Source of the DNA: an uncultured bacterium
GTDB taxonomy: Bacteria > Pseudomonadota > Alphaproteobacteria > SP197
NCBI GenBank assembly: GCA_938014945.1
Contig: CALLQH010000080.1
Span: 1 to 56,577 of the forward strand
Direction: 5' to 3'
Length of the DNA: 56,577 bases
Part shown: positions 1 through 56,577 of the stretch, one piece after another
How the letters are laid out: the number at the start of each line of letters is the position of its first letter
How positions within the stretch are numbered: position 1 is the first letter of the stretch
Made by a program: the position numbers and the translations under genes
The notes under the pieces: generated by a model
Databases searched by the model: none
What the model was told of the DNA's origin: nothing
What the model saw: only the letters and a program-made list of their open reading frames with translations

Positions 1-1
1 G

Positions 2-691
2 GAGGTCTGGCACCACTGGATCTTCGTCAACCTGGACGGCAAGGCGCCGCCGCTGTCCGACTTTCTCGCCCCGGCAACGCAACGCATCGCCGACTACGAC
101 CTTTCGGCCGTGCGCCATGCCGGCACCGTCCGCTTCGATATCGAGGCGAACTGGAAGTTCGCCATGGAGAACTACATCGAGCCCTACCATGTGTTCGCGG
201 CCCACCCGCGCCTGCACGCCTTCGTACCGATGAGCGAGCGCCAGCCCTCGATGATCGACGGCCACGTCATGTGGAACTACTACCAGTTCAGGAAGGCCGA
301 GCCGGGCCGCGGCGAAGGCATGCCGCACTTCCCGAACCTGTCGCCGGAAGCGGCCAGCCGCGGCCTGTGGTTCATCCTGCCCACCGCCTTCGGCCTGGAG
401 GTCTATCCCGACCATGTGGCGAGCTTCCACGTCACGCCGGTCGCGCCGGGCCTGTGCCGCGAGCGCATCGACGTGTTCCTGGTCGGCGATGCCGCGACCG
501 CGCCGGAATACGCGGAGGGCCGCGCCACCGTGCTGCAGACCTGGAAGGACCTCAACGACGAGGACGTCGGCATCGTCGAGAGCCTGCAGACCGGCCGCAG
601 TTCCCCGGCCTATGACGGCGGCCGCCACTCCCCCTACTGGGACGAGGCCCCCCTGCATCTCTCCCGCCTGATCGTCGATGGCATGCGGTAG
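2..691 (+). CDS. Rieske-type aromatic ring-hydroxylating oxygenase alpha subunit, C-terminal catalytic domain (5' end outside window)
   Basis: Frame 2 is open from the window edge (EVWHHWIFVNLDGKAPPLSDF...) into ORF 110..691. It contains NWKFAMENYIEPYHVFAAHP, the E-x-YH-x4-H mononuclear-iron motif of the RHO alpha catalytic domain. Stop TAG is at 689-691. Confidence 0.75.
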   Translation, partial: EVWHHWIFVNLDGKAPPLSDFLAPATQRIADYDLSAVRHAGTVRFDIEANWKFAMENYIEPYHVFAAHPRLHAFVPMSERQPSMIDGHVMWNYYQFRKAEPGRGEGMPHFPNLSPEAASRGLWFILPTAFGLEVYPDHVASFHVTPVAPGLCRERIDVFLVGDAATAPEYAEGRATVLQTWKDLNDEDVGIVESLQTGRSSPAYDGGRHSPYWDEAPLHLSRLIVDGMR

Positions 692-744
692 GGACATTTC
701 TGCCGTCTTCCCGGGGGGCGAAACAAGCAGGCTTACCTTCTCGC

Positions 745-784
745 TGTCATGGTCCGGCTTGACCGGACCATCCATGCTGTGACC
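745..784 (+). repeat. 40-nt hairpin repeat (REP-like), copy 1
   Basis: Sequence is tgtcatggtccggcttgaccggaccatccatgctgtgacc, with stem tggtccgg/ccggacca. It is identical to the reverse complement of the copy at 30297..30336. Confidence 0.85.
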
Positions 785-821
785 TCGCTGCGGGCTGACC
801 TCTGGTGTGGTGCGGGAGGAA

Positions 822-861
822 CGACACAGCATAGATCCTCCGGTCAAGGCGGAGGATGACG
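822..861 (-). repeat. 40-nt hairpin repeat (REP-like), copy 2, diverged, inverted relative to copy 1
   Basis: Sequence is cgacacagcatagatcctccggtcaaggcggaggatgacg. It aligns position-by-position with 30297..30336. The stem is changed to cctccg/cggagg in a compensatory way. Confidence 0.75.
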
Positions 862-1004
862 TGGAGAGAGAAGCTCGTTCGCGGCGCCCCCCTCCCCGGA
901 GGACGACCGGGGCCGATGCCCGAACCATCCCCATTGCCCCTCCCCCGCCGCGGCCCTAGCATCCGCGCCCCGGCGCAGGGCCGGGATCAGCGGGAGGGAT
1001 GTTC

Positions 1005-1667
1005 ATGGCCGTCGAAGTGTTCTGGGGTTCGGGTTCGCCGTTTGCGTGGAGCGTCATGCTGGCGCTGGAGGTCAAGGGCGTGCCCTATACCGGGCATCTG
1101 CTGTCCTTCTCCGATGGCGACCTGAAAAAGCCGGAGTTCCTCGCCATGAACCCGCGCGGCAAGGTGCCGGTGGTCAAGGACGGCGATTTCACCCTCGCCG
1201 AATCCAACGCCATCCTCGCCTGGCTGGAAGCCAAGCAGCCCCAGCCCGCCCTGTTCGGCGCGACGCCGGAAGCCACGGGCACGATCTGGCGCGCGGTGCT
1301 GGAGCACGCCGCCTATTTCCAGCACCACACCCACGCCATCTCCGGCGCGGTCTTCTACAAGAAGATGGAGGAGAAGGCCGAGGAGGTGAAAGCTTCCGCC
1401 AAGGCCGTGGGCGAGGAACTGGCCCGCTACGAAGCTGCGCTTGGCAAGAGTGACTGGCTGGTCGGCAACGCCATGAGCGCCGCCGATCTGGTCGCCTATC
1501 CCCACTTCGAACTGTTCTTCCGCCTGGCCGTCCGCCCGGAGGTCAAGACCTTCGGCCTGGGCTTCGACAAGGGCTGGGATGCCTATCCGGCGCTGTCGGC
1601 CTGGCGCGCGAAGATCAGGGCCATTCCGGGCTACGACAACACCTATCCGCCGCACTGGAAGGGCTAG
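1005..1667 (+). CDS. Glutathione S-transferase
   Basis: N-terminal thioredoxin-like GST fold (GSGSPFAWSVMLALEVKGVPY ... NPRGKVPVVKDGDFTLAESNAILAWL). GGGAGGG lies 7 nt before the ATG at 1005. The ATG at 999 is an alternative start. Confidence 0.85.
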   Translation: MAVEVFWGSGSPFAWSVMLALEVKGVPYTGHLLSFSDGDLKKPEFLAMNPRGKVPVVKDGDFTLAESNAILAWLEAKQPQPALFGATPEATGTIWRAVLEHAAYFQHHTHAISGAVFYKKMEEKAEEVKASAKAVGEELARYEAALGKSDWLVGNAMSAADLVAYPHFELFFRLAVRPEVKTFGLGFDKGWDAYPALSAWRAKIRAIPGYDNTYPPHWKG

Positions 1668-1689
1668 GCACGGGTACTGCCGAAAAGGC

Positions 1690-3552
1690 CTACCGGTAGG
1701 CGTAGCCTTCGACCAGCGGGGTGATCCGGCGCAACGTGACGCGGCGGTTCTCCGCCTCGGCCTGCGGCGTCCAGATCTTGAGATAGGCCTCTCCGAGTCC
1801 TGCTGTCACGAGGTTCTCGGGCGGCACGAGGTAATACCGTGTGATGAGTTCCTTGACCGCCTCGGCGCGGCGCTGCGAAAGGCGCCAGTTGTACTCCTGG
1901 TTGCCGACCGCGTCGGTGTGGCCTTCGATGAGGAAGATCTCTTCGGGATGGGCAACGACGACCTGCTCGATCAGCAGCGCTATGCGATCGAGGTCGTAGA
2001 GTTCCTCCTCGCGCAGAAAGTCCTCGTTGAAGCCGAATGTGATGGTGTCGAGCTCGATCCCTGGCAGGGCCGCGCGCACGCCGGGCCGGGTGATGATCCA
2101 CTCGATGTTCTGGCGCAACTCCCGGCGGCTGTATTGCGACTGCGGCAGATCGTCGCGCGGGACCGCCAGGAGCTGTCGCCAGATCTGCTGCTGGTCGACC
2201 TCAGCCGCCCAGACCGCTGACTTGTAGTCCTGCTGCGGCGACACGTAGTTCATCGCCACGTCGTAGGGATCGCTGTCGAGATAGTAGATTTCGCGCTCTT
2301 CGCGGTCGCGCTGCAGGCGGCGCCGCAACTCCTCTCTGGACACTTCCAGCTCGTTCTCGAAGCTCTTGCGCTGCGCAAAGGTGTAATTGACCTCGTCCTC
2401 GGAGGCCTGCTGGAGCGCCAGCATGCGGCGACCCAGTTCGGCGTCGCTCAGGTCCTCAAGCCGCTGTGGCTGGGGCTGGCTGACAATCTGGGTTGTCTCC
2501 TGCTCGTCGGGCAGCAGCAACAGCGGCAGGGCAACAGCAGCAGCCGCCAGCCCACCGAGGATCAGTGCCTTCTTGGTATTGTCGCCGCCGTCATCATCAT
2601 CGTCGGTCACCGAAGCGGCCGTCTCATCTGCGGTGCCGTCATCCTCCGACGTGGCTGCCCGGGCGGCCACCTCGGCACTCGCCGCTTCGGCCTCAGCGAC
2701 ACGCACGCGCAACGCATCGCGGTCGGTTTTCAGGCGCACCCTCAGGCTGTCGGAGGTTTCCGCCGAAAGCTGCGGCTCCTCGAGCAGCGCGCGATAGGCG
2801 GCGATACGCTCGCGAAGCTCCTCGTCGCCGAGCTCCTCGGCAGGCGTGTCATCGGCAAGCAGCGCGGCGGCTGCCTCCTCGGCTTCGGGCGAGACCTCGG
2901 GAGCGGCATCGACATCGGCCTCAGGCTCGGGGATGGTTTCGACGGTCTGGTCATCCTCCTCGCCGCCATCGACTGCCTCGTCCTCAGGCGCATCTTGCAC
3001 GGGCACGTCGCTGCCGTCGGCCTGGGCGGAGGATTCCACCTCCGATCCGACAAGGGGCTCGTCGTCGGAAATGACGGCCTCGGGCTCGACCTCGTCGACA
3101 GCGTCCGCTTCGGTCTTGGCTTCGCCCGTGGTGGTGACCTCTTCGTCCGGCGGGGCGATCGCGTCTTCCGTGGCAGGCTCTGCCGTGGCAGCAGACGTGC
3201 TGGCTTCATTGCCGGTTTCAGCCTCGCCCTCTGTGGCGACCGCAGCTTCCTCGCCGGTCGATGAGAAGGCCGCAGCATCCTCAGCAGGCGCTTCCTCCCC
3301 GGCAGGCGCATCGCCGTCAGCGGCGGAGGTCTCTGGATCGGCCGCATCGAGGGGTTCGCCAGATTCGGCGGAGTTGGCGCCCTCCTCCTGCCCTGTCGGC
3401 ATCAAGTCCCCTGGGGCAGCCTGTTCTTCCAGGGTCTCGACCTCCGTGGTCAAGGTCTGGGCTGCGAGCGGCGACCACGGGGTGATCATCAGCGCAGTTG
3501 CAGACACCATCGTCGCCGTCAGGATGCGCAACCTCGTCCTGGCCTGGTTCAT
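1690..3552 (-). CDS. OmpA/MotB-family peptidoglycan-binding protein with long acidic low-complexity region
   Basis: C-terminal OmpA_C-like domain (FGFNEDFL...IEGHTDAVGNQEYNWRLSQRRAEAV...NRRVTLRRI). N-terminus is MNQARTRLRILTATMVSATALMITPWSPLAAQT. About 300 aa are rich in E/D/A/T, followed by an internal hydrophobic stretch ALILGGLAAAAVALPLLLL. ATG at 3552 is preferred over TTG at 3570. Confidence 0.85.
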   Translation of the reverse strand: MNQARTRLRILTATMVSATALMITPWSPLAAQTLTTEVETLEEQAAPGDLMPTGQEEGANSAESGEPLDAADPETSAADGDAPAGEEAPAEDAAAFSSTGEEAAVATEGEAETGNEASTSAATAEPATEDAIAPPDEEVTTTGEAKTEADAVDEVEPEAVISDDEPLVGSEVESSAQADGSDVPVQDAPEDEAVDGGEEDDQTVETIPEPEADVDAAPEVSPEAEEAAAALLADDTPAEELGDEELRERIAAYRALLEEPQLSAETSDSLRVRLKTDRDALRVRVAEAEAASAEVAARAATSEDDGTADETAASVTDDDDDGGDNTKKALILGGLAAAAVALPLLLLPDEQETTQIVSQPQPQRLEDLSDAELGRRMLALQQASEDEVNYTFAQRKSFENELEVSREELRRRLQRDREEREIYYLDSDPYDVAMNYVSPQQDYKSAVWAAEVDQQQIWRQLLAVPRDDLPQSQYSRRELRQNIEWIITRPGVRAALPGIELDTITFGFNEDFLREEELYDLDRIALLIEQVVVAHPEEIFLIEGHTDAVGNQEYNWRLSQRRAEAVKELITRYYLVPPENLVTAGLGEAYLKIWTPQAEAENRRVTLRRITPLVEGYAYR

Positions 3553-3644
3553 CGCGGCACACTCCCTCAACGCCTCGTGAACCCCACCAACGGCGCAGAG
3601 AAGGTTGCGTTTCGCCGATTTTTTCGGCGGTCACACCGTCTGGA

Positions 3645-4829
3645 CTACTCGAGCGTCCGAAACAGGCCCGCCAGCAGCCGCGCGCGCGGCACCAGCGACG
3701 AATAGAGCACATGCTCCTCGTGGGTATGGGCGCCATCACCCATGAGGCCGAGGCCGTCCAGGGTCGGCAGCCCCAGGGCGCCGGTGAAGTTGCCGTCGCT
3801 GCCGCCGCCGAACTGGCCGTGGCCGGGCGTGAAGCCGATCTCCCGGGCGATGGTCTCGGCCTTGCCGTAGAGATCGAGCGTGCCTGCGCTGGGTTCGAAC
3901 AGCGGCCGCACGGGGCCGGCCTCCACGGTGACCGTGCAATCGGGGTTGTGGGCCTTGAGCGAACCCATCTTCCCGCGAATCTCGTCCATGGCCTCGGCGA
4001 AGGGGGCGACGGCCAGGACCTGCGCGGTGCAGCGGATCGGCACGACGTTGACGAAGGTGCCGCCGTTCACCACGCCGACGCTGTAGGTGATACCGCGTTC
4101 GCGGTCGGTCATCCCCTCGATGGCGATGATCTGGCGCGCCATCTCGGCGATGGCGCTGCGGCCGCGCGCAAGCTGGGAGCCGGCGTGTGCCGGTTTGCCG
4201 TCGATGTTCACGGTAAAGCGCAGGAAGGCGAAGCGCCCGGTCACCAGCATGCCGGTCTCACCCTTGGCGGGCTCGGGCACCAGCACGTACTTGTGCCGCG
4301 ATGCGACCGCCTCGATGCGTTCGCGGGTCGAGGGGCTGCCGACCTCCTCGTCGGAGATGAACATGAAGGTGACGGGAAGCTCCGGCGTCTCGCCCGCGCG
4401 CAGGAGCTGGGCGAGCGCATAGGTCGCCGCGAACATGCCACCCTTCATGTCGTAGATGCCCGGCCCGTAGATGCGGTCGCCCTCGCGGCGGAAGGGCAGC
4501 GGCCCCTCGAGCGAGCCGACCATGTGCACCGTGTCGAGATGGCCCAGCACCAGCACGCCGGGCCCCTCGCGGCGGCCAGGCACGCTGGCGATGACGATAT
4601 CGCCGTAACCGTCGACACCTGGCTGGCGCTCGATGGTCGCACCCAGGCGGGCCATCGCGGCCTCGGCCTTGTCCATCATGGCGTTGACGCCCGGAACGTG
4701 GACGGTGGGACTTTCGGTCAGCACCCAGTCGCGCAGGCCCTCGAACATCTCGTCGGCATCGAAGGCGGGTTCGTTGCGGGAAACCATGGGGCAAGGGACT
4801 CCGTTGCGGTCGTCGGCGGGGTCGGCCAT
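3645..4829 (-). CDS. M20-family metallopeptidase (carboxypeptidase G2 / glutamate carboxypeptidase-like)
   Basis: Motifs VLVLGHLDTVH, FISDEEVGSPSTR and GGSDGNF. The start is uncertain: 4856, 4829 and 4787 are all possible. I chose 4829 because 4856 leaves only 5 nt to the divergent gene. Confidence 0.8.
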   Translation of the reverse strand: MADPADDRNGVPCPMVSRNEPAFDADEMFEGLRDWVLTESPTVHVPGVNAMMDKAEAAMARLGATIERQPGVDGYGDIVIASVPGRREGPGVLVLGHLDTVHMVGSLEGPLPFRREGDRIYGPGIYDMKGGMFAATYALAQLLRAGETPELPVTFMFISDEEVGSPSTRERIEAVASRHKYVLVPEPAKGETGMLVTGRFAFLRFTVNIDGKPAHAGSQLARGRSAIAEMARQIIAIEGMTDRERGITYSVGVVNGGTFVNVVPIRCTAQVLAVAPFAEAMDEIRGKMGSLKAHNPDCTVTVEAGPVRPLFEPSAGTLDLYGKAETIAREIGFTPGHGQFGGGSDGNFTGALGLPTLDGLGLMGDGAHTHEEHVLYSSLVPRARLLAGLFRTLE

Positions 4830-4861
4830 CGTGGCGGTCCAAGCAAGAAGGCTCAAGCCGC

Positions 4862-6034
4862 ATGTCCGACCTGCCCGCCCTGTTCCAGCCGCTGACCCTG
4901 CGCGGCGTGACGACGCGCAACCGCATCGCCGTCTCGCCCATGTGCCAGTATTCGGCGATCGAGGGCCATGTCACCGCCTGGCACCGCGACCATCATACCG
5001 CGCTGGCGCGCGGCGGCGCGGGCATCGTCTTCGTCGAGGCGACCGCGGTGGAGCCGCGCGGGCGCATCACCCACGGCGATGTCGGCCTGTGGAGCGACGA
5101 TCACATCGTGGGGCTTGCCGAGATCGCGGCGGTGGTCGCGGGCTACGGTGCGGTGCCCGCGATCCAGATCGGCCATGCCGGGCGCAAGGCAAGCTCGCAA
5201 CGGCCCTGGGAGGGCAACCTCGCCCTGACGGCAGCAGACGAAGCCGCGCGCGGCGATGCGCCCTGGCAGACCGTGGCGCCCTCGGCGATTCCCTACATGG
5301 ACGGCTGGCATACCCCGGCCGAACTCACCGACGACGAGATCACGGGGCTGATCGAGGCCTTCGCCGCCGCAGCCCGGCGCGCCGTGAAGGCGGGCTTCCG
5401 CGCCGTCGAGATTCACGGCGCACACGGCTATCTGCTCCACACCTTTCTCTCGCCGAAGTCGAACCGGCGCAGCGATCGCTGGGGCGGCGACCTCGCGGGC
5501 CGCATGGCCTTTCCGCTGTCGGTCGCCGAGGCGATGCGCGGTGCAATGCCCGACGACCTGCCGCTCTTCTTCCGCACCTCCAGCGTCGATGGCGACGAGG
5601 GCGTCTGGTCGATCGGCGACACGGTAGCCCTGGCGAAGGAGCTGAAGGCACGCGGCGTCGATGTGATGGACTGCTCCACCAGCGGCGTTTCCGGCGCGGT
5701 GACGGCCGCGCGCGTGAAGCGACAGCAGGGCTTCCAGGTGCCCTGGGCGGCGCAGGTGCGGCGCCAGGCGGACATGAAAACCATGGCCGTGGGCCTGATC
5801 CTCGACCCCGACTACGCCAACGCGGTGATCGCCGACGGCTGCGCCGACCTCGTCGCCATGGGCCGCGAGCTGCTGCGCAATCCCTTCTGGCCCCTGCAGG
5901 CCGCCGTCACCCTGGGCGCCGATCCCGACTATGCCCGCTGGCCCGACCAGTATGGCTGGTGGCTCACCCGCCGCGCCCGCGCCGGCGTCGAGGGCCGCGC
6001 GCCGCTTTCGATCAACGCAGGCGGAATGGGCTAG
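4862..6034 (+). CDS. NADH:flavin oxidoreductase, Old Yellow Enzyme family (YqjM/NamA-like)
   Basis: Motifs LTLRGVTTRNRIAVSPMCQYSA, VEIHGAHGYLLHTFLSP and DLVAMGRELLRNPFWP. Confidence 0.9.
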   Translation: MSDLPALFQPLTLRGVTTRNRIAVSPMCQYSAIEGHVTAWHRDHHTALARGGAGIVFVEATAVEPRGRITHGDVGLWSDDHIVGLAEIAAVVAGYGAVPAIQIGHAGRKASSQRPWEGNLALTAADEAARGDAPWQTVAPSAIPYMDGWHTPAELTDDEITGLIEAFAAAARRAVKAGFRAVEIHGAHGYLLHTFLSPKSNRRSDRWGGDLAGRMAFPLSVAEAMRGAMPDDLPLFFRTSSVDGDEGVWSIGDTVALAKELKARGVDVMDCSTSGVSGAVTAARVKRQQGFQVPWAAQVRRQADMKTMAVGLILDPDYANAVIADGCADLVAMGRELLRNPFWPLQAAVTLGADPDYARWPDQYGWWLTRRARAGVEGRAPLSINAGGMG

Positions 6035-6067
6035 GATGGCGGCCTGAGAGGCCTGCGAAAGCGATCC

Positions 6068-6772
6068 ATGGAACCGAGTGCCCCGATCTCCATCACCTAC
6101 TACTCCGACGTTCTGTGCGTCTGGGCCTATGCCGCGCAGGAACGGCTTGACCAGGTCCAGCGATCCTTCGGCGAGCATGTCGCGATCGGCTTCAAGTCGT
6201 GTTCGGTGTTCGGAAACACGACCCGCAAGATCGGGGACGGCTGGCGTGAGAAGGGCGGCTACGCCGGCTTCGGCGCACATGTCCGGGAGGCCGCGGCGCA
6301 ATTCGACCACATCGAGGTCCATCCCGAGATCTGGCTGACGGCACGGCCTGCCAGTTCGGAAGGCGCCCACCTCTTCCTGGCGGCGCTATCCCTTGTCGAA
6401 AACGGCGGCGCCCTGGACGGCTGCAACCGGCTGCCTGAGCGCACACCCAGCGAGGAGTACGCCTGGCGTCTGCGGCTGGCCTTCTTCCGGGACTGCCGGG
6501 ACATTGCCCAGTGGCACGTCCAGTGCGAGGTGGCAGAGGACATGGGCATCGGCCTGGCCCCTGTGGAGGCGGCGATCCGCGACGGCTCGGCATTCGCCGC
6601 GCTTGCCTCCGATCACCAGGACAAGGTGCGTTTTGCCATCGAGGGCAGCCCTACGTTCCTGATGAACCAGGGTCGCCAGAAGATCTATGGCAACGTCGGC
6701 TACCGCGTCATCGAAGCGAACATACGTGAGCTGCTGCACGTGCCCCAGACCGGCGAAATGAGCTGGTGCTGA
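6068..6772 (+). CDS. DsbA-family thioredoxin-fold protein (FrnE / 2-hydroxychromene-2-carboxylate isomerase-like), monothiol
   Basis: ISITYYSDVLCVWAYAAQERL occupies the position where the family has CPWC. Here the motif is C-V-W-A, so the second Cys is missing. Confidence 0.65.
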   Translation: MEPSAPISITYYSDVLCVWAYAAQERLDQVQRSFGEHVAIGFKSCSVFGNTTRKIGDGWREKGGYAGFGAHVREAAAQFDHIEVHPEIWLTARPASSEGAHLFLAALSLVENGGALDGCNRLPERTPSEEYAWRLRLAFFRDCRDIAQWHVQCEVAEDMGIGLAPVEAAIRDGSAFAALASDHQDKVRFAIEGSPTFLMNQGRQKIYGNVGYRVIEANIRELLHVPQTGEMSWC

Positions 6773-6785
6773 GCTTGCACGAACG

Positions 6786-7781
6786 TCAGGCGGCATCCCA
6801 GCTGCGCTTTTCGCCTTCGTAGAGCTTGCCGGGATTGCCCCAGACGGTGGTGCGCCACATGACGCGGCCATGCTGCTCGGCGTCGAACCAGGTGGCGGTG
6901 TGGATGGTGCAGCGGTTGTCGTAGATCACCATGTCGCCGGCCTGCCATTCCTGGACGTAGACGAACTCCGGCCGGGTGTAGTGGGCCATCAGTTCATAAA
7001 GCAGCCGCGCGCCGTCGCCGTGGGGGCCGGGTTCCATGCCGACGAAGGGGCCGTGGACCCAGTCCATCTGCTCGCGCTCGCAGAGATAAAACGCCTTCCT
7101 GCCGGTCTCGGGATGGACCCGCACCACGGGCTGGGGCTGCGGGCCGTCGCGCGGGTCGAGCGGCTTGGGCGTTTCGCCCGCCAGCACCGAGTCCTCGCCG
7201 TAGCCGCGGAAGGGCGCGACATGGAGGCCCTGCAGATCCTCGACGCGGGCCTTGAGCTCCGGCGGCAGGGCATCATAGGCGGCCACACCGTCGGCATAGA
7301 GGGTCTGGCCCTGGCCCGGCGGCGCAGGCGTGACGGCATAAAAGAGCGAAATGTCGGGCGGCGGGCGGCGGAAGCTCTGGTCGGTGTGCCAGCCGCGCCG
7401 GTGGGGGAACTGCACCGGCAGGCCGCCGTCCGCCGTGGTCGGCGGATCGGGCCGCTCCGGCGGCGCGAAGTTCATGGGCGGCAGGTTGGAGATGACGAAG
7501 ATCTGCGGGATCTCCGGATGCACCAGATTGAGCCGCGGCGTGGTGAGCCGGTAGTTCTCCACCTCCCTGCCGAAGGGGCGGCTGAGGCGCAGCAGAAGAT
7601 CGGGATCGTCGCTGATGGCATTGAGGCCGGTGAGCACCAGCAGGCCGTGGCCCTCGCCCAGGGCCGCCGGCAATGTGTCGGGCGCGGCCTCCATGGCGGC
7701 GACAAAGTCGGGACCGTCCTCCACCGCGATGCGGCGGCCGAATCCGCCGTCGGTCAGGGCTCCGGAGGTGAGCGGCGCCAT
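6786..7781 (-). CDS. TauD/TfdA-family Fe(II)/2-oxoglutarate dioxygenase
   Basis: GWHTDQSF supplies the H-x-D ligands, and DNRCTIHTATWF supplies the distal His. Start MAPLTSG at 7781 lies 6 nt after the upstream SDR stop. Confidence 0.8.
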   Translation of the reverse strand: MAPLTSGALTDGGFGRRIAVEDGPDFVAAMEAAPDTLPAALGEGHGLLVLTGLNAISDDPDLLLRLSRPFGREVENYRLTTPRLNLVHPEIPQIFVISNLPPMNFAPPERPDPPTTADGGLPVQFPHRRGWHTDQSFRRPPPDISLFYAVTPAPPGQGQTLYADGVAAYDALPPELKARVEDLQGLHVAPFRGYGEDSVLAGETPKPLDPRDGPQPQPVVRVHPETGRKAFYLCEREQMDWVHGPFVGMEPGPHGDGARLLYELMAHYTRPEFVYVQEWQAGDMVIYDNRCTIHTATWFDAEQHGRVMWRTTVWGNPGKLYEGEKRSWDAA

Positions 7782-7786
7782 GGCGG

Positions 7787-8554
7787 TCAGTCCCTGGGCC
7801 AGTAGCGGGTGCCGAGCCAGCCGCCATCGACGGGGATGACCTGGCCCGCGATGTAGCGCGCATCCTCCGAGCACAGGAAGGCGGCGACACCGGCGATGTC
7901 GTCGGGCTGGCCGACGCCCATGGGCGTGTTCTTGATCATCGCCTCCTGGTACCAGGCATCCTCGGTAATGGCGCGATGGGTCATCGGCGTGTCGATGACC
8001 CCGGGCGCGATGGCGTTGATGTTGATGCCCTGCGCCCCGAAGTCGGCCGTCATCTGGCGCGTGAGCTGGGCGACGCCGGCCTTGGATGCGGCGTAACCCG
8101 GCCCCTCGGGGAAGCCGACGATACCGAACACCGAACTGATGTGGACGATCTTGCCGCCCGGCCGGGGCAGATGCGGCAGGGCCGCGCGGCTCATGCGGAA
8201 GACCGCCGAGAGGTTGATGTCGATGATGCGGTCCCAGCCCGCATCCTCGGTATCGGTGACGCTGCCGCCGCGCCCGCCGATGCCGGCGTTGTTGATGAGG
8301 AAGTCGAGCCTGCCGAAGGCCTTCAGCGTCGCGGCAACGATGCGCTCGGGCGCGGTGCGGTCAGAGACGTCGGCGAGCATGGTGGTGAGGGACGAGCCGT
8401 AGGCCATGGTCGCAGTTTCGGCGAGTTCGGCTTCCTTCACGTCGACCGCGAAGACCTGGGCGCCTTCGCTCGCCAGGCGCAGGGCGGTGGCGCGGCCGAT
8501 GCCGCCCGAGGCGCCGGTGACGATGGCGGCCTTGCCGGCGAACCGGCGGCTCAT
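7787..8554 (-). CDS. SDR-family oxidoreductase
   Basis: Motifs GKAAIVTGASGGIGRA, NNAGIG and YAASKAGVAQL. Its ATG overlaps the upstream stop as ATGA (8551-8554). Confidence 0.9.
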   Translation of the reverse strand: MSRRFAGKAAIVTGASGGIGRATALRLASEGAQVFAVDVKEAELAETATMAYGSSLTTMLADVSDRTAPERIVAATLKAFGRLDFLINNAGIGGRGGSVTDTEDAGWDRIIDINLSAVFRMSRAALPHLPRPGGKIVHISSVFGIVGFPEGPGYAASKAGVAQLTRQMTADFGAQGININAIAPGVIDTPMTHRAITEDAWYQEAMIKNTPMGVGQPDDIAGVAAFLCSEDARYIAGQVIPVDGGWLGTRYWPRD

Positions 8555-9396
8555 GCCCCCTCTCCCGCCTGGGCAACCCAGGCATCGGCGACCTCGCTGC
8601 CGCGCGCGAACCAGACGCCGGGGAAGGTCTTGATCCAGGCGATGAACTCCCGCAGCAGGGCGATGCGCGAGGGCCGCCCGATGACCTGGGGATGCATCAC
8701 CAGGTCGAAGAGGCCGCCCCAGGCATAGATCTCGCGGAACTCGTCCTGCCAGATTTCCATGATGTGGCTGTTGGTGAAAACCGGACGCGGATTGCGGATC
8801 GAGAACAGCAGATAGATCGCGTCGTCCAGGCTCCAGTGCCAGGGCAACTCGATGACGCCCGGCGAGCCGTCCGGCAGCCGATGCCGGTAGGGGTTGATGT
8901 CGTCCATCATGGAGCTGTCGTAGAGGAAACCGCGGTCGGTCAGCAGGCGCACCATGTTGCCGCTGGTCTCGCCCGCGGGGGAGCGGTAGCCCTTCGGGGT
9001 CACCCCCACCGTCTTCGCCAGCGCCTCCAGACCCTTGTCGAGTTCGGCCTCCTCGGCGGCGGGGTCCTCGGGATCGATCCACTCGTGGAGATAGCTGTGG
9101 TGGCCGATCTCGTGGCCGCGCTCCAGGATCGCCTCGACGCGCCCGGTGTGGTTCTCGGCGGTCCAGCCGGGGACAAAGAAGGTCGCAGGAATACCCGCAT
9201 CCTCCAGCGTCTCCAGGATCTTCGGCACGCCGAGGTTGGCGCCGTACTTGCCCTGGCTGAGGGTGCCGGGGCGTTTCCAGTTCGCCTTGTCACGGCCGAT
9301 CCAGAGGGTCTCGGCATCGAAGTCGAAGCTCAGCATCACGGCGCAGCGGGCGCCGTTCGGCCACTTCACCTGCGTATCGACAATGGGAGTTGCCAC
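8551..9396 (-). CDS. Polysaccharide-deacetylase (NodB-fold) family hydrolase
   Basis: Motifs WPNGARCAVMLSFDFDAETLW and GHEIGHHSYLHEW. The GTG start at 9396 is preceded by GAGGAG. It is a paralogue of 55459..56343. Confidence 0.8.
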   Translation of the reverse strand: MATPIVDTQVKWPNGARCAVMLSFDFDAETLWIGRDKANWKRPGTLSQGKYGANLGVPKILETLEDAGIPATFFVPGWTAENHTGRVEAILERGHEIGHHSYLHEWIDPEDPAAEEAELDKGLEALAKTVGVTPKGYRSPAGETSGNMVRLLTDRGFLYDSSMMDDINPYRHRLPDGSPGVIELPWHWSLDDAIYLLFSIRNPRPVFTNSHIMEIWQDEFREIYAWGGLFDLVMHPQVIGRPSRIALLREFIAWIKTFPGVWFARGSEVADAWVAQAGEGA

Positions 9397-9409
9397 GTTC
9401 TTGTTCTCC

Positions 9410-10243
9410 TCAGGCGGCTTGCGCGGTTTCCTCGCGCGCCTCGGCCTCGCTGATGGCGATGGGCACGCGGCGCAGGGTGCGGCGTTCGGCGGGGTCGAAA
9501 TCGGTGCGGGCGTGCTGCAGGGCGATGTTGTTCCACAGCAGCACGTCGCCCGCCTTCCAGACATGGCGGTAGCCGATGGCGGGATCGGCGATGTAACCGG
9601 CCAGTTCCTCCATCAGCGCATCGGCCTCGTTGTCGGTAAGGCCGGAGATGGCGGCGGTGGTGTGCATGTGAGCAAACAGCACGCTGGCGCCACTCTCGGG
9701 CTCCTCGCGCACCAGAGGATGCCAGCAACGCGGCGCATCGGCCGGGGCGTCCTTTTCCAGGGTGCGGCGGTTGTAGTCGCCGCTGTAGTCGAAGAGCTGG
9801 AGCGAGGAGAGATCGGCGATGCGCGCCTTCAGCGTGGCGGGCAGATGCACGTAGGCGGCATGGGCATCGGCAAACAGCGTGTCGCCGCCCGAAGACGGCA
9901 CCTCGATGGCATGGAGGCAGATCGCCTTCAGGGGATGACGGAAGAAGGTGTGGTCGGAGTGGAAGTGCAGCACACCGCTGCCGAGGATGCCGTCGGGCCG
10001 GGCGTTGGAGACGTGGCTCGCATCGGCTTCCTTCATGAAGGCGCCACGGTGGGAGACCGGGCCGAACAGGTTGGCAAAACGCACCTGGGCCGCCTGGTCG
10101 AGATCCTGGCCGCGCAGAAGCAGCAGGCGGTGGGCGCGATAGGCCAGGCGCAACGCATCGGCGGTTGCCTCATCGATGGACCCGGCAAGGTCCACACCGA
10201 CAACCTCGACACCCAGTGCCGGCGAGAGCGGGCGCAATTCCAT
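9410..10243 (-). CDS. TauD/TfdA-family Fe(II)/2-oxoglutarate dioxygenase
   Basis: Motifs LGVEVVGVDL, LHFHSDHTFF (H-x-D) and NNIALQHARTDF. AGGAGA lies 5 nt before the ATG at 10243. Confidence 0.8.
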   Translation of the reverse strand: MELRPLSPALGVEVVGVDLAGSIDEATADALRLAYRAHRLLLLRGQDLDQAAQVRFANLFGPVSHRGAFMKEADASHVSNARPDGILGSGVLHFHSDHTFFRHPLKAICLHAIEVPSSGGDTLFADAHAAYVHLPATLKARIADLSSLQLFDYSGDYNRRTLEKDAPADAPRCWHPLVREEPESGASVLFAHMHTTAAISGLTDNEADALMEELAGYIADPAIGYRHVWKAGDVLLWNNIALQHARTDFDPAERRTLRRVPIAISEAEAREETAQAA

Positions 10244-10363
10244 CTGGTTCTCCTGCCGCATAGCGGAACCCGCGGTTGGCGCTTCTTGTACGTCTTGGCC
10301 CGGGCGGGCCTATGCTAGCGGCTTGTCAGCCCACCTGTCAGCCGAACAACGAGGACCCAGCCG

Positions 10364-11551
10364 ATGGATTTCACCTTCAGCCCGGAGCAGATGGCGCTTC
10401 AGGCGCGCGCCCGCGAATTCACCGAAAGACACCTGTTCCCGATCGAGCAGGAGGTGCAGGACAACGACGCGCTCTCGCCCGAGAGCCGCAAGTTCATCCG
10501 CGACGGTGTGCTGGCCTACGGATTCAACGCCGTGAACCACGACAAGGCCGACGGCGGCCAAGGCTACAGCCTGGTCGACCAGTGCCTGGTCTTCGAGGAG
10601 TTCGGCAAGGCGACCAACATGCTGGGCCTGTCGCCCTGGATGCCGGCGTACTGCCTGCGCTTCGGCACGGAGGCGCAGAAGGAGCAGTACCTGCGCCCGG
10701 CGATCCGCGGCGAGATCCGCGAGGCGTTCCTCGTCACCGAGCCGCAATCGGGCTCGGACGCCGGCGGCATCCTGACCAGCGCCGTCAAGGACGGCGACCA
10801 CTATGTCATCAACGGCCTGAAGTGTTTCTCCAGCGGCAGCGAGAGTGCGGACTACATGCTGCTCCACTGCAACGTCGACGGCGATCCGAAGAAGGCGACG
10901 CTCTTCATCCTGGACAAGGGCATGGCGGGCTTCGAGATCGTGAAGCGGCCCAAGGCGATGTACAACGGCCCCAGCCAGCACCCCTGGGTGCAGCTCACCG
11001 ACCTGCGGGTCCATGATTCGAAGATCCTTGGCGGCATCGGCCAGGGCTTCGAATTGACCAAGGACTGGTTCGTCGAGCAGCGCGCCAACATCTCGGCCCG
11101 CTGCGTGGGCGTCGCCGTGCGCTGCGCAGAACTGGCCGCAGCCTACGCCGAGGAGCGCAAGGCCTTCGGCCGCAGGATCGCGGAGTTCCAGGGCATCGAG
11201 TGGAAGCTTGCCGAGATGGCGGTGGAGATCATGGCGGCCAAGGCCCTGCTCTATCGCTGCGCCAGCGAATACGACGCCGGCCTCGACCGCAAGGCAGCCC
11301 ACGCGCGCATGAGCGCGCTGAAGCTGTTCTGTTCGGAGATGGCCTGGCGTATCGCCGACCAGGCGATCCAGATCCAGGGCGGCCACGGCTACATGATGGA
11401 TAATCCCGCCGCGCGCCACTACACCAGCGTGCGTGCCGAGCGCATCGTGGAGGGCACCAGCGAGGTGCAGAAGGTGATCATCGGCGGCCAGATCAGGAAG
11501 CGCGGCATGCAGGTCTACACAGGTCTCATGCAGACGCCCGGGGGCGCATGA
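10364..11551 (+). CDS. Acyl-CoA dehydrogenase
   Basis: Motifs AFLVTEPQSGSDAG, QIQGGHGYMMDNP and ERIVEGTSEVQKVIIG. The stop overlaps the next start as ATGA. Confidence 0.9.
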   Translation: MDFTFSPEQMALQARAREFTERHLFPIEQEVQDNDALSPESRKFIRDGVLAYGFNAVNHDKADGGQGYSLVDQCLVFEEFGKATNMLGLSPWMPAYCLRFGTEAQKEQYLRPAIRGEIREAFLVTEPQSGSDAGGILTSAVKDGDHYVINGLKCFSSGSESADYMLLHCNVDGDPKKATLFILDKGMAGFEIVKRPKAMYNGPSQHPWVQLTDLRVHDSKILGGIGQGFELTKDWFVEQRANISARCVGVAVRCAELAAAYAEERKAFGRRIAEFQGIEWKLAEMAVEIMAAKALLYRCASEYDAGLDRKAAHARMSALKLFCSEMAWRIADQAIQIQGGHGYMMDNPAARHYTSVRAERIVEGTSEVQKVIIGGQIRKRGMQVYTGLMQTPGGA

Positions 11552-13677
11552 ACGAGGAGGCCCGCAGGGAGAACCTGCGCCGCCTGCTGCGCCCGCGCCA
11601 TATCGCCATGGTCGGTGGGCGCGCGATCGAGAATGCCATCGGCCATGCCCGCGCCATCGGGTTCGAGGGCGAACTCTGGCCGGTACATCCCACACGGGAG
11701 AGCGTCGCGGGACTGCGCTGCTACCCCGATGTGGCGAGCCTGCCGCAGGCGCCGGACGCGGCCTTTCTGGCGACCCCTGCGGCAACCACCGTGGAGATCG
11801 TGCGCGCCCTTTCGCAGAAGGGGGCGGGTGGCGCGGTGTGTTTCGCCTCAGGCTTTGCCGAGACCGGCGCGGATGGCGCCGCCCTGCAGGCAACCCTGGC
11901 GCAGGCCGCGGGCGACATGGCGATGCTGGGACCCAACTGCACGGGGTTCTCCAACTACCTGGACCGCGTGGCGGTGAGCCTGGGCAGCCTGACGCCCCTG
12001 CCGCCGCTGGCGCGCGGGCCCGCCTTTGTCGCCCAGAGCGGCAGCGTCGGCCTCAACGCCAGCCGGGCGCGCCGCTCGCTGGACTTCACCTATGTCATGA
12101 GCATCGGCAACCAGGCGGTGACCGACATGGCCGATCTGATCGGCGTGCTTGCCGAGGACGATCGGGTCACGGCCATCGCGCTCTACATCGAGAGCCTGAA
12201 GCGGCCTGCCGCCTTCCTGGAGGCGGTCAACAGCGCGCGCGCGGCGGGCAAGCCGGTGTTCGTGCTCAAGGCCGGGCGCCATGCCCTTTCGGCGCGCATG
12301 GCGCAGTCCCACACCGCCGCGATGCTGGCCGACGACACGCTTTACGATGCGCTCCGTGCGCGCGCCGGTGCGGTACGGGTGCGCAGCCTGACGGTGCTGA
12401 TCGAAACCCTGAAGCTTGTCTCCATCGGCGGCGCGCCACGCGGCAGGAGGCTGGCCGTGCTCACGTGCTCGGGCGCGGACTCGACCCTTTCGGCCGATGC
12501 CGCGCTGGACGCTGGTTTCGAGCTTCCTGCGCCAGGACCGCAGGCGCACGAGGCCATCGCAGCCCTGCTGCCGCCTTTCGGCACGCCCAACAACCCGCTC
12601 GACTACCACACGCAGATGTGGGGCGATGTCGCGGCCCAGGCGCAGGTCATCGAGGCCATGCTCGCCGACGGCCACGACGCGGCGACCCTGGTGATGAACT
12701 TTCCGGTGGTCGCCGACCCCGACGCCTCGCCTGCCTACCGCGACTGGCGGGCCGCGGTCGATGCGGCGCTGGCCGCCGATACGGGAGACGTCCCCTTCAG
12801 CGTGATCTTCAGCCTGCCCGAGGGCGTGCCCGACGACGAGCGCGAGCGACTGGCACAAGCCGGGATCGCGCCGCTGCAGGGTTTCGACGACGCCTTCCTC
12901 GCACTCGCTGCAGCGCGCGACGGTATGGCGAGCCTTACCGCACCGCCGTCCCTTGCGCTCGCGACCGCCCCGGCGGCAACCGGCGCGCGGCAAACGCACG
13001 ATGAATGGGCCAGCAAGCAATGGCTGGCGAGTCTGGATGTGCGTCTGCCGACGGGTCGCTGCGTGGCGCCGGGCGATGCGGCCGGGGCCGCAGAGGCGCT
13101 GGGCTTTCCCGTGGTGCTGAAGGCGGTGAGCGCCGACCTGCCCCACAAGAGCGAAGCGGGTGCCGTGGTGCTGGGGCTGGAGAGTGTTGCGGCTGTGGAA
13201 CAGGCAGTCACGGACATGACCGCGCGGCTTCGCAGCGGCGCAACACCGGTCGCTCTCGACCGTGTGCTGGTGGAGACGATGGCGCCCCGCCCGGTGGCCG
13301 AACTGATCGTGGGCGTGACGCGCGATCCCCACTTCGGTCCGGTGCTCGCCATCGGCGCAGGCGGCGTGCTCGCCGAACTGCTGGGCGACGTGGCCACGCT
13401 GCTGCTGCCGGCGGACAGGGACGCCATCGCAAGGGCGCTCTCCGGCCTCAAGGTCATGCGCCTGCTGGAAGGTTTCAGGGGTGGTTCACGCGGCGACATC
13501 GAGGCCGCGAGCGAAGCCATCGCGGCGATCGCCGCGGGTGCGGCCGCTTTGCCGGAGTTGGTGGAGCTCGACGTCAATCCCCTGTTCGTACTGCCCCGCG
13601 GCCAGGGCGTCATTGCGGTTGACGCCCTGATGGTGACCATTGAAGAGACCATCCCCTCGAACGGGAGTGCCCGATGA
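11548..13677 (+). CDS. ADP/NDP-forming acyl-CoA synthetase (acetate--CoA ligase family: CoA-binding + ligase-CoA + ATP-grasp)
   Basis: N-terminal CoA-binding domain (LLRPRHIAMVGGR...), phosphohistidine-loop-like AQSHTAAMLAD, and a C-terminal ATP-grasp domain (GFPVVLKAVSADLPHKSEAGAV). This is paralogue 1 of 3. Confidence 0.85.
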   Translation: MNEEARRENLRRLLRPRHIAMVGGRAIENAIGHARAIGFEGELWPVHPTRESVAGLRCYPDVASLPQAPDAAFLATPAATTVEIVRALSQKGAGGAVCFASGFAETGADGAALQATLAQAAGDMAMLGPNCTGFSNYLDRVAVSLGSLTPLPPLARGPAFVAQSGSVGLNASRARRSLDFTYVMSIGNQAVTDMADLIGVLAEDDRVTAIALYIESLKRPAAFLEAVNSARAAGKPVFVLKAGRHALSARMAQSHTAAMLADDTLYDALRARAGAVRVRSLTVLIETLKLVSIGGAPRGRRLAVLTCSGADSTLSADAALDAGFELPAPGPQAHEAIAALLPPFGTPNNPLDYHTQMWGDVAAQAQVIEAMLADGHDAATLVMNFPVVADPDASPAYRDWRAAVDAALAADTGDVPFSVIFSLPEGVPDDERERLAQAGIAPLQGFDDAFLALAAARDGMASLTAPPSLALATAPAATGARQTHDEWASKQWLASLDVRLPTGRCVAPGDAAGAAEALGFPVVLKAVSADLPHKSEAGAVVLGLESVAAVEQAVTDMTARLRSGATPVALDRVLVETMAPRPVAELIVGVTRDPHFGPVLAIGAGGVLAELLGDVATLLLPADRDAIARALSGLKVMRLLEGFRGGSRGDIEAASEAIAAIAAGAAALPELVELDVNPLFVLPRGQGVIAVDALMVTIEETIPSNGSAR

Positions 13678-14444
13678 CAGAGTTCGTTGCCAGCAGGATT
13701 CGCGAAGGCGTTCTGGAGATCCGCCTCAACCGGCCAGAGAAGAAGAACGCCCTCAATCCCGAGATGTACGCCGCCGTCGCGGATGCCCTGCGCAGCGCCG
13801 ACGAGGACCCCGCCGTGCGCGTGGCATGGATCACCGGCAGCGGCGATTCCTTTTCCAGCGGCAACGACGTCTCGAGCTTCGTCGACGGTTCGCGCAGGCC
13901 CGGCGAACACCCGCCCGCCCATGACTTCCTGATCGCGCTGGCGACCATGGCCACGCCGCTTGTCGCGGCGGTCAACGGCATGGCGGTGGGCGTGGGCGCG
14001 ACCATGCTGCTCCACTGCGACATGGTCCATGCCTCAGGCTCGGCCACCTTCCGCTTTCCCTTCGTCGACCTGGGCGTCTTTCCCGAGGCGGCATCGACCG
14101 TGATCCTGCCGCGCATCGCAGGTCACCAGCGGGCGATGGAGATGTTCCTGCTGGGCGAGAGGTTCGATGCCGAAACCGCCCGTGAGGCCGGCATGGTCAA
14201 CCGGATCTTCGAGGACTCCGCCCTGGAGGAGGAAAGTCTCGCTGTCGCGCGCCGCCTGGCCGCAAAGCCGGCAAGCGCCCTGCGCGAGACCAAGGCGCGC
14301 GTACGCGCCGCGGGGCCCGACCTCGCCGCCATCATCAACGAGGAACTCGCGGCCTTCGGCGACATGGTGCGCTCGCCCGAGGCGCAGGAGGCCTTCAACG
14401 CCTTCCTGGAGAAGCGCAAGCCCGACTTTTCCCGCTTCGACTGA
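13674..14444 (+). CDS. Enoyl-CoA hydratase/isomerase (crotonase) family
   Basis: Motifs LNRPEKKNALN, ITGSGDSFSSGNDV and AVNGMAVGVGATMLLHCD. The ATGA overlap with the upstream gene indicates translational coupling. Confidence 0.9.
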   Translation: MTEFVASRIREGVLEIRLNRPEKKNALNPEMYAAVADALRSADEDPAVRVAWITGSGDSFSSGNDVSSFVDGSRRPGEHPPAHDFLIALATMATPLVAAVNGMAVGVGATMLLHCDMVHASGSATFRFPFVDLGVFPEAASTVILPRIAGHQRAMEMFLLGERFDAETAREAGMVNRIFEDSALEEESLAVARRLAAKPASALRETKARVRAAGPDLAAIINEELAAFGDMVRSPEAQEAFNAFLEKRKPDFSRFD

Positions 14445-14548
14445 GGCCGGATCGGGCGGAACCTGATTTCGCGCTGCGAAACTTCCGCCCGCACCGCATG
14501 GACGGTGACATCGCCGCCTGCTCCAATGGAGTACCAGAGGAGGCGAGC

Positions 14549-15388
14549 GTGACGATCACACTCTACGAAGGTCCGCTGGAGGATTTCGAAACCACGGCGC
14601 GCAACGACCGCCAGTTCGTCGTTGCCCTGGCCCGGGGTCTGGAAATCCTGCGCGTGTTCATGCCGGGCGAGACGGTGCTTTCCAACAGCCAGATCGCCGG
14701 CCGCACCGGCCTGCCCAAGGCCACGGTCTCGCGCCTGACCCATACCCTGACGACACTGGGCTACCTCGCCCACGACGCCCATGCGCGTGCCTACCGGCTG
14801 GGCGATGCGGTCGTCGGCCTGGGCCATGGCGTGCTTTCGGGCCTGGATATCTGCCGCCGGGCGCGCCCGGCCATGGATGCGCTGGCCCAGGAGACCGGCA
14901 TGGAGATTTCCCTGTCGCGGCGCGACCGCCTCTCCATGGTGGTGATCGAACGGGTCGCCCTGCCCGGCAGTCGGACCTATTGCGTCGCCGTCGGCTCGCG
15001 CATTCCCGTGGCGGCGACAGCCACGGGCCGGGCCTATCTCAGCGCCATCGCGCCCACGGACCGTGACTACCTGCTGGACCTGCTGGGCGAGCGCGCGCCC
15101 GATCATCTGGCGGCGATGCGCGCCGGTCTGGACCTCGCGCAGGAAGACTATGCCCGCGACGGCTTCTGCGTTTCCGTGGGCGAATGGGACAGCACGGTGA
15201 CCGCCGTTGCCGTGCCCATCTTCTCGCCGAATCGCGAGGTCGAGGCGGTGATGGCCGGCGGCATCCCGAGCCGTTTCATGACCGAACAGCGCCTGCGCGC
15301 AATGGCCGGCCCGGCCTTCGTCCACGCAGCGGCGCGGATTTCCGAGACCATGGGGCTGGCCGGCAGCGCTGCGCGGGGCGCAGCCTGA
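14549..15388 (+). CDS. IclR-family transcriptional regulator
   Basis: wHTH region (ALARGLEILRVF...LSNSQIAGRTGLPKATVSRLTHTL) plus a C-terminal IclR effector domain. The GTG start at 14549 follows GGAGGAGG. Confidence 0.85.
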   Translation: MTITLYEGPLEDFETTARNDRQFVVALARGLEILRVFMPGETVLSNSQIAGRTGLPKATVSRLTHTLTTLGYLAHDAHARAYRLGDAVVGLGHGVLSGLDICRRARPAMDALAQETGMEISLSRRDRLSMVVIERVALPGSRTYCVAVGSRIPVAATATGRAYLSAIAPTDRDYLLDLLGERAPDHLAAMRAGLDLAQEDYARDGFCVSVGEWDSTVTAVAVPIFSPNREVEAVMAGGIPSRFMTEQRLRAMAGPAFVHAAARISETMGLAGSAARGAA

Positions 15389-15457
15389 CCACATCCGGGG
15401 GTTGCAGGCTTCCAATCCTCGTCTAGTCTGGTGCTGGACAGCTTGGGGGGAAGCACC

Positions 15458-15994
15458 ATGAAACAGACGATCTACGCCATCGCGCTGGCACTGCTGGTCG
15501 CCGCCTGCGCCCAGCCGGCGCGCACCAGCCAGATGATCTATCACGCCGATGCCGCGCAACTGGCCGAGGTGCCCGAAACGGTGCGCAACGGCCTCACCAT
15601 CGCGGCGGTGGACGGCGGCAAGGAGACGGACCCGCTGTGGATGTCCGAAGTGGGCAACACGGAGTTCCGCCAGGCACTGACCGTGACGCTGCAGGAATGG
15701 CAGCTTCATGCCTTCGAGAGCGATGCACCCTACGCCCTGACCGCGACCCTGCTGGAGCTGGAGCAGCCTCTTGCGGGCTTCGACATCACCGTGACCTGCC
15801 GGGCCAACTATCTGGTGATACGCCGGTCCGACAATGCGGAGGTCTTCAACGAAACCATCGTGACGCCCTACACGGCCGACTTCTCCGACGCCTTCATGGC
15901 GGTGGAACGCCTGCGCATGGCCAACGAGGGCGCGGCCCGCACCAACATCGAGGCCTTCGTCCGCCAGTTCCTGGGTGTTGCCGAAACTCTGTGA
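15458..15994 (+). CDS. Hypothetical lipoprotein
   Basis: MKQTIYAIALALLVAACAQ contains a lipobox (L-V-A-A-C). GGGGGAAG lies upstream. I recognised no family. Confidence 0.6.
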   Translation: MKQTIYAIALALLVAACAQPARTSQMIYHADAAQLAEVPETVRNGLTIAAVDGGKETDPLWMSEVGNTEFRQALTVTLQEWQLHAFESDAPYALTATLLELEQPLAGFDITVTCRANYLVIRRSDNAEVFNETIVTPYTADFSDAFMAVERLRMANEGAARTNIEAFVRQFLGVAETL

Positions 15995-16000
15995 GCCGTC

Positions 16001-16801
16001 TCAACCCGCCGGTTTGTCCGCGCGGATGTGGACATGGAGCAGGCCGCGACGCTCCAGCGCCAGGGCGCGCATCTCCGAGGTCTTGATGCGGGTCTTGAAG
16101 TAGTCCTCTCCCAGACGGTCGCGGATCGGACCGCAGTCGGGGCCGGTGACCAGATCGTATTCGCGGCGCGCCACGGCGGCCGAATTGGCAGTGTGGTCGA
16201 AGACGGCCGGAGACTTGAAGCCGGCAGCGGCCAGCGCCGCCTCATAGACGTTCCAGCGTTCGTAGTGGAACGAAAGGCCGTAGGTCTTCAGCACCTCGAC
16301 CCAGGCATCGAACAGGGCGATGCCGTCGGGATCGGCCGCATCGGGCTTGTTCTCCACAAAGTCGGCGCAGATCAGGCGGCCCCCGGGGCGCAGCAGGCGC
16401 GCCATCTCGGCAAAGGCCGCGGCCTTGTCATCGATGTGGCAGACGACGTCCTTGGTGAAGACGATGTCGGCGCAGCCGTCCGGCAGGGGCAACGGGCCGG
16501 GGCTGACCTGCAGGGTCTCGACACGGTCGCCCAGCCCCGCCGCCTGGGCGGCGGCGCGGGTACGTTCCAGCGAATCCGGTTCGACATCGACGGCGATGAC
16601 GCGGGCCGCCTCGTACTTGCCCGCCAGCATCAGCGTGCCGCCGCCGATGCCGCAGCCAAGATCGACGACGGTCCTGCCCGCGACCTCTTCGCCCTCGAGC
16701 ATCTCGTCGACTTCCGGCGCGCCGCCTGGCGAGAGGAAACCCTCGCCGAAGAGCATCTGCATGCCCTGGATGACGCGCTCGCTGTACTGGCTGTTGGCCA
16801 T
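16001..16801 (-). CDS. Class I SAM-dependent methyltransferase
   Basis: Motif I VVDLGCGIGGGTLML, plus CADIVFTKDVVCHI and LRPGGRL. Confidence 0.85.
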   Translation of the reverse strand: MANSQYSERVIQGMQMLFGEGFLSPGGAPEVDEMLEGEEVAGRTVVDLGCGIGGGTLMLAGKYEAARVIAVDVEPDSLERTRAAAQAAGLGDRVETLQVSPGPLPLPDGCADIVFTKDVVCHIDDKAAAFAEMARLLRPGGRLICADFVENKPDAADPDGIALFDAWVEVLKTYGLSFHYERWNVYEAALAAAGFKSPAVFDHTANSAAVARREYDLVTGPDCGPIRDRLGEDYFKTRIKTSEMRALALERRGLLHVHIRADKPAG

Positions 16802-16898
16802 GGGTCTTCCGCCTTCCTGATCCGATCTTGTCGGACAACTCTAGCCCCAGCCGGAGCGGCGGAGCCAGAAGGAAGGGATCGGTGTCCCCGGCGCGCGC

Positions 16899-17999
16899 TC
16901 AGGCGTCGAGGCGGTACTCGGTATAGGCGATGGTGCCCTCGTAGGGCGCGCGGGCGATCCACATGACGCGATCGGTTGTGTCCATGATCACCGTGGCCAC
17001 CGTGGAGTGCAGCTCCTCGCCGCTGGAATCGTCCGAACCGGGCGCCGCGAGCACGCCCGAGGGCCAGCCCCACTTGTCGGAGAAGGCATCCTGCAGATCA
17101 CTGACCGTCAGGCTGCCGCCGCCCTGGCGCAGCCGCCGCTCCACGCGGCTGTCGCGGTAGATCGAGCTTGGCGAACTGGAGAGCCCGGTGTCGACCACCC
17201 GCGCACGCGCCGCGGCGGTGCGGAAATGGTTGGCGTGCACCAGCAAACCCTGCTCGGGCTTCTCCCAGAAGATCTCCTGGGGCGTCGTCTCCAGATCGAT
17301 CGCCTCGCCGTCGGCGTGGGAGATCATCAGGTTGTTGGCGAAGGAACGGCGCGCCTTGTAAACGACGCCGACGGCCTGGGCGAAGGTCTCGGCCTCCAGG
17401 ATCTTGCGGCGCATCAGGGGCAGCGGCACGGCGTGTTCGGCCGGAAGCTGGTCGCAGGACAGGAAGTTGCCCGTGACGGCGATGCCCCTGCTGTTCATCC
17501 CAGCGCGCGCCACGATGCCCGCCTCGACGAAGATCAGCAGACGCTCGCCGTTCTCGCGCTCCAGGCGCATGACGATGGCGGAGTCCTTGCAGGCATCGAG
17601 CCAGTCCCAGTTCTGGCCGTGCAGCAGGTGCCCGTTGGCCGTGGCGTCGGGCGTGAGGATGGCGCCGGTGCAGCCGTCGGGTGCCGGATCGCTGCGCAGG
17701 GATCGGTCGTAGAGCAGTTCGGTGCGGGCATTGAGCGCGACGATGTCCTCCACCGCGCGCTCGGCGCCCTCCGCGATGCCCCGGATCTCCGCCGTGATCC
17801 CGGCGTCATAGGCTTCCAGGCGCGGCAGGTAACGCCCGGCAATGGCGCGCACCTGCGCCCAGTCCAGGCCGCGCTGCTGCAGCAACCGGTCGTAGATCGC
17901 GATGCTGGTGGCGAGCCGGTCACCGATCTGGCGGCCGATCTGGCGGCCGCGTTCCAGCGGCGGACCGGCCGCCTCGATCACGGGAAAGCTGCCGGTCAT
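16899..17999 (-). CDS. Peptidase C45 / acyl-CoA:6-aminopenicillanic-acid acyltransferase-family Ntn hydrolase
   Basis: PAPDGCTGAILTPDATANGHLLHGQNWDW, a G-C self-processing site with the QNWDW motif. Start MTGSFPVIEAAG is at 17999. Confidence 0.75.
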   Translation of the reverse strand: MTGSFPVIEAAGPPLERGRQIGRQIGDRLATSIAIYDRLLQQRGLDWAQVRAIAGRYLPRLEAYDAGITAEIRGIAEGAERAVEDIVALNARTELLYDRSLRSDPAPDGCTGAILTPDATANGHLLHGQNWDWLDACKDSAIVMRLERENGERLLIFVEAGIVARAGMNSRGIAVTGNFLSCDQLPAEHAVPLPLMRRKILEAETFAQAVGVVYKARRSFANNLMISHADGEAIDLETTPQEIFWEKPEQGLLVHANHFRTAAARARVVDTGLSSSPSSIYRDSRVERRLRQGGGSLTVSDLQDAFSDKWGWPSGVLAAPGSDDSSGEELHSTVATVIMDTTDRVMWIARAPYEGTIAYTEYRLDA

Positions 18000-18187
18000 G
18001 GCCGGACCCTCGACAAGAAAATCATCGTCATCGCAAGCCTGCCTGCATCTGCTTCGAAGGGCTGCGCCGATGCACCCGGGCGCGCTGCACTGTAACACGG
18101 CATGACGAGGCGCCGGCACCATCGTACGGGTGCCCGGAACACGACATTTGAGTCTAGAGTAACGCCCGGACGGCAGGAGAGCGGGCG

Positions 18188-18880
18188 ATGATGCTGACAC
18201 CCACGGAGATGGAACGGCTGGTGATCTTCACTGCCGCGGAGATGGCGCGCAAGCGCCGGGCGCGGGGACTGAAGCTCAACCACCCGGAGGCCATGGCCCT
18301 GCTCTGCGACGAGATGCTGGAAGCCGCGCGCGACGGGCGCACGCTCGCCGAAGTGATCGCCATGGGTTCGACCATCCTGACGACCGACGACGTGCTGCCG
18401 GGCGTCACGCGCCTGCTGACCATGGTCTCGGTCGAGGGCATGTTCGAGGACGGCTCCAAGATGATCACGGTGTGGGAGCCGATCCGGCCGGGCAAGGAGA
18501 CGGTGGCGGTCTCGCGCCCCGGCGAGGTGCTGACGGGCGAAGGCGACATCGAACTCAATGCGCGCGGAGAGAAAAGCGTTCTGCGCGTCATCAACACCGG
18601 CGACCGGCCGGTGCATGTGGCAAGCCACCTGCATTTCTTCGAGGCCAATGCGGAGCTGGAATTCGACCGCGAGGCCGCCTTCGGCAAACGCCTCGATCTG
18701 CCCGCCGGTGCGACGGCGCGCTTCGATCCGGGTGAGAACCGGGAGGTGACGCTGACGGCGATCGCAGGCACCGGCGAGGTGCGCGGTCTCAACCGACTGA
18801 CCGAGGGCTCGATCCACGATCCGGCCGTGAAGGCAGCGGCGCTCGAGCGGGCGCGCGCCCGCGGCTTCCGGGGGGCCTGA
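18188..18880 (+). CDS. ureAB: Urease fused gamma-beta subunit
   Basis: The first ~100 aa are UreA-like (MLTPTEMERLVIFTAAEMARKRRARGLKLNHPEA...FEDGSKMITVWEPI). The rest is UreB-like (INTGDRPVHVASHLHFFEANAELEFDREAAFGKRLDLPAGATARFDPGE), all in one ORF. Confidence 0.9.
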   Translation: MMLTPTEMERLVIFTAAEMARKRRARGLKLNHPEAMALLCDEMLEAARDGRTLAEVIAMGSTILTTDDVLPGVTRLLTMVSVEGMFEDGSKMITVWEPIRPGKETVAVSRPGEVLTGEGDIELNARGEKSVLRVINTGDRPVHVASHLHFFEANAELEFDREAAFGKRLDLPAGATARFDPGENREVTLTAIAGTGEVRGLNRLTEGSIHDPAVKAAALERARARGFRGA

Positions 18881-18883
18881 GCC

Positions 18884-20593
18884 ATGGCGACCATGACGCG
18901 GGCGGCCTATGCCGCCATGTTCGGCCCGACCACGGGCGACCGCATCCGCCTCGGCGACACGGACCTGCTGGTGAAGATCGAGCACGACCACGCGACCTAC
19001 GGCGAGGAATGCGTCACGGGCGTGGGCAAGACCCTGCGCGACGGCGCGGGCATCGACGGTGCTGCGACGCTGGCGGGCGGCGCGCTGGAAATGGCGATCT
19101 GCAATGTCGTCATCATCGATCCCGTGCTGGGCGTGGTGAAGGCCGACATCGGCATCAACGGCGGACGGATCGCGGCCATCGGCAAGGCGGGCAATCCGGC
19201 GATCATGGCGGGCGTCACCCCTGGCATGACCATCGGCCCCGGCACCAAGCACATGAACGCGCAGGGGCTGATCGCCACACCCGGCGGCACGGACGTGCAC
19301 GCCCACTACGCCCAGCCCGCCGAGGTCTGGCACGCCCTCTCCTCGGGCCTCACCACCATGATCGGCGGAGGTTATCCCGGTTGCTGGTCGATCGATTCCG
19401 GCGGCGACTGGGCCAACGCCAAGATGCTGAAGTCGCTGGAAGAATTTCCGATGAACTTCGGCCTGTTCAGCCGGGGCGGCGCGCACGATCCCGCAACCAT
19501 CCGCGAGCAGATCGGTTCGGGCGTGATCGGCGTGAAGATCCACGAGGATCTGGGCGCCATGCCCGCCTCGATCGACACCTGCCTGTCGGTCGCCGACGAG
19601 ATGGACTTCCAGGTCCAGCTCCACACCGACACGATGAACGAGTCCGGTTTCTACGAAAGCACCATGGCGGCCATCGCCGGGCGCACCATCCACATGTACC
19701 ACACGGAGGGTGCGGGCGGCGGCCACGCCCCCGACATCATCCGTTGCAACGGCGCGGCGCACTGCCTGCCCAGCTCGACGAATCCGACCAACCCGTTCAC
19801 GGCCAACGCGTTTGATGAGCACATGGACATGATGATGATGTGCCACACGCTGAGCGCCGACGTGCCCGAGGACGTCGCCTTCGCCGAAAGCCGCCTGAGG
19901 CCCCAGACCATGGCCGCCGAGGACGTGCTGCATGATCTGGGCGCCATCTCCATGTTCGGGGCCGACGCCGAAGGCATGGGCCGGGTCATGGACGTCGTCA
20001 CCTCCACCTGGCGTCTGGCGCACAAGATGAAGGGCGAGCGCGGTGCGCTGGCCGGCGAACCCTATGCCGATGCCGACAACGCGCGGGTGCTGCGTTATCT
20101 CGCCAAGTACACCATCAACCCGGCGATCACCTTCGGCATCGCCGAGCACATCGGCAGCCTGGAACCCGGCAAGATGGCCGACATCGTGCTCTGGAACCCG
20201 GCCTTCTTCGGCGTCAAGCCAACGCAGGTCATCAAGGGCGGTGTCGAGGTGTGGGGCCCCATCGGCGATGCCGCCGGGTCGCTTTCGCTGGTCGAGCCGC
20301 GCATCTACCGCAAGCAGTGGCCGGCCTGCGGCAGCGCGCCCGACACCCTCTCGGCGATCTTCGTCCATCCGCTGGCCATCGAGAACGACATGGCCGGGCG
20401 CTGGAATGTCTCCAAGCCGCTGGTGCCGCTGAAGGGCACGCGCAAGCTCTCCAAACACGACATGGTGCGGAACGACGCCCTGCCCGACATCCGCGTCGAT
20501 CCCCAGACCTTCGAGGTCTTCGTCGATGGGGAACTGGCGACAAGCGAAGCCGTGCGCGAGGTGAGACTGGCGCGTCGCTACTTCCTGCGCTGA
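18884..20593 (+). CDS. ureC: Urease alpha subunit (divergent)
   Basis: Motifs DVHAHY (HxH), GVKIHEDLG (Lys + His), [27 protein letters not shown] and GADAEGMGR. The start lies 3 nt after the ureAB stop. Confidence 0.9.
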
Positions 20594-20597
20594 GGCC

Positions 20598-21863
20598 TCA
20601 GCCGACGTAGACGGCAGCCGATCCCTGCGCGGTGCGGCGCCCGCTCTCGACGTCATCGGCAACGGCAAGCATGTCGGCGAGCAGAGCGTCGACGATGCCG
20701 GCGTGGCGCGGCGTGATGAGAAGCAACAGGCCCGGCGGGCGCTGCAGACGGCCGGTCAGCCAGCCCTTCTCATCCAGGCCTTCGGCGACCGCCACCATGT
20801 CGAGGCTCTGGGAGACGATGCAGATGTTGGCGCCCTCGGGCCTGCCCAGCACGGCCAGCCGGCCGTCCGCGGTCAGTCCATCGGCGATGGCCCGCTTGGT
20901 CGCCAGGATCGAGGCGACCCGCTCGCGGTAGCCGGCGCGGCCGAGGTAACGCATCACCGCCCACGACGATGCAATGGCGCCGCCGTTACGCGAGCCGCCG
21001 AAGTTCAGCGTGCTGTAGGTGCCTGACGGCCAGGCATCGCTCTGGAACCGCTGAAAGGTCTCGTTGGCACGATCGCGCAGGAGCAGCAGCGAGGCGCCGC
21101 GGCCGCTGTAGCCGAACTTGTGAAGGTCCGCCGAGATCGAAGACACCCCGGCGACGCGGAAATCGAACGCCGGCACAAGCTCGCCCAGGTCCGCAAGGAA
21201 GGGCAGCAGGAAACCGCCGATGCAGCCGTCGATATGCATCCACAGGCCGTGGGCCTGCGCCAGGGCAGCAATGTCGGCGATGGGATCGACGATGCCGTAG
21301 GGATAGGGCGGCGCCGAGCCGACCAGCATCACCGTGTTCTCGCCGATGGCCGCCTCCATGGCGGCGACATCCGCCCGCCAGTCCGGGCTGCTCTGCATGC
21401 GCACAACACCCATGCCGACAACCTGCGCGGCCTTCTCGAAGGCGGGATGGGCGGTCTCGGGCAGGATGATTTCCGGGCGCGACGCACCGGGACGGTGAAC
21501 CCTGCCCCAGTCACGCGCCGTGCGCACCGCCATCAGGATGCTCTCGGTGCCGCCCGTGGTGATGCCGCCAGCCGCACCCGCAGGCGCTTCCAGCATGTCG
21601 AGCGCCATGGCCACGACCTCGGCCTCGTAACGCAGCAGGCTGGGAAAAAGCGCCGCACCGTAGATCGCATTGTCGTCGATGTGACGGGCATAGGCCTGGT
21701 GCATGACGGCGACCACGTCATCGCCCGCCCAATACGATGCCTTGAGATTCCGGGGATCGTCCCAGCGTTGATCGCCTGCAGCGATGGTCTCCATCTCGGC
21801 AAACAGGTCATCGGCGCTCAGGCCCTGTTCGGCAAAGGCCCGGTTGCTTCCCTCATGCGCCAT
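20598..21863 (-). CDS. PLP-dependent decarboxylase/lyase, fold type I (group II decarboxylase / sphingosine-1-phosphate-lyase-like)
   Basis: Motifs GGTESILMAV and SISADLHKFGYSGRGASLLLL (PLP-lysine context). It is convergent with ureC, with 4 nt between the stops. Confidence 0.75.
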   Translation of the reverse strand: MAHEGSNRAFAEQGLSADDLFAEMETIAAGDQRWDDPRNLKASYWAGDDVVAVMHQAYARHIDDNAIYGAALFPSLLRYEAEVVAMALDMLEAPAGAAGGITTGGTESILMAVRTARDWGRVHRPGASRPEIILPETAHPAFEKAAQVVGMGVVRMQSSPDWRADVAAMEAAIGENTVMLVGSAPPYPYGIVDPIADIAALAQAHGLWMHIDGCIGGFLLPFLADLGELVPAFDFRVAGVSSISADLHKFGYSGRGASLLLLRDRANETFQRFQSDAWPSGTYSTLNFGGSRNGGAIASSWAVMRYLGRAGYRERVASILATKRAIADGLTADGRLAVLGRPEGANICIVSQSLDMVAVAEGLDEKGWLTGRLQRPPGLLLLITPRHAGIVDALLADMLAVADDVESGRRTAQGSAAVYVG

Positions 21864-22016
21864 GGATGCGCTCCCCCCAACGGTGTTTGCGCCAGCCCGG
21901 ATTCAGGCGGTTGGCTCAGGTGCTTGCCACGCAGCCTATCGCGATGACGCCTCCGCTGCGAAGGGCTAGCCTTCCCCTTCCGGCAGGGGTGCCGGTGCTC
22001 AAGAGGGGAGGACGAT

Positions 22017-22769
22017 ATGGCCGAATTCGAAGGCAAGGTGGCGCTCATCACGGGCGCGGGGCGCGGCATGGGGCTGGTGGACGCGCTGCTGATGGCAGAG
22101 CGTGGCGCATCCATCGTGATCCAGGAGATCGAAGCCGATCTTGCCGCCGAGGCGACCGAGAAGGTGCGCGCAACCGGCGCGGAGGTCTTCACCATCGTCA
22201 GCGACGTCGCCGACGTCGCCACGACCCAGGCGAAGATCCGCGAGGCCGAGGCCCACTTCGGACGCATCGACATTCTGGTCAACAACGCCGGCATCGGGCT
22301 GGGCGGCGACCTGCAGGACGTGACCGAGGCCGACTTCGACCTTTCCACCGCGGTCCATGTGAAGGGCAGCTTCTTTGCCACCCAGGCGGTGGTCCCGGGC
22401 ATGAAAGCGCGGCGCAGCGGCGCCATCGTCAACATCTCCTCGATCTGGGGCATGACGGGTTATCACAGCGCCTCGATCTACTGCGGCGCCAAGGCCGCCC
22501 TGCTGGGCCTCACCAAGGCATGGGCCAAGGAACTCGCCCCCTGGAACATCCGCGTCAATGCGGTCGCGCCGGGCTGCGTGCTGACCGAGATGACCATTCA
22601 CAAAGGCAAGGAATACATCGACGAGCGCGCCAAGCTCATCCCTCTCGGCCGCTGGGCGCAGCCCGAGGAGATGTGCGAGGCGGTGGTCTATCTCGCCTCC
22701 GAACGGGCGAGTTTCGTCACCGGCCAGTGCATCAGCCCCAACGGCGGCGACACCATCGTCGGCATCTGA
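22017..22769 (+). CDS. SDR-family oxidoreductase (FabG-like)
   Basis: Motifs GKVALITGAGRGMG, NNAGIG, YCGAKAALLGLT and PNGGDTIVG. Confidence 0.9.
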   Translation: MAEFEGKVALITGAGRGMGLVDALLMAERGASIVIQEIEADLAAEATEKVRATGAEVFTIVSDVADVATTQAKIREAEAHFGRIDILVNNAGIGLGGDLQDVTEADFDLSTAVHVKGSFFATQAVVPGMKARRSGAIVNISSIWGMTGYHSASIYCGAKAALLGLTKAWAKELAPWNIRVNAVAPGCVLTEMTIHKGKEYIDERAKLIPLGRWAQPEEMCEAVVYLASERASFVTGQCISPNGGDTIVGI

Positions 22770-22774
22770 ACCGC

Positions 22775-24643
22775 TCAGTTCGCCGCGGTGAGACCAAGGG
22801 CGCCGATCACCGCCGAGGCCGTCGCCTCGGGTGCATCGCCGACCCGGAAGCTGCGCCCGCCAGCAGCGGCGATGACGAACGCGAGTTCGCCCCCGGTCGC
22901 CGCGGCGCTGTCGGCGAAGACCACGGTATCGCAGGCCTGCCACGGCAGGCCGCGGCGCTGCAGGTGTCCGGCATCGCAGAGCAGCACGCCGGCCTCGGCG
23001 ACAGGCTGGGCCAGCACCATGCCGGCGGCACGCACCACATCCTCCACGCCGCGCTGCTGGACCGCCGAGCCGATACCCAGATCACGCCCATCGAACCACG
23101 CGGCGCAGCGGCCCGTGCGGGCGAAACCCTGCACCAGGGCGGCGACCGTTGCCGGGCCCTGCCCGTCCGCCGAACCCACGACCACCACCAACGGCATCGT
23201 CCCGGTCTCGCCGGGGGCAAAGAGCTGGCCCAGCACACCGTCGATCACCTTGGGGAAGACATCGGGAAAGCTGCCGTAGGCCAGCCCCGGGTTCATGTTG
23301 ACCTCGACGATGGCGCAGGGCTGATCGAGGTAGGAGACGGTGATGTCCGGGATCAGCAGGTCGACCCCGGCGATGTCGAGGCCCAGCCCCAGGGCGGCGG
23401 CCTCCGCGAGCCTCTGGTTGTCGGGATGGACGACATCATCGACCGCGACGATCGAACCGCCGAGCTTCATGTTGGCCGTGGTGCGCAACAGCACCGTGCG
23501 GCCCTCAGCGGGCACGCTATGCAGGGCGAGCCCCTCGCGCGCCAGAAGCCGTTCCATGGCTTCGTCCGGCGTGATGGTCACGAGGTCGGCCTGACCGGGA
23601 AGACCACGGCGCGGGTTGGCGTTTTCCACAGCGATCAGCTCGGCAATCGTGCTGCGGCCATCGCCCGCCACCGCGGCACGACGACGCATGGTCGCCGCGA
23701 CCATCCTGCCGCCGCAGACCAGCAGGCGGTGGTCCTCGCCCGGAACCATCTCCTCCACGACAACGACGGGCGCATGACGACGCGCCAGGGCGAAGGCGGC
23801 ATCCAGCTCCGCCTCGTCACGCACATCGGCGGTGATCCCGGAACCACCGGTGCCGCGCTCGGGTTTCACCACCACCGGGAAGCCGATCTGGCGCGCGGCC
23901 GCACGGGCATCCTCCGCGCCAGCGGCGGTAACCTGGCGCGGCACCGGCAGCCCGAGCCGAGCGAGAAGATGCACCGTCTGGCTCTTGCTCCCGGTCACCG
24001 CGCCGGCCACCGCCGAACTGCGGTCCGTGATGGTGCCCATGACCTGGCGCTGGAAGCGGCCGTGGCCGAAGCGCACGTGGTTGACGAAGCGCGCGCCCTG
24101 ATGGAGCCGCTGCACCGGGATGCCGCGTTCGCGCGCGGCCTGGACCATCACGGAGACGGCATGGTCGCGCGCCTCTGCCCTGGCCCGTGCGACAAAGGCG
24201 TCAAGCGCCTCGGGCAGGCGCGCGGTCCCCGCTACGGCATGAGCGACCATCATCAGGGCCGCACGGAACGCCAGGGCGCCGATGGATGCCTGTTCGATCT
24301 CGCAGGCGATGACGCAGTGGCCCTCGTGATCGGCCTTCTCGACCTGGGCCCTGCTCACCGGGTCGCCGAAGATGCGCTGCAGCTCCACGGCCACGGCGGC
24401 CACCACCGTGGCGGACGACACCGGGCCGGTCTCGTCCGCCAGGGCGGCCAGCAGAGGACCGGGCGGGTCGTTGCGGCGCAGGCGCAAGGCGTCGAGGGAC
24501 TGCAGCAGACGCGCCCGCCGCGCCGTGCCGACCGCCCGGACGGGGAGAACGAGGCGCACCCGCAGTGCGGGACAGGGCAAGGCCGGATTGGGGCCATCGA
24601 AAAACTCGGTCCGGACGATTTCCCAGCTTCGAGACGCCGCCAT
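22775..24643 (-). CDS. Cyanophycin-synthetase-like protein, truncated (N domain + ATP-grasp + vestigial Mur-ligase domain; CphA2-like architecture)
   Basis: CphA-like N-terminus (WEIVRTEFFDGPNP...). ATP-grasp core (GFPVVVKPERGTGGSGI, DHRLLVCGGRMVAA, DIAGVDLLIPD, IVEVNMNPGL). The last 140 aa (22778..23197) align to the start of the CphA M domain, but the P-loop reads GSADGQG instead of GTNGKTT. Confidence 0.7.
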   Translation of the reverse strand: MAASRSWEIVRTEFFDGPNPALPCPALRVRLVLPVRAVGTARRARLLQSLDALRLRRNDPPGPLLAALADETGPVSSATVVAAVAVELQRIFGDPVSRAQVEKADHEGHCVIACEIEQASIGALAFRAALMMVAHAVAGTARLPEALDAFVARARAEARDHAVSVMVQAARERGIPVQRLHQGARFVNHVRFGHGRFQRQVMGTITDRSSAVAGAVTGSKSQTVHLLARLGLPVPRQVTAAGAEDARAAARQIGFPVVVKPERGTGGSGITADVRDEAELDAAFALARRHAPVVVVEEMVPGEDHRLLVCGGRMVAATMRRRAAVAGDGRSTIAELIAVENANPRRGLPGQADLVTITPDEAMERLLAREGLALHSVPAEGRTVLLRTTANMKLGGSIVAVDDVVHPDNQRLAEAAALGLGLDIAGVDLLIPDITVSYLDQPCAIVEVNMNPGLAYGSFPDVFPKVIDGVLGQLFAPGETGTMPLVVVVGSADGQGPATVAALVQGFARTGRCAAWFDGRDLGIGSAVQQRGVEDVVRAAGMVLAQPVAEAGVLLCDAGHLQRRGLPWQACDTVVFADSAAATGGELAFVIAAAGGRSFRVGDAPEATASAVIGALGLTAAN

Positions 24644-24649
24644 GGCCGG

Positions 24650-24967
24650 CTATCGGTTGAGGCCGGACACGAGGCCTGCCGTCAGCGAACCGGGGCCGTC
24701 CTGGACGCCGCCCGCCATGACCTGGACGTTGACGGCGATCTCCGCGCCGCTGGGAGCATGGTCGATCTCGAAGCCGACCTGCGCGCCGTCGCGCGGGCAG
24801 AAGAAGCCGCGGTAGAAGACGAGAATCAGCGGATAGCCATCGGCAAAGTCCATCATCTCGTCATAGGGCGTGGCCGCGGTGAGGTCCGACAGCCGAGTCT
24901 CCCGGCCGCGATGATCGGGCAGGCAAAGGTCGGGAAAGGGCTCCCCCGCCCGGGGAATGGCTGGCAT
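24650..24967 (-). CDS. Redoxin/peroxiredoxin-like protein, only N-terminal half (possible gene remnant)
   Basis: GEPFPDLCLPDHRGRETRLSDL...PLILVFYRGFFCPRD resembles the AhpC/TSA N-terminal half. The ORF ends after 105 aa, whereas the family is usually ~160-200 aa. GAGGGAGAG lies 7 nt before the ATG. Confidence 0.45.
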   Translation of the reverse strand: MPAIPRAGEPFPDLCLPDHRGRETRLSDLTAATPYDEMMDFADGYPLILVFYRGFFCPRDGAQVGFEIDHAPSGAEIAVNVQVMAGGVQDGPGSLTAGLVSGLNR

Positions 24968-25041
24968 GGCGGTGCTCTCCCTCGTTATGGCCCGTTCTTG
25001 CATGGCGCAGACGCCGCCCTGTCGCATGCGGTATCATCGGC

Positions 25042-26325
25042 ATGTCGGAAAAGGGATACGCCGCGCTCTTCTTCACGTCGAGAGCCATCGCCATGTTCAA
25101 AGCCGTCGCCTCGGTCTGGGCCCTGCTTCTGGGAGTCGCGCTGTTCATGATGGGCAGCGGCCTCCAGGGATCGCTGCTGGGCGTGCGCGCGGGGACCGAA
25201 GAGTTTTCCACGGTGGTGACCGGCGTGGTGATGTCGGCCTATTTCGCGGGCTTCCTGATCGGTTCGATGATCGTGCCGCGTCTGGTGGCGCGCGTCGGCC
25301 ACATCCGCGTCTTCGGCGCGCTTGCCTCCCTCGCCTCCGTGGCCGTGCTGATGCATGCCGTGTTCGTCGATCCGGTGACCTGGATCGCCCTGCGGCTGCT
25401 GACCGGGTTCTGCTACTTCGGCCTTTTCGTGGTTGCCGAAAGCTGGCTCAACGAACGCTCGACCAACGCCACCCGCGGCCAGCTCCTGTCGGTCTACGTC
25501 ATCGTGATGACCGGCTGCATGGCGCTGGGGCCGTTGCTGCTCAACATCGGCAACCCGGACGGCTTCGACCTCTTCATCGCCGCATCGGTGATGGTCTCGC
25601 TGGCGCTCGTTCCGCTGTCCCTGACGGCCTATCCCGCGCCCGCCTTCCATGAACTGGAGAAGCTGAAGCTCACCCAGCTTTACCGCATCTCTCCCCTGGG
25701 CGTGATCGGCTGCGTGACCAACGGTGCAACCTCCGGCGCACTGATCTGGCTCGCCTCGGTCTATGCCCAGAAGGTCGGCATGCCGATCGCCAGCGTCTCG
25801 CTGTTCGCCTTTGCCTCGATCGTGGGCGGCATGGTGCTTCAGTGGCCGCTCGGCCATCTCAGCGATATCTTCGACCGCCGCCAGGTGATCACCGGAACGG
25901 CGCTGACCGGGGCTGTGCTGGCCATCTTCGCCGCGCTCTACGGCGGCAGCAATCCGCTGATTCTGATGCTGGCCGTGGGCACGGTCGGCGGCATGGCAAT
26001 TCCGCTCTACACGCTGTCGGTTGCCCACACCAACGACCACCTGGAACCGCGCCAGATGGTCGCCGCCAGCAGTGGCCTGCTCTTTGCCAACGGTCTGGGC
26101 GGCATCGCCGGGCCCGCCCTGGCGGGCGGCACGATGGCGATCCTGGGGCCGTCCGGATACTTCTGGTTTCCCGGCGCGGCGATGGGCGTGCTGGGCCTGT
26201 TTGCCCTGTGGCGCATGACGCAGCGGCCTGCGCTGCCCAACGACGAACAGTTGCCCTATGTCGCCGTGCCGCGGACATCCAGCAGCGGCGCCGCCCTGGC
26301 CCTGGGCGACCAGGCAGAGGCCTAG
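25042..26325 (+). CDS. MFS transporter
   Basis: About 12 hydrophobic segments, with the loop motif between TM2 and TM3 (VPRLVARVGHIRVF). Confidence 0.85.
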   Translation: MSEKGYAALFFTSRAIAMFKAVASVWALLLGVALFMMGSGLQGSLLGVRAGTEEFSTVVTGVVMSAYFAGFLIGSMIVPRLVARVGHIRVFGALASLASVAVLMHAVFVDPVTWIALRLLTGFCYFGLFVVAESWLNERSTNATRGQLLSVYVIVMTGCMALGPLLLNIGNPDGFDLFIAASVMVSLALVPLSLTAYPAPAFHELEKLKLTQLYRISPLGVIGCVTNGATSGALIWLASVYAQKVGMPIASVSLFAFASIVGGMVLQWPLGHLSDIFDRRQVITGTALTGAVLAIFAALYGGSNPLILMLAVGTVGGMAIPLYTLSVAHTNDHLEPRQMVAASSGLLFANGLGGIAGPALAGGTMAILGPSGYFWFPGAAMGVLGLFALWRMTQRPALPNDEQLPYVAVPRTSSSGAALALGDQAEA

Positions 26326-26340
26326 CCCCGTGCGACCGGC

Positions 26341-26727
26341 TCAGTCGTCGTAGTCGATCTCGGCCCGCGCGATCTCGCAATAGGCCATTGCGCCACGCTT
26401 GTAGACGGCAAGCCGCTGTGCGGGCAGCAGTTCGGCGATGCAGTTGGGCGTGCCGTAATCATCCATCTCCCAGGATTCCACGGTGACCTTGAGGCGCGTA
26501 ATGTTGACGCGGACACATTCCATGGCCGGCACACGCATCTCGATGAGCGCCGTGTCATGCACGGTCACCCGAAGATCGGTGTTGAGCTGGTTGTCGATCA
26601 GGATCTGGCCACCCTTGCTGCTGACCGCCGGGCAGCCCTCATCGATGAGGCCCACCTGGATGAGCGCGAAATACGCTCCCCAAATGAGCCCGGCAGCGAT
26701 CACCGCCAGAACGAAGAAAAACTTCAT
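26341..26727 (-). CDS. Hypothetical membrane-anchored protein
   Basis: N-terminal TM or signal anchor (MKFFFVLAVIAAGLIWGAYFALI). GC3-rich codon usage. I recognised no family. Confidence 0.5.
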   Translation of the reverse strand: MKFFFVLAVIAAGLIWGAYFALIQVGLIDEGCPAVSSKGGQILIDNQLNTDLRVTVHDTALIEMRVPAMECVRVNITRLKVTVESWEMDDYGTPNCIAELLPAQRLAVYKRGAMAYCEIARAEIDYDD

Positions 26728-27081
26728 GGCATTTCATACGGCTTGCGCCGCCCACCTTGTCCCGGATCGATAGTAGCCAGCCTGTCATGCGGGAACGAGC
26801 GCGAAGTCGTCTCGGCCGACGCATTGAGCATGCAAAGTGTCAGATCGCCCATGACTACAGCCTCCGCTCGCGTCGACTTGACCCAGACTGGAACAAGTTG
26901 TCGCAACGCTTTACAAAAATCCGGAGACCCCGGACGCATCCCTGCCCTGTCTCCTGCGCGAGTCGTTTGCAGCACCCCCGAGGCTGTCGGGAAGCCTCCC
27001 CGGCGCACGGAAACGCTTGCCTGCGCGCGCGCCATGGGTGCTATGACTCTGCTCCTTCGCAAGAAACGGGATTCTCACTTC

Positions 27082-27864
27082 ATGTCCGACTTGGTGGAAC
27101 GCGTCGATGACGGCGCCGTACGTGTCCTGCGCCTCAATCGCCCCGATGCGCGCAATGCGCTGAACATGGCCCTGATCAAGGCCGTGCGCGCCGAACTGGA
27201 GGCCGCCGCCCGTGATCATGTGCGCAGCCTGGTCATCACCGGCAACGGCAAGGGCTTCTGCGCGGGCGCCGACGTCAAGGAATGGTCGGAGCTGCAAAAG
27301 ACCGGCGTGCCCGAGGGCTACGACTGGGTCGGCGAAATGCACAACCTGATCCTGGACCTGCACGCCCTGGAGATGCCGGTGGTCGCCATGATCAACGGCG
27401 CCGCCGTGGGCGCGGGTCTCGACATGGCGCTGACCTGCGACTTCCGCTTTGCCGCAGCCGAGGCGAAGTTCCGCTGCGCCTACACCTGGGTCGGCTTCAA
27501 CCCCGATGCCGGCGGCACCTGGCTGATGCCGCGCCTGATGGGTCTGGAGGCCGCCAAGCGCTTTGCCTTCACCGGCGATATCTGGTCGGCCGAAAAGGCC
27601 CAGGCCAACGGCCTGGTCACCGAGATCCACGCCGCCGACGAACTGGAAGCCGCGACCATGGCCTTTGCCCGTGAACTGGGCGAAGGCCCCAGCGTCGCCA
27701 TCCGCCAGACCAAGCGGCTGATGGAGGACGCGGCGAAGCGATCGCTGGCCGAGCAGCTGAAGTGGGAGCAGGAGGCGGGCAAGATCTGCGGCGCAACCGA
27801 GGATCACAAGGAAGCGCTCGCCGCCGCCGTCGAGAAGCGCAATCCGGTCTTCAAGGGCCGCTAG
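27082..27864 (+). CDS. Enoyl-CoA hydratase/isomerase family
   Basis: Motifs LNRPDARNALN, ITGNGKGFCAGADVKEW and INGAAVGAGLDMALTCD. The true ATG is at 27082, inside the longer ORF 26557..27864. Confidence 0.9.
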   Translation: MSDLVERVDDGAVRVLRLNRPDARNALNMALIKAVRAELEAAARDHVRSLVITGNGKGFCAGADVKEWSELQKTGVPEGYDWVGEMHNLILDLHALEMPVVAMINGAAVGAGLDMALTCDFRFAAAEAKFRCAYTWVGFNPDAGGTWLMPRLMGLEAAKRFAFTGDIWSAEKAQANGLVTEIHAADELEAATMAFARELGEGPSVAIRQTKRLMEDAAKRSLAEQLKWEQEAGKICGATEDHKEALAAAVEKRNPVFKGR

Positions 27865-27874
27865 GAGTACCTTC

Positions 27875-29041
27875 ATGGCTTACGACTTCGGCTTTACCGA
27901 AGAACAGGTGATGGTGCGCGACAGCCTGCGCGCCTTCATGGGCGAGGAAGTCCTGCCCCACGAGGACGTGGTCTATGCCAAGGGCGACGTGCCCGAGGAG
28001 ATCGAAAAGGCGATCCGCGCGAAGTCCCTGGAGATGGGTTTCTGGAACGCCCACTTCCCCGAGGAGCTTGGCGGCGGCGGCATCGACAACGTCACCGCCA
28101 GCCTCATGTCCTATGAGCTGGGCGTGACGACCTGGGGCCTCATCTCCTGCGTCCAGGGCGGCAGCCTGATCCTGTGCGCCTGCGAGGGCGAGCAGCGCGA
28201 GAAGTACCTTTGTCCGGTGATCCGCGGCGAGAAGCTCGACTGCTTCGCGCTCACCGAGCCGGGCGCAGGTTCCGACGCCATGGGCATCAAGACGCGCGCC
28301 AGGAAGGAAGGCGGCGACTGGGTGCTCAACGGCCGCAAGCATTTCATCAGCAACGCCGACCGCGCCGATTTTGCGATCGTCTTTGCGGTCACGGGCGAAG
28401 ACGAGACGCCGCGCGGCAAGCGCAGCCTCATCACCGCCTTCCTGATCGACAAAGGCACGAAGGGCATGGAGATCAGCCTGGGCAGCAAACCGATCGGCAA
28501 CCCGGGCCACAACGTCAACGACATCTTCTTCGACGATTGCCGCGTGCCGGAAAGCCAGATCCTTGGCGAGGAAGGCAAGGGCTTCGAGGTCGCCGGCGAA
28601 TGGCTGGTGCCCGGCCGCGTGATGGTTGCCGCCAACTGCTGCGGCAAGGCGCGCCGGGCGATCGACATGTCGCTGGAGTGGGCCGCGACCCGCAAGCAGT
28701 TCGGCCAGGAGATCGGCCGCTTCCAGGGCGTCTCCTTCAAGCTGGCCGACATGGAAACCGAACTCGCCGCCGCCGAATGGCTGACCTTCAATGCGGCATG
28801 GCGCCTGGACCAGGGCAACCTCTCGGACGCCGACGCCGCCATGGCCAAGCTCTATGCCAGCGAGATGCTGGGACGCACGACCGACGAGGCGGTGCAGATC
28901 CACGGCGGCATGGGCATGATGAGCGACTTCCCCGTGGGGCGCCTGTGGCGCGATGCGCGCATCGAGCGCATCTGGGAGGGCACCAGCGAGGTGCAGCGCC
29001 ACATCATCAGCCGTTCCATCCTGCGCCCGCTGGAGGCCTGA
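27875..29041 (+). CDS. Acyl-CoA dehydrogenase
   Basis: Motifs FALTEPGAGSDA, QIHGGMGMMSDFP and ERIWEGTSEVQRHIISR. Confidence 0.9.
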   Translation: MAYDFGFTEEQVMVRDSLRAFMGEEVLPHEDVVYAKGDVPEEIEKAIRAKSLEMGFWNAHFPEELGGGGIDNVTASLMSYELGVTTWGLISCVQGGSLILCACEGEQREKYLCPVIRGEKLDCFALTEPGAGSDAMGIKTRARKEGGDWVLNGRKHFISNADRADFAIVFAVTGEDETPRGKRSLITAFLIDKGTKGMEISLGSKPIGNPGHNVNDIFFDDCRVPESQILGEEGKGFEVAGEWLVPGRVMVAANCCGKARRAIDMSLEWAATRKQFGQEIGRFQGVSFKLADMETELAAAEWLTFNAAWRLDQGNLSDADAAMAKLYASEMLGRTTDEAVQIHGGMGMMSDFPVGRLWRDARIERIWEGTSEVQRHIISRSILRPLEA

Positions 29042-29042
29042 C

Positions 29043-30209
29043 ATGCTCGATTTCACGCCGACCGACGAGCAGACCATGCTGATCGATTCCGTGCGCGCCT
29101 TCATCGAGAAGGAGCTGCGACCGCACGAGGACGAGATCGAACGGCTGGGCTACGTGCCCGAAGACATCGAGAACACGATTCGTCGCAAGGCGATCGAAGC
29201 CGGGATCTATCTTCGGCACCTGCCCGAGGAATGGGGCGGGCTGGGGCTCGACCATGTGACACAGACCCTGCTCACGATCGAGTTCTCGCAGGTCAGCTCG
29301 GGCCTTGCCGTCTGCACCAGCGGCCCGACCTACATCCTCACCAAGTGCAGGGGCGAGCAGGTCGACCGCTACCTCAATCCGGCGCTCCGCGGCGAGCGTG
29401 CGGAGGCCTTCGCCCTGACCGAGCCCAACGCGGGCTCGGACGCGCGCAACATCTCGACGCGCGCGGTGAAGGACGGCAATGACTGGGTGATCAACGGCCG
29501 CAAGCACTTCATCAGCGAGGGCGACCTCGCCGACTTCTTCATCGTCATGTGCGTGACGGGCGAGGACGAGACCCCGCGCGGCAAGGTCAAGCGCATCACG
29601 AGTTTCCTGGTCGACAAGGGCACGCCCGGCTTCGATGTCCGGAAGATGGAGGCCGTGTGCACCCGCGGCTACAACCCCACCGATCTCACCTTCGACAACG
29701 TGCGTGTCGGGGAGGACCAGATCCTGGGCGAAGAGGGTCAGGGTTTCGATCTCGCCAACGAGTGGCTCTACGCCGGGCGCATCGCCATGGCCGCACACTG
29801 TGTCGGCCAGGCTCGCCGTGCACTTGCGCTGGCCAACGAGTGGGCGGCGAACCGCAAGGCCTTCGGCCAGACGATCAGCCGCTTCCAGGGAGTGAGCTTC
29901 AAGATCGCCGATATGGCGACCGAGCTGCGCGCGGCCGAACTCATGACGCTGAACGCCGCCTGGAAGCTCGACCAGGGCACCTGCACGCGGATGGACACCT
30001 CCATCTGCAAGCTCTTCGCGAGCGAGATGCTGGGTCGAGTTACCGACCATACGGTGCAGATCTTCGGCGGAATGGGGTTGATGATGGAGCTACCCGTCCA
30101 GCGCTACTGGCGTGACGCCCGGGTGCATCGCATCTGGGAGGGCACCAGCGAGATCCAGCGCCACATCATCAGCCGCGACCTGCTGCGCCCCTACGAGCAG
30201 CGGGGCTGA
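29043..30209 (+). CDS. Acyl-CoA dehydrogenase (tandem paralogue)
   Basis: Start MLDFTPTDEQ lies 1 nt after the upstream stop. Motifs FALTEPNAGSDA, QIFGGMGLMMELP and HRIWEGTSEIQRHIISR. Confidence 0.9.
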   Translation: MLDFTPTDEQTMLIDSVRAFIEKELRPHEDEIERLGYVPEDIENTIRRKAIEAGIYLRHLPEEWGGLGLDHVTQTLLTIEFSQVSSGLAVCTSGPTYILTKCRGEQVDRYLNPALRGERAEAFALTEPNAGSDARNISTRAVKDGNDWVINGRKHFISEGDLADFFIVMCVTGEDETPRGKVKRITSFLVDKGTPGFDVRKMEAVCTRGYNPTDLTFDNVRVGEDQILGEEGQGFDLANEWLYAGRIAMAAHCVGQARRALALANEWAANRKAFGQTISRFQGVSFKIADMATELRAAELMTLNAAWKLDQGTCTRMDTSICKLFASEMLGRVTDHTVQIFGGMGLMMELPVQRYWRDARVHRIWEGTSEIQRHIISRDLLRPYEQRG

Positions 30210-30234
30210 GTTGGCAAACCGTTTCCCCTTGGCC

Positions 30235-30274
30235 TGTCACCCTCCGGCTTGACCGGAGGGTCCATGCTGTGACC
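30235..30274 (+). repeat. 40-nt hairpin repeat (REP-like), copy 3
   Basis: Sequence is tgtcaccctccggcttgaccggagggtccatgctgtgacc. It has the same flanks and loop as 745..784, with the stem switched to ccctccgg/ccggaggg. Confidence 0.85.
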
Positions 30275-30296
30275 CTTCAACGCGCGCCAGCGGCAA

Positions 30297-30336
30297 GGTC
30301 ACAGCATGGATGGTCCGGTCAAGCCGGACCATGACA
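30297..30336 (-). repeat. 40-nt hairpin repeat (REP-like), copy 4, inverted relative to copy 3
   Basis: Sequence is ggtcacagcatggatggtccggtcaagccggaccatgaca. In the + frame it reads MDGPVKPDHD and creates a false N-terminal extension of ORF 30306..31202. Confidence 0.85.
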
Positions 30337-30356
30337 TCGAAATTCGGGTAAGTGCG

Positions 30357-31202
30357 ATGTTCGAAAGCGGCCTGCTGAAGGGCAAGAAGTTCCTGGTCAC
30401 CGGCGGCGGCACGGGGCTGGGCAAGGCGATGGCGTCGCGCTTTTCCGAGCTGGGCGCCGAGATTGTCATCTGCGGTCGGCGCCTGGAGGTGCTGGAGGAG
30501 ACGGCCGGAGAGATCGCCGCCGCAACCGGCGGTACGGTCGGTGTGCGCCAGATCGACATCCGCGACGCCGAGGGCGTCGATACCATGATCGAGTCCATCT
30601 GGGCCGAGGGGCCGCTCGACGGACTCGTCAACAATGCCGCGGGAAACTTCATCTCCAGGACCGAGGAACTCTCCCACCGCGCCGTCGACGCCGTGCTCAA
30701 CATCGTGCTGCACGGCACATCCTATGTGACGCTGGCCTGCGGCAAGCGCTGGCTCGCCGAAGAGCGCAAGGCAACCGTTCTTTCGATCATCACCACCTAC
30801 GCCTGGACCGGCTCGGCCTATGTCGTGCCCTCGGCGATGGCGAAGGCCGGCGTTCTGGCGCTGACGCGCAGCCTGGCGGTCGAGTGGGGCGGCAGGGGCA
30901 TCCGGCTCAACGCCATCGCGCCCGGCCCCTTCCCCACACCCGGCGCCTGGGACCGGCTGATGCCGAAATCCGGCGAACTCGCCGATGACGGCATGGGGGC
31001 CGCCAGCGTGCCGCTGGGGCGCGTCGGCGAGCACAGCGAGCTTGCCAACCTGGCGAGCTTCCTGATGTGCGACGGCTCTGCTTATATCAACGGCGAGGTC
31101 GTCACCATCGACGGCGGCGAGTGGCTGCAGGGCGCCGGCCAGTTCAACTTCCTGCGCAAGATGTCGGACGCCGACTGGGCGGCCATGAAACCCAAGAAGT
31201 AG
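30357..31202 (+). CDS. SDR-family oxidoreductase (2,4-dienoyl-CoA reductase-like)
   Basis: Motifs KFLVTGGGTGLGKAMA, NNAAGNF and PSAMAKAGVLALTRSLA. Start ATG 30357 is chosen downstream of the repeat. Confidence 0.8.
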   Translation: MFESGLLKGKKFLVTGGGTGLGKAMASRFSELGAEIVICGRRLEVLEETAGEIAAATGGTVGVRQIDIRDAEGVDTMIESIWAEGPLDGLVNNAAGNFISRTEELSHRAVDAVLNIVLHGTSYVTLACGKRWLAEERKATVLSIITTYAWTGSAYVVPSAMAKAGVLALTRSLAVEWGGRGIRLNAIAPGPFPTPGAWDRLMPKSGELADDGMGAASVPLGRVGEHSELANLASFLMCDGSAYINGEVVTIDGGEWLQGAGQFNFLRKMSDADWAAMKPKK

Positions 31203-31234
31203 GGCATACGCCCCTCACCTTTCGGATCATCACC

Positions 31235-33322
31235 ATGCTGAACGAACGTCGCCGCGAAAACCTCAAGCGCGCCCTCAATCCCCGCACCGTCTGTTACGTC
31301 GGCGGCGCCTTCCTGGAAAACACGATCCAGTACAACCGCCGCCTGGGCTTCGACGGCGAGGTCTGGGTCGTGAACCCCAAGTACGAAAGCATCGGCGGGG
31401 CCAGGTGCTACCCCACGGTCGACGACCTGCCGGGCGCTCCCGACGCCACCTTCATCGCGGTCAACCGCGAGATGACCAACCAGGTGGTGAAGAGCCTGGC
31501 CGCACGCGGTGCGGGCGGCGCGATCTGTTATGCCGCGGGTTACTCCGAGGTCGGCGGCGTCGGCCCGGCACTGGAGGACGAGCTGCGGGCCAACGCCGGC
31601 GACATGGCGCTGGTCGGCCCCAACTGCTACGGCATCAACAACTTCCTGCACGGTGTGCCCCTGCTCGCCATCGCCTCCTCGGGCGAGCGGGTGGAGCGCG
31701 GCTGCGCCTTCATCGCCCAGAGCGGCAACCTGTGCATCAATGTCTCCAACAACAAGCGCAACGCCGAGCTGGCCTACGTCATCTCCTGCGGCAACCAGGC
31801 GGTGCTCGACATCGCCGACTATGTCGACGTGCTGATCGACAACCCCGCGATCACCTGCTTTGCGCTCTTCGTCGAGGCGATCCCGGACGTGCCCCATTTC
31901 AGCCGTGTCGCCCTGCGGGCGCTGAAGGCGGGCAAGCCGATCATCGCCATCAAGTCCGGCGTCTCCGAGCTCGGCAAGAAGATGGCGCTCTCCCACACCG
32001 CCTCGCTGGCGGGCGACGACTCCCTCTACCAGGCGCTGTTTGATCGGCTCGGCATCATCCGCGTCTCGACCCCGGTGGAACTGCTGGAGACCGCGAAGTA
32101 CATCACGGTCACCGGGGTGCCCAAGGGCCGGCGCCTGGCCGTGTTCACCTGCTCGGGCGGCGACTCCGAGACGGTGGCCGATCTTGGCGATCCCCTGGGC
32201 GTCATCCTGCCCCAGCCCAACCCGCAGCAGTTCAAGGAACTGCGCGCGGTGATGCCGGAGTTCGCCAATGTCACCAACCCCTTCGACTACAACACCAACT
32301 TCTGGGGCAATTACGAGGTCCTGGTGAAGCTCTTCCATGTCCTGCTGCGCGAGGGCGTGGATGCCGGCCTGCTGATCGTGGACTCGCCCGCCGAGACGAA
32401 CAACGAGCACAAGAGCGAGACCGACGCCGTGGTCCAGGCGACCCGCGATGCCGGACGCAAGGCCGGCGTGCCGGTCGCCTATTGCTCGGTCATGCCGGAG
32501 GCCTCCAACTCGGCCATGCGCAAGTGGAGCCATGAGGACGGCATCGCCTCGCTCCAGGGCATTCGCGAAGGCGTCGGCGCGGTGGCGCGCACGGCCGCCT
32601 TCGGCGAGCGCCGCCAGCAGCTTCTGGCCCGCGCCGAACTCGACAGCCACGCCCTGCCCGACATCCACCCGCTTTCGGGCGAACCCCGCGCGCTCGACGA
32701 GTGGCAGGGCAAGCAGGACCTGGCGGCCTATGGCCTCTCCGTACCCTCCGGGCGCACCGCGACCATCGCGGGCGCGGCCGAAGCCGCGCAGGCGGTGGGT
32801 TTCCCGGTGGCGGTCAAGCTGCTGTCGGACACGATCCTGCACAAGACGGACGTCGGCGGCGTGGCGCTCAACCTGACGAGCCCGGAACTGGTCGCCGCCG
32901 CGGCGTGCGACATGGCCGACCGTCTGGGTGTCACCCAGGTGCTGGTGGAGCCCATGGCGCCCAAGCCGGTCGCCGAGATGATCATCGGCATCACCCGTTC
33001 GGAGGAGTTCGGTCCCGTACTGGTGGTCGGCGCCGGCGGCGTGCTGGTGGAACTCTACAAGGATGCCGCCTCCCTGCTGCTGCCCGCGCACGAGGACGAC
33101 ATCCGCGCCGCCATCGACGGCCTGAAGATCGCCAGGCTGCTCGACGGCTTCCGCGGCGGCCCCAAGGGCGACCGCGAGGCCCTGGTGCAGGCGGTCAAGG
33201 CGGTCGCGGCCTATGCGGAGGCCAACCGCGATACCCTGGCCGAACTCGACGTCAATCCGCTGTTCGTCCTGCCCGAGGGGCAGGGGGCCGTCGCCGTCGA
33301 CGCCCTGATCCGCAAGGTCTGA
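31235..33322 (+). CDS. ADP/NDP-forming acyl-CoA synthetase (acetate--CoA ligase family), paralogue 2
   Basis: MLNERRRENLKRALNPRTVCYVGG is collinear with the 11548 protein. Motifs ALSHTASLAGD and GFPVAVKLLSDTILHKTDVGGV. Confidence 0.85.
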   Translation: MLNERRRENLKRALNPRTVCYVGGAFLENTIQYNRRLGFDGEVWVVNPKYESIGGARCYPTVDDLPGAPDATFIAVNREMTNQVVKSLAARGAGGAICYAAGYSEVGGVGPALEDELRANAGDMALVGPNCYGINNFLHGVPLLAIASSGERVERGCAFIAQSGNLCINVSNNKRNAELAYVISCGNQAVLDIADYVDVLIDNPAITCFALFVEAIPDVPHFSRVALRALKAGKPIIAIKSGVSELGKKMALSHTASLAGDDSLYQALFDRLGIIRVSTPVELLETAKYITVTGVPKGRRLAVFTCSGGDSETVADLGDPLGVILPQPNPQQFKELRAVMPEFANVTNPFDYNTNFWGNYEVLVKLFHVLLREGVDAGLLIVDSPAETNNEHKSETDAVVQATRDAGRKAGVPVAYCSVMPEASNSAMRKWSHEDGIASLQGIREGVGAVARTAAFGERRQQLLARAELDSHALPDIHPLSGEPRALDEWQGKQDLAAYGLSVPSGRTATIAGAAEAAQAVGFPVAVKLLSDTILHKTDVGGVALNLTSPELVAAAACDMADRLGVTQVLVEPMAPKPVAEMIIGITRSEEFGPVLVVGAGGVLVELYKDAASLLLPAHEDDIRAAIDGLKIARLLDGFRGGPKGDREALVQAVKAVAAYAEANRDTLAELDVNPLFVLPEGQGAVAVDALIRKV

Positions 33323-33333
33323 AGGAGAGAGAG

Positions 33334-34146
33334 ATGAGCAACGAGGTCGTTCACACCGTCCGCCGCGGCAAGGTTCTCGAGATCACCATCGACAACCCGC
33401 CGGCCAACGCCATCGGCCGCAAGGTGACCCAGGGCCTTTCCAGGGCCTTCACCACCCTGCGCGACGATCCCGATCTGCTGGTCGGCATCGTCACCGGCTC
33501 AGGGAGCAAGTTCTTCTCGCCGGGCTGGGACCTGAAGGAGGGTGCCGCCGAGATCGACGCCAAGGAAAGCGGCAGCAGCGACGACATCAGCTACAGCAAC
33601 GAGGGCGGCTTTGCCGGCATCACCGAGCTGTGGAACCTCTACAAGCCGGTGATCGCGGCGATCAACGGCTATGCCGTGGGCGGCGGCTGGGAGATCGCAC
33701 TGTCCTGCGACATCCAGTACGCCGTGCCGCACGCCACCTTCTTCGTGCCCGACGTGCACCGCGGATTCGTCGCCGATGCCGGTGCGATCCAGATCCTGCC
33801 GCGCCGCCTGCCCCACTCCATTGCGATGGACGTGCTGCTGTCGGGCCGCCGGGTAAACGCCGAGGAGGCGCTGAAGTGGGGTCTCATCAACGAGATCGTC
33901 GAGCCCGAAAAGCTGATGGAACGCGCCCGTGAGATGGCCGACCACCTGGCCAAGGGTGGCCCGCTTGCCCTGCAGGCGACCAAGGCGGCGGTGCGCCATA
34001 CCATGCACCTTTCCATCCCGGACTGCTTTGCCGCCCTGCGCGACGGCAGCCTGCCGATCTACCAGGCGATGCTCGATTCCGAGGACGCCAAGGAAGGCCC
34101 GCGCGCCTTCGCCGAAAAGCGCGAGCCGGTGTTCAAGGGCCGCTGA
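33334..34146 (+). CDS. Enoyl-CoA hydratase family (carnitinyl-CoA dehydratase CaiD-like)
   Basis: Motifs ITIDNPPANAIG, VTGSGSKFFSPGWDLKE and INGYAVGGGWEIALSCD. GAAGGAGAGAGAG lies before the ATG. Confidence 0.85.
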   Translation: MSNEVVHTVRRGKVLEITIDNPPANAIGRKVTQGLSRAFTTLRDDPDLLVGIVTGSGSKFFSPGWDLKEGAAEIDAKESGSSDDISYSNEGGFAGITELWNLYKPVIAAINGYAVGGGWEIALSCDIQYAVPHATFFVPDVHRGFVADAGAIQILPRRLPHSIAMDVLLSGRRVNAEEALKWGLINEIVEPEKLMERAREMADHLAKGGPLALQATKAAVRHTMHLSIPDCFAALRDGSLPIYQAMLDSEDAKEGPRAFAEKREPVFKGR

Positions 34147-34178
34147 GGCCGGCAGACACGCAACAAGGAGCTGACACC

Positions 34179-34820
34179 ATGACCGACGAGATCGTTCTCT
34201 ACAGCCATCCCATGTCGCGCGGGCGCGTGGCGCGCTGGATGCTGGAGGAGGTCGGCCAGCCCTATCGTGTCGAGCTGGTGGGCTACGGCCCGGCGATGAA
34301 GTCGGAGAGCTACCGGGCGATCAACCCCATGGGCAAGGTCCCCGCCCTGGTCCACCAGGGCAATGTCGTCACCGAGACGGCGGCGATCTGCGCCTATCTG
34401 GCGGACGCCTTTCCCGAGGCGGGTCTTGCCCCGGCTTCGGGCTCGCCGGGGCGTGCCGCCTACTACCGCTGGCTGTTCTTCGGCGCGGGGCCGTTGGAGG
34501 CTGCAGCCAGCAACCGCGCCATGGGCTTCGAGGTGCCCGAGGACAAGCGCGCCCTGATGGGCTACGGCAGCTACCACGACGTGCTGGCAACGCTGGAATC
34601 CGTGCTGGAGGGCCGCGCGTTTATCGCCGGTGAAGCCTTCAGCGCCGCCGATGTCTATCTGGGTTCCCAGCTCGGCTTCGGCATGATGTTCGGCACCGTC
34701 GAGAAACGCCCGGCCTTCGAGAAATACTGGCTGGGCCTTGCCGCACGCCCGGCCTATCAGCGCGCCGCCGCCACCGACGACGAACTGATCGCCGAGATCC
34801 AGGCCAAGGCCGGCGGCTGA
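34179..34820 (+). CDS. Glutathione S-transferase
   Basis: Motifs LYSHPMSRGRVARWMLEE and NPMGKVPALVHQGNVVTETAAICAYL. Confidence 0.85.
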   Translation: MTDEIVLYSHPMSRGRVARWMLEEVGQPYRVELVGYGPAMKSESYRAINPMGKVPALVHQGNVVTETAAICAYLADAFPEAGLAPASGSPGRAAYYRWLFFGAGPLEAAASNRAMGFEVPEDKRALMGYGSYHDVLATLESVLEGRAFIAGEAFSAADVYLGSQLGFGMMFGTVEKRPAFEKYWLGLAARPAYQRAAATDDELIAEIQAKAGG

Positions 34821-34832
34821 GCGTCCCGCCGC

Positions 34833-35573
34833 TCAGGGACGGCGGATCAGGATCTGGCCGTTGCGGATGTGGACGAAATCGACCGGGTTCACCTGCAGAT
34901 AGGCAAGCACGGCATCGCGCACGCTGGTGCGTCCCTGTTCGTCCTTCCAGCCCCAGTCGTCGCCGCAGATGAAACCGCCGGATTTGACCTTGCGGTGGGC
35001 GAGCACGAAATCCTGCAAGACGACCTCGAAGGAATGGTCGCCGTCGATGAAGCAGACATCGAGGGAGCCATCGGGCAGGGCCTGCAGGCCGTCGACCGAC
35101 AGTGCGCGCTGGATGTGCACCTCGGGCCGGTTGGCAAAGCGCTTCACCACCGAGGTATGCAACCGGTCCATGCCCGCCTGGTCCTTGACCGACAGGCCGC
35201 CGTACATGCGCTTGGGGAACTGCGGCTGGAACAGCCACGGGTCGATCAGGTGAAGCGCGCTGGGCTCCAGCTTTTCCAGAAGCACCGCGGCGAAGTCGCC
35301 GCGCCAGACGCCGATCTCGGCAACCGCACCGCCTTTCACCAGATAGTCGAGCAGGCGCACGCGATAGGGCTTGGGCCCGCTGGGACGCGCGGCGGTACGG
35401 GTTGCCGCGCGCTTGGGCGCCACCTTGAGAACCTTGCCGGCGCCCTTGGCCGCCGCTGGCGCGGCCGCCTTCTTCTGTGGAGGCTTTCCCGATGCCTTGG
35501 CCGCCTTGACGATTGGCGACTTCTTCGCGGGCGCTTTCTTTGCCGCAGCTTTCTTGCCGGAATCCTTGGCCAT
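34833..35573 (-). CDS. Class I SAM-dependent methyltransferase (Methyltransf_24-like) with K/A/P-rich histone-H1-like N-terminal tail
   Basis: The first ~70 aa are MAKDSGKKAAAKKAPAKKSPIVKAAKASGKPPQKKAAAPAAAKGAGK.... The core carries AVAEIGVWRGDF and CFIDGDHSFEVV. Confidence 0.75.
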   Translation of the reverse strand: MAKDSGKKAAAKKAPAKKSPIVKAAKASGKPPQKKAAAPAAAKGAGKVLKVAPKRAATRTAARPSGPKPYRVRLLDYLVKGGAVAEIGVWRGDFAAVLLEKLEPSALHLIDPWLFQPQFPKRMYGGLSVKDQAGMDRLHTSVVKRFANRPEVHIQRALSVDGLQALPDGSLDVCFIDGDHSFEVVLQDFVLAHRKVKSGGFICGDDWGWKDEQGRTSVRDAVLAYLQVNPVDFVHIRNGQILIRRP

Positions 35574-35578
35574 GACCG

Positions 35579-36361
35579 TCAGCCTGCGCCCCGCACGAAG
35601 GTCTCGCGCCCGCCACTGACATTGAGCACGGTGCCGCTGACATAAGAGGCCTCGGGCGAGGCCATCCAGACGACGGCATTGGCGATGTCCTCGACCTCGC
35701 CGATGCGCCCCAGCGGCACGGCCCGCTTGCCCATCTCCACGACGGCGTCCTGGCCCATGCCGGTGTCGCTGTCCCACATTTCGGTGCGGATGAGGCCCGG
35801 GCGTATGCCGACGACGCGGATGCCTTCCGGCGCGATCTCCTTGGCAAGGCCGATGGTGAAGCTGTCGAGCCCGCCCTTGGTGCCGGCGTAGATGACATCG
35901 CCCGGCAGGCCGCCGTAGAGGCCCGAGATCGAGGAGATGTTCACGATGACGCCGCCCTTGCCGCCGCGCCTGGTCGACATGCGGCGGATCGCCTGCTGGC
36001 AGGTCATGGCTGGGCCCAGCAGGTTGGTCTCGATGATGCGGCGCATCACCTCGGGGTCCTGATCGCCAATCGGCGTTTCGATGGAGATCGCGGCGTTGTT
36101 GACCAGAACGTCGACCGGGCCAAGCTGGCTGTCGGTTTCGGCAAACAGCCGCTCGACATCGCCGGGCCTGGCGACATCGGCCTGCACCGCAATTGCGCGC
36201 GCGCCATGGCTGCGCACCTCCTGTGCGACCGCCTCGGCGCGGTCGGCCGCAGCGGTGTAGTTGACGCAGACGTCGTAGCCCTGGCGACCGGCAAGGCGCG
36301 CGATACCCGCCCCGATTCCGCGGCTGCCGCCGGTTACGATCATGATTCCCTTGCTCGCCAT
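35579..36361 (-). CDS. SDR-family oxidoreductase
   Basis: Motifs MIVTGGSRGIGAGIA, NNAAISI and YAGTKGGLDSFT. Confidence 0.9.
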   Translation of the reverse strand: MASKGIMIVTGGSRGIGAGIARLAGRQGYDVCVNYTAAADRAEAVAQEVRSHGARAIAVQADVARPGDVERLFAETDSQLGPVDVLVNNAAISIETPIGDQDPEVMRRIIETNLLGPAMTCQQAIRRMSTRRGGKGGVIVNISSISGLYGGLPGDVIYAGTKGGLDSFTIGLAKEIAPEGIRVVGIRPGLIRTEMWDSDTGMGQDAVVEMGKRAVPLGRIGEVEDIANAVVWMASPEASYVSGTVLNVSGGRETFVRGAG

Positions 36362-36553
36362 CGCGTCACGCTCCGTGTGTTCGAGATGAGAGACTCGCCA
36401 ATCGCTGGCGATCCCGCAAGGCCTCAGCGAGCAGCCAGGCGCGAAAACGTCCGATCCATGATTCCCAGCCGGTCCGGGACGACCGCATGGGCCTCTGGCC
36501 CCGGCGACCGCCCGGGGTTAAAGAAGACCGCGCACCGTCGGGGAGAACGAGAC

Positions 36554-37510
36554 ATGAGCCGCACACTGAACCAGCCGCTGGGCGGCAACCAGATGCCCCG
36601 CTTCGGCGGCCCTGCCACGATGATGCGCCTGCCGACCCAGGAGGACGCCGCGGGACTGGACGCCTGTTTCGTGGGCGTGCCGCTGGACATCGGCACCTCG
36701 AACCGCGCCGGTTCACGCCACGGCCCGCGCCAGATCCGTGCCGAATCCTGCCTGCTGCGGCCCTACAACATGGCGACGCGCGCGGCGCCCTTCGACAGCC
36801 TGCAGGTAGCCGACATCGGCGATGTGCCGATCAACACCTTCAACCTGCCCAAGTGCATGGACATCATCACGGACTTCTATGACGAGAAGATCGTGGCCCA
36901 TGGCGCCAAGCCGCTGACCCTGGGCGGCGACCACACCATCGTCCTGCCGATCCTGCGTTCCCTGTTCAAGAAACACGGCAAGCTGGGCCTCGTCCATGTC
37001 GATGCCCATGCCGACATCAACGACACCATGTTCGGCGAGAAGATCGCCCACGGCACGCCGTTCCGCCGTCTGGTGGAGGAAGGAATTCTCGACGGCAACC
37101 GCACGGTCCAGATCGGCCTGCGCGGTTCGGGCTATGCCGCAGAGGATTTCGACTGGCCGGTGGAGCAGGGTTTCCGCGTGGTGCAGGCGGAGGAATGCTG
37201 GATGCGCTCGCTGGAGCCGCTGATGGCCGAGGTGCGCGAGAAGGTGGGCGGCGGCCCGGTCTATATCTCCTTCGACATCGACGGCCTCGACCCGTCCTTC
37301 GCGCCGGGCACCGGAACGCCCGAAATCGCTGGGCTGACGAGCAGCCAGGGTCTGGAGATCATCCGGGGTTGCCGGGGGCTCGATGTGGTCGGGGGCGATC
37401 TTGTGGAGGTTTCGCCGCCCTACGATCCGCACGGCAACACGGCGCTGACGGGCGCCAACATGCTGTTCGAAATGCTCTGCGTCTTGCCCGGCGTCGAGTA
37501 CCGGGCCTGA
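36554..37510 (+). CDS. Agmatinase-family ureohydrolase (agmatinase / guanidinobutyrase / guanidinopropionase type)
   Basis: Mn-ligand motifs LGGDHTI, VHVDAHADIND and SFDIDGLDPSFAPGTGTPE. N-terminus is PRFGGPATMMRLP. The true ATG is at 36554, inside ORF 36206..37510. Confidence 0.85.
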   Translation: MSRTLNQPLGGNQMPRFGGPATMMRLPTQEDAAGLDACFVGVPLDIGTSNRAGSRHGPRQIRAESCLLRPYNMATRAAPFDSLQVADIGDVPINTFNLPKCMDIITDFYDEKIVAHGAKPLTLGGDHTIVLPILRSLFKKHGKLGLVHVDAHADINDTMFGEKIAHGTPFRRLVEEGILDGNRTVQIGLRGSGYAAEDFDWPVEQGFRVVQAEECWMRSLEPLMAEVREKVGGGPVYISFDIDGLDPSFAPGTGTPEIAGLTSSQGLEIIRGCRGLDVVGGDLVEVSPPYDPHGNTALTGANMLFEMLCVLPGVEYRA

Positions 37511-37519
37511 GAGCGGCCT

Positions 37520-37666
37520 CTAGAGGCCCTGCAGGCTGAGCAGCGCCATCAGGCTGGCCATGGCGCCCAGAACGGTCAGGCCGAACATCAGGGCGACCTG
37601 ACGGTTATGATCGCGCCGGGCGATCATCGGGGTCGCGGTGGTGACATCGCTGGATCGGGAATGCAT
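37520..37666 (-). CDS. Small hypothetical membrane protein (48 aa), absent from ORF track
   Basis: Hand translation gives MHSRSSDVTTATPMIARRDHNRQVALMFGLTVLGAMASLMALLSLQGL*. It has one C-terminal TM helix, GC3-rich codons, and GAAGGTGAG upstream of the ATG. Confidence 0.45.
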   Translation of the reverse strand: MHSRSSDVTTATPMIARRDHNRQVALMFGLTVLGAMASLMALLSLQGL

Positions 37667-37776
37667 GGCTTCTCACCTTCTGTTCATCAGGAGCACGTCA
37701 GGTCTGCACCCCGATGAACGCCATGTGGTGTGCGGAGGTTCCGGGCGCCTGTGACCTCAGTCACTCCAGAAGCGGT

Positions 37777-37941
37777 TCAGATGGCGGTGTGGACCACAAA
37801 GGCGCCGGCGGTGCCGACAAAGCCCGCCATCAGCGCAAGGCCGACACAAACGGCGAACTGATACATCGCATCGGCCTTCGCGGCGGCCTTGCGGGCCGCT
37901 TCAAGGGCGGCGCGATCGGAAACTGCAATGTTCTTGGCCAT
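37777..37941 (-). CDS. Small hypothetical membrane protein (54 aa), absent from ORF track
   Basis: Hand translation gives MAKNIAVSDRAALEAARKAAAKADAMYQFAVCVGLALMAGFVGTAGAFVVHTAI*. It has an amphipathic N-terminus and one TM helix. GGGGGAAG lies 4 nt before the ATG. Confidence 0.5.
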   Translation of the reverse strand: MAKNIAVSDRAALEAARKAAAKADAMYQFAVCVGLALMAGFVGTAGAFVVHTAI

Positions 37942-38197
37942 GGTACTTCCCCCAAGCTGATGCGGCCCGTTCCATCCGGCGCCGCCGTCGATGAGGGGAA
38001 GATGGTCGATTCGCCTCTGCGGCGCCTATCAAACGGCACGGGTGGGGAGTCGCCTTGGCAATCTGTTTCGCTTTGGCACGAAATGGATGGTCAATCTGTC
38101 ATGCTGAGCGTTTGCGTCAGACCTAACGCATTGGAATAATAGAGAAACCCTTCTCTCCTGCCTCCAAGGTGGATCTGCCGCCCCCGGAACGCAGAAA

Positions 38198-38224
38198 GGG
38201 GCCGCCCCGGTCCGGAGCGGCCCC
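38198..38224 (-). terminator. Stem-loop downstream of the amidinotransferase-fold gene
   Basis: ggggccgc-cccggtccgga-gcggcccc forms an 8-bp GC stem, 25 nt past the stop at 38249. On the minus strand it is followed by tttctgcgtt. Confidence 0.5.
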
Positions 38225-38248
38225 TTCATCGCTGAAAACGGCCTTTGA

Positions 38249-39154
38249 TCAGACGGGATCGCGGCGCAGGGCCTGGGCCATGCAGTGAACGCCACCGCCG
38301 CCCCGGGTGAAGACGTCGACCTCCGGATCGAAGACCTCGAAACCGTGAGCCCGCAGCTTGGCGTTGAGGTCCTTGGCATGGGCAGGCGCCAGGATCTTGT
38401 CGTTGCCGAGCGACATGACGTTGCAGGCAAGGGCCATGGTGTCCTGGTAGTTGACCTCCACCAGTTCGATCTTCTTGGACTTGAGCCAGGCCATGATCTC
38501 GGGGTCGGTGGTGTCCGGGCAGACCGCGCAAAGCTTCTCGGCCAGCATGCAGACCATCAGGTCGATGTGGACGTAGTGCTCGGCGATCGGCGCGATGCGG
38601 ACCTCCCAGCCCTCCTTCTCGAACCACTTGCGGACCTGCTGGGCCGACTGCTCCTGGGTACGCTCGCCGCACCAGCCGATCAGCACGCAGCCGGGCTCGA
38701 TGATGTCGAAATCGCCGCCCTCGAAACTGCCGGCGGTGACCATGTCATAAATCGGGATGCCCTTTTCCATGTAGAAGCGCACCACGGGGCCGTACTCGCC
38801 CCGGCGCCACCACTGGGCCATCTGGGTGACGACCGCGCCATAGGGCGTCATGAACGAGGAATCGCGGGCATAGACCTGGTAGGGCAGCTCCTCGTCGGGC
38901 TCCAGCCAGTGGACCTTCACGCCGGCCGATTCGTAGGCGTCGACCATCTCGCGGTGCTGGCGCATGGCGAGCTGGTGATCGAAGGCATCGCCGCGCTTCA
39001 GCGTCGCCTTGGAGATCGAGCTGGTCGGCAGCCACTTGTAGTTGTCGGCCGGGCCAAGGAGCACGTCGGTCAGATTGCCGTATTCGGAGTTGCAGCCCCA
39101 TTCGGAAAGGACGGGGGTGTTGCCTTGCGGATTGCGGGCGCGGAGCGGGTTCAT
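38249..39154 (-). CDS. Guanidino-group-modifying enzyme superfamily protein (amidinotransferase / DDAH / arginine-deiminase fold)
   Basis: C-terminal catalytic-Cys context (FTRGGGGVHCMAQAL), plus FEGGDF and the pentein-like YARDSSFMTPYG. ATG 39154 (MNPLRARNPQG) follows AAGGGA. Confidence 0.75.
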   Translation of the reverse strand: MNPLRARNPQGNTPVLSEWGCNSEYGNLTDVLLGPADNYKWLPTSSISKATLKRGDAFDHQLAMRQHREMVDAYESAGVKVHWLEPDEELPYQVYARDSSFMTPYGAVVTQMAQWWRRGEYGPVVRFYMEKGIPIYDMVTAGSFEGGDFDIIEPGCVLIGWCGERTQEQSAQQVRKWFEKEGWEVRIAPIAEHYVHIDLMVCMLAEKLCAVCPDTTDPEIMAWLKSKKIELVEVNYQDTMALACNVMSLGNDKILAPAHAKDLNAKLRAHGFEVFDPEVDVFTRGGGGVHCMAQALRRDPV

Positions 39155-39272
39155 GGGCGGTCCCTTGTGTGACGGTGTGGAACAAGGTTCGTCCCCGCCC
39201 GGCGTGAGCGCAAGGGAGAAGAATTCCGCGCCTCCGTGAGTTAAACTATCGCTGACCTGCCCGGAGTGCGAG

Positions 39273-40181
39273 ATGCGCCGCCTGCCCCCGCTCAACGCCC
39301 TGCGCGCCTTCGAGGCCGCCGCCCGCCACCTGCACATCGCGCGCGCGGCAGGTGAGCTCAACGTCACCCACGGCGCGGTGAGCCATCAGATCCGTCATCT
39401 GGAGGAGAGCCTGGGCACCGCCCTGCTCGCACGTACCGGCAACCGCATCGCACTGACCCCGGCGGGCCAGCGCCTGCTGCCCGTGCTGAGCGAAAGCCTG
39501 GACCGCATCGCCGAGGCCACGGCGGGCCTCGCCCACGACGGCGCGGCCGAGCAGGTGACCATCGCCTGCGCGCCTGCGCTGGCGGCCAAGTGGCTGGTGC
39601 CGGAGATGACCGCCCTGCTGGAGCGCCATCCCGGTGTGGCCATCGACATCGCGCCGGCCCAGGAACTCGCCTGGTTCGACCCGCGCCAGCGGGCAAGCCC
39701 GCGCGAGGCCGACATCGTCATCGCCTACGGCCGCCCCGACGCCGAGGCGGTAGGCACGGTGCCCCTGCCCGGCATCTCCTTTTTCCCCGTGATGAGCCCA
39801 CGCCTGAGCCACGGGGCGCGAGCCGTGCGGCGGCCCCAGGACATCGCCCGCCACGCCATCCTGCACGATGACGACGGCACCGGCTGGCGCCGCTGGATGG
39901 CGGCGGCGGGGCTGGAGGGCAGTGCCGAGCTGCGCCACATGCGCCTGGGCAACGCCAGCCTCTCCCTGGGCGCAGCGGTCGACGGACTGGGCATCGCGCT
40001 GGGCGACACGATCCTGGCCGATGCGGACCTTGCCGCCGGCCGCCTGGTCGCCCCTTTCGAGATTCGTGTGCCGGCGCCGGGCGCCTATTTCCTGATGCTG
40101 CCCCAGGGCGCGCGACGGCCCGGCGCGCGCGAGGCGGTGGCGACCTGGCTTGCCGACCGCCTGAGTGCGCGCATGACCTGA
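39273..40181 (+). CDS. LysR-family transcriptional regulator (GcvA-like)
   Basis: Motif LPPLNALRAFEAAARHLHIARAAGELNVTHGAVSHQIRHLE. It is divergent from the amidinotransferase-fold gene. Confidence 0.9.
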   Translation: MRRLPPLNALRAFEAAARHLHIARAAGELNVTHGAVSHQIRHLEESLGTALLARTGNRIALTPAGQRLLPVLSESLDRIAEATAGLAHDGAAEQVTIACAPALAAKWLVPEMTALLERHPGVAIDIAPAQELAWFDPRQRASPREADIVIAYGRPDAEAVGTVPLPGISFFPVMSPRLSHGARAVRRPQDIARHAILHDDDGTGWRRWMAAAGLEGSAELRHMRLGNASLSLGAAVDGLGIALGDTILADADLAAGRLVAPFEIRVPAPGAYFLMLPQGARRPGAREAVATWLADRLSARMT

Positions 40182-40194
40182 GAAATCCTGTTTG

Positions 40195-42027
40195 TCAGTC
40201 CGGCGCGGAGGGCAGCAGCACCGTCACCGTGGTGCCCTTGCCCAGTTCGCTGGCGACAGAGAGGCTGCCGTGATTCGCCTCGACCAGATCGCGGCACAGG
40301 ATGAGACCGATGCCCGACCCGGTCTCGTGGTTGGTGCCGGGCACCGGACGTTTGGCCTCCAGCTCGAACAGGCGCTCCAGCCGATCAGGAGCGATGCCGA
40401 TACCCGTGTCGGCAACCGTGATGCGTGTCGCGCCATCCTCTGATGCCGCTGAAACCGTCACCACGCTTCCCGCCTGACTGTACTTCAGGGCATTGCCGAT
40501 GATGTTGCGCAGCACGGTCTCGATCATGCGCAGGTCGCCGTAGAGGGCGAGGCCTTCGGGGACCTCTGCCTGCAGGGCGACATCCTTGGCCTCGGCCAGT
40601 GGACGCAGGATGGCGAGCACGCTTTCGATCAGGCCGTCGGCCGGCACCTGCTCGGCCGAAAGCGGGTTGCGTCCGGTCTGCAGGGCCGCCCAGTCGAGCA
40701 GGTTGTTGAGCAGGGTGTAGGCCGCGGCCGCGGCATCGCGCACGTTGTGATAGACCGAGACCAGCCGCGTCTTCTCCATCCGCTCGCCCTCGGAGACCAG
40801 CAGATCGCCGTAGTTCAGCAGGACGTTGAAGGGCGAACGCAGGTCGTGGCCGATGATCGAGAGCAGCAGGGACTTCTGCCCGTCCAGCCGCTCGAGCTCG
40901 GCCTGGGCCTCCTTGCGTTCGGCGACCTCGCGCTGGAGCCGCCCGTTGAGGCGCTGATACCACAGAGCGACGGCCGCCAGGACGACGACCACAGCGGCAA
41001 GGGCGCCCGAGAGACGGTAGAGTCCGCTACGGTCGACCTTGGCATCGGGATCGTAGATGAAGCCGTCGAGGTCGATATCGGCCGGCACCATGCCGACATC
41101 AGCATACTTCTGCGCAATGCGCGCCCAGCGGCCGGGGTTGATGTAGCCGACCTCCACGACATTGGCATTGACCAGCGGCTGCATGGCCGATGCCTCGAAC
41201 AGCAGGTGAGGCAGGCTCTTCTGGGAGTCGTACCGCGTCACGATGAGCGAAGCGATCTCCTCGGGATGGGCCATGGCGTATTGCCAGCCCTTCATCGAGG
41301 CATCGACGAAACGGCGCACCATGTCCGGCTTCTCGTCGATCACCGACTGCATGGTGAAGAGGTTGTCGCCGTAGAAGTCGATGCCGCTCTCGATGGGGCG
41401 CAGCAGGACATAGGGAATGCCGCGTGCGGTGAGCTGATAGGGTTCGTCGGTGGAATAGACCGACATGGCATCGACCCGGCCGCTGATGAGACTTTCGACA
41501 TCGAAGTCATGCTCGACGAGATCAAGCTTTTCGGGGTCGATCCCCTCCTCCGTCAGATAGGCGAAGAGCTCCGCCGAGTGCGGCTCGATCATCAGCTTGC
41601 CGGCGACCAGCGCATGAATGTTCGCCGTGGAGGTGCGGCGCAATGCCATCAGGGCGAGCGGCGAGTGCTGGAAGACGTCGGCGAGCACGACGACCGGTGC
41701 ACCGTCGCGGCGCATCAGCAGCAGGTCCGTGGTGCCTACGCCAAAGGTCGCGCGGCCCTCGACAACCTCGTTCATCGGCTCGATGCCGGGCTGGGCCTCG
41801 ACGATGCTCACCTCCAGCCCGGCGTCTCGGTAATAGCCCTGCTCGGCCGCGGCATAGTAGCCGGCGAACTGGAACTGGTGACGCCACTTGAGCTGCAGGG
41901 TCACCTGCTCGGGCCCGTTCTGACGCGATTGCGCATGCACCGACACCGCCGGAAGCGCAATCAGAACGGCCAGAAGCAAGGCCATGCAGCCCCGTCGGCC
42001 AGCGGCGCTGCGAAACCTGCCTGCCAT
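40195..42027 (-). CDS. Sensor histidine kinase with periplasmic NMT1/THI5-like solute-binding domain
   Basis: Signal or TM segment MALLLAVLIALPAVSVHA. SBP-like segment VTLQLKWRHQFQFAGYYAAAEQGYYRDAGLEV. A second TM segment is present. H-box IIGHDLRSPFN, N-box IIGNALKYS, and G-boxes DTGIGI / GSGIGL. The part of the ORF above 42027 is antisense to the TPP gene and is rejected. Confidence 0.85.
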   Translation of the reverse strand: MAGRFRSAAGRRGCMALLLAVLIALPAVSVHAQSRQNGPEQVTLQLKWRHQFQFAGYYAAAEQGYYRDAGLEVSIVEAQPGIEPMNEVVEGRATFGVGTTDLLLMRRDGAPVVVLADVFQHSPLALMALRRTSTANIHALVAGKLMIEPHSAELFAYLTEEGIDPEKLDLVEHDFDVESLISGRVDAMSVYSTDEPYQLTARGIPYVLLRPIESGIDFYGDNLFTMQSVIDEKPDMVRRFVDASMKGWQYAMAHPEEIASLIVTRYDSQKSLPHLLFEASAMQPLVNANVVEVGYINPGRWARIAQKYADVGMVPADIDLDGFIYDPDAKVDRSGLYRLSGALAAVVVVLAAVALWYQRLNGRLQREVAERKEAQAELERLDGQKSLLLSIIGHDLRSPFNVLLNYGDLLVSEGERMEKTRLVSVYHNVRDAAAAAYTLLNNLLDWAALQTGRNPLSAEQVPADGLIESVLAILRPLAEAKDVALQAEVPEGLALYGDLRMIETVLRNIIGNALKYSQAGSVVTVSAASEDGATRITVADTGIGIAPDRLERLFELEAKRPVPGTNHETGSGIGLILCRDLVEANHGSLSVASELGKGTTVTVLLPSAPD

Positions 42028-42165
42028 GCCTTCTCCTTCGTGACGCGCCATGGTAGCGAATTCCGGCGCTGGAGGCTTCCCCCGCCGTCGCATTGACAGG
42101 CGGGCTCCGGCGTCCCGAAGATGACGCCGCGCGACAGCGCCCAGACAGCGAAACAAGGAACTCCC

Positions 42166-43788
42166 ATGAGCAGCAATCTGACCCGCGGACAGGCCCTGAT
42201 GCAGCTTGTCCACGGCTACGGCATCGACACCTGTTTCGGCATGCCGGGCGTCCACACGCTGGAGTACTACCGGGGCATCGGCGACAGCGACATGCGCCAT
42301 GTCCTGTTCCGCCACGAGCAGGGCGGCGGCTTCATGGCCGACGGTTATGCGCGCATCTCCGGCAAGCCGGCGGTGTGCTGCGTCATCACCGGGCCGGGTG
42401 TCACCAACATCGCCACCGCCATGGGCAACGCCTTTGCCGACAGCCAGCCGATGCTGGTGATCGCCAGCACGAACGGTAGCGACGATCTGGGCGCGGGCCG
42501 CGGCCGCCTGCATGAAATCACCGACCAGCGCGCCACCGTCGCGCCGCTGGCGGCCTTCGCGCAGACCATCTTCGACGGCCGATCGATTCCCGGCGCGATC
42601 AACCGCGCCTTCGAGACCTTCCGCGCCGGCCGCCCGCGGCCCTGCTACATCGAACTGCCGATCGACAAGATTGCCGAGGCCGCCGAGTTCGCGACGCGTC
42701 CCTCGCCCGTCGCCGGGCCGCCGCGCCCCGACAGCATCACCATCGAGCGCGCCGCCAAGGTGGCGGCCAAGGCCAAGACCCCGGTGATCATCGCCGGCGG
42801 CGGCGCCATCGATGCCGGCGGGGCGCTGCAGGCGCTGGCCGAGAAGATGGGCGCGCTGGTGATCCTGACCATCGCCGGCAAGGGTGCGATCCCCGAACAC
42901 CATCCGCTGAACGCCGGCTCGTGCCTCACCTCCCCCCACGCCCACAAGCTGGTCGAGGAAGCCGACGTGCTGATCGCCGTGGGTACCGAGATGTCGGAAA
43001 CCGACATCTGGGCCGAGAAGGATTTCCTCGCGCCCAAGGGCAAGCTGATCCGCATCGACATCGACCCTGCCAACCTGTCGCGCGACTACATGCCCGAGGT
43101 CGCCGTGCTGGGCGATGCCGGCGCCTCGATGGCGATGCTGGCCGACGCCCTGCCTGCCAACAACGACGGCAAGCGCGGCTTCGGCGGCAGCCGCGTCGTC
43201 GCCGACCTCAGGAAGAAGGTCATGGCGGACCTCATGAAGGGCAAGCGCTCCAAGAAACTCGCCAAGGTGCTGGACGCGACGCGCGAGGCGATCCCCGAGG
43301 ACGGCTGGCTGATCACCGATGCCACCCAGATCGCCTACTTCGGCAACACCTACTGGCAGACCTCGATGCCGCGCAGCTACACCCACCCCAACGGCTACTG
43401 CACCCTGGGTTCGGCCATGCCCTCGGCGATCGGCGCCAAGCTCGGCGTGCCCGGCCGCAATGGCGTTGCGATGGCGGGCGATGCCGGTTTCCTGTTCACG
43501 GTGCAGGAGCTGGCGACGGCGGTCGACGAGAAGGTCGGCCTGCCGATCCTGCTGTGGAACAACGACGGCCTGGGCCAGATCAAGCAGGGCATGATCGAGC
43601 GCGACATCAAGCCGCTGGGCGTGGAACCCGGCCGCAATCCGGACTTCCTGGCGCTGGCCAAGGCCTTCGGCGCGGGCGCCAAGCGGCCGAAGTCGCTCAA
43701 GGGCCTGACCGGAGCGATCAAGGACGCCTTCAAGGCCGACGGTCCGACCCTGATCGAGGTGCGCGAGGATTCAGACTACCTCAGCTGA
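42166..43788 (+). CDS. Thiamine-diphosphate enzyme of the acetolactate-synthase-like family (candidate 2-oxo-acid decarboxylase, e.g. 5-guanidino-2-oxopentanoate decarboxylase type)
   Basis: Motifs GIDTCFGMPGVHTLEYY, RHEQGGGFMADGYAR, ITGPGVTNIATAMGNAFADSQPMLVI and the TPP-binding GDAGFLFTVQELATA...NNDGLGQI. The specific substrate is inference from context. Confidence 0.7.
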   Translation: MSSNLTRGQALMQLVHGYGIDTCFGMPGVHTLEYYRGIGDSDMRHVLFRHEQGGGFMADGYARISGKPAVCCVITGPGVTNIATAMGNAFADSQPMLVIASTNGSDDLGAGRGRLHEITDQRATVAPLAAFAQTIFDGRSIPGAINRAFETFRAGRPRPCYIELPIDKIAEAAEFATRPSPVAGPPRPDSITIERAAKVAAKAKTPVIIAGGGAIDAGGALQALAEKMGALVILTIAGKGAIPEHHPLNAGSCLTSPHAHKLVEEADVLIAVGTEMSETDIWAEKDFLAPKGKLIRIDIDPANLSRDYMPEVAVLGDAGASMAMLADALPANNDGKRGFGGSRVVADLRKKVMADLMKGKRSKKLAKVLDATREAIPEDGWLITDATQIAYFGNTYWQTSMPRSYTHPNGYCTLGSAMPSAIGAKLGVPGRNGVAMAGDAGFLFTVQELATAVDEKVGLPILLWNNDGLGQIKQGMIERDIKPLGVEPGRNPDFLALAKAFGAGAKRPKSLKGLTGAIKDAFKADGPTLIEVREDSDYLS

Positions 43789-44259
43789 GCCGCCGGCCGG
43801 CCCCGCCAGATAACGCAGGAGGGGCGCGGTGCTGGCCGGATCGCCCGCGCGCTCCCGACCGGCAAAGTCGATCACCTCGACCTCGTGCTCGGTGAGACGG
43901 CGCAGGGCAGGCTGATCGGCCTCCGGCCCCAGGCGTTCGAGCAGGGCGAAGGCCGGCATGTAGTCGGGGTAGCGGCGTTCCATGTCGTCGATGAAGGCGG
44001 GCCAGTCGAGCGGCAGCGCCTTCTGCGCCTGCCGCCGGCCCGAGGCCAGCAGCTCGGCATCCGAACGCGGCACCAGGCCGTGGCGGTCGAGCAGCGGCGC
44101 AACGGCGTTGGCCGCCTCGCGCTCGACCGCGGCAAGCAGACGCAGCTTGGCTGCTTCATCGCCCGAGCTTTGATCGGCGAGTTCGAGGAAGTACCCCTCG
44201 CCCTCGATCTCCTCCTCGAAGTAGCGGCAGAGTGTCGCGTGGTAATCCGGCTGGTCCAT
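43771..44259 (-). CDS. Hypothetical protein (last gene of the TetR / amine-dehydrogenase operon)
   Basis: MDQPDYHATLCRYFEEEIEGEGYF.... The ATG lies 14 nt after the upstream stop and is preceded by AGGAAGAG. The 3' end overlaps the convergent TPP gene by 18 nt. Confidence 0.55.
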   Translation of the reverse strand: MDQPDYHATLCRYFEEEIEGEGYFLELADQSSGDEAAKLRLLAAVEREAANAVAPLLDRHGLVPRSDAELLASGRRQAQKALPLDWPAFIDDMERRYPDYMPAFALLERLGPEADQPALRRLTEHEVEVIDFAGRERAGDPASTAPLLRYLAGPAGGSAEVV

Positions 44260-44273
44260 GGTCTCTTCCTGTC

Positions 44274-46334
44274 TCAATGCAGCGCCGTCGCCACGCCGTC
44301 GCGCGGCACGGCAGCCCGGTCATGCTCGTTCATGTCGAATTCGCGTGCGAAACGGTGGCCGGCATAGACGGCATGGGCGATCAGCCCCGGCGCCTCGCAG
44401 TCGCCGATACGCACGATGGCCGGTCCCTCGCCTGCCGCGACCCGCGGGTGGGCCATCAGGTCATGGTAGAGACGGTCCTGGGGCAGCCGCGCCGTGACGA
44501 GGAGCAAGGCTTCGGCGGCAACCTTCCGCTCCCGGCCGGTATAGCCGCAGCGCAGGAGCGCATTCTGCCCGTCGAAGGCGGCGAGGCCATGGGCCGTCAC
44601 AAGCTCCACCCCCGCCTCCATCAGGCGGCGCTGGGATCGATACTGTTCGACGGTCGCGCTGGCCCAGCCCGCAATGCGATCGGCCGGTGTCGCGAACACC
44701 AGCTCGATGCCGGCAGCAACCAGGCGCTCCGCCAGCACCGGACCCATGTAGACATGATCGTCGTCGAACAGCAGGACTCGTCCCCGGGGCAGACGCCCCG
44801 CCATGATGTCGTCGGGCGTGAAGACGCGGTCAGCCGGCAGGCCGTCCAGAGGAGAAGTGCGTGAGCGGCTGAAACCATCGCCCCGCCAGCGGGCACCGGT
44901 CGCGATCACCACATGGTCGGCACCGAACGCGAGCACGTCGTCGGGCTCGAGCGCACTCTCGCGAAAGACCTCGACATTGGTCATGGCCTCGATGCGCGAT
45001 ACCCGATGGTCGCGCACGCGGATCCATTCGCCCAGACCGGGCAGTGACGCTTCCCGGGCGACACGGCCGCCGAGTTCGCGGCCGGCCTCGGCGAGCGTCA
45101 CCTCGCAGCCGCGCCGGCCCAGGGCTTCCGCCGCCTCCAGTCCGGCAGGGCCCGCACCCACGACCAGAACACGGGTCGGACGGGCGACCTGCGGAATGAT
45201 CTCGGGGTGCCAGCCGCGCCGCCATTCCTCACCCATGGTCGGGTTCTGCGTGCAGCGGATCGGCACGCCCTTGGCATCGCCCGAGTAGCAGACGTTGCAG
45301 CCGATGCACTCCCGGATGTCCTCGGGCCGCCCCTCTGCGATCTTCCGGGGCAGGAAGGGATCGGCGATCGAAGGGCGCGCCGCACCGATAAGGTCGACGA
45401 TGCCGCGGCGCACCTGGCTCGCCATGGTGTCGGGAGAGGTGAAGCGCCCGACCGTCACCACCGGCTTGCTCGTCTCCGACTTCACGAAGGCCATGTAGGG
45501 CTCCAGCGCGCCTTCCTTGACGTAGCGGGAGGTACCCATCTCGTAGGAATAGTCGGCGATGTTGATGTCCCAGAGATCGGGCAGTTCGGCCAGCATGCCG
45601 AACATGTCGCGCAACGCGCCATGGACCGGCTTGCCGTCGCCGCCTCCGCCGTCGTCGATGGAGAAGCGAACGGCAACGGCACAGGTCTCGCCCACCGCGT
45701 CCCGTGTGTCCTCGATCACCTCGCGGACCAGCCGCACACGGTTCTCGAGGCTGCCGCCGTAGTCATCGGTCCGCCGGTTGGTCGCGGACGAAAGGAAGTT
45801 CGCCAGCATGTAGCCGTGGGTGGCATAGACGTAGACGATGTCGAAGCCTGCCGAGCGCGCACGCAGCGCGGCGTCCCGGTGCCAGCGGCGGAACTCGCGG
45901 ATGTCGGCCTTGTCCATGGCCCGCGTGGCGAAGGGCTCGCCGTTGAGCGCCGGAATGCTGGCGACGTCGCGGGGTACGTCGCGTGTCAGCCCGTTCACCG
46001 AACGCGCGCCGCCGTACCAGAGCTCCGCCCCGGCAAGCGCGCCGTGCGCGTGGATATTCTCGGTGGCCAGCGCATTGGCGGCGATGTCGCTGTCGTCCCA
46101 CAGGCTGGCGGAGGGGAACGGCACGTCGTCGGAAGACGGATGGATGGAGCAGTATTCGGTGCAGACCACGCCCCAGCCCCCTTCCGCCTTGACCCCGCGC
46201 ATGGCGGCCAGGGTGCGCGGCCGCTGCCAGCCCATGCCGGTGCAGTGCGGCACCTGGTAGAAACGGTTGGGTGCGGTGACCGGGCCGATCTGCAGCGGCT
46301 CGAACAGGATGTCGTAGCGGGGATCGCGCGGCAT
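44274..46334 (-). CDS. Trimethylamine / dimethylamine / histamine dehydrogenase-family flavoprotein (FMN + 4Fe-4S + ADP-binding)
   Basis: RFYQVPHCTGMG carries the Cys at the 6-S-cysteinyl-FMN position. CIGCNVCYSGDAKGVPIRC is a C-x2-C-x2-C-x11-C motif. VLVVGAGPAGLEAAEAL is a Rossmann motif. Confidence 0.85.
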   Translation of the reverse strand: MPRDPRYDILFEPLQIGPVTAPNRFYQVPHCTGMGWQRPRTLAAMRGVKAEGGWGVVCTEYCSIHPSSDDVPFPSASLWDDSDIAANALATENIHAHGALAGAELWYGGARSVNGLTRDVPRDVASIPALNGEPFATRAMDKADIREFRRWHRDAALRARSAGFDIVYVYATHGYMLANFLSSATNRRTDDYGGSLENRVRLVREVIEDTRDAVGETCAVAVRFSIDDGGGGDGKPVHGALRDMFGMLAELPDLWDINIADYSYEMGTSRYVKEGALEPYMAFVKSETSKPVVTVGRFTSPDTMASQVRRGIVDLIGAARPSIADPFLPRKIAEGRPEDIRECIGCNVCYSGDAKGVPIRCTQNPTMGEEWRRGWHPEIIPQVARPTRVLVVGAGPAGLEAAEALGRRGCEVTLAEAGRELGGRVAREASLPGLGEWIRVRDHRVSRIEAMTNVEVFRESALEPDDVLAFGADHVVIATGARWRGDGFSRSRTSPLDGLPADRVFTPDDIMAGRLPRGRVLLFDDDHVYMGPVLAERLVAAGIELVFATPADRIAGWASATVEQYRSQRRLMEAGVELVTAHGLAAFDGQNALLRCGYTGRERKVAAEALLLVTARLPQDRLYHDLMAHPRVAAGEGPAIVRIGDCEAPGLIAHAVYAGHRFAREFDMNEHDRAAVPRDGVATALH

Positions 46335-46344
46335 GGTGATGACC

Positions 46345-46986
46345 TCAGGCGTCACAGAATCGTTCGGGAAAGGCAGAGGCAAGAAAAGCCCTGACAGCCT
46401 CCATCGCGCGCAGCGCGTGCCGGGGATCGGGGTCGGAGAGCTGCTGCGACCAGAAACCGAAGAGCATGGCATCGAGCCCCTTGGCCAGGGCGGGGACACG
46501 GGCCTCCTGCCCGCCGCGCGCAAGCTGGCGCAGCAGGCTGTCGAGATCGTTGCGATAGCTGCGGTCACGGGGGGTGCCCAGGGAATGGTAGAGGCGGCTG
46601 CAGCCGGCATCGCCCCACACCGCATGCCACACCGCCACGACATTCCTGTTCCTGCCAACAAAGCCGATGTCGTGCTCGAACAACGCCATCAGCCGCTCTT
46701 CCACGGAACGCCCGGGGTCGGCGAGGATGGCATGCCAGCCCTCCGCATAGAGCGCACCCATGTGCTCCAGCACGGCGACCAGAAGGCCGTCCTTGGAACC
46801 GAAATGGAAGAGCAGCAGAGGCTTGGACACTCCGGCGCGGCGGGCGACGGCGTCTAGGGTCGCTCCGGCGAGCCCCTGTTCGGCGATCCCGTCGATGGCA
46901 GCCTCGATGATGGCGCGACGGCTCGCCTCTCCGCGCGCCTTGCGCCCGTCGCCGTCCTGCGCGTCTGCGACCGCCTCCAGCGCCAA
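46345..46986 (-). CDS. TetR-family transcriptional regulator
   Basis: HTH region SRRAIIEAAIDGIAEQGLAGATLDAVARRAGVSKPLLLFHFGSKDGLL. The TTG start at 46986 lies 5 nt after GGGAGGG. Confidence 0.85.
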   Translation of the reverse strand: MALEAVADAQDGDGRKARGEASRRAIIEAAIDGIAEQGLAGATLDAVARRAGVSKPLLLFHFGSKDGLLVAVLEHMGALYAEGWHAILADPGRSVEERLMALFEHDIGFVGRNRNVVAVWHAVWGDAGCSRLYHSLGTPRDRSYRNDLDSLLRQLARGGQEARVPALAKGLDAMLFGFWSQQLSDPDPRHALRAMEAVRAFLASAFPERFCDA

Positions 46987-47000
46987 CGTAACCCTCCCGG

Positions 47001-47024
47001 GTATCTGACCATGCGGTCAGATAC
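47001..47024. promoter_or_regulatory. Perfect palindrome, candidate TetR operator
   Basis: GTATCTGACC-ATGC-GGTCAGATAC has 10-bp arms. It lies 14 nt upstream of the TetR start codon and overlaps the predicted -10 element. Confidence 0.6.
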
Positions 47025-47049
47025 TATGGCGGCATGCGCACACCATCAA
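47021..47049 (-). promoter_or_regulatory. Sigma-70-like promoter for the TetR / dehydrogenase operon
   Basis: The minus strand reads TTGATG-(17 nt)-TAGTAT. The last 4 nt of the -10 are the first 4 nt of the palindrome. Confidence 0.45.
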
Positions 47050-47067
47050 TGCCGACCGGAAATGCCA

Positions 47068-47095
47068 GGGGCCGTTCCCTTTCGGAAACGGCCCC
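47068..47095 (-). terminator. Stem-loop downstream of the class II aldolase gene
   Basis: ggggccgtt-(10 nt)-aacggcccc forms a 9-bp stem about 40 nt past the stop at 47135. The following T-tract is weak. Confidence 0.45.
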
Positions 47096-47134
47096 TGCCC
47101 CCTCGCGCGGATGCCCCCCGCAACCTCGGTAAAA

Positions 47135-47893
47135 TCAGGTCTTGTAGCTGGGATCGGCCTTGTCGAGCTGGCGCAACACGGCCTGCCAGGCGGCATTGTC
47201 GCTGTTCCACTCGGAAAGATCGACCGCGTTCGTGCGCGCCACGGCTTCCTTGCTGGGCATGACGATCTCGGTGTTGGCGCTCATGACGTCGACCTGGACC
47301 TTGCAGGCCATTTCCAGATTGTAGAGGCGCAGGAAGGCCTCGCCCGCCGAACCGCCGCAGGTGAGCAGGCCGTGGTTGTAGAGGATCATGTCGCGGTTGC
47401 TGGGGCCGAGGTCGGCGACCAGCTTGTCGCACTCGTCCTGGCCGGCGGTCTGCAGATCCCAGTCGTGGTAGGAGACCTTGTCGCAGACGAACATCGCCTG
47501 CTGGGTCAGCGGCAGGAGGCCGCACTTCATGCAGGAGACGGCCATGCCGGCGCGGCTGTGGGTATGGGCGACGAAATCGACGTCCGGGCGCGCCTTGAGC
47601 ACCGCGTGATGGATCGCGTGGCCGGCATCGTTCACCGGGAAGTCGCCGCGCACCACGTTGCCGTCGTAGTCCATGACGATGAGGTTCGAGGCGGTGATCT
47701 CGTCGAACATCAGCCCATAGGGGTTGATGAGGTAATGACCGGGCTCGTCAGGCAGGCGGGCCGAGCAATGGGTGTAGATCAGGTCGGTCCAGCCGTAACG
47801 GACAAAGGCGCGGTACATCGCGGCGAGATCGCAGCGGATGTCCCATTCCTGGGGGCTGATCTCGGCCGGGCGAAGCTTGGCGGTCATGGCCAT
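47135..47893 (-). CDS. Class II aldolase/adducin-domain protein
   Basis: Motif VNDAGHAIHHAVLKARPDVDFVAHTHS...LYNHGLLTCG. The start is at 47893 (MAMTAKL) or 47887. Confidence 0.85.
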   Translation of the reverse strand: MAMTAKLRPAEISPQEWDIRCDLAAMYRAFVRYGWTDLIYTHCSARLPDEPGHYLINPYGLMFDEITASNLIVMDYDGNVVRGDFPVNDAGHAIHHAVLKARPDVDFVAHTHSRAGMAVSCMKCGLLPLTQQAMFVCDKVSYHDWDLQTAGQDECDKLVADLGPSNRDMILYNHGLLTCGGSAGEAFLRLYNLEMACKVQVDVMSANTEIVMPSKEAVARTNAVDLSEWNSDNAAWQAVLRQLDKADPSYKT

Positions 47894-48002
47894 CGGTGAA
47901 CGGGCTCCTCTTATTGGAGGACGGCGCTTGTGCCCGCCCTCTGGTCGCTGGGGTCGAATCGGGTGACTGTAACATGACCTGACAAGATGAAGGGAGATCG
48001 GA

Positions 48003-49007
48003 ATGACGCTTCTGGTGACCGGCGGGACCGGCCTGGTGATGAGCAATGTCATCCTGCACTGGCTTCTGGACGATCCCGACGCCCGCGTCATCAGCATCGA
48101 TCTCGGACCGCCCGACCCGGTCGCGCGGAAGTTCTTCGCACCCGTCATCGAGCGCATCGACTTCGTGTCGACGGATCTGCGCGACCCCATAGCCCTCGAC
48201 AGCCTGATCGACCGCGGCATCACCCGCATCGCCCACGGTGCGGCAATCACCCCGGGCGTCGGTCCCCGCGAGAAGGCGCACGCGGCGCTGACCGTGGGCG
48301 TCAACGTGATGGGCACGGTTCATGTTCTGGAACTGGCACGCAGACTTCCCGGCCTGCAGCGCCTGATCCATGTCAGCACCGGCAGCGTCTATGGCGACGA
48401 CGGCCCCGGCAACGGCGCGCCGCTGCCCGAGGAGGGTTATGTCGAACCCTTTCCCGGCAATCTCTACGCCATCAGCAAGCTCACCGGCGAACTGGTCGCG
48501 CGGCGCTTCGCCACCCTGTTCGAACTGCCGCTCGCCATGGTGCGGCTGGCGAGCGTCTATGGCCCCATGGACCGCGACACCCCGGGACGGGTGGTGAAAT
48601 GCGCGGCCAACGTGATGATGCACAAGGCGGTGGCGCGGCAGCCCTGGACCGTGGCGGGCGGGACATCCGTGGGCGACTGGATTCACTCGGGCGATGTCGG
48701 GCGCGCCATCTGCGCCCTGCTGCGCGCGCCTGCCCTCAACCACGAAATGTACAACATCGCCTATGGCGAGGCCGTCAGCCTGACGGACCTCTCCGAACGT
48801 GTGGCCGCTGTGGTGCCGGGCAGCCGGTGGTCGCTCACGGATGATGCCGCCGGCGCCGATGTCAGCGGCAATCCGGCGCGGCTGAGCGGCGCCTGGGGCG
48901 CCTACGACACCAGCCGCCTGCGCACCGACACCCCCTGGCGCCCACGTCCCCTGGAGGAGGCCCTGGCCGATTATGCCGCCTGGCTGGCGGAATTCGGATC
49001 AGTCTGA
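48003..49007 (+). CDS. NAD-dependent epimerase/dehydratase (extended SDR)
   Basis: Motifs MTLLVTGGTGLVMSNV and YAISKLTGE (YxxxK). Confidence 0.85.
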   Translation: MTLLVTGGTGLVMSNVILHWLLDDPDARVISIDLGPPDPVARKFFAPVIERIDFVSTDLRDPIALDSLIDRGITRIAHGAAITPGVGPREKAHAALTVGVNVMGTVHVLELARRLPGLQRLIHVSTGSVYGDDGPGNGAPLPEEGYVEPFPGNLYAISKLTGELVARRFATLFELPLAMVRLASVYGPMDRDTPGRVVKCAANVMMHKAVARQPWTVAGGTSVGDWIHSGDVGRAICALLRAPALNHEMYNIAYGEAVSLTDLSERVAAVVPGSRWSLTDDAAGADVSGNPARLSGAWGAYDTSRLRTDTPWRPRPLEEALADYAAWLAEFGSV

Positions 49008-49493
49008 ATTGCAGATCGCCAGGACACGCGGATCGCGGGTGCGCAACACGCTGAACTCGGTGGCGGGACGGCGCAGTTCGTCATAGAGCGCCTCGGCGAG
49101 GCGTCGGCGCCAGTCTTCGGGGTTCTCCGCGTAGAGCCTCAGGGCAAAGGCCCGCCCCATGCGATTGTTGATCAGATCATGCTCGCGCTCGACGCAGCCG
49201 TTCTGCTCGACCAGTTCGACGACATGGCCTGCCAGGGAGGCCAGGGCATCGCCGAACAGCACCGCCATGACACCTGAGGCATAGCTGTGCTCGAAGGCAT
49301 CGTAGCGGGCGGATACGCCCTTCGCCGAGCCTGCCTGCGCTTCCATACGGGCAAACATGGTGCCGGTGGTGATGCTGAAGCCGAGGACGACGATCACCGG
49401 CGCCATCAGCAGGATGGCAAGGCAGGCGGCGTAGACGCCGCGGCGGCGTCTGCGCTGTTGCGCCGCCGTGATCTCTGTCTGATCCTGCGTCAC
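48999..49493 (-). CDS. Hypothetical membrane-anchored protein
   Basis: GTG start after GGGAGAG. The sequence has an RRRRR segment followed by the TM helix VYAACLAILLMAPVIVVLGF. I recognised no family. The start is uncertain. Confidence 0.4.
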   Translation of the reverse strand: MTQDQTEITAAQQRRRRRGVYAACLAILLMAPVIVVLGFSITTGTMFARMEAQAGSAKGVSARYDAFEHSYASGVMAVLFGDALASLAGHVVELVEQNGCVEREHDLINNRMGRAFALRLYAENPEDWRRRLAEALYDELRRPATEFSVLRTRDPRVLAICNSD

Positions 49494-49606
49494 CGATCTC
49501 TCCCGTCCGCCGGGTTTGCCATCATGATCACAATCAGGGTCTTCTTGCGGCACCTGCCCGCACTTCCGGGTCACGGCGCCTTGCGCGCACCAATCGGAGC
49601 GCGGGG

Positions 49607-51073
49607 ATGAAACGGCTGGCTCATGCGCCGCAAAGGAGCGGCAGTTTCCTCTTCGACGGTCGGCGGGTGCCGTTCCACGAGAACGACACGCTCGCCGCAG
49701 CGCTCCACGCACAGGCGATACGCACCCTGGCCCGTTCGCGCAAGTTCCATCGTCCCCGCGGCCTTTCAGGCAGCTTCATTGCCGGACACCTGTGCGGCGT
49801 CGACGGCAGCCCACATGTCCGCCTCGACCGCACTGCCGCGGTGCCGGGCATGCGCGTGACCAGCGAGAACGTCTGGCCCAACGGCGGCTTCGACCTGCTG
49901 CGCGCCGCACGCCTGCTGCCTCGCCACTGGCTGCGCGCCGGATTCGAACACACCCGGCTGTTGCCGTCGGGCACGGCAGGCTTCGAGATGTGGGAGCGTT
50001 TCATGCGCTTCATGGCGGGTGAAGCCCCCGTCCATGCGGGCAGCAGCCGGCCGATCCCGGAAGGCCGGCGGATGACGCCGGATGTGGCGGTGGTCGGTGG
50101 CGGCCCGGCCGGACGTGCTGCGGCCAACGCGGCGGCGGCCCGGGGGCGCAGTGTCGCCCTGGTGACGCGCGGCCTTACTGCCGGCGACCAGGCGCGCGAC
50201 TGGGGCGTCGATCTTTTGCCGCTCGATCCGCGCATCACGGTGCTGGCGCGTCATGAGGCCTGCGGTCTCTACGATCGCGGGCGCCACCTGCTGTGCGCGC
50301 CGCACGATGCCGCGCAGGGCGCGACCATTCTGGCGGCAGGCGAGGTGATCCTGGCGACGGGGCGGCGTTCCGTGCCCCCTCTGGTGGCGGGCGCCGACCT
50401 GCCGGGCGTGATGGATGCCGCCACGGCCCTGGCGCTCGCCCATCGGCACGGCGTCGCGCCGGGCGAACGGGTCGCCGTGGTGGGCAGCGGTGCCGAGGCC
50501 ATGCTCGCCGCGCGACTGGAAGCGCTGGGCGTGGAGATCGTCGCCTGCCTTCCGGCCGAGCGTCTGGAGCGGATCGCCGGCTGGAGTGCCGTGAGCGGCA
50601 TCGACGCAGGCGGCCATGTCGCCTGCGACTGTGTCGTCCACGCCGGACCCTGGCGCGCCGACCGGCGGCTTGCCTTCATGGCCGGGGCCGACGGCGACCT
50701 GCGGGTTCTGCGCGGCGACCTGCCCGCCATCGTGCATCTGGCCGGATCGGCGCAGGAGGAGGACCAACCGGTCTGCCATGGCGTGTCCCTCGACCGACGG
50801 GCGCTGGCCTGCCCCTGCATGGATGTCACGGTCGACGAACTGCTCGATCTGATCGCGGCGGGCGAGACCCATGTCGAGGTGCTCAAGCGCCTGACCGGCT
50901 GCGGCATGGGGCCCTGCCAGGGCATCCCCTGCTGGGACAACCTCGCCCACATCGTTGCGCACGCCACGGGCCGCAGTGCCGAGGAGGTCGGCCATCCGAC
51001 CTACCGGCCGCCGGGCGCGGGCCTGACGCTTTCCCAGGCCGCGGGCCTGCAGGGCCTGGTGCCGCTGTCATGA
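49607..51073 (+). CDS. FAD-dependent oxidoreductase, opine oxidase subunit A / HcnB / sarcosine-oxidase-alpha-N-like
   Basis: N-terminal Fer2_4-like segment (FLFDGRRVPFHENDTLAAAL), FAD motif DVAVVGGGPAGRAAA, and a C-terminal BFD-like 2Fe-2S motif CPCMDVTVDE...CGMGPCQGIPC. Confidence 0.75.
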   Translation: MKRLAHAPQRSGSFLFDGRRVPFHENDTLAAALHAQAIRTLARSRKFHRPRGLSGSFIAGHLCGVDGSPHVRLDRTAAVPGMRVTSENVWPNGGFDLLRAARLLPRHWLRAGFEHTRLLPSGTAGFEMWERFMRFMAGEAPVHAGSSRPIPEGRRMTPDVAVVGGGPAGRAAANAAAARGRSVALVTRGLTAGDQARDWGVDLLPLDPRITVLARHEACGLYDRGRHLLCAPHDAAQGATILAAGEVILATGRRSVPPLVAGADLPGVMDAATALALAHRHGVAPGERVAVVGSGAEAMLAARLEALGVEIVACLPAERLERIAGWSAVSGIDAGGHVACDCVVHAGPWRADRRLAFMAGADGDLRVLRGDLPAIVHLAGSAQEEDQPVCHGVSLDRRALACPCMDVTVDELLDLIAAGETHVEVLKRLTGCGMGPCQGIPCWDNLAHIVAHATGRSAEEVGHPTYRPPGAGLTLSQAAGLQGLVPLS

Positions 51074-52224
51074 ACGCGCTTCCGCAACGGGCGTCCACGG
51101 TGATCGTGGGCGGCGGCATCCAGGGCCTGATGCTGGCATTCTGCCTCGCCGAGCGGGGCAGCCGCGACACCGTGGTGCTGGATGCCGGCTACTGGCAGGG
51201 CGGTGCCTCCGGGCGCAACGGCACCATGGTGCGCGGCGGCTTCGCGAGCACCGAATGGACGCGTTTCTTCGGCCGCTCGCTGGAACTGTGGATCGGCCTG
51301 TCGCGACGCCTGGGGGAAAACGTCATGTTCACCCGCCGCGGCTACGCAATCCTCGCCGAGAGCGACGCCATGGACGGGCTGCTCGACACCATGACCGCGA
51401 CCCACCGGCAGTGCGGCCTGCAATCACGCCGCCTGGCCGCCAGCCAGATCGTCGATGTGCTGCCCCATGCCGACCATGCCCGCATCCGCGGCGCGCTCTA
51501 CTTCGACCACGGCGGCATCGCACCGCACCATGCGGTGATGAAGGGCCTGCGCAAGGCCTGTACGGATCGCGGCGTGAAGCTGTTCTACGGCACACCCGTG
51601 ACCGGCTTCGAGACGAGCAACGGACGCCTGGCGGGCGTGCTGTGCGGCGAGCACAGGATTGCCGCCGACGCGACGGTGATCTGCTGCGGCGCGCAGAACA
51701 CGCGCGTCGCCGCGCTGGCCGGGCTCGAACTCAACGGCGAGGCCCATCGCATCGAGGCCATGGCGACCGAGCCCATGCGGCCCGTGATCGGGCCCGGCAT
51801 CGCGCTGCCGGAACGGTTCACCTACCTGCACCAGACGGCGCGCGGCGAGATCGTGGGCGGTTCCGAGACCCCGGGCGAAACGCCCAGGGAATCGCTCGCC
51901 AACACGGTGCCGATCATGGCCGCCTTCGCGCGACACCTGGTGGAGATGTTTCCCTGCCTTGGCGACCTGCGCATCCTGCGTCACTGGACGGGCATGCTGC
52001 ATGTCACCGACGACCACGCCCCGATGATGGGACCGCACCCGGACATTGCCGATCTCTGGATCAGCGGCGGCTGGATGTACGGCATCGCGGGCGCACCCGC
52101 AGCGGGCGACATGCTCGCCCAGGCCATCGTCAGCGGCGTCACCGATGACCGCATGGCGCCGTTTGCCGTCGACCGCTTCCGGCGCGGCGCACTTATCACC
52201 GAAGGTTCGACCGTCAACGTCTGA
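51070..52224 (+). CDS. FAD-dependent oxidoreductase (DAO family; opine oxidase subunit B / HcnC / sarcosine oxidase beta-like)
   Basis: Motifs VIVGGGIQGLMLAFCLAERG and GGASGRNG. ATGA overlap with the upstream gene. Confidence 0.8.
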   Translation: MNALPQRASTVIVGGGIQGLMLAFCLAERGSRDTVVLDAGYWQGGASGRNGTMVRGGFASTEWTRFFGRSLELWIGLSRRLGENVMFTRRGYAILAESDAMDGLLDTMTATHRQCGLQSRRLAASQIVDVLPHADHARIRGALYFDHGGIAPHHAVMKGLRKACTDRGVKLFYGTPVTGFETSNGRLAGVLCGEHRIAADATVICCGAQNTRVAALAGLELNGEAHRIEAMATEPMRPVIGPGIALPERFTYLHQTARGEIVGGSETPGETPRESLANTVPIMAAFARHLVEMFPCLGDLRILRHWTGMLHVTDDHAPMMGPHPDIADLWISGGWMYGIAGAPAAGDMLAQAIVSGVTDDRMAPFAVDRFRRGALITEGSTVNV

Positions 52225-52227
52225 AGG

Positions 52228-53088
52228 TCAGTCGCCGGCCTGGCACAGTTCCAGATCGTCGTCGCAGGCGTCCCAGACCTCTGCCGCCGTGCTGTTGCAG
52301 GTGCGGCTGCAACTGGCCTGGCAGGCATTGCACTGCTCGTAGCTGCCGCCGCTGCAGGCCAGCGCGCAGGCATTGGTGGAACAGGCGGCATTGCAGGCCG
52401 CTGAGTACTGCTCGGCATCGGCCCGGCAGGCATCGAAGGCTTCCTCGCAGGAAAGCAGCAGCGCGGGCAACTCGGCCGCGACGGGCTGGGGACCGCAGGG
52501 CACCTCGGGTTGCCAGCCGACGACGGCGGCATAGGCATCGACGATGATCCCCACCCGGTTGCCCTGGTTTGCTTCACACAACCGCACCAGAAGCGGTTCC
52601 ACGGGATGGCCGAACTCGGCCATGAAGCGCGAGGCCCAGGCATCGGCAGCGGCGGTATCCTCCCGGCTGTAGCGCACCCCGGCCCGCCACGCGGCAACGT
52701 CCATGGCCGAACCGGGCTCGGCCAGCGTGACATGGTCCTGCAGCTGATGGGCCCAGCCATCGGCCAGCCCGAAGGCAAGGATGCCGGGCGGCGCCGTGAA
52801 CCATTCGAGATCGACGGGCACCTGGCCGGGCTGGAGGCCCTCTGCCATGTCGGGCGCCACCGGAGCGACCGGCAGGAAACTGCCGCTGTAGCCGGCAAGC
52901 TGCGAGGCGATGCGGATCAGCGCAAGATCGGGTTCACCGCCTGCAGGAAGCCGCGTCCAGGCTTCCTTCCATTCGGGCGTGCGCAGGTTCCACACCGCAT
53001 CCTGTGCGACGACAGGCACGCTGAAGCCGCCGGCCAGGACGGCCAGCAGGACAAGGGCAGCAATCCGGCATCGCAGGATCGTGGACAC
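52228..53088 (-). CDS. Secreted hypothetical protein with cysteine-ladder C-terminus
   Basis: Signal peptide MSTILRCRIAALVLLAVLAGGFSVPVVAQD. The C-terminal ~80 aa read SCEEAFDACRADAEQYSAACNAACSTNACALACSGGSYEQCNACQASCSRTCNSTAAEVWDACDDDLELC. Confidence 0.6.
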   Translation of the reverse strand: MSTILRCRIAALVLLAVLAGGFSVPVVAQDAVWNLRTPEWKEAWTRLPAGGEPDLALIRIASQLAGYSGSFLPVAPVAPDMAEGLQPGQVPVDLEWFTAPPGILAFGLADGWAHQLQDHVTLAEPGSAMDVAAWRAGVRYSREDTAAADAWASRFMAEFGHPVEPLLVRLCEANQGNRVGIIVDAYAAVVGWQPEVPCGPQPVAAELPALLLSCEEAFDACRADAEQYSAACNAACSTNACALACSGGSYEQCNACQASCSRTCNSTAAEVWDACDDDLELCQAGD

Positions 53089-53261
53089 ACGCGCTCCTCC
53101 AGGCCGGCCGCAGCCGGCAAGGAATCAGCCTAGCGCTCCGGCGTCCCGTTGGCGAAGTGACGCCTGTCACCTCTCGTCCCGGTACAGAATCCACCGGTGG
53201 CCATGGCGGGCCGGCGGGGTTTGTGGCTATGCTCCGCGGCCTGTCATGACAAAGGACGACC

Positions 53262-55385
53262 ATGGCCCCGCAAGCCACGCCCAGCCGGCCTCTCCAGCAT
53301 CGGCTCACGCCTCTCCTCAATCCTTCGAGCATTGCCGTCTACGGCGCCTCCACGCGCGAACATGCGCCGGGCAACACCGCGGTACTCTTTGCCCGCGACG
53401 GCGCAGAGGCCCGCGGCCGGCGTGTCTATCCGATCAATCCAAAGTACGAGGAGATCGAGGGGCTGAAGGCCTATGCCGGGCTCGGCGATCTGCCCGAAGC
53501 GCCGGACCTGGCGATCTTCTGCGTCGGCAGCGAGCGCATGGAGCAGGCCGTGACCCAGGCCGCGGAGGCGGGCGTCAAGGCGGGCGTCATCTTCGCAAGC
53601 TGTTACCTGCAGGAAGAGACCAACCCCAAGCTCACCCAGCGCATCGCCGCCATCTGTGCCGAAGCCGGCATGGAGCTGTGCGGCGGCAACTGCATGGGCT
53701 TCTACAACAACGAGGAGCATTTCCGCGCCTCGGCCTTCGGCATCGTCGGCCCCTGTCACAGCGGCGGCATCACGCTGATCAGCCACTCGGGCTCTCAGTG
53801 GGGCTCGTTCCTGCACAACGACACGCGCTGGCGCTACAACCTCGCCATCTCGGCCGGCCAGGAGCTGGCGACGGTGGCCGCCGACTACCTCGACTATGCC
53901 CTGGAGATGGAAAGCACCCGGGTCGTGGGCCTGTTCCTGGAGACCGCGCGTAAACCCGAACGTTTCGTCGCAGCCCTGGAGAAGGCGCGCGATCGGGGCA
54001 TCCCCGTGGTCGCCATGAAACTTGCGCGCACGGCGGCGGCAGCCCATTTCGCCGCAACCCATTCGGGGGCCATCGCGGGCAACCATGCCGCCTACGAGGC
54101 GCTGTTCGACCGCTATGGCGTCATCTCGTGCCAGAACCTCAACGAGTTCGGCGCGACCCTGCTCATGCTCGGCAGCGAGCGGCGGGTCGCCCAGGGTGGC
54201 CTTGCCGGCCTGCTCGATTCCGGCGGCTACCGGGAGATGGTGACCGACATCGCCAGCGACGAGGGCGTGCCGATGGCGCGCCTCAACCAGGCGACCATGG
54301 AGCGCCTGCGCGCCCGCCTCGATCCGGACCTGGAGCCGGCCAATCCGCTGGATGCCTGGAGCACCTCGGACGGCTACGAGGAGAAGTTCACCGACTACTT
54401 CCGCATGCTGAGCGACGATCCCGACACGGCGATGACCATGGGCTTCTACGACGTGCGTTCGGATTCCCGCCTGCACCACGGCTACACACGCGCGCTCAAG
54501 ACCGCCATGAGCGAGACGACCAAGCCGTTTGCCATCTGCGTCAACTTCAGCGCGGCCGACAACTTCCGCCTGCGCCAGGAACTGGCCGAGGAAGGCGTGC
54601 TGGTCTTCGACGGCACCACCGAGGGCCTGCGCGCGGTGGGCCACGCCTTCGAGCATCGCGACATGCTGGCGCGCAAGGATGGCCCGCCGCCGGCCCCGCC
54701 CTCCGCGGAGGTGATCGCGGTCTGGCGCGAGCGGCTTGCCGCGGGCGAGCCGCTGGATGAGGCCGAGGGCCTGGACCTGATCGCCGCCTTCGGCGTGCCG
54801 GTGATCGACCATGCCGTGGTCGAGAGCGAGGCGGATGCGCTCGCTGCCGCCGAACGTATGGGCTATCCGCTGGCGCTGAAGACCGCTGTCCCCGGCATCC
54901 AGCACAAATCCGACGTCGGCGGCGTCCACCTTGGCCTTGCCAGTGCCGAGCAGGTGAAGACGGCCTACAACGATCTGGCGACGCGGCTCGGCGCGCGGGC
55001 CATGCTCAGCCCCATGGCGGCGCGGGGCGTGGAGATGTCGCTCGGCATCGTCGCCGATCCCCAGTTCGGGCCGCTGGTGATGGTGGGCTCGGGCGGCATC
55101 CTCGTGGAGCTTCTGGCCGACCGGCGCGTGATCCTGCCGCCGTGCAGCGAGAGCGACGCGCGACGCCACATCGACAAGCTGAAGGCGCGCCGCCTGCTGG
55201 ACGGCATGCGCGGCCAGCCGGCCGCAGACGTCGCCGCGCTCGCCCGCGCGGTTGCCGCCCTTTCGGTGCTTGCCGCCGAAGTCGGCGATCTGCTCGCCGG
55301 GCTGGACATCAACCCGGTCATCGTCGGCGCGGCGGGGTGCGTCGCCGTCGATGCCCTTGTCATCCCGCGCGCTGCAGAGAGCTGA
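53262..55385 (+). CDS. ADP/NDP-forming acyl-CoA synthetase (acetate--CoA ligase family), paralogue 3
   Basis: Motifs LLNPSSIAVYGAS, AATHSGAIAGN and GYPLALKTAVPGIQHKSDVGGV. It has the same three-domain layout as 11548 and 31235. Confidence 0.85.
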   Translation: MAPQATPSRPLQHRLTPLLNPSSIAVYGASTREHAPGNTAVLFARDGAEARGRRVYPINPKYEEIEGLKAYAGLGDLPEAPDLAIFCVGSERMEQAVTQAAEAGVKAGVIFASCYLQEETNPKLTQRIAAICAEAGMELCGGNCMGFYNNEEHFRASAFGIVGPCHSGGITLISHSGSQWGSFLHNDTRWRYNLAISAGQELATVAADYLDYALEMESTRVVGLFLETARKPERFVAALEKARDRGIPVVAMKLARTAAAAHFAATHSGAIAGNHAAYEALFDRYGVISCQNLNEFGATLLMLGSERRVAQGGLAGLLDSGGYREMVTDIASDEGVPMARLNQATMERLRARLDPDLEPANPLDAWSTSDGYEEKFTDYFRMLSDDPDTAMTMGFYDVRSDSRLHHGYTRALKTAMSETTKPFAICVNFSAADNFRLRQELAEEGVLVFDGTTEGLRAVGHAFEHRDMLARKDGPPPAPPSAEVIAVWRERLAAGEPLDEAEGLDLIAAFGVPVIDHAVVESEADALAAAERMGYPLALKTAVPGIQHKSDVGGVHLGLASAEQVKTAYNDLATRLGARAMLSPMAARGVEMSLGIVADPQFGPLVMVGSGGILVELLADRRVILPPCSESDARRHIDKLKARRLLDGMRGQPAADVAALARAVAALSVLAAEVGDLLAGLDINPVIVGAAGCVAVDALVIPRAAES

Positions 55386-55458
55386 GCACCGCACGGATGG
55401 CGCGTGCGGCGGGGCTGACCTAAAGTGACGCACGCCGTTCCCGCAACATGAGGCTGCC

Positions 55459-56343
55459 GTGATCCGCAATCCCATCCCCTGGCCGAACGGCGCACGCTGC
55501 GCGGTCGCCTTCACCTTCGACATGGACGGCGAGAGCCTGATGCATGTCGGCCAGCCCGACAGCATCGCCGACCGGCCGGTCGGCACCTCGGACCTGCGCT
55601 ACGGGCCGGAGATCGCGGTGCCGCGGCTGGTGGACCTTTTCGCCAAATACGGCATGAAACAGACCTTCTTCGTGCCGGGCTGGTGCGTGAACAACTACCC
55701 CGCGACCATCGAGGAGATCCTCACCGGCGGCCACGAGATCGCGCACCACGGCTGGATCCACGGCCGCCTGCGCGAGATGAGCGACGAGGCCGAGGCCGAG
55801 GACATCGCCAAGGGCGTGGAGGCGATCGTTTCCGCGACAGGAGAGAAACCCCGCGGCTTCCGCGCGCCCAGCTACGCCATGTCGCGGCGCACCATGGGTT
55901 TCCTGCAGGACCACGGCATCGGCTACGAAGCCTCGCTGATGGGCGACGACCAGCCCTATCTGATCGAGAATGATCGGGGCACGATGGTGGAGCTTCCCAG
56001 CCACATGCCGCTCGACGACTGGACGCAGTTCGTCAGCTTCCCCGACTTCGGCGTGCGGATGCAGATCAAGGCGGCAAGCGATGCCTATGCCGTCCACGTC
56101 GAGGAATTCGACGCCATGTGGGAACACGGCGGCCTGTGGGTTTCCGTCTGGCACCCCTTCGTTTCCGGCCGCCTGCCGCGCGCCATGCAGATCGAGCGGC
56201 TGATCCGCCACATGATGGAGAAGGGCAACGTCTGGTTCGCGCGCATGGACGAGATCGCCGACCATGTGAACGGCCTGATCGCGCGTGGCGAATGGACGCC
56301 ACGCCGCCACCGATTCCCCCTGTGGGAAGAGGCGCAGCGCTAG
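55459..56343 (+). CDS. Polysaccharide-deacetylase (NodB-fold) family hydrolase, paralogue of 8551..9396
   Basis: Motifs PWPNGARCAVAFTFDMDGESL and GHEIAHHGWIHG. The start is GTG. Confidence 0.8.
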   Translation: MIRNPIPWPNGARCAVAFTFDMDGESLMHVGQPDSIADRPVGTSDLRYGPEIAVPRLVDLFAKYGMKQTFFVPGWCVNNYPATIEEILTGGHEIAHHGWIHGRLREMSDEAEAEDIAKGVEAIVSATGEKPRGFRAPSYAMSRRTMGFLQDHGIGYEASLMGDDQPYLIENDRGTMVELPSHMPLDDWTQFVSFPDFGVRMQIKAASDAYAVHVEEFDAMWEHGGLWVSVWHPFVSGRLPRAMQIERLIRHMMEKGNVWFARMDEIADHVNGLIARGEWTPRRHRFPLWEEAQR

Positions 56344-56357
56344 AAGCCCGGCCAGAC

Positions 56358-56577
56358 ATGGATCCTGCTCGGCGCTTTCCCTCCGTATGGTACCTGGAGC
56401 AGGCAACGCGCCGGCGTGTGCCCCGCTTCTGCTGGGAATACCTCACGGGCGGCGCGGGCCGGGGCGGCTGCGTCGCCCACAACAGGGCGATGCTCGATAC
56501 CGTGCGATTCGTGCCGCGCCTGCTGGGCGATGCCGCCGACCGGCCCGAGCTAACCGTCAATCTGATGGGCCGGCGCT
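56358..56577 (+). CDS. FMN-dependent alpha-hydroxy-acid dehydrogenase/oxidase (LldD-like), 5' part only
   Basis: Hand translation gives MDPARRFPSVWYLEQATRRRVPRFCWEYLTGGAGRGGCVAHNRAMLDTVRFVPRLL..., which matches the family's N-terminal pattern. The ORF runs off the window. Confidence 0.6.
   Translation, partial: MDPARRFPSVWYLEQATRRRVPRFCWEYLTGGAGRGGCVAHNRAMLDTVRFVPRLLGDAADRPELTVNLMGRR

Follow-up and report, generated by a model that had tools for sequence, protein, structure and literature searches.

A two-gene urease with a fused gamma-beta subunit and no accessory genes in its neighborhood

The window, the whole stretch of 56.6 kb of DNA that was analyzed, contains a urease operon of only two genes. 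The features relevant to its description are as follows.

18000-18187, forward strand: upstream intergenic region of 188 nt between divergent genes, with a GGAG ribosome-binding site at about 18176-18179.
18188-18880, forward strand: ureAB, encoding a fused urease gamma (residues 1-99) and beta (residues 111-207) subunit of 230 amino acids (Pfam, NCBIfam).
18884-20593, forward strand: ureC, encoding the urease alpha (catalytic) subunit of 569 amino acids, in clade B of the fused-subunit urease family.
25042-26325, forward strand: MFS_1 transporter of 427 amino acids (Pfam MFS_1), the sole recurrent syntenic partner of the clade-B pair.

The ureC gene starts 3 nt past the end of ureAB on the same strand, and the GGAG motif lies 8-9 nt ahead of the ureAB ATG at 18188. 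A scan for sigma-70 promoters and terminators around the operon gave no match, and no Rfam family is found in the whole window, so that no riboswitch, for example of the guanidine type, is present among these families. Pfam assigns the two segments of the first protein to Urease_gamma and Urease_beta, and the second protein to Urease_alpha and Amidohydro_1. The ureAB product scores 325 bits with NF009671 ('bifunctional urease subunit gamma/beta'), above the cutoff of 243, and NF009686 is matched by the window urease proteins with 781 bits (cutoff 354). The ureC product passes TIGR01792 (urease alpha) by a small margin, with 733.6 bits and a cutoff of 680. The fused arrangement described in the original prediction is thus confirmed, both by the open reading frames and by the Pfam and NCBIfam models. 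The ureAB product and the H. pylori UreA fusion can be aligned along their entire lengths, and so can the alpha subunit and solved ureases (E = 4e-186 with K. aerogenes UreC). The fold of the enzyme can be considered fixed, because the identity to solved ureases is about 51-55%. No recorded protein matches the alpha subunit exactly, and its best genome match is 79% identical. Among sequencing runs, the only matches are metagenomes, which contain 15% of the words or less. A tblastn search of a plasmid collection finds only clade-A and canonical ureases, at identities of 62% or less.

Residues are numbered here as in K. aerogenes UreC, in its own numbering. The ligands of the dinuclear center (H134, H136, the carbamylatable K217, H246, H272 and D360) are all found in the window alpha subunit, as are the catalytic and substrate-contacting residues H219, D221, C319 and H320 of the flap, R336, G277 and M364. 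The alignment to K. aerogenes UreC bears out the earlier statement that the metal and catalytic ligands are complete, and the motifs quoted with it, including GADAEGMGR, are located in the protein. None of these ligands and catalytic residues varies among 54 clade-B sequences, whose pairwise identities go down to 56%. A363 is replaced by Gly in clade B, as it is across the whole fused family, and the loop with A167 is shortened, as in clade A. The open reading frames are unbroken in every clade-B locus examined (about 30), and dN/dS values relative to related loci are 0.08-0.28 for the window ureC and 0.17-0.37 for ureAB. By domains, curated cutoffs and residues, the pair is judged to encode genuine urease structural subunits.

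The dependence of urease on four dedicated chaperones for its nickel is a textbook case. Profile HMMs for UreD, UreE, UreF and UreG, derived from sequences at related loci, give no match in any of the six reading frames of the 56.6-kb window (best E = 0.012). Pfam scans of about 38 window genes contain no nickel transporter of the NiCoT, HupE/UreJ, Nik or Cbi type and no CobW/HypB GTPase, and no urea transporter of known type is located nearby. These searches uphold the earlier remark that accessory and nickel transport genes are absent from the window. A dedicated-chaperone operon would have ureD, ureE, ureF and ureG in or beside the structural operon, and the window has none of them.

The window pair belongs to a large family of fused-subunit ureases, which falls into three groups: clade A, with canonical pocket motifs; clade B, which contains the window and is so far known only from metagenome-assembled genomes and metagenomes, mostly of aquatic Alphaproteobacteria; and group C, made up of several further lineages. 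A neighbor-joining tree of 57 sequences gives bootstrap values of 100 for clade B, for clade B with its sister, and for the subclade of locus L100. Only loci flanked by 3 kb or more on each side were counted for linkage. Linked ureDEFG genes are found at 62 of 68 clade-A loci, at 1 of 14 clade-B loci and at 1 of 10 group-C loci. The pair therefore recurs in relatives as an isolated two-gene unit, for which the original prediction had asked as a test (13/14 clade-B loci without ureDEFG vs 6/68 in clade A, Fisher p = 8e-10), and 9 of the 10 group-C loci also have no accessory genes. None of the 16 loci of the neighbor-joining set that share the signature of the window's subclade has accessory genes nearby. 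Orphan pairs that keep the canonical motifs occur in clade A as well (L072, L128, L145 and L146). At one locus, L016, a clade-A ureC accompanied by ureG and ureD is located 8 kb away from a group-C pair, and clade-B and group-C pairs are found together in three genomes. Apparent UreG genes in L006, L012, L013, L017, L022 and L058 are out-of-frame open reading frames inside ureC and were set aside with the help of HMM searches.

The clade-A ureases (for example of Methylobacterium, Methyloversatilis, Salipiger and Pseudooceanicola; NF009671, NF009686) have the two-gene architecture of the window pair, with a ureAB product of about 230 residues and a ureC product of 569-570 residues. They share with the window the shortened loop after GG(G/S), the Gly at A363, the Phe at Y541 and the same ligands and catalytic residues, and are 59-63% identical to the window alpha subunit. 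In contrast to clade B, they do not deviate from K. aerogenes at W222, C319-H320-H321 and S361-Q362. Their neighborhoods differ as well: UreD/E/F/G flank 62 of the 68 loci, often together with a urea/amide ABC transporter and a formamidase-like CN hydrolase. In the window's clade, these neighbors are absent and the MFS transporter is the partner instead.

The canonical three-subunit ureases (K. aerogenes UreABC with UreDEFG; S. pasteurii) align with clade B over the full length at a mean identity of about 51%, with identical metal ligands, carbamylatable Lys, flap Cys-His and R336. Unlike the window, they have separate gamma and beta genes, a longer 159-174 loop with A167, and accessory genes in the operon.

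A two-gene operon with a fused small subunit, a catalytic subunit and no accessory genes of its own is also seen for Helicobacter UreA2B2. The window proteins are below the cutoffs of the Helicobacter models (231 vs 353 bits for NF010592, and 637 vs 1083 for NF010591), and NF009671 is passed. Because the gamma-beta fusion falls below the Helicobacter-specific cutoffs and above that of a different model, the window pair is, on these scores, not a member of the Helicobacter-type family. A search of the PDB with the window alpha subunit gives 574.6 bits for 3QGA chain C, below the 623 bits for K. aerogenes UreC. Helicobacter strains with UreA2B2 also possess a canonical nickel urease. The Helicobacter iron urease is oxygen-labile. 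As a precedent for a non-nickel enzyme, UreA2B2 of H. mustelae and relatives contains iron (PMC11541087).

Two further systems are informative about stand-alone structural genes. B. subtilis UreABC has no accessory genes in the genome and is still weakly active (PMC8600894; PMC6737895). Its structural genes stand alone like those of the window, but they encode three separate subunits in a member of the Firmicutes, and the absence of accessory genes is genome-wide there, whereas it covers 56.6 kb here. In cyanobacteria, the ure genes are often scattered, with structural genes located far from ureD/E/F/G and yet dependent on them (PMC6737895). These ureases are a model for accessory genes placed elsewhere, although they are three-subunit canonical enzymes with accessory genes documented genome-wide. 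Literature searches turned up no characterized urease of this type, whether divergent, orphan or fused, and no characterized member of clade B.

The original prediction pointed to alterations in blocks that are normally near-invariant. The changes are real, but several of them are traits of the whole fused family and are shared with accessory-linked clade A, namely HVHFDSA, the shortened GGSLGPITVGIDSGG loop and GSDSQGMGR. The changes specific to clade B are V to A, G or S at x135, an aromatic residue after GGG, W222 to L or I, H321 to T or S, S361 to A, and Q362 to E. Among the positions at which clade A is conserved to 95% or more and agrees with K. aerogenes UreC, W222, H321, S361, Q362 and the loop after GGG are changed in clade B and diversified in group C, and C319 is changed in group C only. 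Flap and pocket signatures differ from one subclade to the next within both B and C. By proximity in the sequence to ligand and catalytic residues, the clade-B-specific changes are not enriched near the active site (7/51 vs 18/190, p = 0.44), and pocket-specific divergence of clade B is not claimed.

In the sister loci L090 and L101 and in L100, a member of clade B, ureE, ureF, ureG and ureD adjoin ureAB-ureC. W222L and the aromatic residue after GGG are already found in both sisters, and L100 has the full signature, all three with the genes for the nickel chaperones. In L010 and L099, relatives of L100 with DNA about 91% identical, ureEFGD has been precisely deleted, leaving a UreD stub of 21 residues. 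A comparison of L100 with this deletion lineage gives a dN/dS of 0.055 for ureC and 0.084 for ureAB, at a dS of 0.31. The structural genes have been under strong purifying selection after the deletion of ureEFGD in the relatives of L100.

The residues of urease that dock UreD have been defined by cryo-EM and mutagenesis, and the D336A variant of HpUreB has lost activation by nickel (PMC10121161). At the positions of HpUreB V332, D336, R338, R340 and Y543 and HpUreA E177, the window has V, E, R, R, F and D, respectively. The docking residues V330, R336 and R338 are invariant in clade B, the window has E334, and D180 of the window ureAB product corresponds to the UreD contact E177. The residue at Y541 is Phe in clades A, B and C alike, accessory-linked clade A included, so that the docking positions do not tell clades A and B apart. 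The acidic tunnel residue (HpUreB D336) is Asp in accessory-linked L100, and Gly in the L010/L099 deletion lineage and in the L006/L089 subclade. Clade B descends from ureases served by linked UreE/F/G/D, and the linkage has been lost repeatedly. This descent is supported by the cassettes in L090, L101 and L100, the bootstrap values of 100 and the retention of the docking residues.

In NCBIfam, the MFS transporter gets no more than a weak match (NF002962, 118 bits vs a cutoff of 361). Downstream of the pair and in the same orientation, an ortholog (E <= 1e-149) is present in 12 further clade-B loci (L001-L005, L007, L009 and L084-L088) and in L095 and L096. It lies immediately 3' of ureC in L005, L084, L085/86, L087 and L088; in the window, an inserted block (20598-25027) parts the two genes. 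An agmatinase-family ureohydrolase is encoded at 36560-37510, 16 kb away (TIGR01230, 203 bits vs 174).

The window pair is probably an ordinary functional nickel urease, with its accessory proteins encoded elsewhere in the genome. This reading is the best supported because of the cassettes in L090, L101 and L100, the retained UreD-docking residues and the orphan pairs in clade A. It was one of three readings offered originally; the two more exotic ones are disfavored, with the clade nested among chaperone-served ureases. In the predicted enzyme, the carbamylated lysine (K217 equivalent) would bridge two metal ions held by H134, H136, H246, H272 and D360. H219 and D221 would orient urea, and the flap residue H320, with C319 and R336, would complete catalysis to give ammonia and carbamate. 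The metal would still be nickel, delivered by accessory proteins encoded outside the 56.6-kb window. The enzyme probably serves to dispose of urea from nearby catabolism of nitrogen compounds, for example by the agmatinase-like ureohydrolase, and its substrate may be carried by the syntenic MFS transporter.

Several observations stand against maturation in trans. The difference in linkage between clade B and clade A (1/14 vs 62/68) is systematic and calls for explanation. Clade-B substitutions are located beside ligands, the TIGR01792 score is barely over its cutoff, and no known urea transporter is nearby. A weak point in the same direction is that a word-limited search with UreG and L100 UreD queries finds no protein from the large contigs bearing clade B among the best 120 matches listed. 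If maturation takes place in trans, the enzyme is one more ordinary urease and mainly matters for annotation, in that missing ureDEFG genes beside ureABC should not be taken as loss of function. Several of the 'invariant' urease motifs vary in the fused-subunit family.

A real possibility, though not the expected outcome, is that clade B and the neighboring group-C lineages have no need for UreDEFG, with a metal center that assembles itself and may not contain nickel, or that, as a variant, the substrate has shifted to a urea derivative imported by the MFS transporter. The ureEFGD deletion under purifying selection and the lost acidic tunnel residue would then be traces of a transition to independence from UreDEFG.

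The form of this in which urea is still hydrolyzed, and the dinuclear center is assembled without UreDEFG from nickel bound spontaneously at low efficiency, as in B. subtilis, or from another metal such as Fe(II), as in Helicobacter UreA2B2, is possible but somewhat doubtful. The lack of accessory genes at most clade-B and group-C loci, the cassette deletion with its low dN/dS, the Gly at the acidic tunnel position in two lineages, the negative UreG/UreD queries (weak, among the best 120 matches) and the B. subtilis and UreA2B2 precedents are all in keeping with it. On the other hand, the window protein retains E334 and other UreD-contact residues, and L100 combines the clade-B pocket with a full chaperone set, showing that this pocket is compatible with chaperone use. 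The activity of the B. subtilis urease is very weak without accessory genes (PMC8600894). For an Fe(II) enzyme, oxygen lability would make the fit to aerobic heterotrophs less obvious, a lifestyle deduced from catabolic gene content only.

The weak activity in B. subtilis and the iron urease of Helicobacter are the exceptions to chaperone dependence met in this analysis. If whole genomes of clade B lack ureDEFG, the clade would be an environmental urease lineage, known from metagenomes of marine, estuarine and lake origin, that works independently of chaperones, with a bearing on the use of urea nitrogen where nickel or energy is limiting. L100 and L010/L099 offer a natural before-and-after comparison for such independence.

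A neofunctionalized urease-fold amidohydrolase, acting on an N-substituted urea, a ureido compound or a small amide that is possibly imported by the MFS transporter, and perhaps with a self-assembling metal center, is unlikely. The conserved positions changed in clade B and diversified in group C, the separate flap and pocket signatures of the subclades, and the linkage to an MFS transporter, where clade A has the urea/amide ABC system and formamidase, would suit a new substrate, and the occurrence of clade-B and group-C pairs together in three genomes is as expected for paralogs with different roles. However, the known residues that contact urea and the metals are all invariant, the clade-B changes are not concentrated near the active site, and the signature residues of L090, L101 and L100 coexist with genes for nickel chaperones. 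Apart from the MFS transporter, there is also no conserved partner, the adjacent aminotransferases being only 26-31% identical. An inactive relic, with structural genes stranded after accessory loss and no active enzyme made, would agree with the absence of accessory genes in the window and the documented deletion in a related subclade, but it is very improbable given the intact reading frames in about 30 clade-B loci, the ligands and catalytic residues invariant across 54 sequences, and dN/dS values of 0.05-0.28.

The immediate neighbors of the operon are as originally reported, with a C45 family gene (NF040521, 268 bits) divergent to ureAB across a gap of 188 nt, its ATG being taken at 17999, and a PLP decarboxylase gene on the reverse strand (20598-21863) that is convergent and lies 4 nt past the ureC stop. 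Conservation of this neighborhood across genomes, which had been suggested as a check, does not hold. The C45 gene was rejected as a conserved partner, as it is unique to the window with no C45 match in 81 loci, and the PLP decarboxylase gene is common only to the window and its closest relatives. A class-III aminotransferase was likewise rejected, on the divergence of the copies beside different subclades. In the closest relatives, the slot of the C45 gene is empty or occupied by an aminotransferase, and synteny with the window picks up again at 18154. A DDAH-like gene is also encoded in the window, and creatinase-like or sarcosine/dimethylglycine dehydrogenase-like genes are found near the urease genes of relatives.

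The two urease genes lie at the predicted positions, separated by 3 nt:

18188-18880, forward strand, ureAB (ORF call), fused urease gamma-beta gene, 230 aa
18884-20593, forward strand, ureC (ORF call), urease alpha gene, 569 aa

A GGAG sequence is located 8-9 nt 5' of the first ATG of ureAB. The UreAB protein carries the Pfam domains Urease_gamma (residues 1-99) and Urease_beta (residues 111-207) in one chain, and scores 325 bits with the NCBIfam model NF009671, 'bifunctional urease subunit gamma/beta' (cutoff 243). UreC contains Urease_alpha and Amidohydro_1, with 733.6 bits for TIGR01792, urease alpha (cutoff 680). Its alignment with K. aerogenes UreC covers the full length (E = 4e-186), and the metal and catalytic residues are all found in it (H134, H136, K217, H246, H272, D360, H219, D221, C319, H320 and R336, in K. 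aerogenes numbering). The predicted isolation of the pair is also confirmed. Profile HMMs from related loci give no match to UreD, UreE, UreF or UreG in the six-frame 56.6-kb window (best E = 0.012), and neither a nickel transporter nor a CobW/HypB-type GTPase is present among the ~38 window genes scanned with Pfam. No Rfam family matches the window.

A set of ~170 related loci (with handles such as L100) was collected by protein search and by scans of species-representative genomes and metagenome contigs. The ORFs of these loci were called and clustered, recurrent clusters were named by Pfam, and all loci were then rescanned with HMMs. The recurrent neighbors are UreG, UreF, UreD, UreE, an AmiC-type binding protein and a formamidase-like CN hydrolase. 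The ureAB fusion precedes ureC in nearly all loci and is thus a family trait. In neighbor-joining trees rooted with K. aerogenes UreC, bootstrap values are 100% for clade A, for clade B and for clade B with its sister pair L090/L101, and 99% for clade B with group C. The window belongs to clade B, in a subclade of 16 loci (bootstrap 100%).

Clade A is found in Methylobacterium, Methyloversatilis, roseobacters and others. It has the motifs HVHFDSA, KIHEDWG, CHH and GSDSQGMGR, and all 100 of its sequences have W222, C319, H321, S361 and Q362, as K. aerogenes does. Clade B, found solely in MAGs and metagenomes among the loci gathered here, has H(A/G/S)HY.QP, GGG(F/Y/W)PGCW.(I/V)DSGG, KIHED(L/I)G, CH(T/S/M/K) and G(A/S)D(A/S)EGMGR. 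The alterations of near-invariant blocks noted in the original prediction are real, but they are partly a family trait, as clades A and B share the shortened loop after GG(G/S), Gly at position A363 and the non-canonical HxHF block.

Group C consists of several further lineages with KIHED(Y/F), in which W222 is replaced by Tyr or Phe and the flap Cys is usually missing (VHH, AHR, SHL and others). Its pairs often adjoin OpuAC-type or SBP_bac_5 binding proteins and MttB-family genes. Accessory genes are absent from the group-C loci L013, L014, L017, L018, L020, L022, L035, L051, L058, L073, L091, L102, L110, L120 and L139. Pairs of clade B and group C occur together in three genomes (CALIUG01, PBNE01 and OZ245842.1); clades A and B were not seen in one genome, in a scan not designed to find such co-occurrence.

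There is a large difference in accessory-gene linkage among the groups. When only loci flanked by 3 kb or more on each side are counted, UreD/E/F/G genes (identified by HMM) are linked in 62 of 68 for clade A, compared to 1 of 14 for clade B (Fisher p = 8e-10) and 1 of 10 for group C (p = 3e-7 versus clade A). The lack of linked accessory genes is thus a true feature of the clade, with the pair conserved on its own in the other 13 clade-B loci, as anticipated. The sole linked group-C case, L016, is a gammaproteobacterial MAG contig where 8 kb separate the pair from a clade-A cluster:

9284-11710, group-C ureAB-ureC
18335-21615, clade-A ureC with ureG and ureD

Maturation of this group-C pair in trans by the neighboring cluster is plausible. 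Separately, a clade-A subclade with canonical pocket motifs (L038, L057, L067, L072, L128, L145, L146 and similar loci) has ureF alone, ureF and ureG, or none nearby, so incomplete or missing linkage is not confined to clade B and group C.

Clade B is rooted in chaperone-served ureases. Its sisters L090 and L101 have the gene order ureE-ureF-ureAB-ureC-ureG-ureD, and the clade-B member L100, with the complete clade-B pocket signature, has a single cluster ureE-ureF-ureG-ureD-ureAB-ureC. The clade-B loci L010 and L099 are collinear with L100 on both flanks (~91% DNA identity) and lack exactly its ureEFGD segment, 1351-3887. The presence/absence polymorphism spans:

L100 1339-3952, ureE-F-G-D present
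L010 2702-2764, ureE-F-G-D absent
L099 2711-2773, ureE-F-G-D absent

Just 5' of ureAB, L010 and L099 still carry 21 aa of the UreD C-terminus (76% identical), indicating that the cassette was deleted rather than inserted. In this comparison ureC and ureAB have dN/dS values of 0.055 and 0.084 (dS 0.31); the structural genes have been kept under strong constraint. These three loci offer a useful natural experiment on whether ureases can dispense with chaperones. No accessory-gene remnants are found in the window or the other 24 clade-B loci (27 loci, 467 kb searched in all).

We favor, by a modest degree, the interpretation that the window encodes a true urease from a distinct environmental clade, which would use the standard dinuclear mechanism, with unlinked nickel chaperones encoded elsewhere in the genome; the scattered ure genes of cyanobacteria provide a model (PMC6737895). 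In an insensitive look-up with UreG of L090 and UreD of L100, no match was placed on known clade-B-bearing chromosomes among the matches listed; absence of UreDEFG elsewhere in clade-B genomes is weakly supported. One UreG match is possibly on the 1,018,080-bp contig of a group-C urease, judging from equal length in bp only, and a link to an 8,753-bp clade-B contig was rejected as coincidental.

Accessory-independent or alternative-metal maturation, for which B. subtilis (PMC8600894) and Helicobacter UreA2B2 (PMC11541087) are precedents, is a possibility to which we give considerably less weight. Cryo-EM and mutagenesis in H. pylori and Klebsiella have defined UreD-contact and Ni-tunnel residues (V332, D336, R338, R340 and Y543 of HpUreB, and E177 of HpUreA), and activation is abolished by D336A, Y543A and E177A (PMC10121161). 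At the positions of V330, R336 and R338 there is no variation in clades A and B and group C, and the Tyr543 position is Phe in all three alike. The window has E334 in alpha and D180 in UreAB at docking/tunnel positions. Clades A and B therefore cannot be told apart at these positions. Gly occupies the acidic tunnel position in the deletion lineage (L010, L099) and the orphan L006/L089 subclade, whereas accessory-linked L100 has Asp there; this change, at one site and not in the window's protein, may be regarded as suggestive.

A shifted substrate is unlikely. K. aerogenes and at least 95% of clade A have the same residue at 241 positions; the clade-B consensus departs from it at 25 of these, including W222L, H321T, S361A, Q362E and the 160-164 loop. 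These changes are not significantly more frequent close to ligand or catalytic sites (within 4 residues, 7/51) than elsewhere (18/190, p = 0.44). Moreover, the accessory-linked sisters L090/L101 already have W222L and the GGG-aromatic change, and accessory-linked L100 has the full signature. No new substrate is therefore claimed. That the pair is a dead relic is highly improbable, as dN/dS between the window and its relatives (0.08-0.28 for ureC, 0.17-0.37 for ureAB) indicates that both genes are functional, as judged from sequence.

The genes around the pair include:

11404-13677, 30989-33322 and 53250-55385, forward strand, ADP-forming acyl-CoA synthetase-like paralogs (CoA_binding_2, Succ_CoA_lig and ATP-grasp_5)
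16899-17999, reverse strand, C45 Ntn-hydrolase, divergent, 188 nt 5' of ureAB if its ATG is at 17999
20598-25027, block between ureC and the MFS gene: group-II PLP decarboxylase (convergent with ureC, 4 nt downstream), SDR, ATP-grasp protein and 125-aa ORF
25042-26325, same strand as ureC, downstream, MFS transporter
36560-37510, forward strand, agmatinase-family ureohydrolase (TIGR01230, 203 bits, cutoff 174)
38249-39385, reverse strand, DDAH/amidinotransferase-like gene

The C45 and PLP decarboxylase genes are positioned as predicted, but their conservation as a neighborhood is not upheld. The C45 gene has no match in 81 loci. The content of the slot flanked by the SAM methyltransferase and ureAB varies, with the C45 gene in the window only, and 16804-18154 is exactly where DNA synteny to the relatives is interrupted. 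A class-III aminotransferase fills this slot in L082 and L083 (the closest relatives read, alpha 96% identical), L009, L002 and L005, and the slot is empty in L084 (88%). The aminotransferases were rejected as a conserved partner, since copies beside different subclades are 26-31% identical. The 20598-25027 block is common to L009 and at least partly to L082 and L083, and is missing from L084, L085, L087 and L088, where the MFS gene directly follows ureC. Its decarboxylase is MfnA-like, below cutoff. The 622-aa ATP-grasp protein is similar to the first two-thirds of cyanophycin synthetase and has no counterpart of its C-terminal ligase portion (NF010623 positions 74-571 of 871, 365 bits, cutoff 877), and the 125-aa ORF has no family match. 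The MFS gene is the sole recurrent partner: another 12 clade-B loci from the first two look-ups, as well as L095 and L096, carry it downstream of the urease pair in the same orientation.

The ureohydrolase and DDAH-like genes are predicted to handle guanidino compounds, and the former would release urea. L085 and L088 share synteny with the window at the DDAH-like, SDR, TPP-enzyme and aldolase genes, and the wider window is catabolic, with TauD dioxygenases and many acyl-CoA enzymes. Relatives carry nearby creatinase-like genes, or sarcosine/dimethylglycine dehydrogenase-like and MttB-family genes. This catabolic context fits with local urea production. Each acyl-CoA synthetase-like paralog lies beside acyl-CoA dehydrogenases and enoyl-CoA hydratases, and the window is a dense catabolic region. 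L001 (12230-19219), a relative with 82% identity, has its urease genes directly beside a defense island with HamA and a DEAD helicase (Hachiman-like), a BsuBI/PstI restriction enzyme and an Eco57I-type methylase.

What the first reader, a model, noticed from the sequence alone, without database searches (positions are those of the whole stretch)
22775..24967. CphA2-like truncated cyanophycin-synthetase homologue in a non-cyanobacterial catabolic context, with no cyanophycinase nearby
Seen in sequence: the 622-aa ORF opens with a CphA-type N domain (WEIVRTEFFDGPNP...). It continues into a complete ATP-grasp domain (GFPVVVKPERGTGGSGI, DHRLLVCGGRMVAA, IVEVNMNPGL). It then has only 140 aa (22778..23197) that align to the first part of the CphA Mur-ligase (M) domain. 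In that remnant the P-loop GTNGKTT reads GSADGQG, with no lysine, and the rest of the M domain is missing. Established knowledge: CphA1 is about 900 aa with N, G and M domains. Cyanobacterial CphA2 is a shortened form with a defective M domain that polymerises beta-Asp-Arg dipeptides using the G domain alone. Inference: this may be a CphA2-type polymerase, or a new amino-acid/peptide ligase derived from it. It sits in a proteobacterial genome, 6 nt downstream of a half-length redoxin ORF with no SD in the gap, which suggests translational coupling. No cphB/cphE or isoaspartyl dipeptidase is present in the 56 kb window.
Basis: partly seen in the sequence, partly recalled or inferred. Interest (0 to 1): 0.7.

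Follow-up and report, generated by a model that had tools for sequence, protein, structure and literature searches.

The report
Divergent truncated cyanophycin-synthetase-like ATP-grasp ligase
This gene encodes a rare, fast-evolving relative of cyanophycin synthetase that has the shortened shape of cyanobacterial CphA2 and keeps the ATP-using core, but has lost most of the residues that recognise cyanophycin, so it probably joins some other, still unknown, molecules.

Summary
The 622-aa ORF (22775..24643, minus strand) is real and has the described build: a CphA-type N domain, a complete ATP-grasp G domain, and a 142-aa remnant of the Mur-ligase M domain whose P-loop reads GSADGQG. An AlphaFold model (pLDDT 91.7) superposes on CphA1 and, over its full length, on CphA2. 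It is probably not a cyanophycin enzyme. All ATP/Mg/acyl-phosphate residues are kept. Five substrate-recognition sites of CphA1/CphA2 are replaced: E215/D212 by Ala, H267 by Gly, S396/S395 by Lys, R458 by Ala, LGPST by RDHAV. These changes, or equivalent losses, recur in relatives only 41-46% identical. The family is tiny and comes from uncultured Pseudomonadota, one labelled Rhodospirillaceae. It always lies divergent from an MFS transporter and usually beside an SDR gene and an accessory-less urease. It evolves 2-10 times faster than its neighbours (dN/dS 0.19-0.30). The "half-length redoxin" upstream is an in-frame 192-codon deletion remnant of a 297-aa peroxiredoxin/cold-shock-domain gene. 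No cyanophycinase or isoaspartyl dipeptidase lies in the window. Best reading: a new CphA-superfamily ligase subfamily of unknown substrate. Relationship to CphA2 is unresolved.

The parts
22775..24643 (-). 622-aa CphA-superfamily protein (N domain + ATP-grasp G domain + truncated M domain), plus stop codon
   Evidence: ORF and GC3. NCBIfam and PDB hits. AlphaFold2 model with pLDDT 91.7 and pTM 0.85. Foldseek hits to CphA1 and CphA2.
24164..24643 (-). N domain (residues 1-160). CphA-type fold. The Cx19HxxEH primer-generating peptidase motif is absent (T79, A82, A83).
   Evidence: hhalign 98.1% probability, E 7e-14; CphA1-N HMM 44 bits. Alignment to SuCphA1. Motif definition from PMC9262961.
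23204..24163 (-). G domain (residues 161-480), a complete ATP-grasp domain. Catalytic residues K220, K260, E297, R306, R320, D360, R387, N391, D428, E447 and N449 are kept.
   Evidence: Residue mapping to TeCphA1 and StCphA2. Column tables over 48 and 39 sequences.
23837..23866 (-). G-domain phosphate loop KPERGTGGSG (residues 260-269). CphA1 has KPxDGN(H/Q)G(R/K)G; the essential His267 position is Gly266.
   Evidence: SuCphA1 H267A is the G-domain-dead mutant in PMC9262961, and the residue's role is described in PMC9427784.
23465..23467 (-). Lys393, in place of the essential Ser of the G-omega large loop (Te S396, St S395)
   Evidence: St S395A and Su S396W are inactive.
23279..23281 (-). Ala455, in place of Te R458 (binds the alpha-carboxylate of incoming Asp) or St Y457. 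The motif PGLAYGSFP is invariant in the close clade.
   Evidence: Role of R458 from PMC9427784.
22778..23203 (-). Truncated M-domain remnant (residues 481-622). It aligns with the first ~115 residues of the CphA1 Mur-ligase domain.
   Evidence: Residues 459-622 searched alone hit SuCphA1 472-584 at E 3e-7, with no CphA2 hit at E<=10. dN/dS 0.17-0.45.
23156..23176 (-). Degenerate Mur-ligase P-loop GSADGQG (residues 490-496), where CphA1 has GTNGKTT
24650..24967 (-). 105-aa ORF that is an in-frame 192-codon internal-deletion remnant of a 297-aa AhpC/TSA + cold-shock-domain gene. Its stop lies 6 nt before the cphA-like ATG.
   Evidence: Residues 1-63 match full-length residues 1-63 (56/63 identical) and residues 64-105 match 256-297 (33/42) of the L001 protein. 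Gap sequence.
25042..26325 (+). Divergently transcribed MFS transporter, the only neighbour conserved in every locus of the extended family where the upstream side is present
   Evidence: Pfam MFS_1. Synteny in L001-L011, L015, L016, L017 and L018.
22017..22769 (+). Convergent SDR oxidoreductase ending 5 nt from the cphA-like stop. Conserved in the close clade and in L017.
18188..20593 (+). Urease gamma/beta fusion and urease alpha genes, with no ureDEFG in the window. Conserved near the cphA-like gene, also in L017.
   Evidence: (both pass NCBIfam cut-offs).

Best explanation
The gene encodes a member of a small, previously undescribed subfamily of the cyanophycin-synthetase (CphA) superfamily.

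Architecture. It has the CphA2-like build: a non-catalytic N domain, one catalytic ATP-grasp G domain, and a short inactive M-domain stub kept for folding or oligomerisation.

Inferred mechanism. The G domain binds ATP and Mg2+, phosphorylates a substrate carboxylate to an acyl-phosphate, and lets an amine attack it to form an amide bond.

Inferred substrate. The residues that recognise the Arg-decorated cyanophycin primer and the incoming Asp or beta-Asp-Arg are replaced by a different, family-conserved set. The substrates are therefore most likely not cyanophycin building blocks. They would be another carboxylate/amine pair, either a small molecule or a peptide. They may be handled together with the divergently encoded MFS transporter. 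The gene is accessory, under relaxed but real purifying selection.
For: Shown: fold and domains.
- The AlphaFold2 model has pLDDT 91.7.
- Foldseek gives CphA1 E 1e-50 and CphA2 E 1e-42 with TMt 0.78.
- The N domain is supported by profiles and the M stub by sequence.

Shown: the catalytic core is intact.
- K220, K260, E297, R306, R320, D360, R387, N391, D428, E447 and N449 are kept in all nine close homologues. Those shown in the segment table are also kept in P0136 and P0283, at 41-46% identity.

Shown: specificity residues are changed in a family-consistent way.
- TGSK replaces A(S/G)DK, and position 215 is non-acidic.
- The phosphate loop reads KP(E/D)RG(T/S)GGxGIT.
- The large loop reads TAN(M/L/I)K(L/S)GG.
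- There is no Arg at the R458 position.
- LGPST is absent.
- Published mutants at these positions (H267A, S396W, S395A, R458A, E215A, D212A-equivalent) reduce or abolish cyanophycin synthesis.

Shown: selection. dN/dS is 0.19-0.30, and all three domains are below 0.5.

Shown: context.
- The MFS-divergent arrangement is conserved at 41-46% protein identity.
- No cphB, iadA or iaaA lies in 56 kb.

Inferred: the nature of the substrates and any link to the MFS transporter.
Against: No substrate is identified.
- Position 393 is Lys in most members but Asp in P0007 and P0008, so it may not be a specificity determinant.
- E215 is also non-acidic in the ~855-860-aa CphA1-type proteins in the alignment, many of them from Betaproteobacteria. 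SuCphA1 E215A keeps half its activity.
- In this set the gene and an adjacent 128-aa hypothetical gene are the fastest-evolving: 60-75% identity and dN 0.18-0.33, against 86-98% and 0.02-0.10 for most neighbours; the SDR lies between at 75-92%. Its upstream partner gene has decayed. This is compatible with a gene losing function.
- The neighbourhood is a loose mosaic of divergently and convergently oriented genes, not an operon, so context gives little functional information.
- The NJ tree does not exclude common ancestry with CphA2.
Confidence: 0.6

Rival explanations
1. It is a functional CphA2 analogue: a single-site polymerase that re-polymerises beta-Asp-Arg, or a closely related dipeptide, into cyanophycin or a cyanophycin-like polymer in a proteobacterium.
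For: - The N-G-truncated-M architecture is the same, and the full-length structural match to GcCphA2 and StCphA2 has TM 0.73-0.78.
- St D362, R389 and N393 equivalents, and R308/R322 equivalents, are kept.
- There is a weak NJ grouping with StCphA2, bootstrap 52%.
- The window holds arginine/guanidino-catabolic genes (agmatinase family, DDAH-like) and a urease.
Against: - D212/E215, the T163/P162-type crevice, S395 and the His/Lys of the phosphate loop are all replaced. Mutation of each abolishes or strongly reduces activity in CphA2 or CphA1.
- No cyanophycinase or isoaspartyl dipeptidase lies in 56 kb.
- The sequence is closer to CphA1 than to CphA2, and the M stub matches only CphA1.
- A different short family (P0050/P0084 type) keeps D215, S396 and R458, and is a better candidate for that role.
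Confidence: 0.12
2. It is a decaying relic: an ex-cyanophycin-synthetase gene that lost its M domain and substrate sites, now has little or no function, and drifts under relaxed selection.
For: - Amino-acid divergence is 2-10 times that of flanking genes: dN 0.18-0.33 against 0.02-0.10, and 41-46% identity against 63-80% at greater distance.
- The upstream Prx-CSD gene is deleted to different extents in sister lineages.
- P0008 carries a 25-aa deletion in the M stub.
- The family is very rare: nine 90%-identity clusters in 5.8 billion sequences.
Against: - The ORF is intact and of near-constant length in all loci.
- dN/dS is 0.19-0.30, not about 1, in each domain.
- All eleven ATP-grasp catalytic residues are kept in the close clade, and those checked are kept down to 41% identity.
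- New family-specific motifs are conserved: GTGG loop, NxK(L/S)GG, and PGLAYGSFP in the close clade.
- Synteny with the MFS gene is kept.
Confidence: 0.15
3. It is a polymerase for a different, unknown polyamide. Like CphA it would extend a chain at its C-terminus, but with other monomers.
For: - It retains the N domain and M stub that CphA enzymes use for oligomer scaffolding.
- The nearest sister groups occur as tandem, translationally overlapping pairs (L014), or as double-module fusions. One fusion carries a PGA_cap/CapA capsule-synthesis domain at E 2e-52.
Against: - The window's family is a single gene without such a partner.
- The neighbour is an MFS transporter, which is typical of small molecules.
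- No conserved primer-binding surface can be identified with the tools at hand.
Confidence: 0.13

Closest known systems
Cyanophycin synthetase 2 (CphA2; GcCphA2 PDB 7ta5, StCphA2 PDB 8fxh/8fxi)
   Same: - It has three domains: N, one active ATP-grasp G domain, and a ~140-150-aa truncated, P-loop-less M domain.
- The total length is about 620-640 aa.
- The full-length structural superposition has TM 0.73-0.78.
- The N-domain HxxEH motif is absent.
- The D362, R389, N393, R308 and R322 equivalents are kept.
   Different: - Sequence identity is 21-25%.
- The host is a proteobacterium, not a cyanobacterium.
- D212 is Ala, H208 is Ala, S395 is Lys, K263 is Gly, and Y457 is Ala.
- The P162/T163-type crevice is not conserved.
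- No cphA1 or cphB lies nearby.
- The M stub has no detectable sequence match to the CphA2 M stub.
- Phylogenetic affinity is unresolved.
Cyanophycin synthetase 1 (CphA1; PDB 7lgn, 7lgm, 7wac, 7lg5)
   Same: - It is the best sequence and structure match: E 5e-72, 28-31% identity, Foldseek E 1e-50.
- N and G are collinear, and so is the first ~115 residues of M.
- ATP/Mg ligands, R309, R323 and N394 are kept.
   Different: - About 260-300 C-terminal residues of the M domain are missing, and the Mur-ligase P-loop is dead.
- H267, S396, R458, E215, LGPST and Cx19HxxEH are all replaced.
- It scores 365 bits against the NCBIfam cut-off of 877.
N-acetylglutaminylglutamine synthetase Ngg and the GshF/GshAB ATP-grasp module
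   Same: - Both are CphA-G-like ATP-grasp domains recruited for single ligations of small peptides.
- Scores are TIGR03103 E 9e-49 and GshAB E 1e-42.
- Ngg (L013) also has PGLA at the position where CphA1 has PGFR.
   Different: - It has no GNAT domain and no glutamate-cysteine ligase domain.
- It has the CphA N domain and M stub instead.
- It has no asnO or peptidase neighbours.
Other uncharacterised truncated CphA-like families seen here (P0010/P0140 tandem pairs; P0050/P0084 short family)
   Same: - They are 600-700 aa, with a degenerate M-domain P-loop, and are non-cyanobacterial.
- P0010 is the sister group of the window's clade (bootstrap 94%).
   Different: - The P0010 and P0140 types keep the STGG loop and occur as adjacent paralogue pairs.
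- The P0050 type keeps D215, S396 and R458, and is much closer to CphA1 (E 1e-126).

Membership tests
ATP-grasp superfamily (active enzyme) | Two ATP-binding lysines, the Mg2+ ligands Asp/Glu/Asn, and the Arg that stabilises the acyl-phosphate | tested here: met
   K220, K260, D428, E447, N449 and R306 are invariant in 48 aligned sequences, including the clade.
CphA superfamily | CphA-type N domain preceding the G domain | tested here: met
   hhalign gives 98.1% probability, E 7e-14. The full-length Foldseek match begins in the N domain. Single-sequence searches were not significant.
CphA1 | Complete Mur-ligase M domain with P-loop GTNGKTT (the Arg-adding site) | tested here: not met
   The protein ends ~115 aligned residues into the M domain, and the loop reads GSADGQG.
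CphA1 | G-domain residues H267, S396 and R458, plus E215, for the cyanophycin primer and the incoming Asp | tested here: not met
   G266, K393, A455 and A215. R309, R323 and N394 are kept.
CphA1 | NCBIfam equivalog/subfamily score cut-off | tested here: not met
   365 bits against 877 for PRK14016; 329 against 850 for TIGR02068.
CphA2 | N + G + truncated inactive M architecture | tested here: met
   Foldseek to 7ta5 gives E 1e-42, TMq 0.73, TMt 0.78, over 597 columns. The P-loop is degenerate.
CphA2 | Cyanophycin-binding residues (St D212, T163/P162, R308) | tested here: not met
   D212 is A215 in the direct alignment to 8fxh. The P162/T163 crevice could not be read from that alignment, which starts at St residue 168; the equivalent CphA1 LGPST region reads RDHAV. 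R308 is kept as R306.
CphA2 | Putative beta-Asp-Arg site (St D362, R389, N393, S395) | tested here: inconclusive
   D360, R387 and N391 are kept. S395 is K393, or Asp in P0007 and P0008. S395A is inactive in StCphA2.
CphA2 | Monophyly with cyanobacterial CphA2 | tested here: inconclusive
   The NJ tree of the G domain groups them at bootstrap 52% on long branches, and only one CphA2 sequence was available. G-domain bit scores are 225 to CphA1 and 170 to CphA2.
CphA2 | Co-occurrence with cphA1, cphB and an isoaspartyl dipeptidase in the genome | not testable with these tools
   None lie in the 56-kb window or in the related loci. The whole genomes could not be searched.
Ngg (NAGGN synthetase) / GshF | N-terminal GNAT domain (Ngg) or glutamate-cysteine ligase domain (GshF) fused to the ATP-grasp domain | tested here: not met
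   Only the ATP-grasp part aligns. The real Ngg locus L013, shown for contrast, has asnO-ngg-peptidase.

The most novel reading that the evidence does not exclude
The window's family may belong to an unrecognised radiation of CphA-derived, Mur-domain-less ATP-grasp enzymes that make non-cyanophycin amide-linked products. The radiation would also include the sister families found here: tandem P0010/P0140 pairs and double-module fusions, one of them with a CapA/PGA_cap domain. In this reading the window's enzyme produces a new peptide or polyamide, using substrates that have no guanidinium side chain. The product or precursor would be moved by the conserved divergent MFS transporter.
Probability: 0.2. 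Interest if true: 0.8.

Novelty: new variant of a known kind. Interest (0 to 1): 0.55.

Why it matters
The literature read here describes CphA2 as a cyanobacterial speciality and treats CphA1 and CphA2 as the only cyanophycin synthetases.

- **More shortened lineages exist.** The CphA scaffold has been shortened to N-G-stub in several non-cyanobacterial lineages. It is unresolved whether this lineage shares that truncation with CphA2.
- **The substrate sites have been rebuilt.** In at least this lineage the substrate-binding residues were replaced while the catalytic machinery was kept.
- **Possible payoff.** If the enzyme is active, it offers a new amide-bond-forming catalyst, or possibly a polymerase. 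It would also be a natural experiment on which residues set specificity in cyanophycin synthetases, which the CphA2 structural papers could not resolve.
- **A caution for annotation.** 'Cyanophycin synthetase' labels on ~600-700-aa homologues should not be read as cyanophycin metabolism.

Tried and rejected
1. **Frameshift or misassembly hiding a full M domain: rejected.** The convergent SDR gene stops 5 nt from the stop codon, and the other full-length homologues are 615-665 aa.
3. **Redoxin as a functional operon partner: rejected.**
   - The ORF is a deletion remnant.
   - The intact 297-aa gene exists only in the P0005/P0006 lineage.
   - It is absent in L015, L017 and L018.
4. **Ngg or GshF identity: rejected.** The fused GNAT or GCL domains are missing.
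5. **Independent truncation relative to CphA2: not proven.** Only the StCphA2 G domain (residues 168-459) could be recovered from an alignment printout, and the NJ backbone has bootstraps below 55%.
6. **Inferring the substrate from neighbours led nowhere specific.** The neighbours are a PLP decarboxylase of MfnA type, an SDR, a urease, a C45 acyltransferase or aminotransferase, a methyltransferase and IclR. Orientations are mixed, and only MFS, SDR and urease persist in distant relatives.
7. **Literature searches found nothing.** Searches for CphA3, CphA-like or truncated non-cyanobacterial synthetases returned only beta-lactamase CphA papers and the known CphA1/CphA2 work.
8. **Organism identity could not be refined.** It stays at 'Pseudomonadota bacterium' MAGs, with one distant relative labelled Rhodospirillaceae.
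Full report
**Observation**

The minus-strand ORF 22775..24643 encodes 622 aa. Its third-position GC is 0.85, typical of real genes in this 68% GC window.

NCBIfam's cyanophycin-synthetase models match residues 76-576 to model positions 74-571 of 871 (E 1e-108). The score of 365 bits is far below the 877-bit cut-off. Pfam sees only generic ATP-grasp domains and a sub-threshold N-domain hit. Among solved structures the best matches are CphA1 enzymes (E 5e-72, residues 9-574). The two CphA2 structures match only the G domain (E 2e-48 and 9e-46).

**Domains tested one by one**

- **N domain.** Residues 1-164 alone find nothing significant in the PDB by phmmer (E 0.5).
  - A profile of the clade's N domains aligns to a profile of 25 CphA1 N domains with 98.1% probability, E 7e-14, over 149 columns.
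  - A CphA1-N HMM scores the window's N domain at 44 bits.
- **M remnant.** Residues 459-622 alone hit SuCphA1 residues 472-584 (E 3e-7). They hit neither CphA2 structure at E<=10.
  - GSADGQG lies where CphA1 has GTNGKTT.
- **Whole protein.** An AlphaFold2 model built on a 48-sequence alignment has mean pLDDT 91.7 and pTM 0.85.
  - Foldseek places it on TeCphA1 (E 1e-50, TM 0.75-0.78).
  - It also places it, over 597 columns, on GcCphA2 (E 1e-42, TM 0.73 on the query and 0.78 on the target).

The architecture N + G + truncated M is therefore confirmed. It is not an assembly artefact. The convergent SDR gene ends 5 nt beyond the stop codon, and the other full-length homologues retrieved are 615-665 aa.

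**Active-site reading**

I mapped the protein onto TeCphA1 (7wac) and StCphA2 (8fxh), using the HMMER alignments. I checked the columns in alignments of 48 and 39 sequences. Residue roles come from PMC9427784, PMC10273328 and PMC9262961.

Kept in the close clade:
- ATP-binding lysines K220 and K260, and E297.
- R306 (Te R309) and R320 (Te R323).
- D360 (St D362), R387 and N391 (Te N394).
- Mg ligands D428, E447 and N449.
- Those shown in the segment table are also kept in the 41-46%-identical relatives P0136 and P0283.

Replaced:

| CphA1 / CphA2 residue | Published role | Window protein |
|---|---|---|
| Te E215 / St D212 | Salt bridge to the primer's terminal Arg | A215 (A/T/S/V in the family) |
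| Te H267 / St K263 | H267A kills the G domain | G266; loop reads KP(E/D)RG(T/S)GGxGIT |
| Te S396 / St S395 | S396W and S395A are inactive | K393 (Asp in P0007 and P0008) |
| Te R458 / St Y457 | Binds the alpha-carboxylate of incoming Asp | A455; PGLAYGSFP invariant in the close clade |
| LGPST (Te 163-167) | Crevice for the second dipeptide | RDHAV |
| N-domain Cx19HxxEH | Primer-generating peptidase motif | Absent (T79, A82, A83) |

One caution applies. Position 215 is also non-acidic in the ~855-860-aa CphA1-type proteins in the alignment, many of them from Betaproteobacteria. SuCphA1 E215A keeps half its activity, so that single change is weak evidence.

Taken together, the catalytic machinery is conserved but the cyanophycin, Asp and beta-Asp-Arg recognition set is not.

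**Family and phylogeny**

- In 5.8 billion clustered proteins, the close clade is nine clusters at 58-100% identity. All come from metagenomes or MAGs labelled only Proteobacteria/Pseudomonadota.
- An exhaustive profile search of 1.84 billion representatives finds one representative for the clade.
  - It then finds P0010-like proteins, P0136, and a set of 650-705-aa relatives scoring 445-571 bits, above any full-length CphA1 (417 bits or less).
- P0136 and P0283 (the latter from a Rhodospirillaceae MAG) share the family signature.
- An NJ tree of the G domain, rooted on an Ngg sequence, gives 100% bootstrap for the clade and 94% for clade + P0010.
  - It gives only 52% for a grouping with StCphA2, and the backbone is unresolved.
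  - Independent truncation relative to CphA2 is therefore neither shown nor excluded.
- On the G domain alone the protein scores 225 and 217 bits to the two non-cyanobacterial CphA1 structures (7lgn, 7lgm), 181 and 161 bits to the cyanobacterial ones, and 170 and 156 bits to the two CphA2 structures.
- A separate short family (P0050/P0084, 626-665 aa) sits with CphA1 (E 1e-126). It keeps D215, S396 and R458.

**Context**

Synteny around the gene is conserved in all close relatives. The order is: two acyl-CoA dehydrogenases, enoyl-CoA hydratase, a 128-aa membrane protein, a divergent MFS transporter, the cphA-like gene, a convergent SDR, a PLP decarboxylase, urease alpha, a fused urease gamma/beta, a C45 acyltransferase or a class-III aminotransferase, a methyltransferase, and IclR.

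In the distant relatives fewer neighbours persist:
- L017 keeps MFS, SDR and urease.
- L018 keeps MFS on the upstream side; its downstream gene differs.

Cyanophycinase (Peptidase_S51), IaaA (Asparaginase_2), IadA and the urease accessory genes are all absent from the 56 kb. Neighbour annotation gives no specific substrate hint.

**Evolutionary rate**

| Comparison | cphA-like gene | Neighbours |
|---|---|---|
| Window vs L004 vs L001, identity | 60-75% | 86-98% for most; SDR 75-92% |
| Same three loci, dN | 0.18-0.33 | 0.02-0.10 for most |
| Same three loci, dN/dS | 0.19-0.30 | 0.05-0.15 for most |
| Versus L017 and L018, identity | 41-46% | MFS 63-80%, SDR 78%, urease alpha 77% |

Each of the three domains stays below dN/dS 0.5. 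The adjacent 128-aa hypothetical gene evolves about as fast (64-75% identity). The gene is thus under purifying but clearly relaxed, or shifting, constraint.

**Upstream ORF**

The 105-aa ORF 24650..24967 is an in-frame deletion of codons 64-255 of a 297-aa AhpC/TSA + cold-shock-domain protein. That protein is intact in L001-L003 and L016. L011 carries a still larger deletion, and L004 a scrambled remnant. L015, L017 and L018 have no such gene.

In all five loci of this sub-lineage a stop codon persists 6-9 nt before the cphA-like ATG, which lacks a Shine-Dalgarno motif. By inference, this fits retention of translational coupling rather than of the redoxin's function.

**Interpretation**

The best-supported reading (confidence about 0.6) is a new subfamily of CphA-derived ATP-grasp ligases. 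It has CphA2-like architecture and a rebuilt substrate site. It would catalyse acyl-phosphate-mediated amide formation on substrates other than cyanophycin units. A link to the divergent MFS transporter is possible.

Rivals:
- A true CphA2 analogue (0.12).
- A decaying relic (0.15).
- A polymerase for another polyamide (0.13). The support for this one is that sister families occur as tandem overlapping pairs (L014) or double modules, one fused to a PGA_cap/CapA domain at E 2e-52.

No paper in the searchable library describes such families.

**Verdict**

The CphA2 interpretation is supported only in part: the architecture matches, the membership does not. I rate novelty as a new variant of a known kind, and interest as moderate (0.55). 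The function remains to be found by biochemistry.

Noticed in passing
window 24650-24967 (-); L001 6117-7010; L016 6221-7114; L011 and L004 upstream of the cphA-like gene: Relatives carry an unusual 297-aa fusion of an AhpC/TSA peroxiredoxin domain with a cold-shock domain. In the window it is reduced by an in-frame 192-codon deletion. L011 has a larger deletion, and the L004 copy is scrambled. In every case a stop codon 6-9 nt before the downstream ATG survives.
   Followed up: yes
window 18188-20593 (+); also L001-L011 and L017: Urease alpha and a fused gamma/beta subunit pass NCBIfam cut-offs and keep the metal-ligand motifs by eye. No ureD/E/F/G lies anywhere in the 56 kb or in the related loci. 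This recalls accessory-independent ureases, or the accessory genes may lie elsewhere.
   Followed up: partly
L014 2-1198 and 1198-3177; proteins P0010, P0138-P0143, P0135, P0137: The sister groups of truncated CphA-like proteins occur as two adjacent paralogues with overlapping stop and start. Some are double-module fusions. P0135 (1752 aa) adds a PGA_cap/CapA capsule-synthesis domain (E 2e-52).
   Followed up: partly
proteins P0050, P0055, P0081, P0084, P0093, P0096 (not in the window): This is a separate 626-665-aa truncated family, very close to CphA1 (E 1e-126). Its Mur P-loop is dead, but D215, S396 and R458 are retained. It is a better candidate for non-cyanobacterial CphA2-like activity.
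   Followed up: partly
window 16899-18200 (-), compared with L001 13536-14885 and L008 16314-17663: The slot between the urease genes and the methyltransferase holds a C45/AAT autoproteolytic acyltransferase in the window and L004. In L001 and L008 the same slot holds a class-III aminotransferase.
   Followed up: no
window 36206-37510 (+) and 38249-39367 (-): An agmatinase-family ureohydrolase, whose longest ORF extends ~125-150 aa upstream of the domain, lies next to a DDAH/arginine-deiminase-fold protein and a LysR regulator. This indicates guanidino-compound catabolism that would feed urea to the urease.
   Followed up: no
window 26341-26727 (-): A 128-aa protein with an N-terminal membrane anchor and no Pfam match is conserved next to the MFS gene. 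Like the cphA-like gene, it evolves much faster (64-75% identity) than its neighbours.
   Followed up: partly
window 11548-14444, 31067-34146, 53262-55385 (+): There are three paralogous ADP-forming acyl-CoA synthetases (CoA_binding_2 + Succ_CoA_lig + ATP-grasp_5). The first two are each followed by an enoyl-CoA hydratase, and the third by a polysaccharide-deacetylase-family gene. Several acyl-CoA dehydrogenases, GSTs and TauD dioxygenases lie around them, so the region is a catabolic mosaic.
   Followed up: no
window 40195-42000 (-): A sensor histidine kinase with a periplasmic NMT1/THI5-like binding domain has noticeably lower third-position GC than its neighbours. My GC3 filter missed it for that reason.
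   Followed up: no
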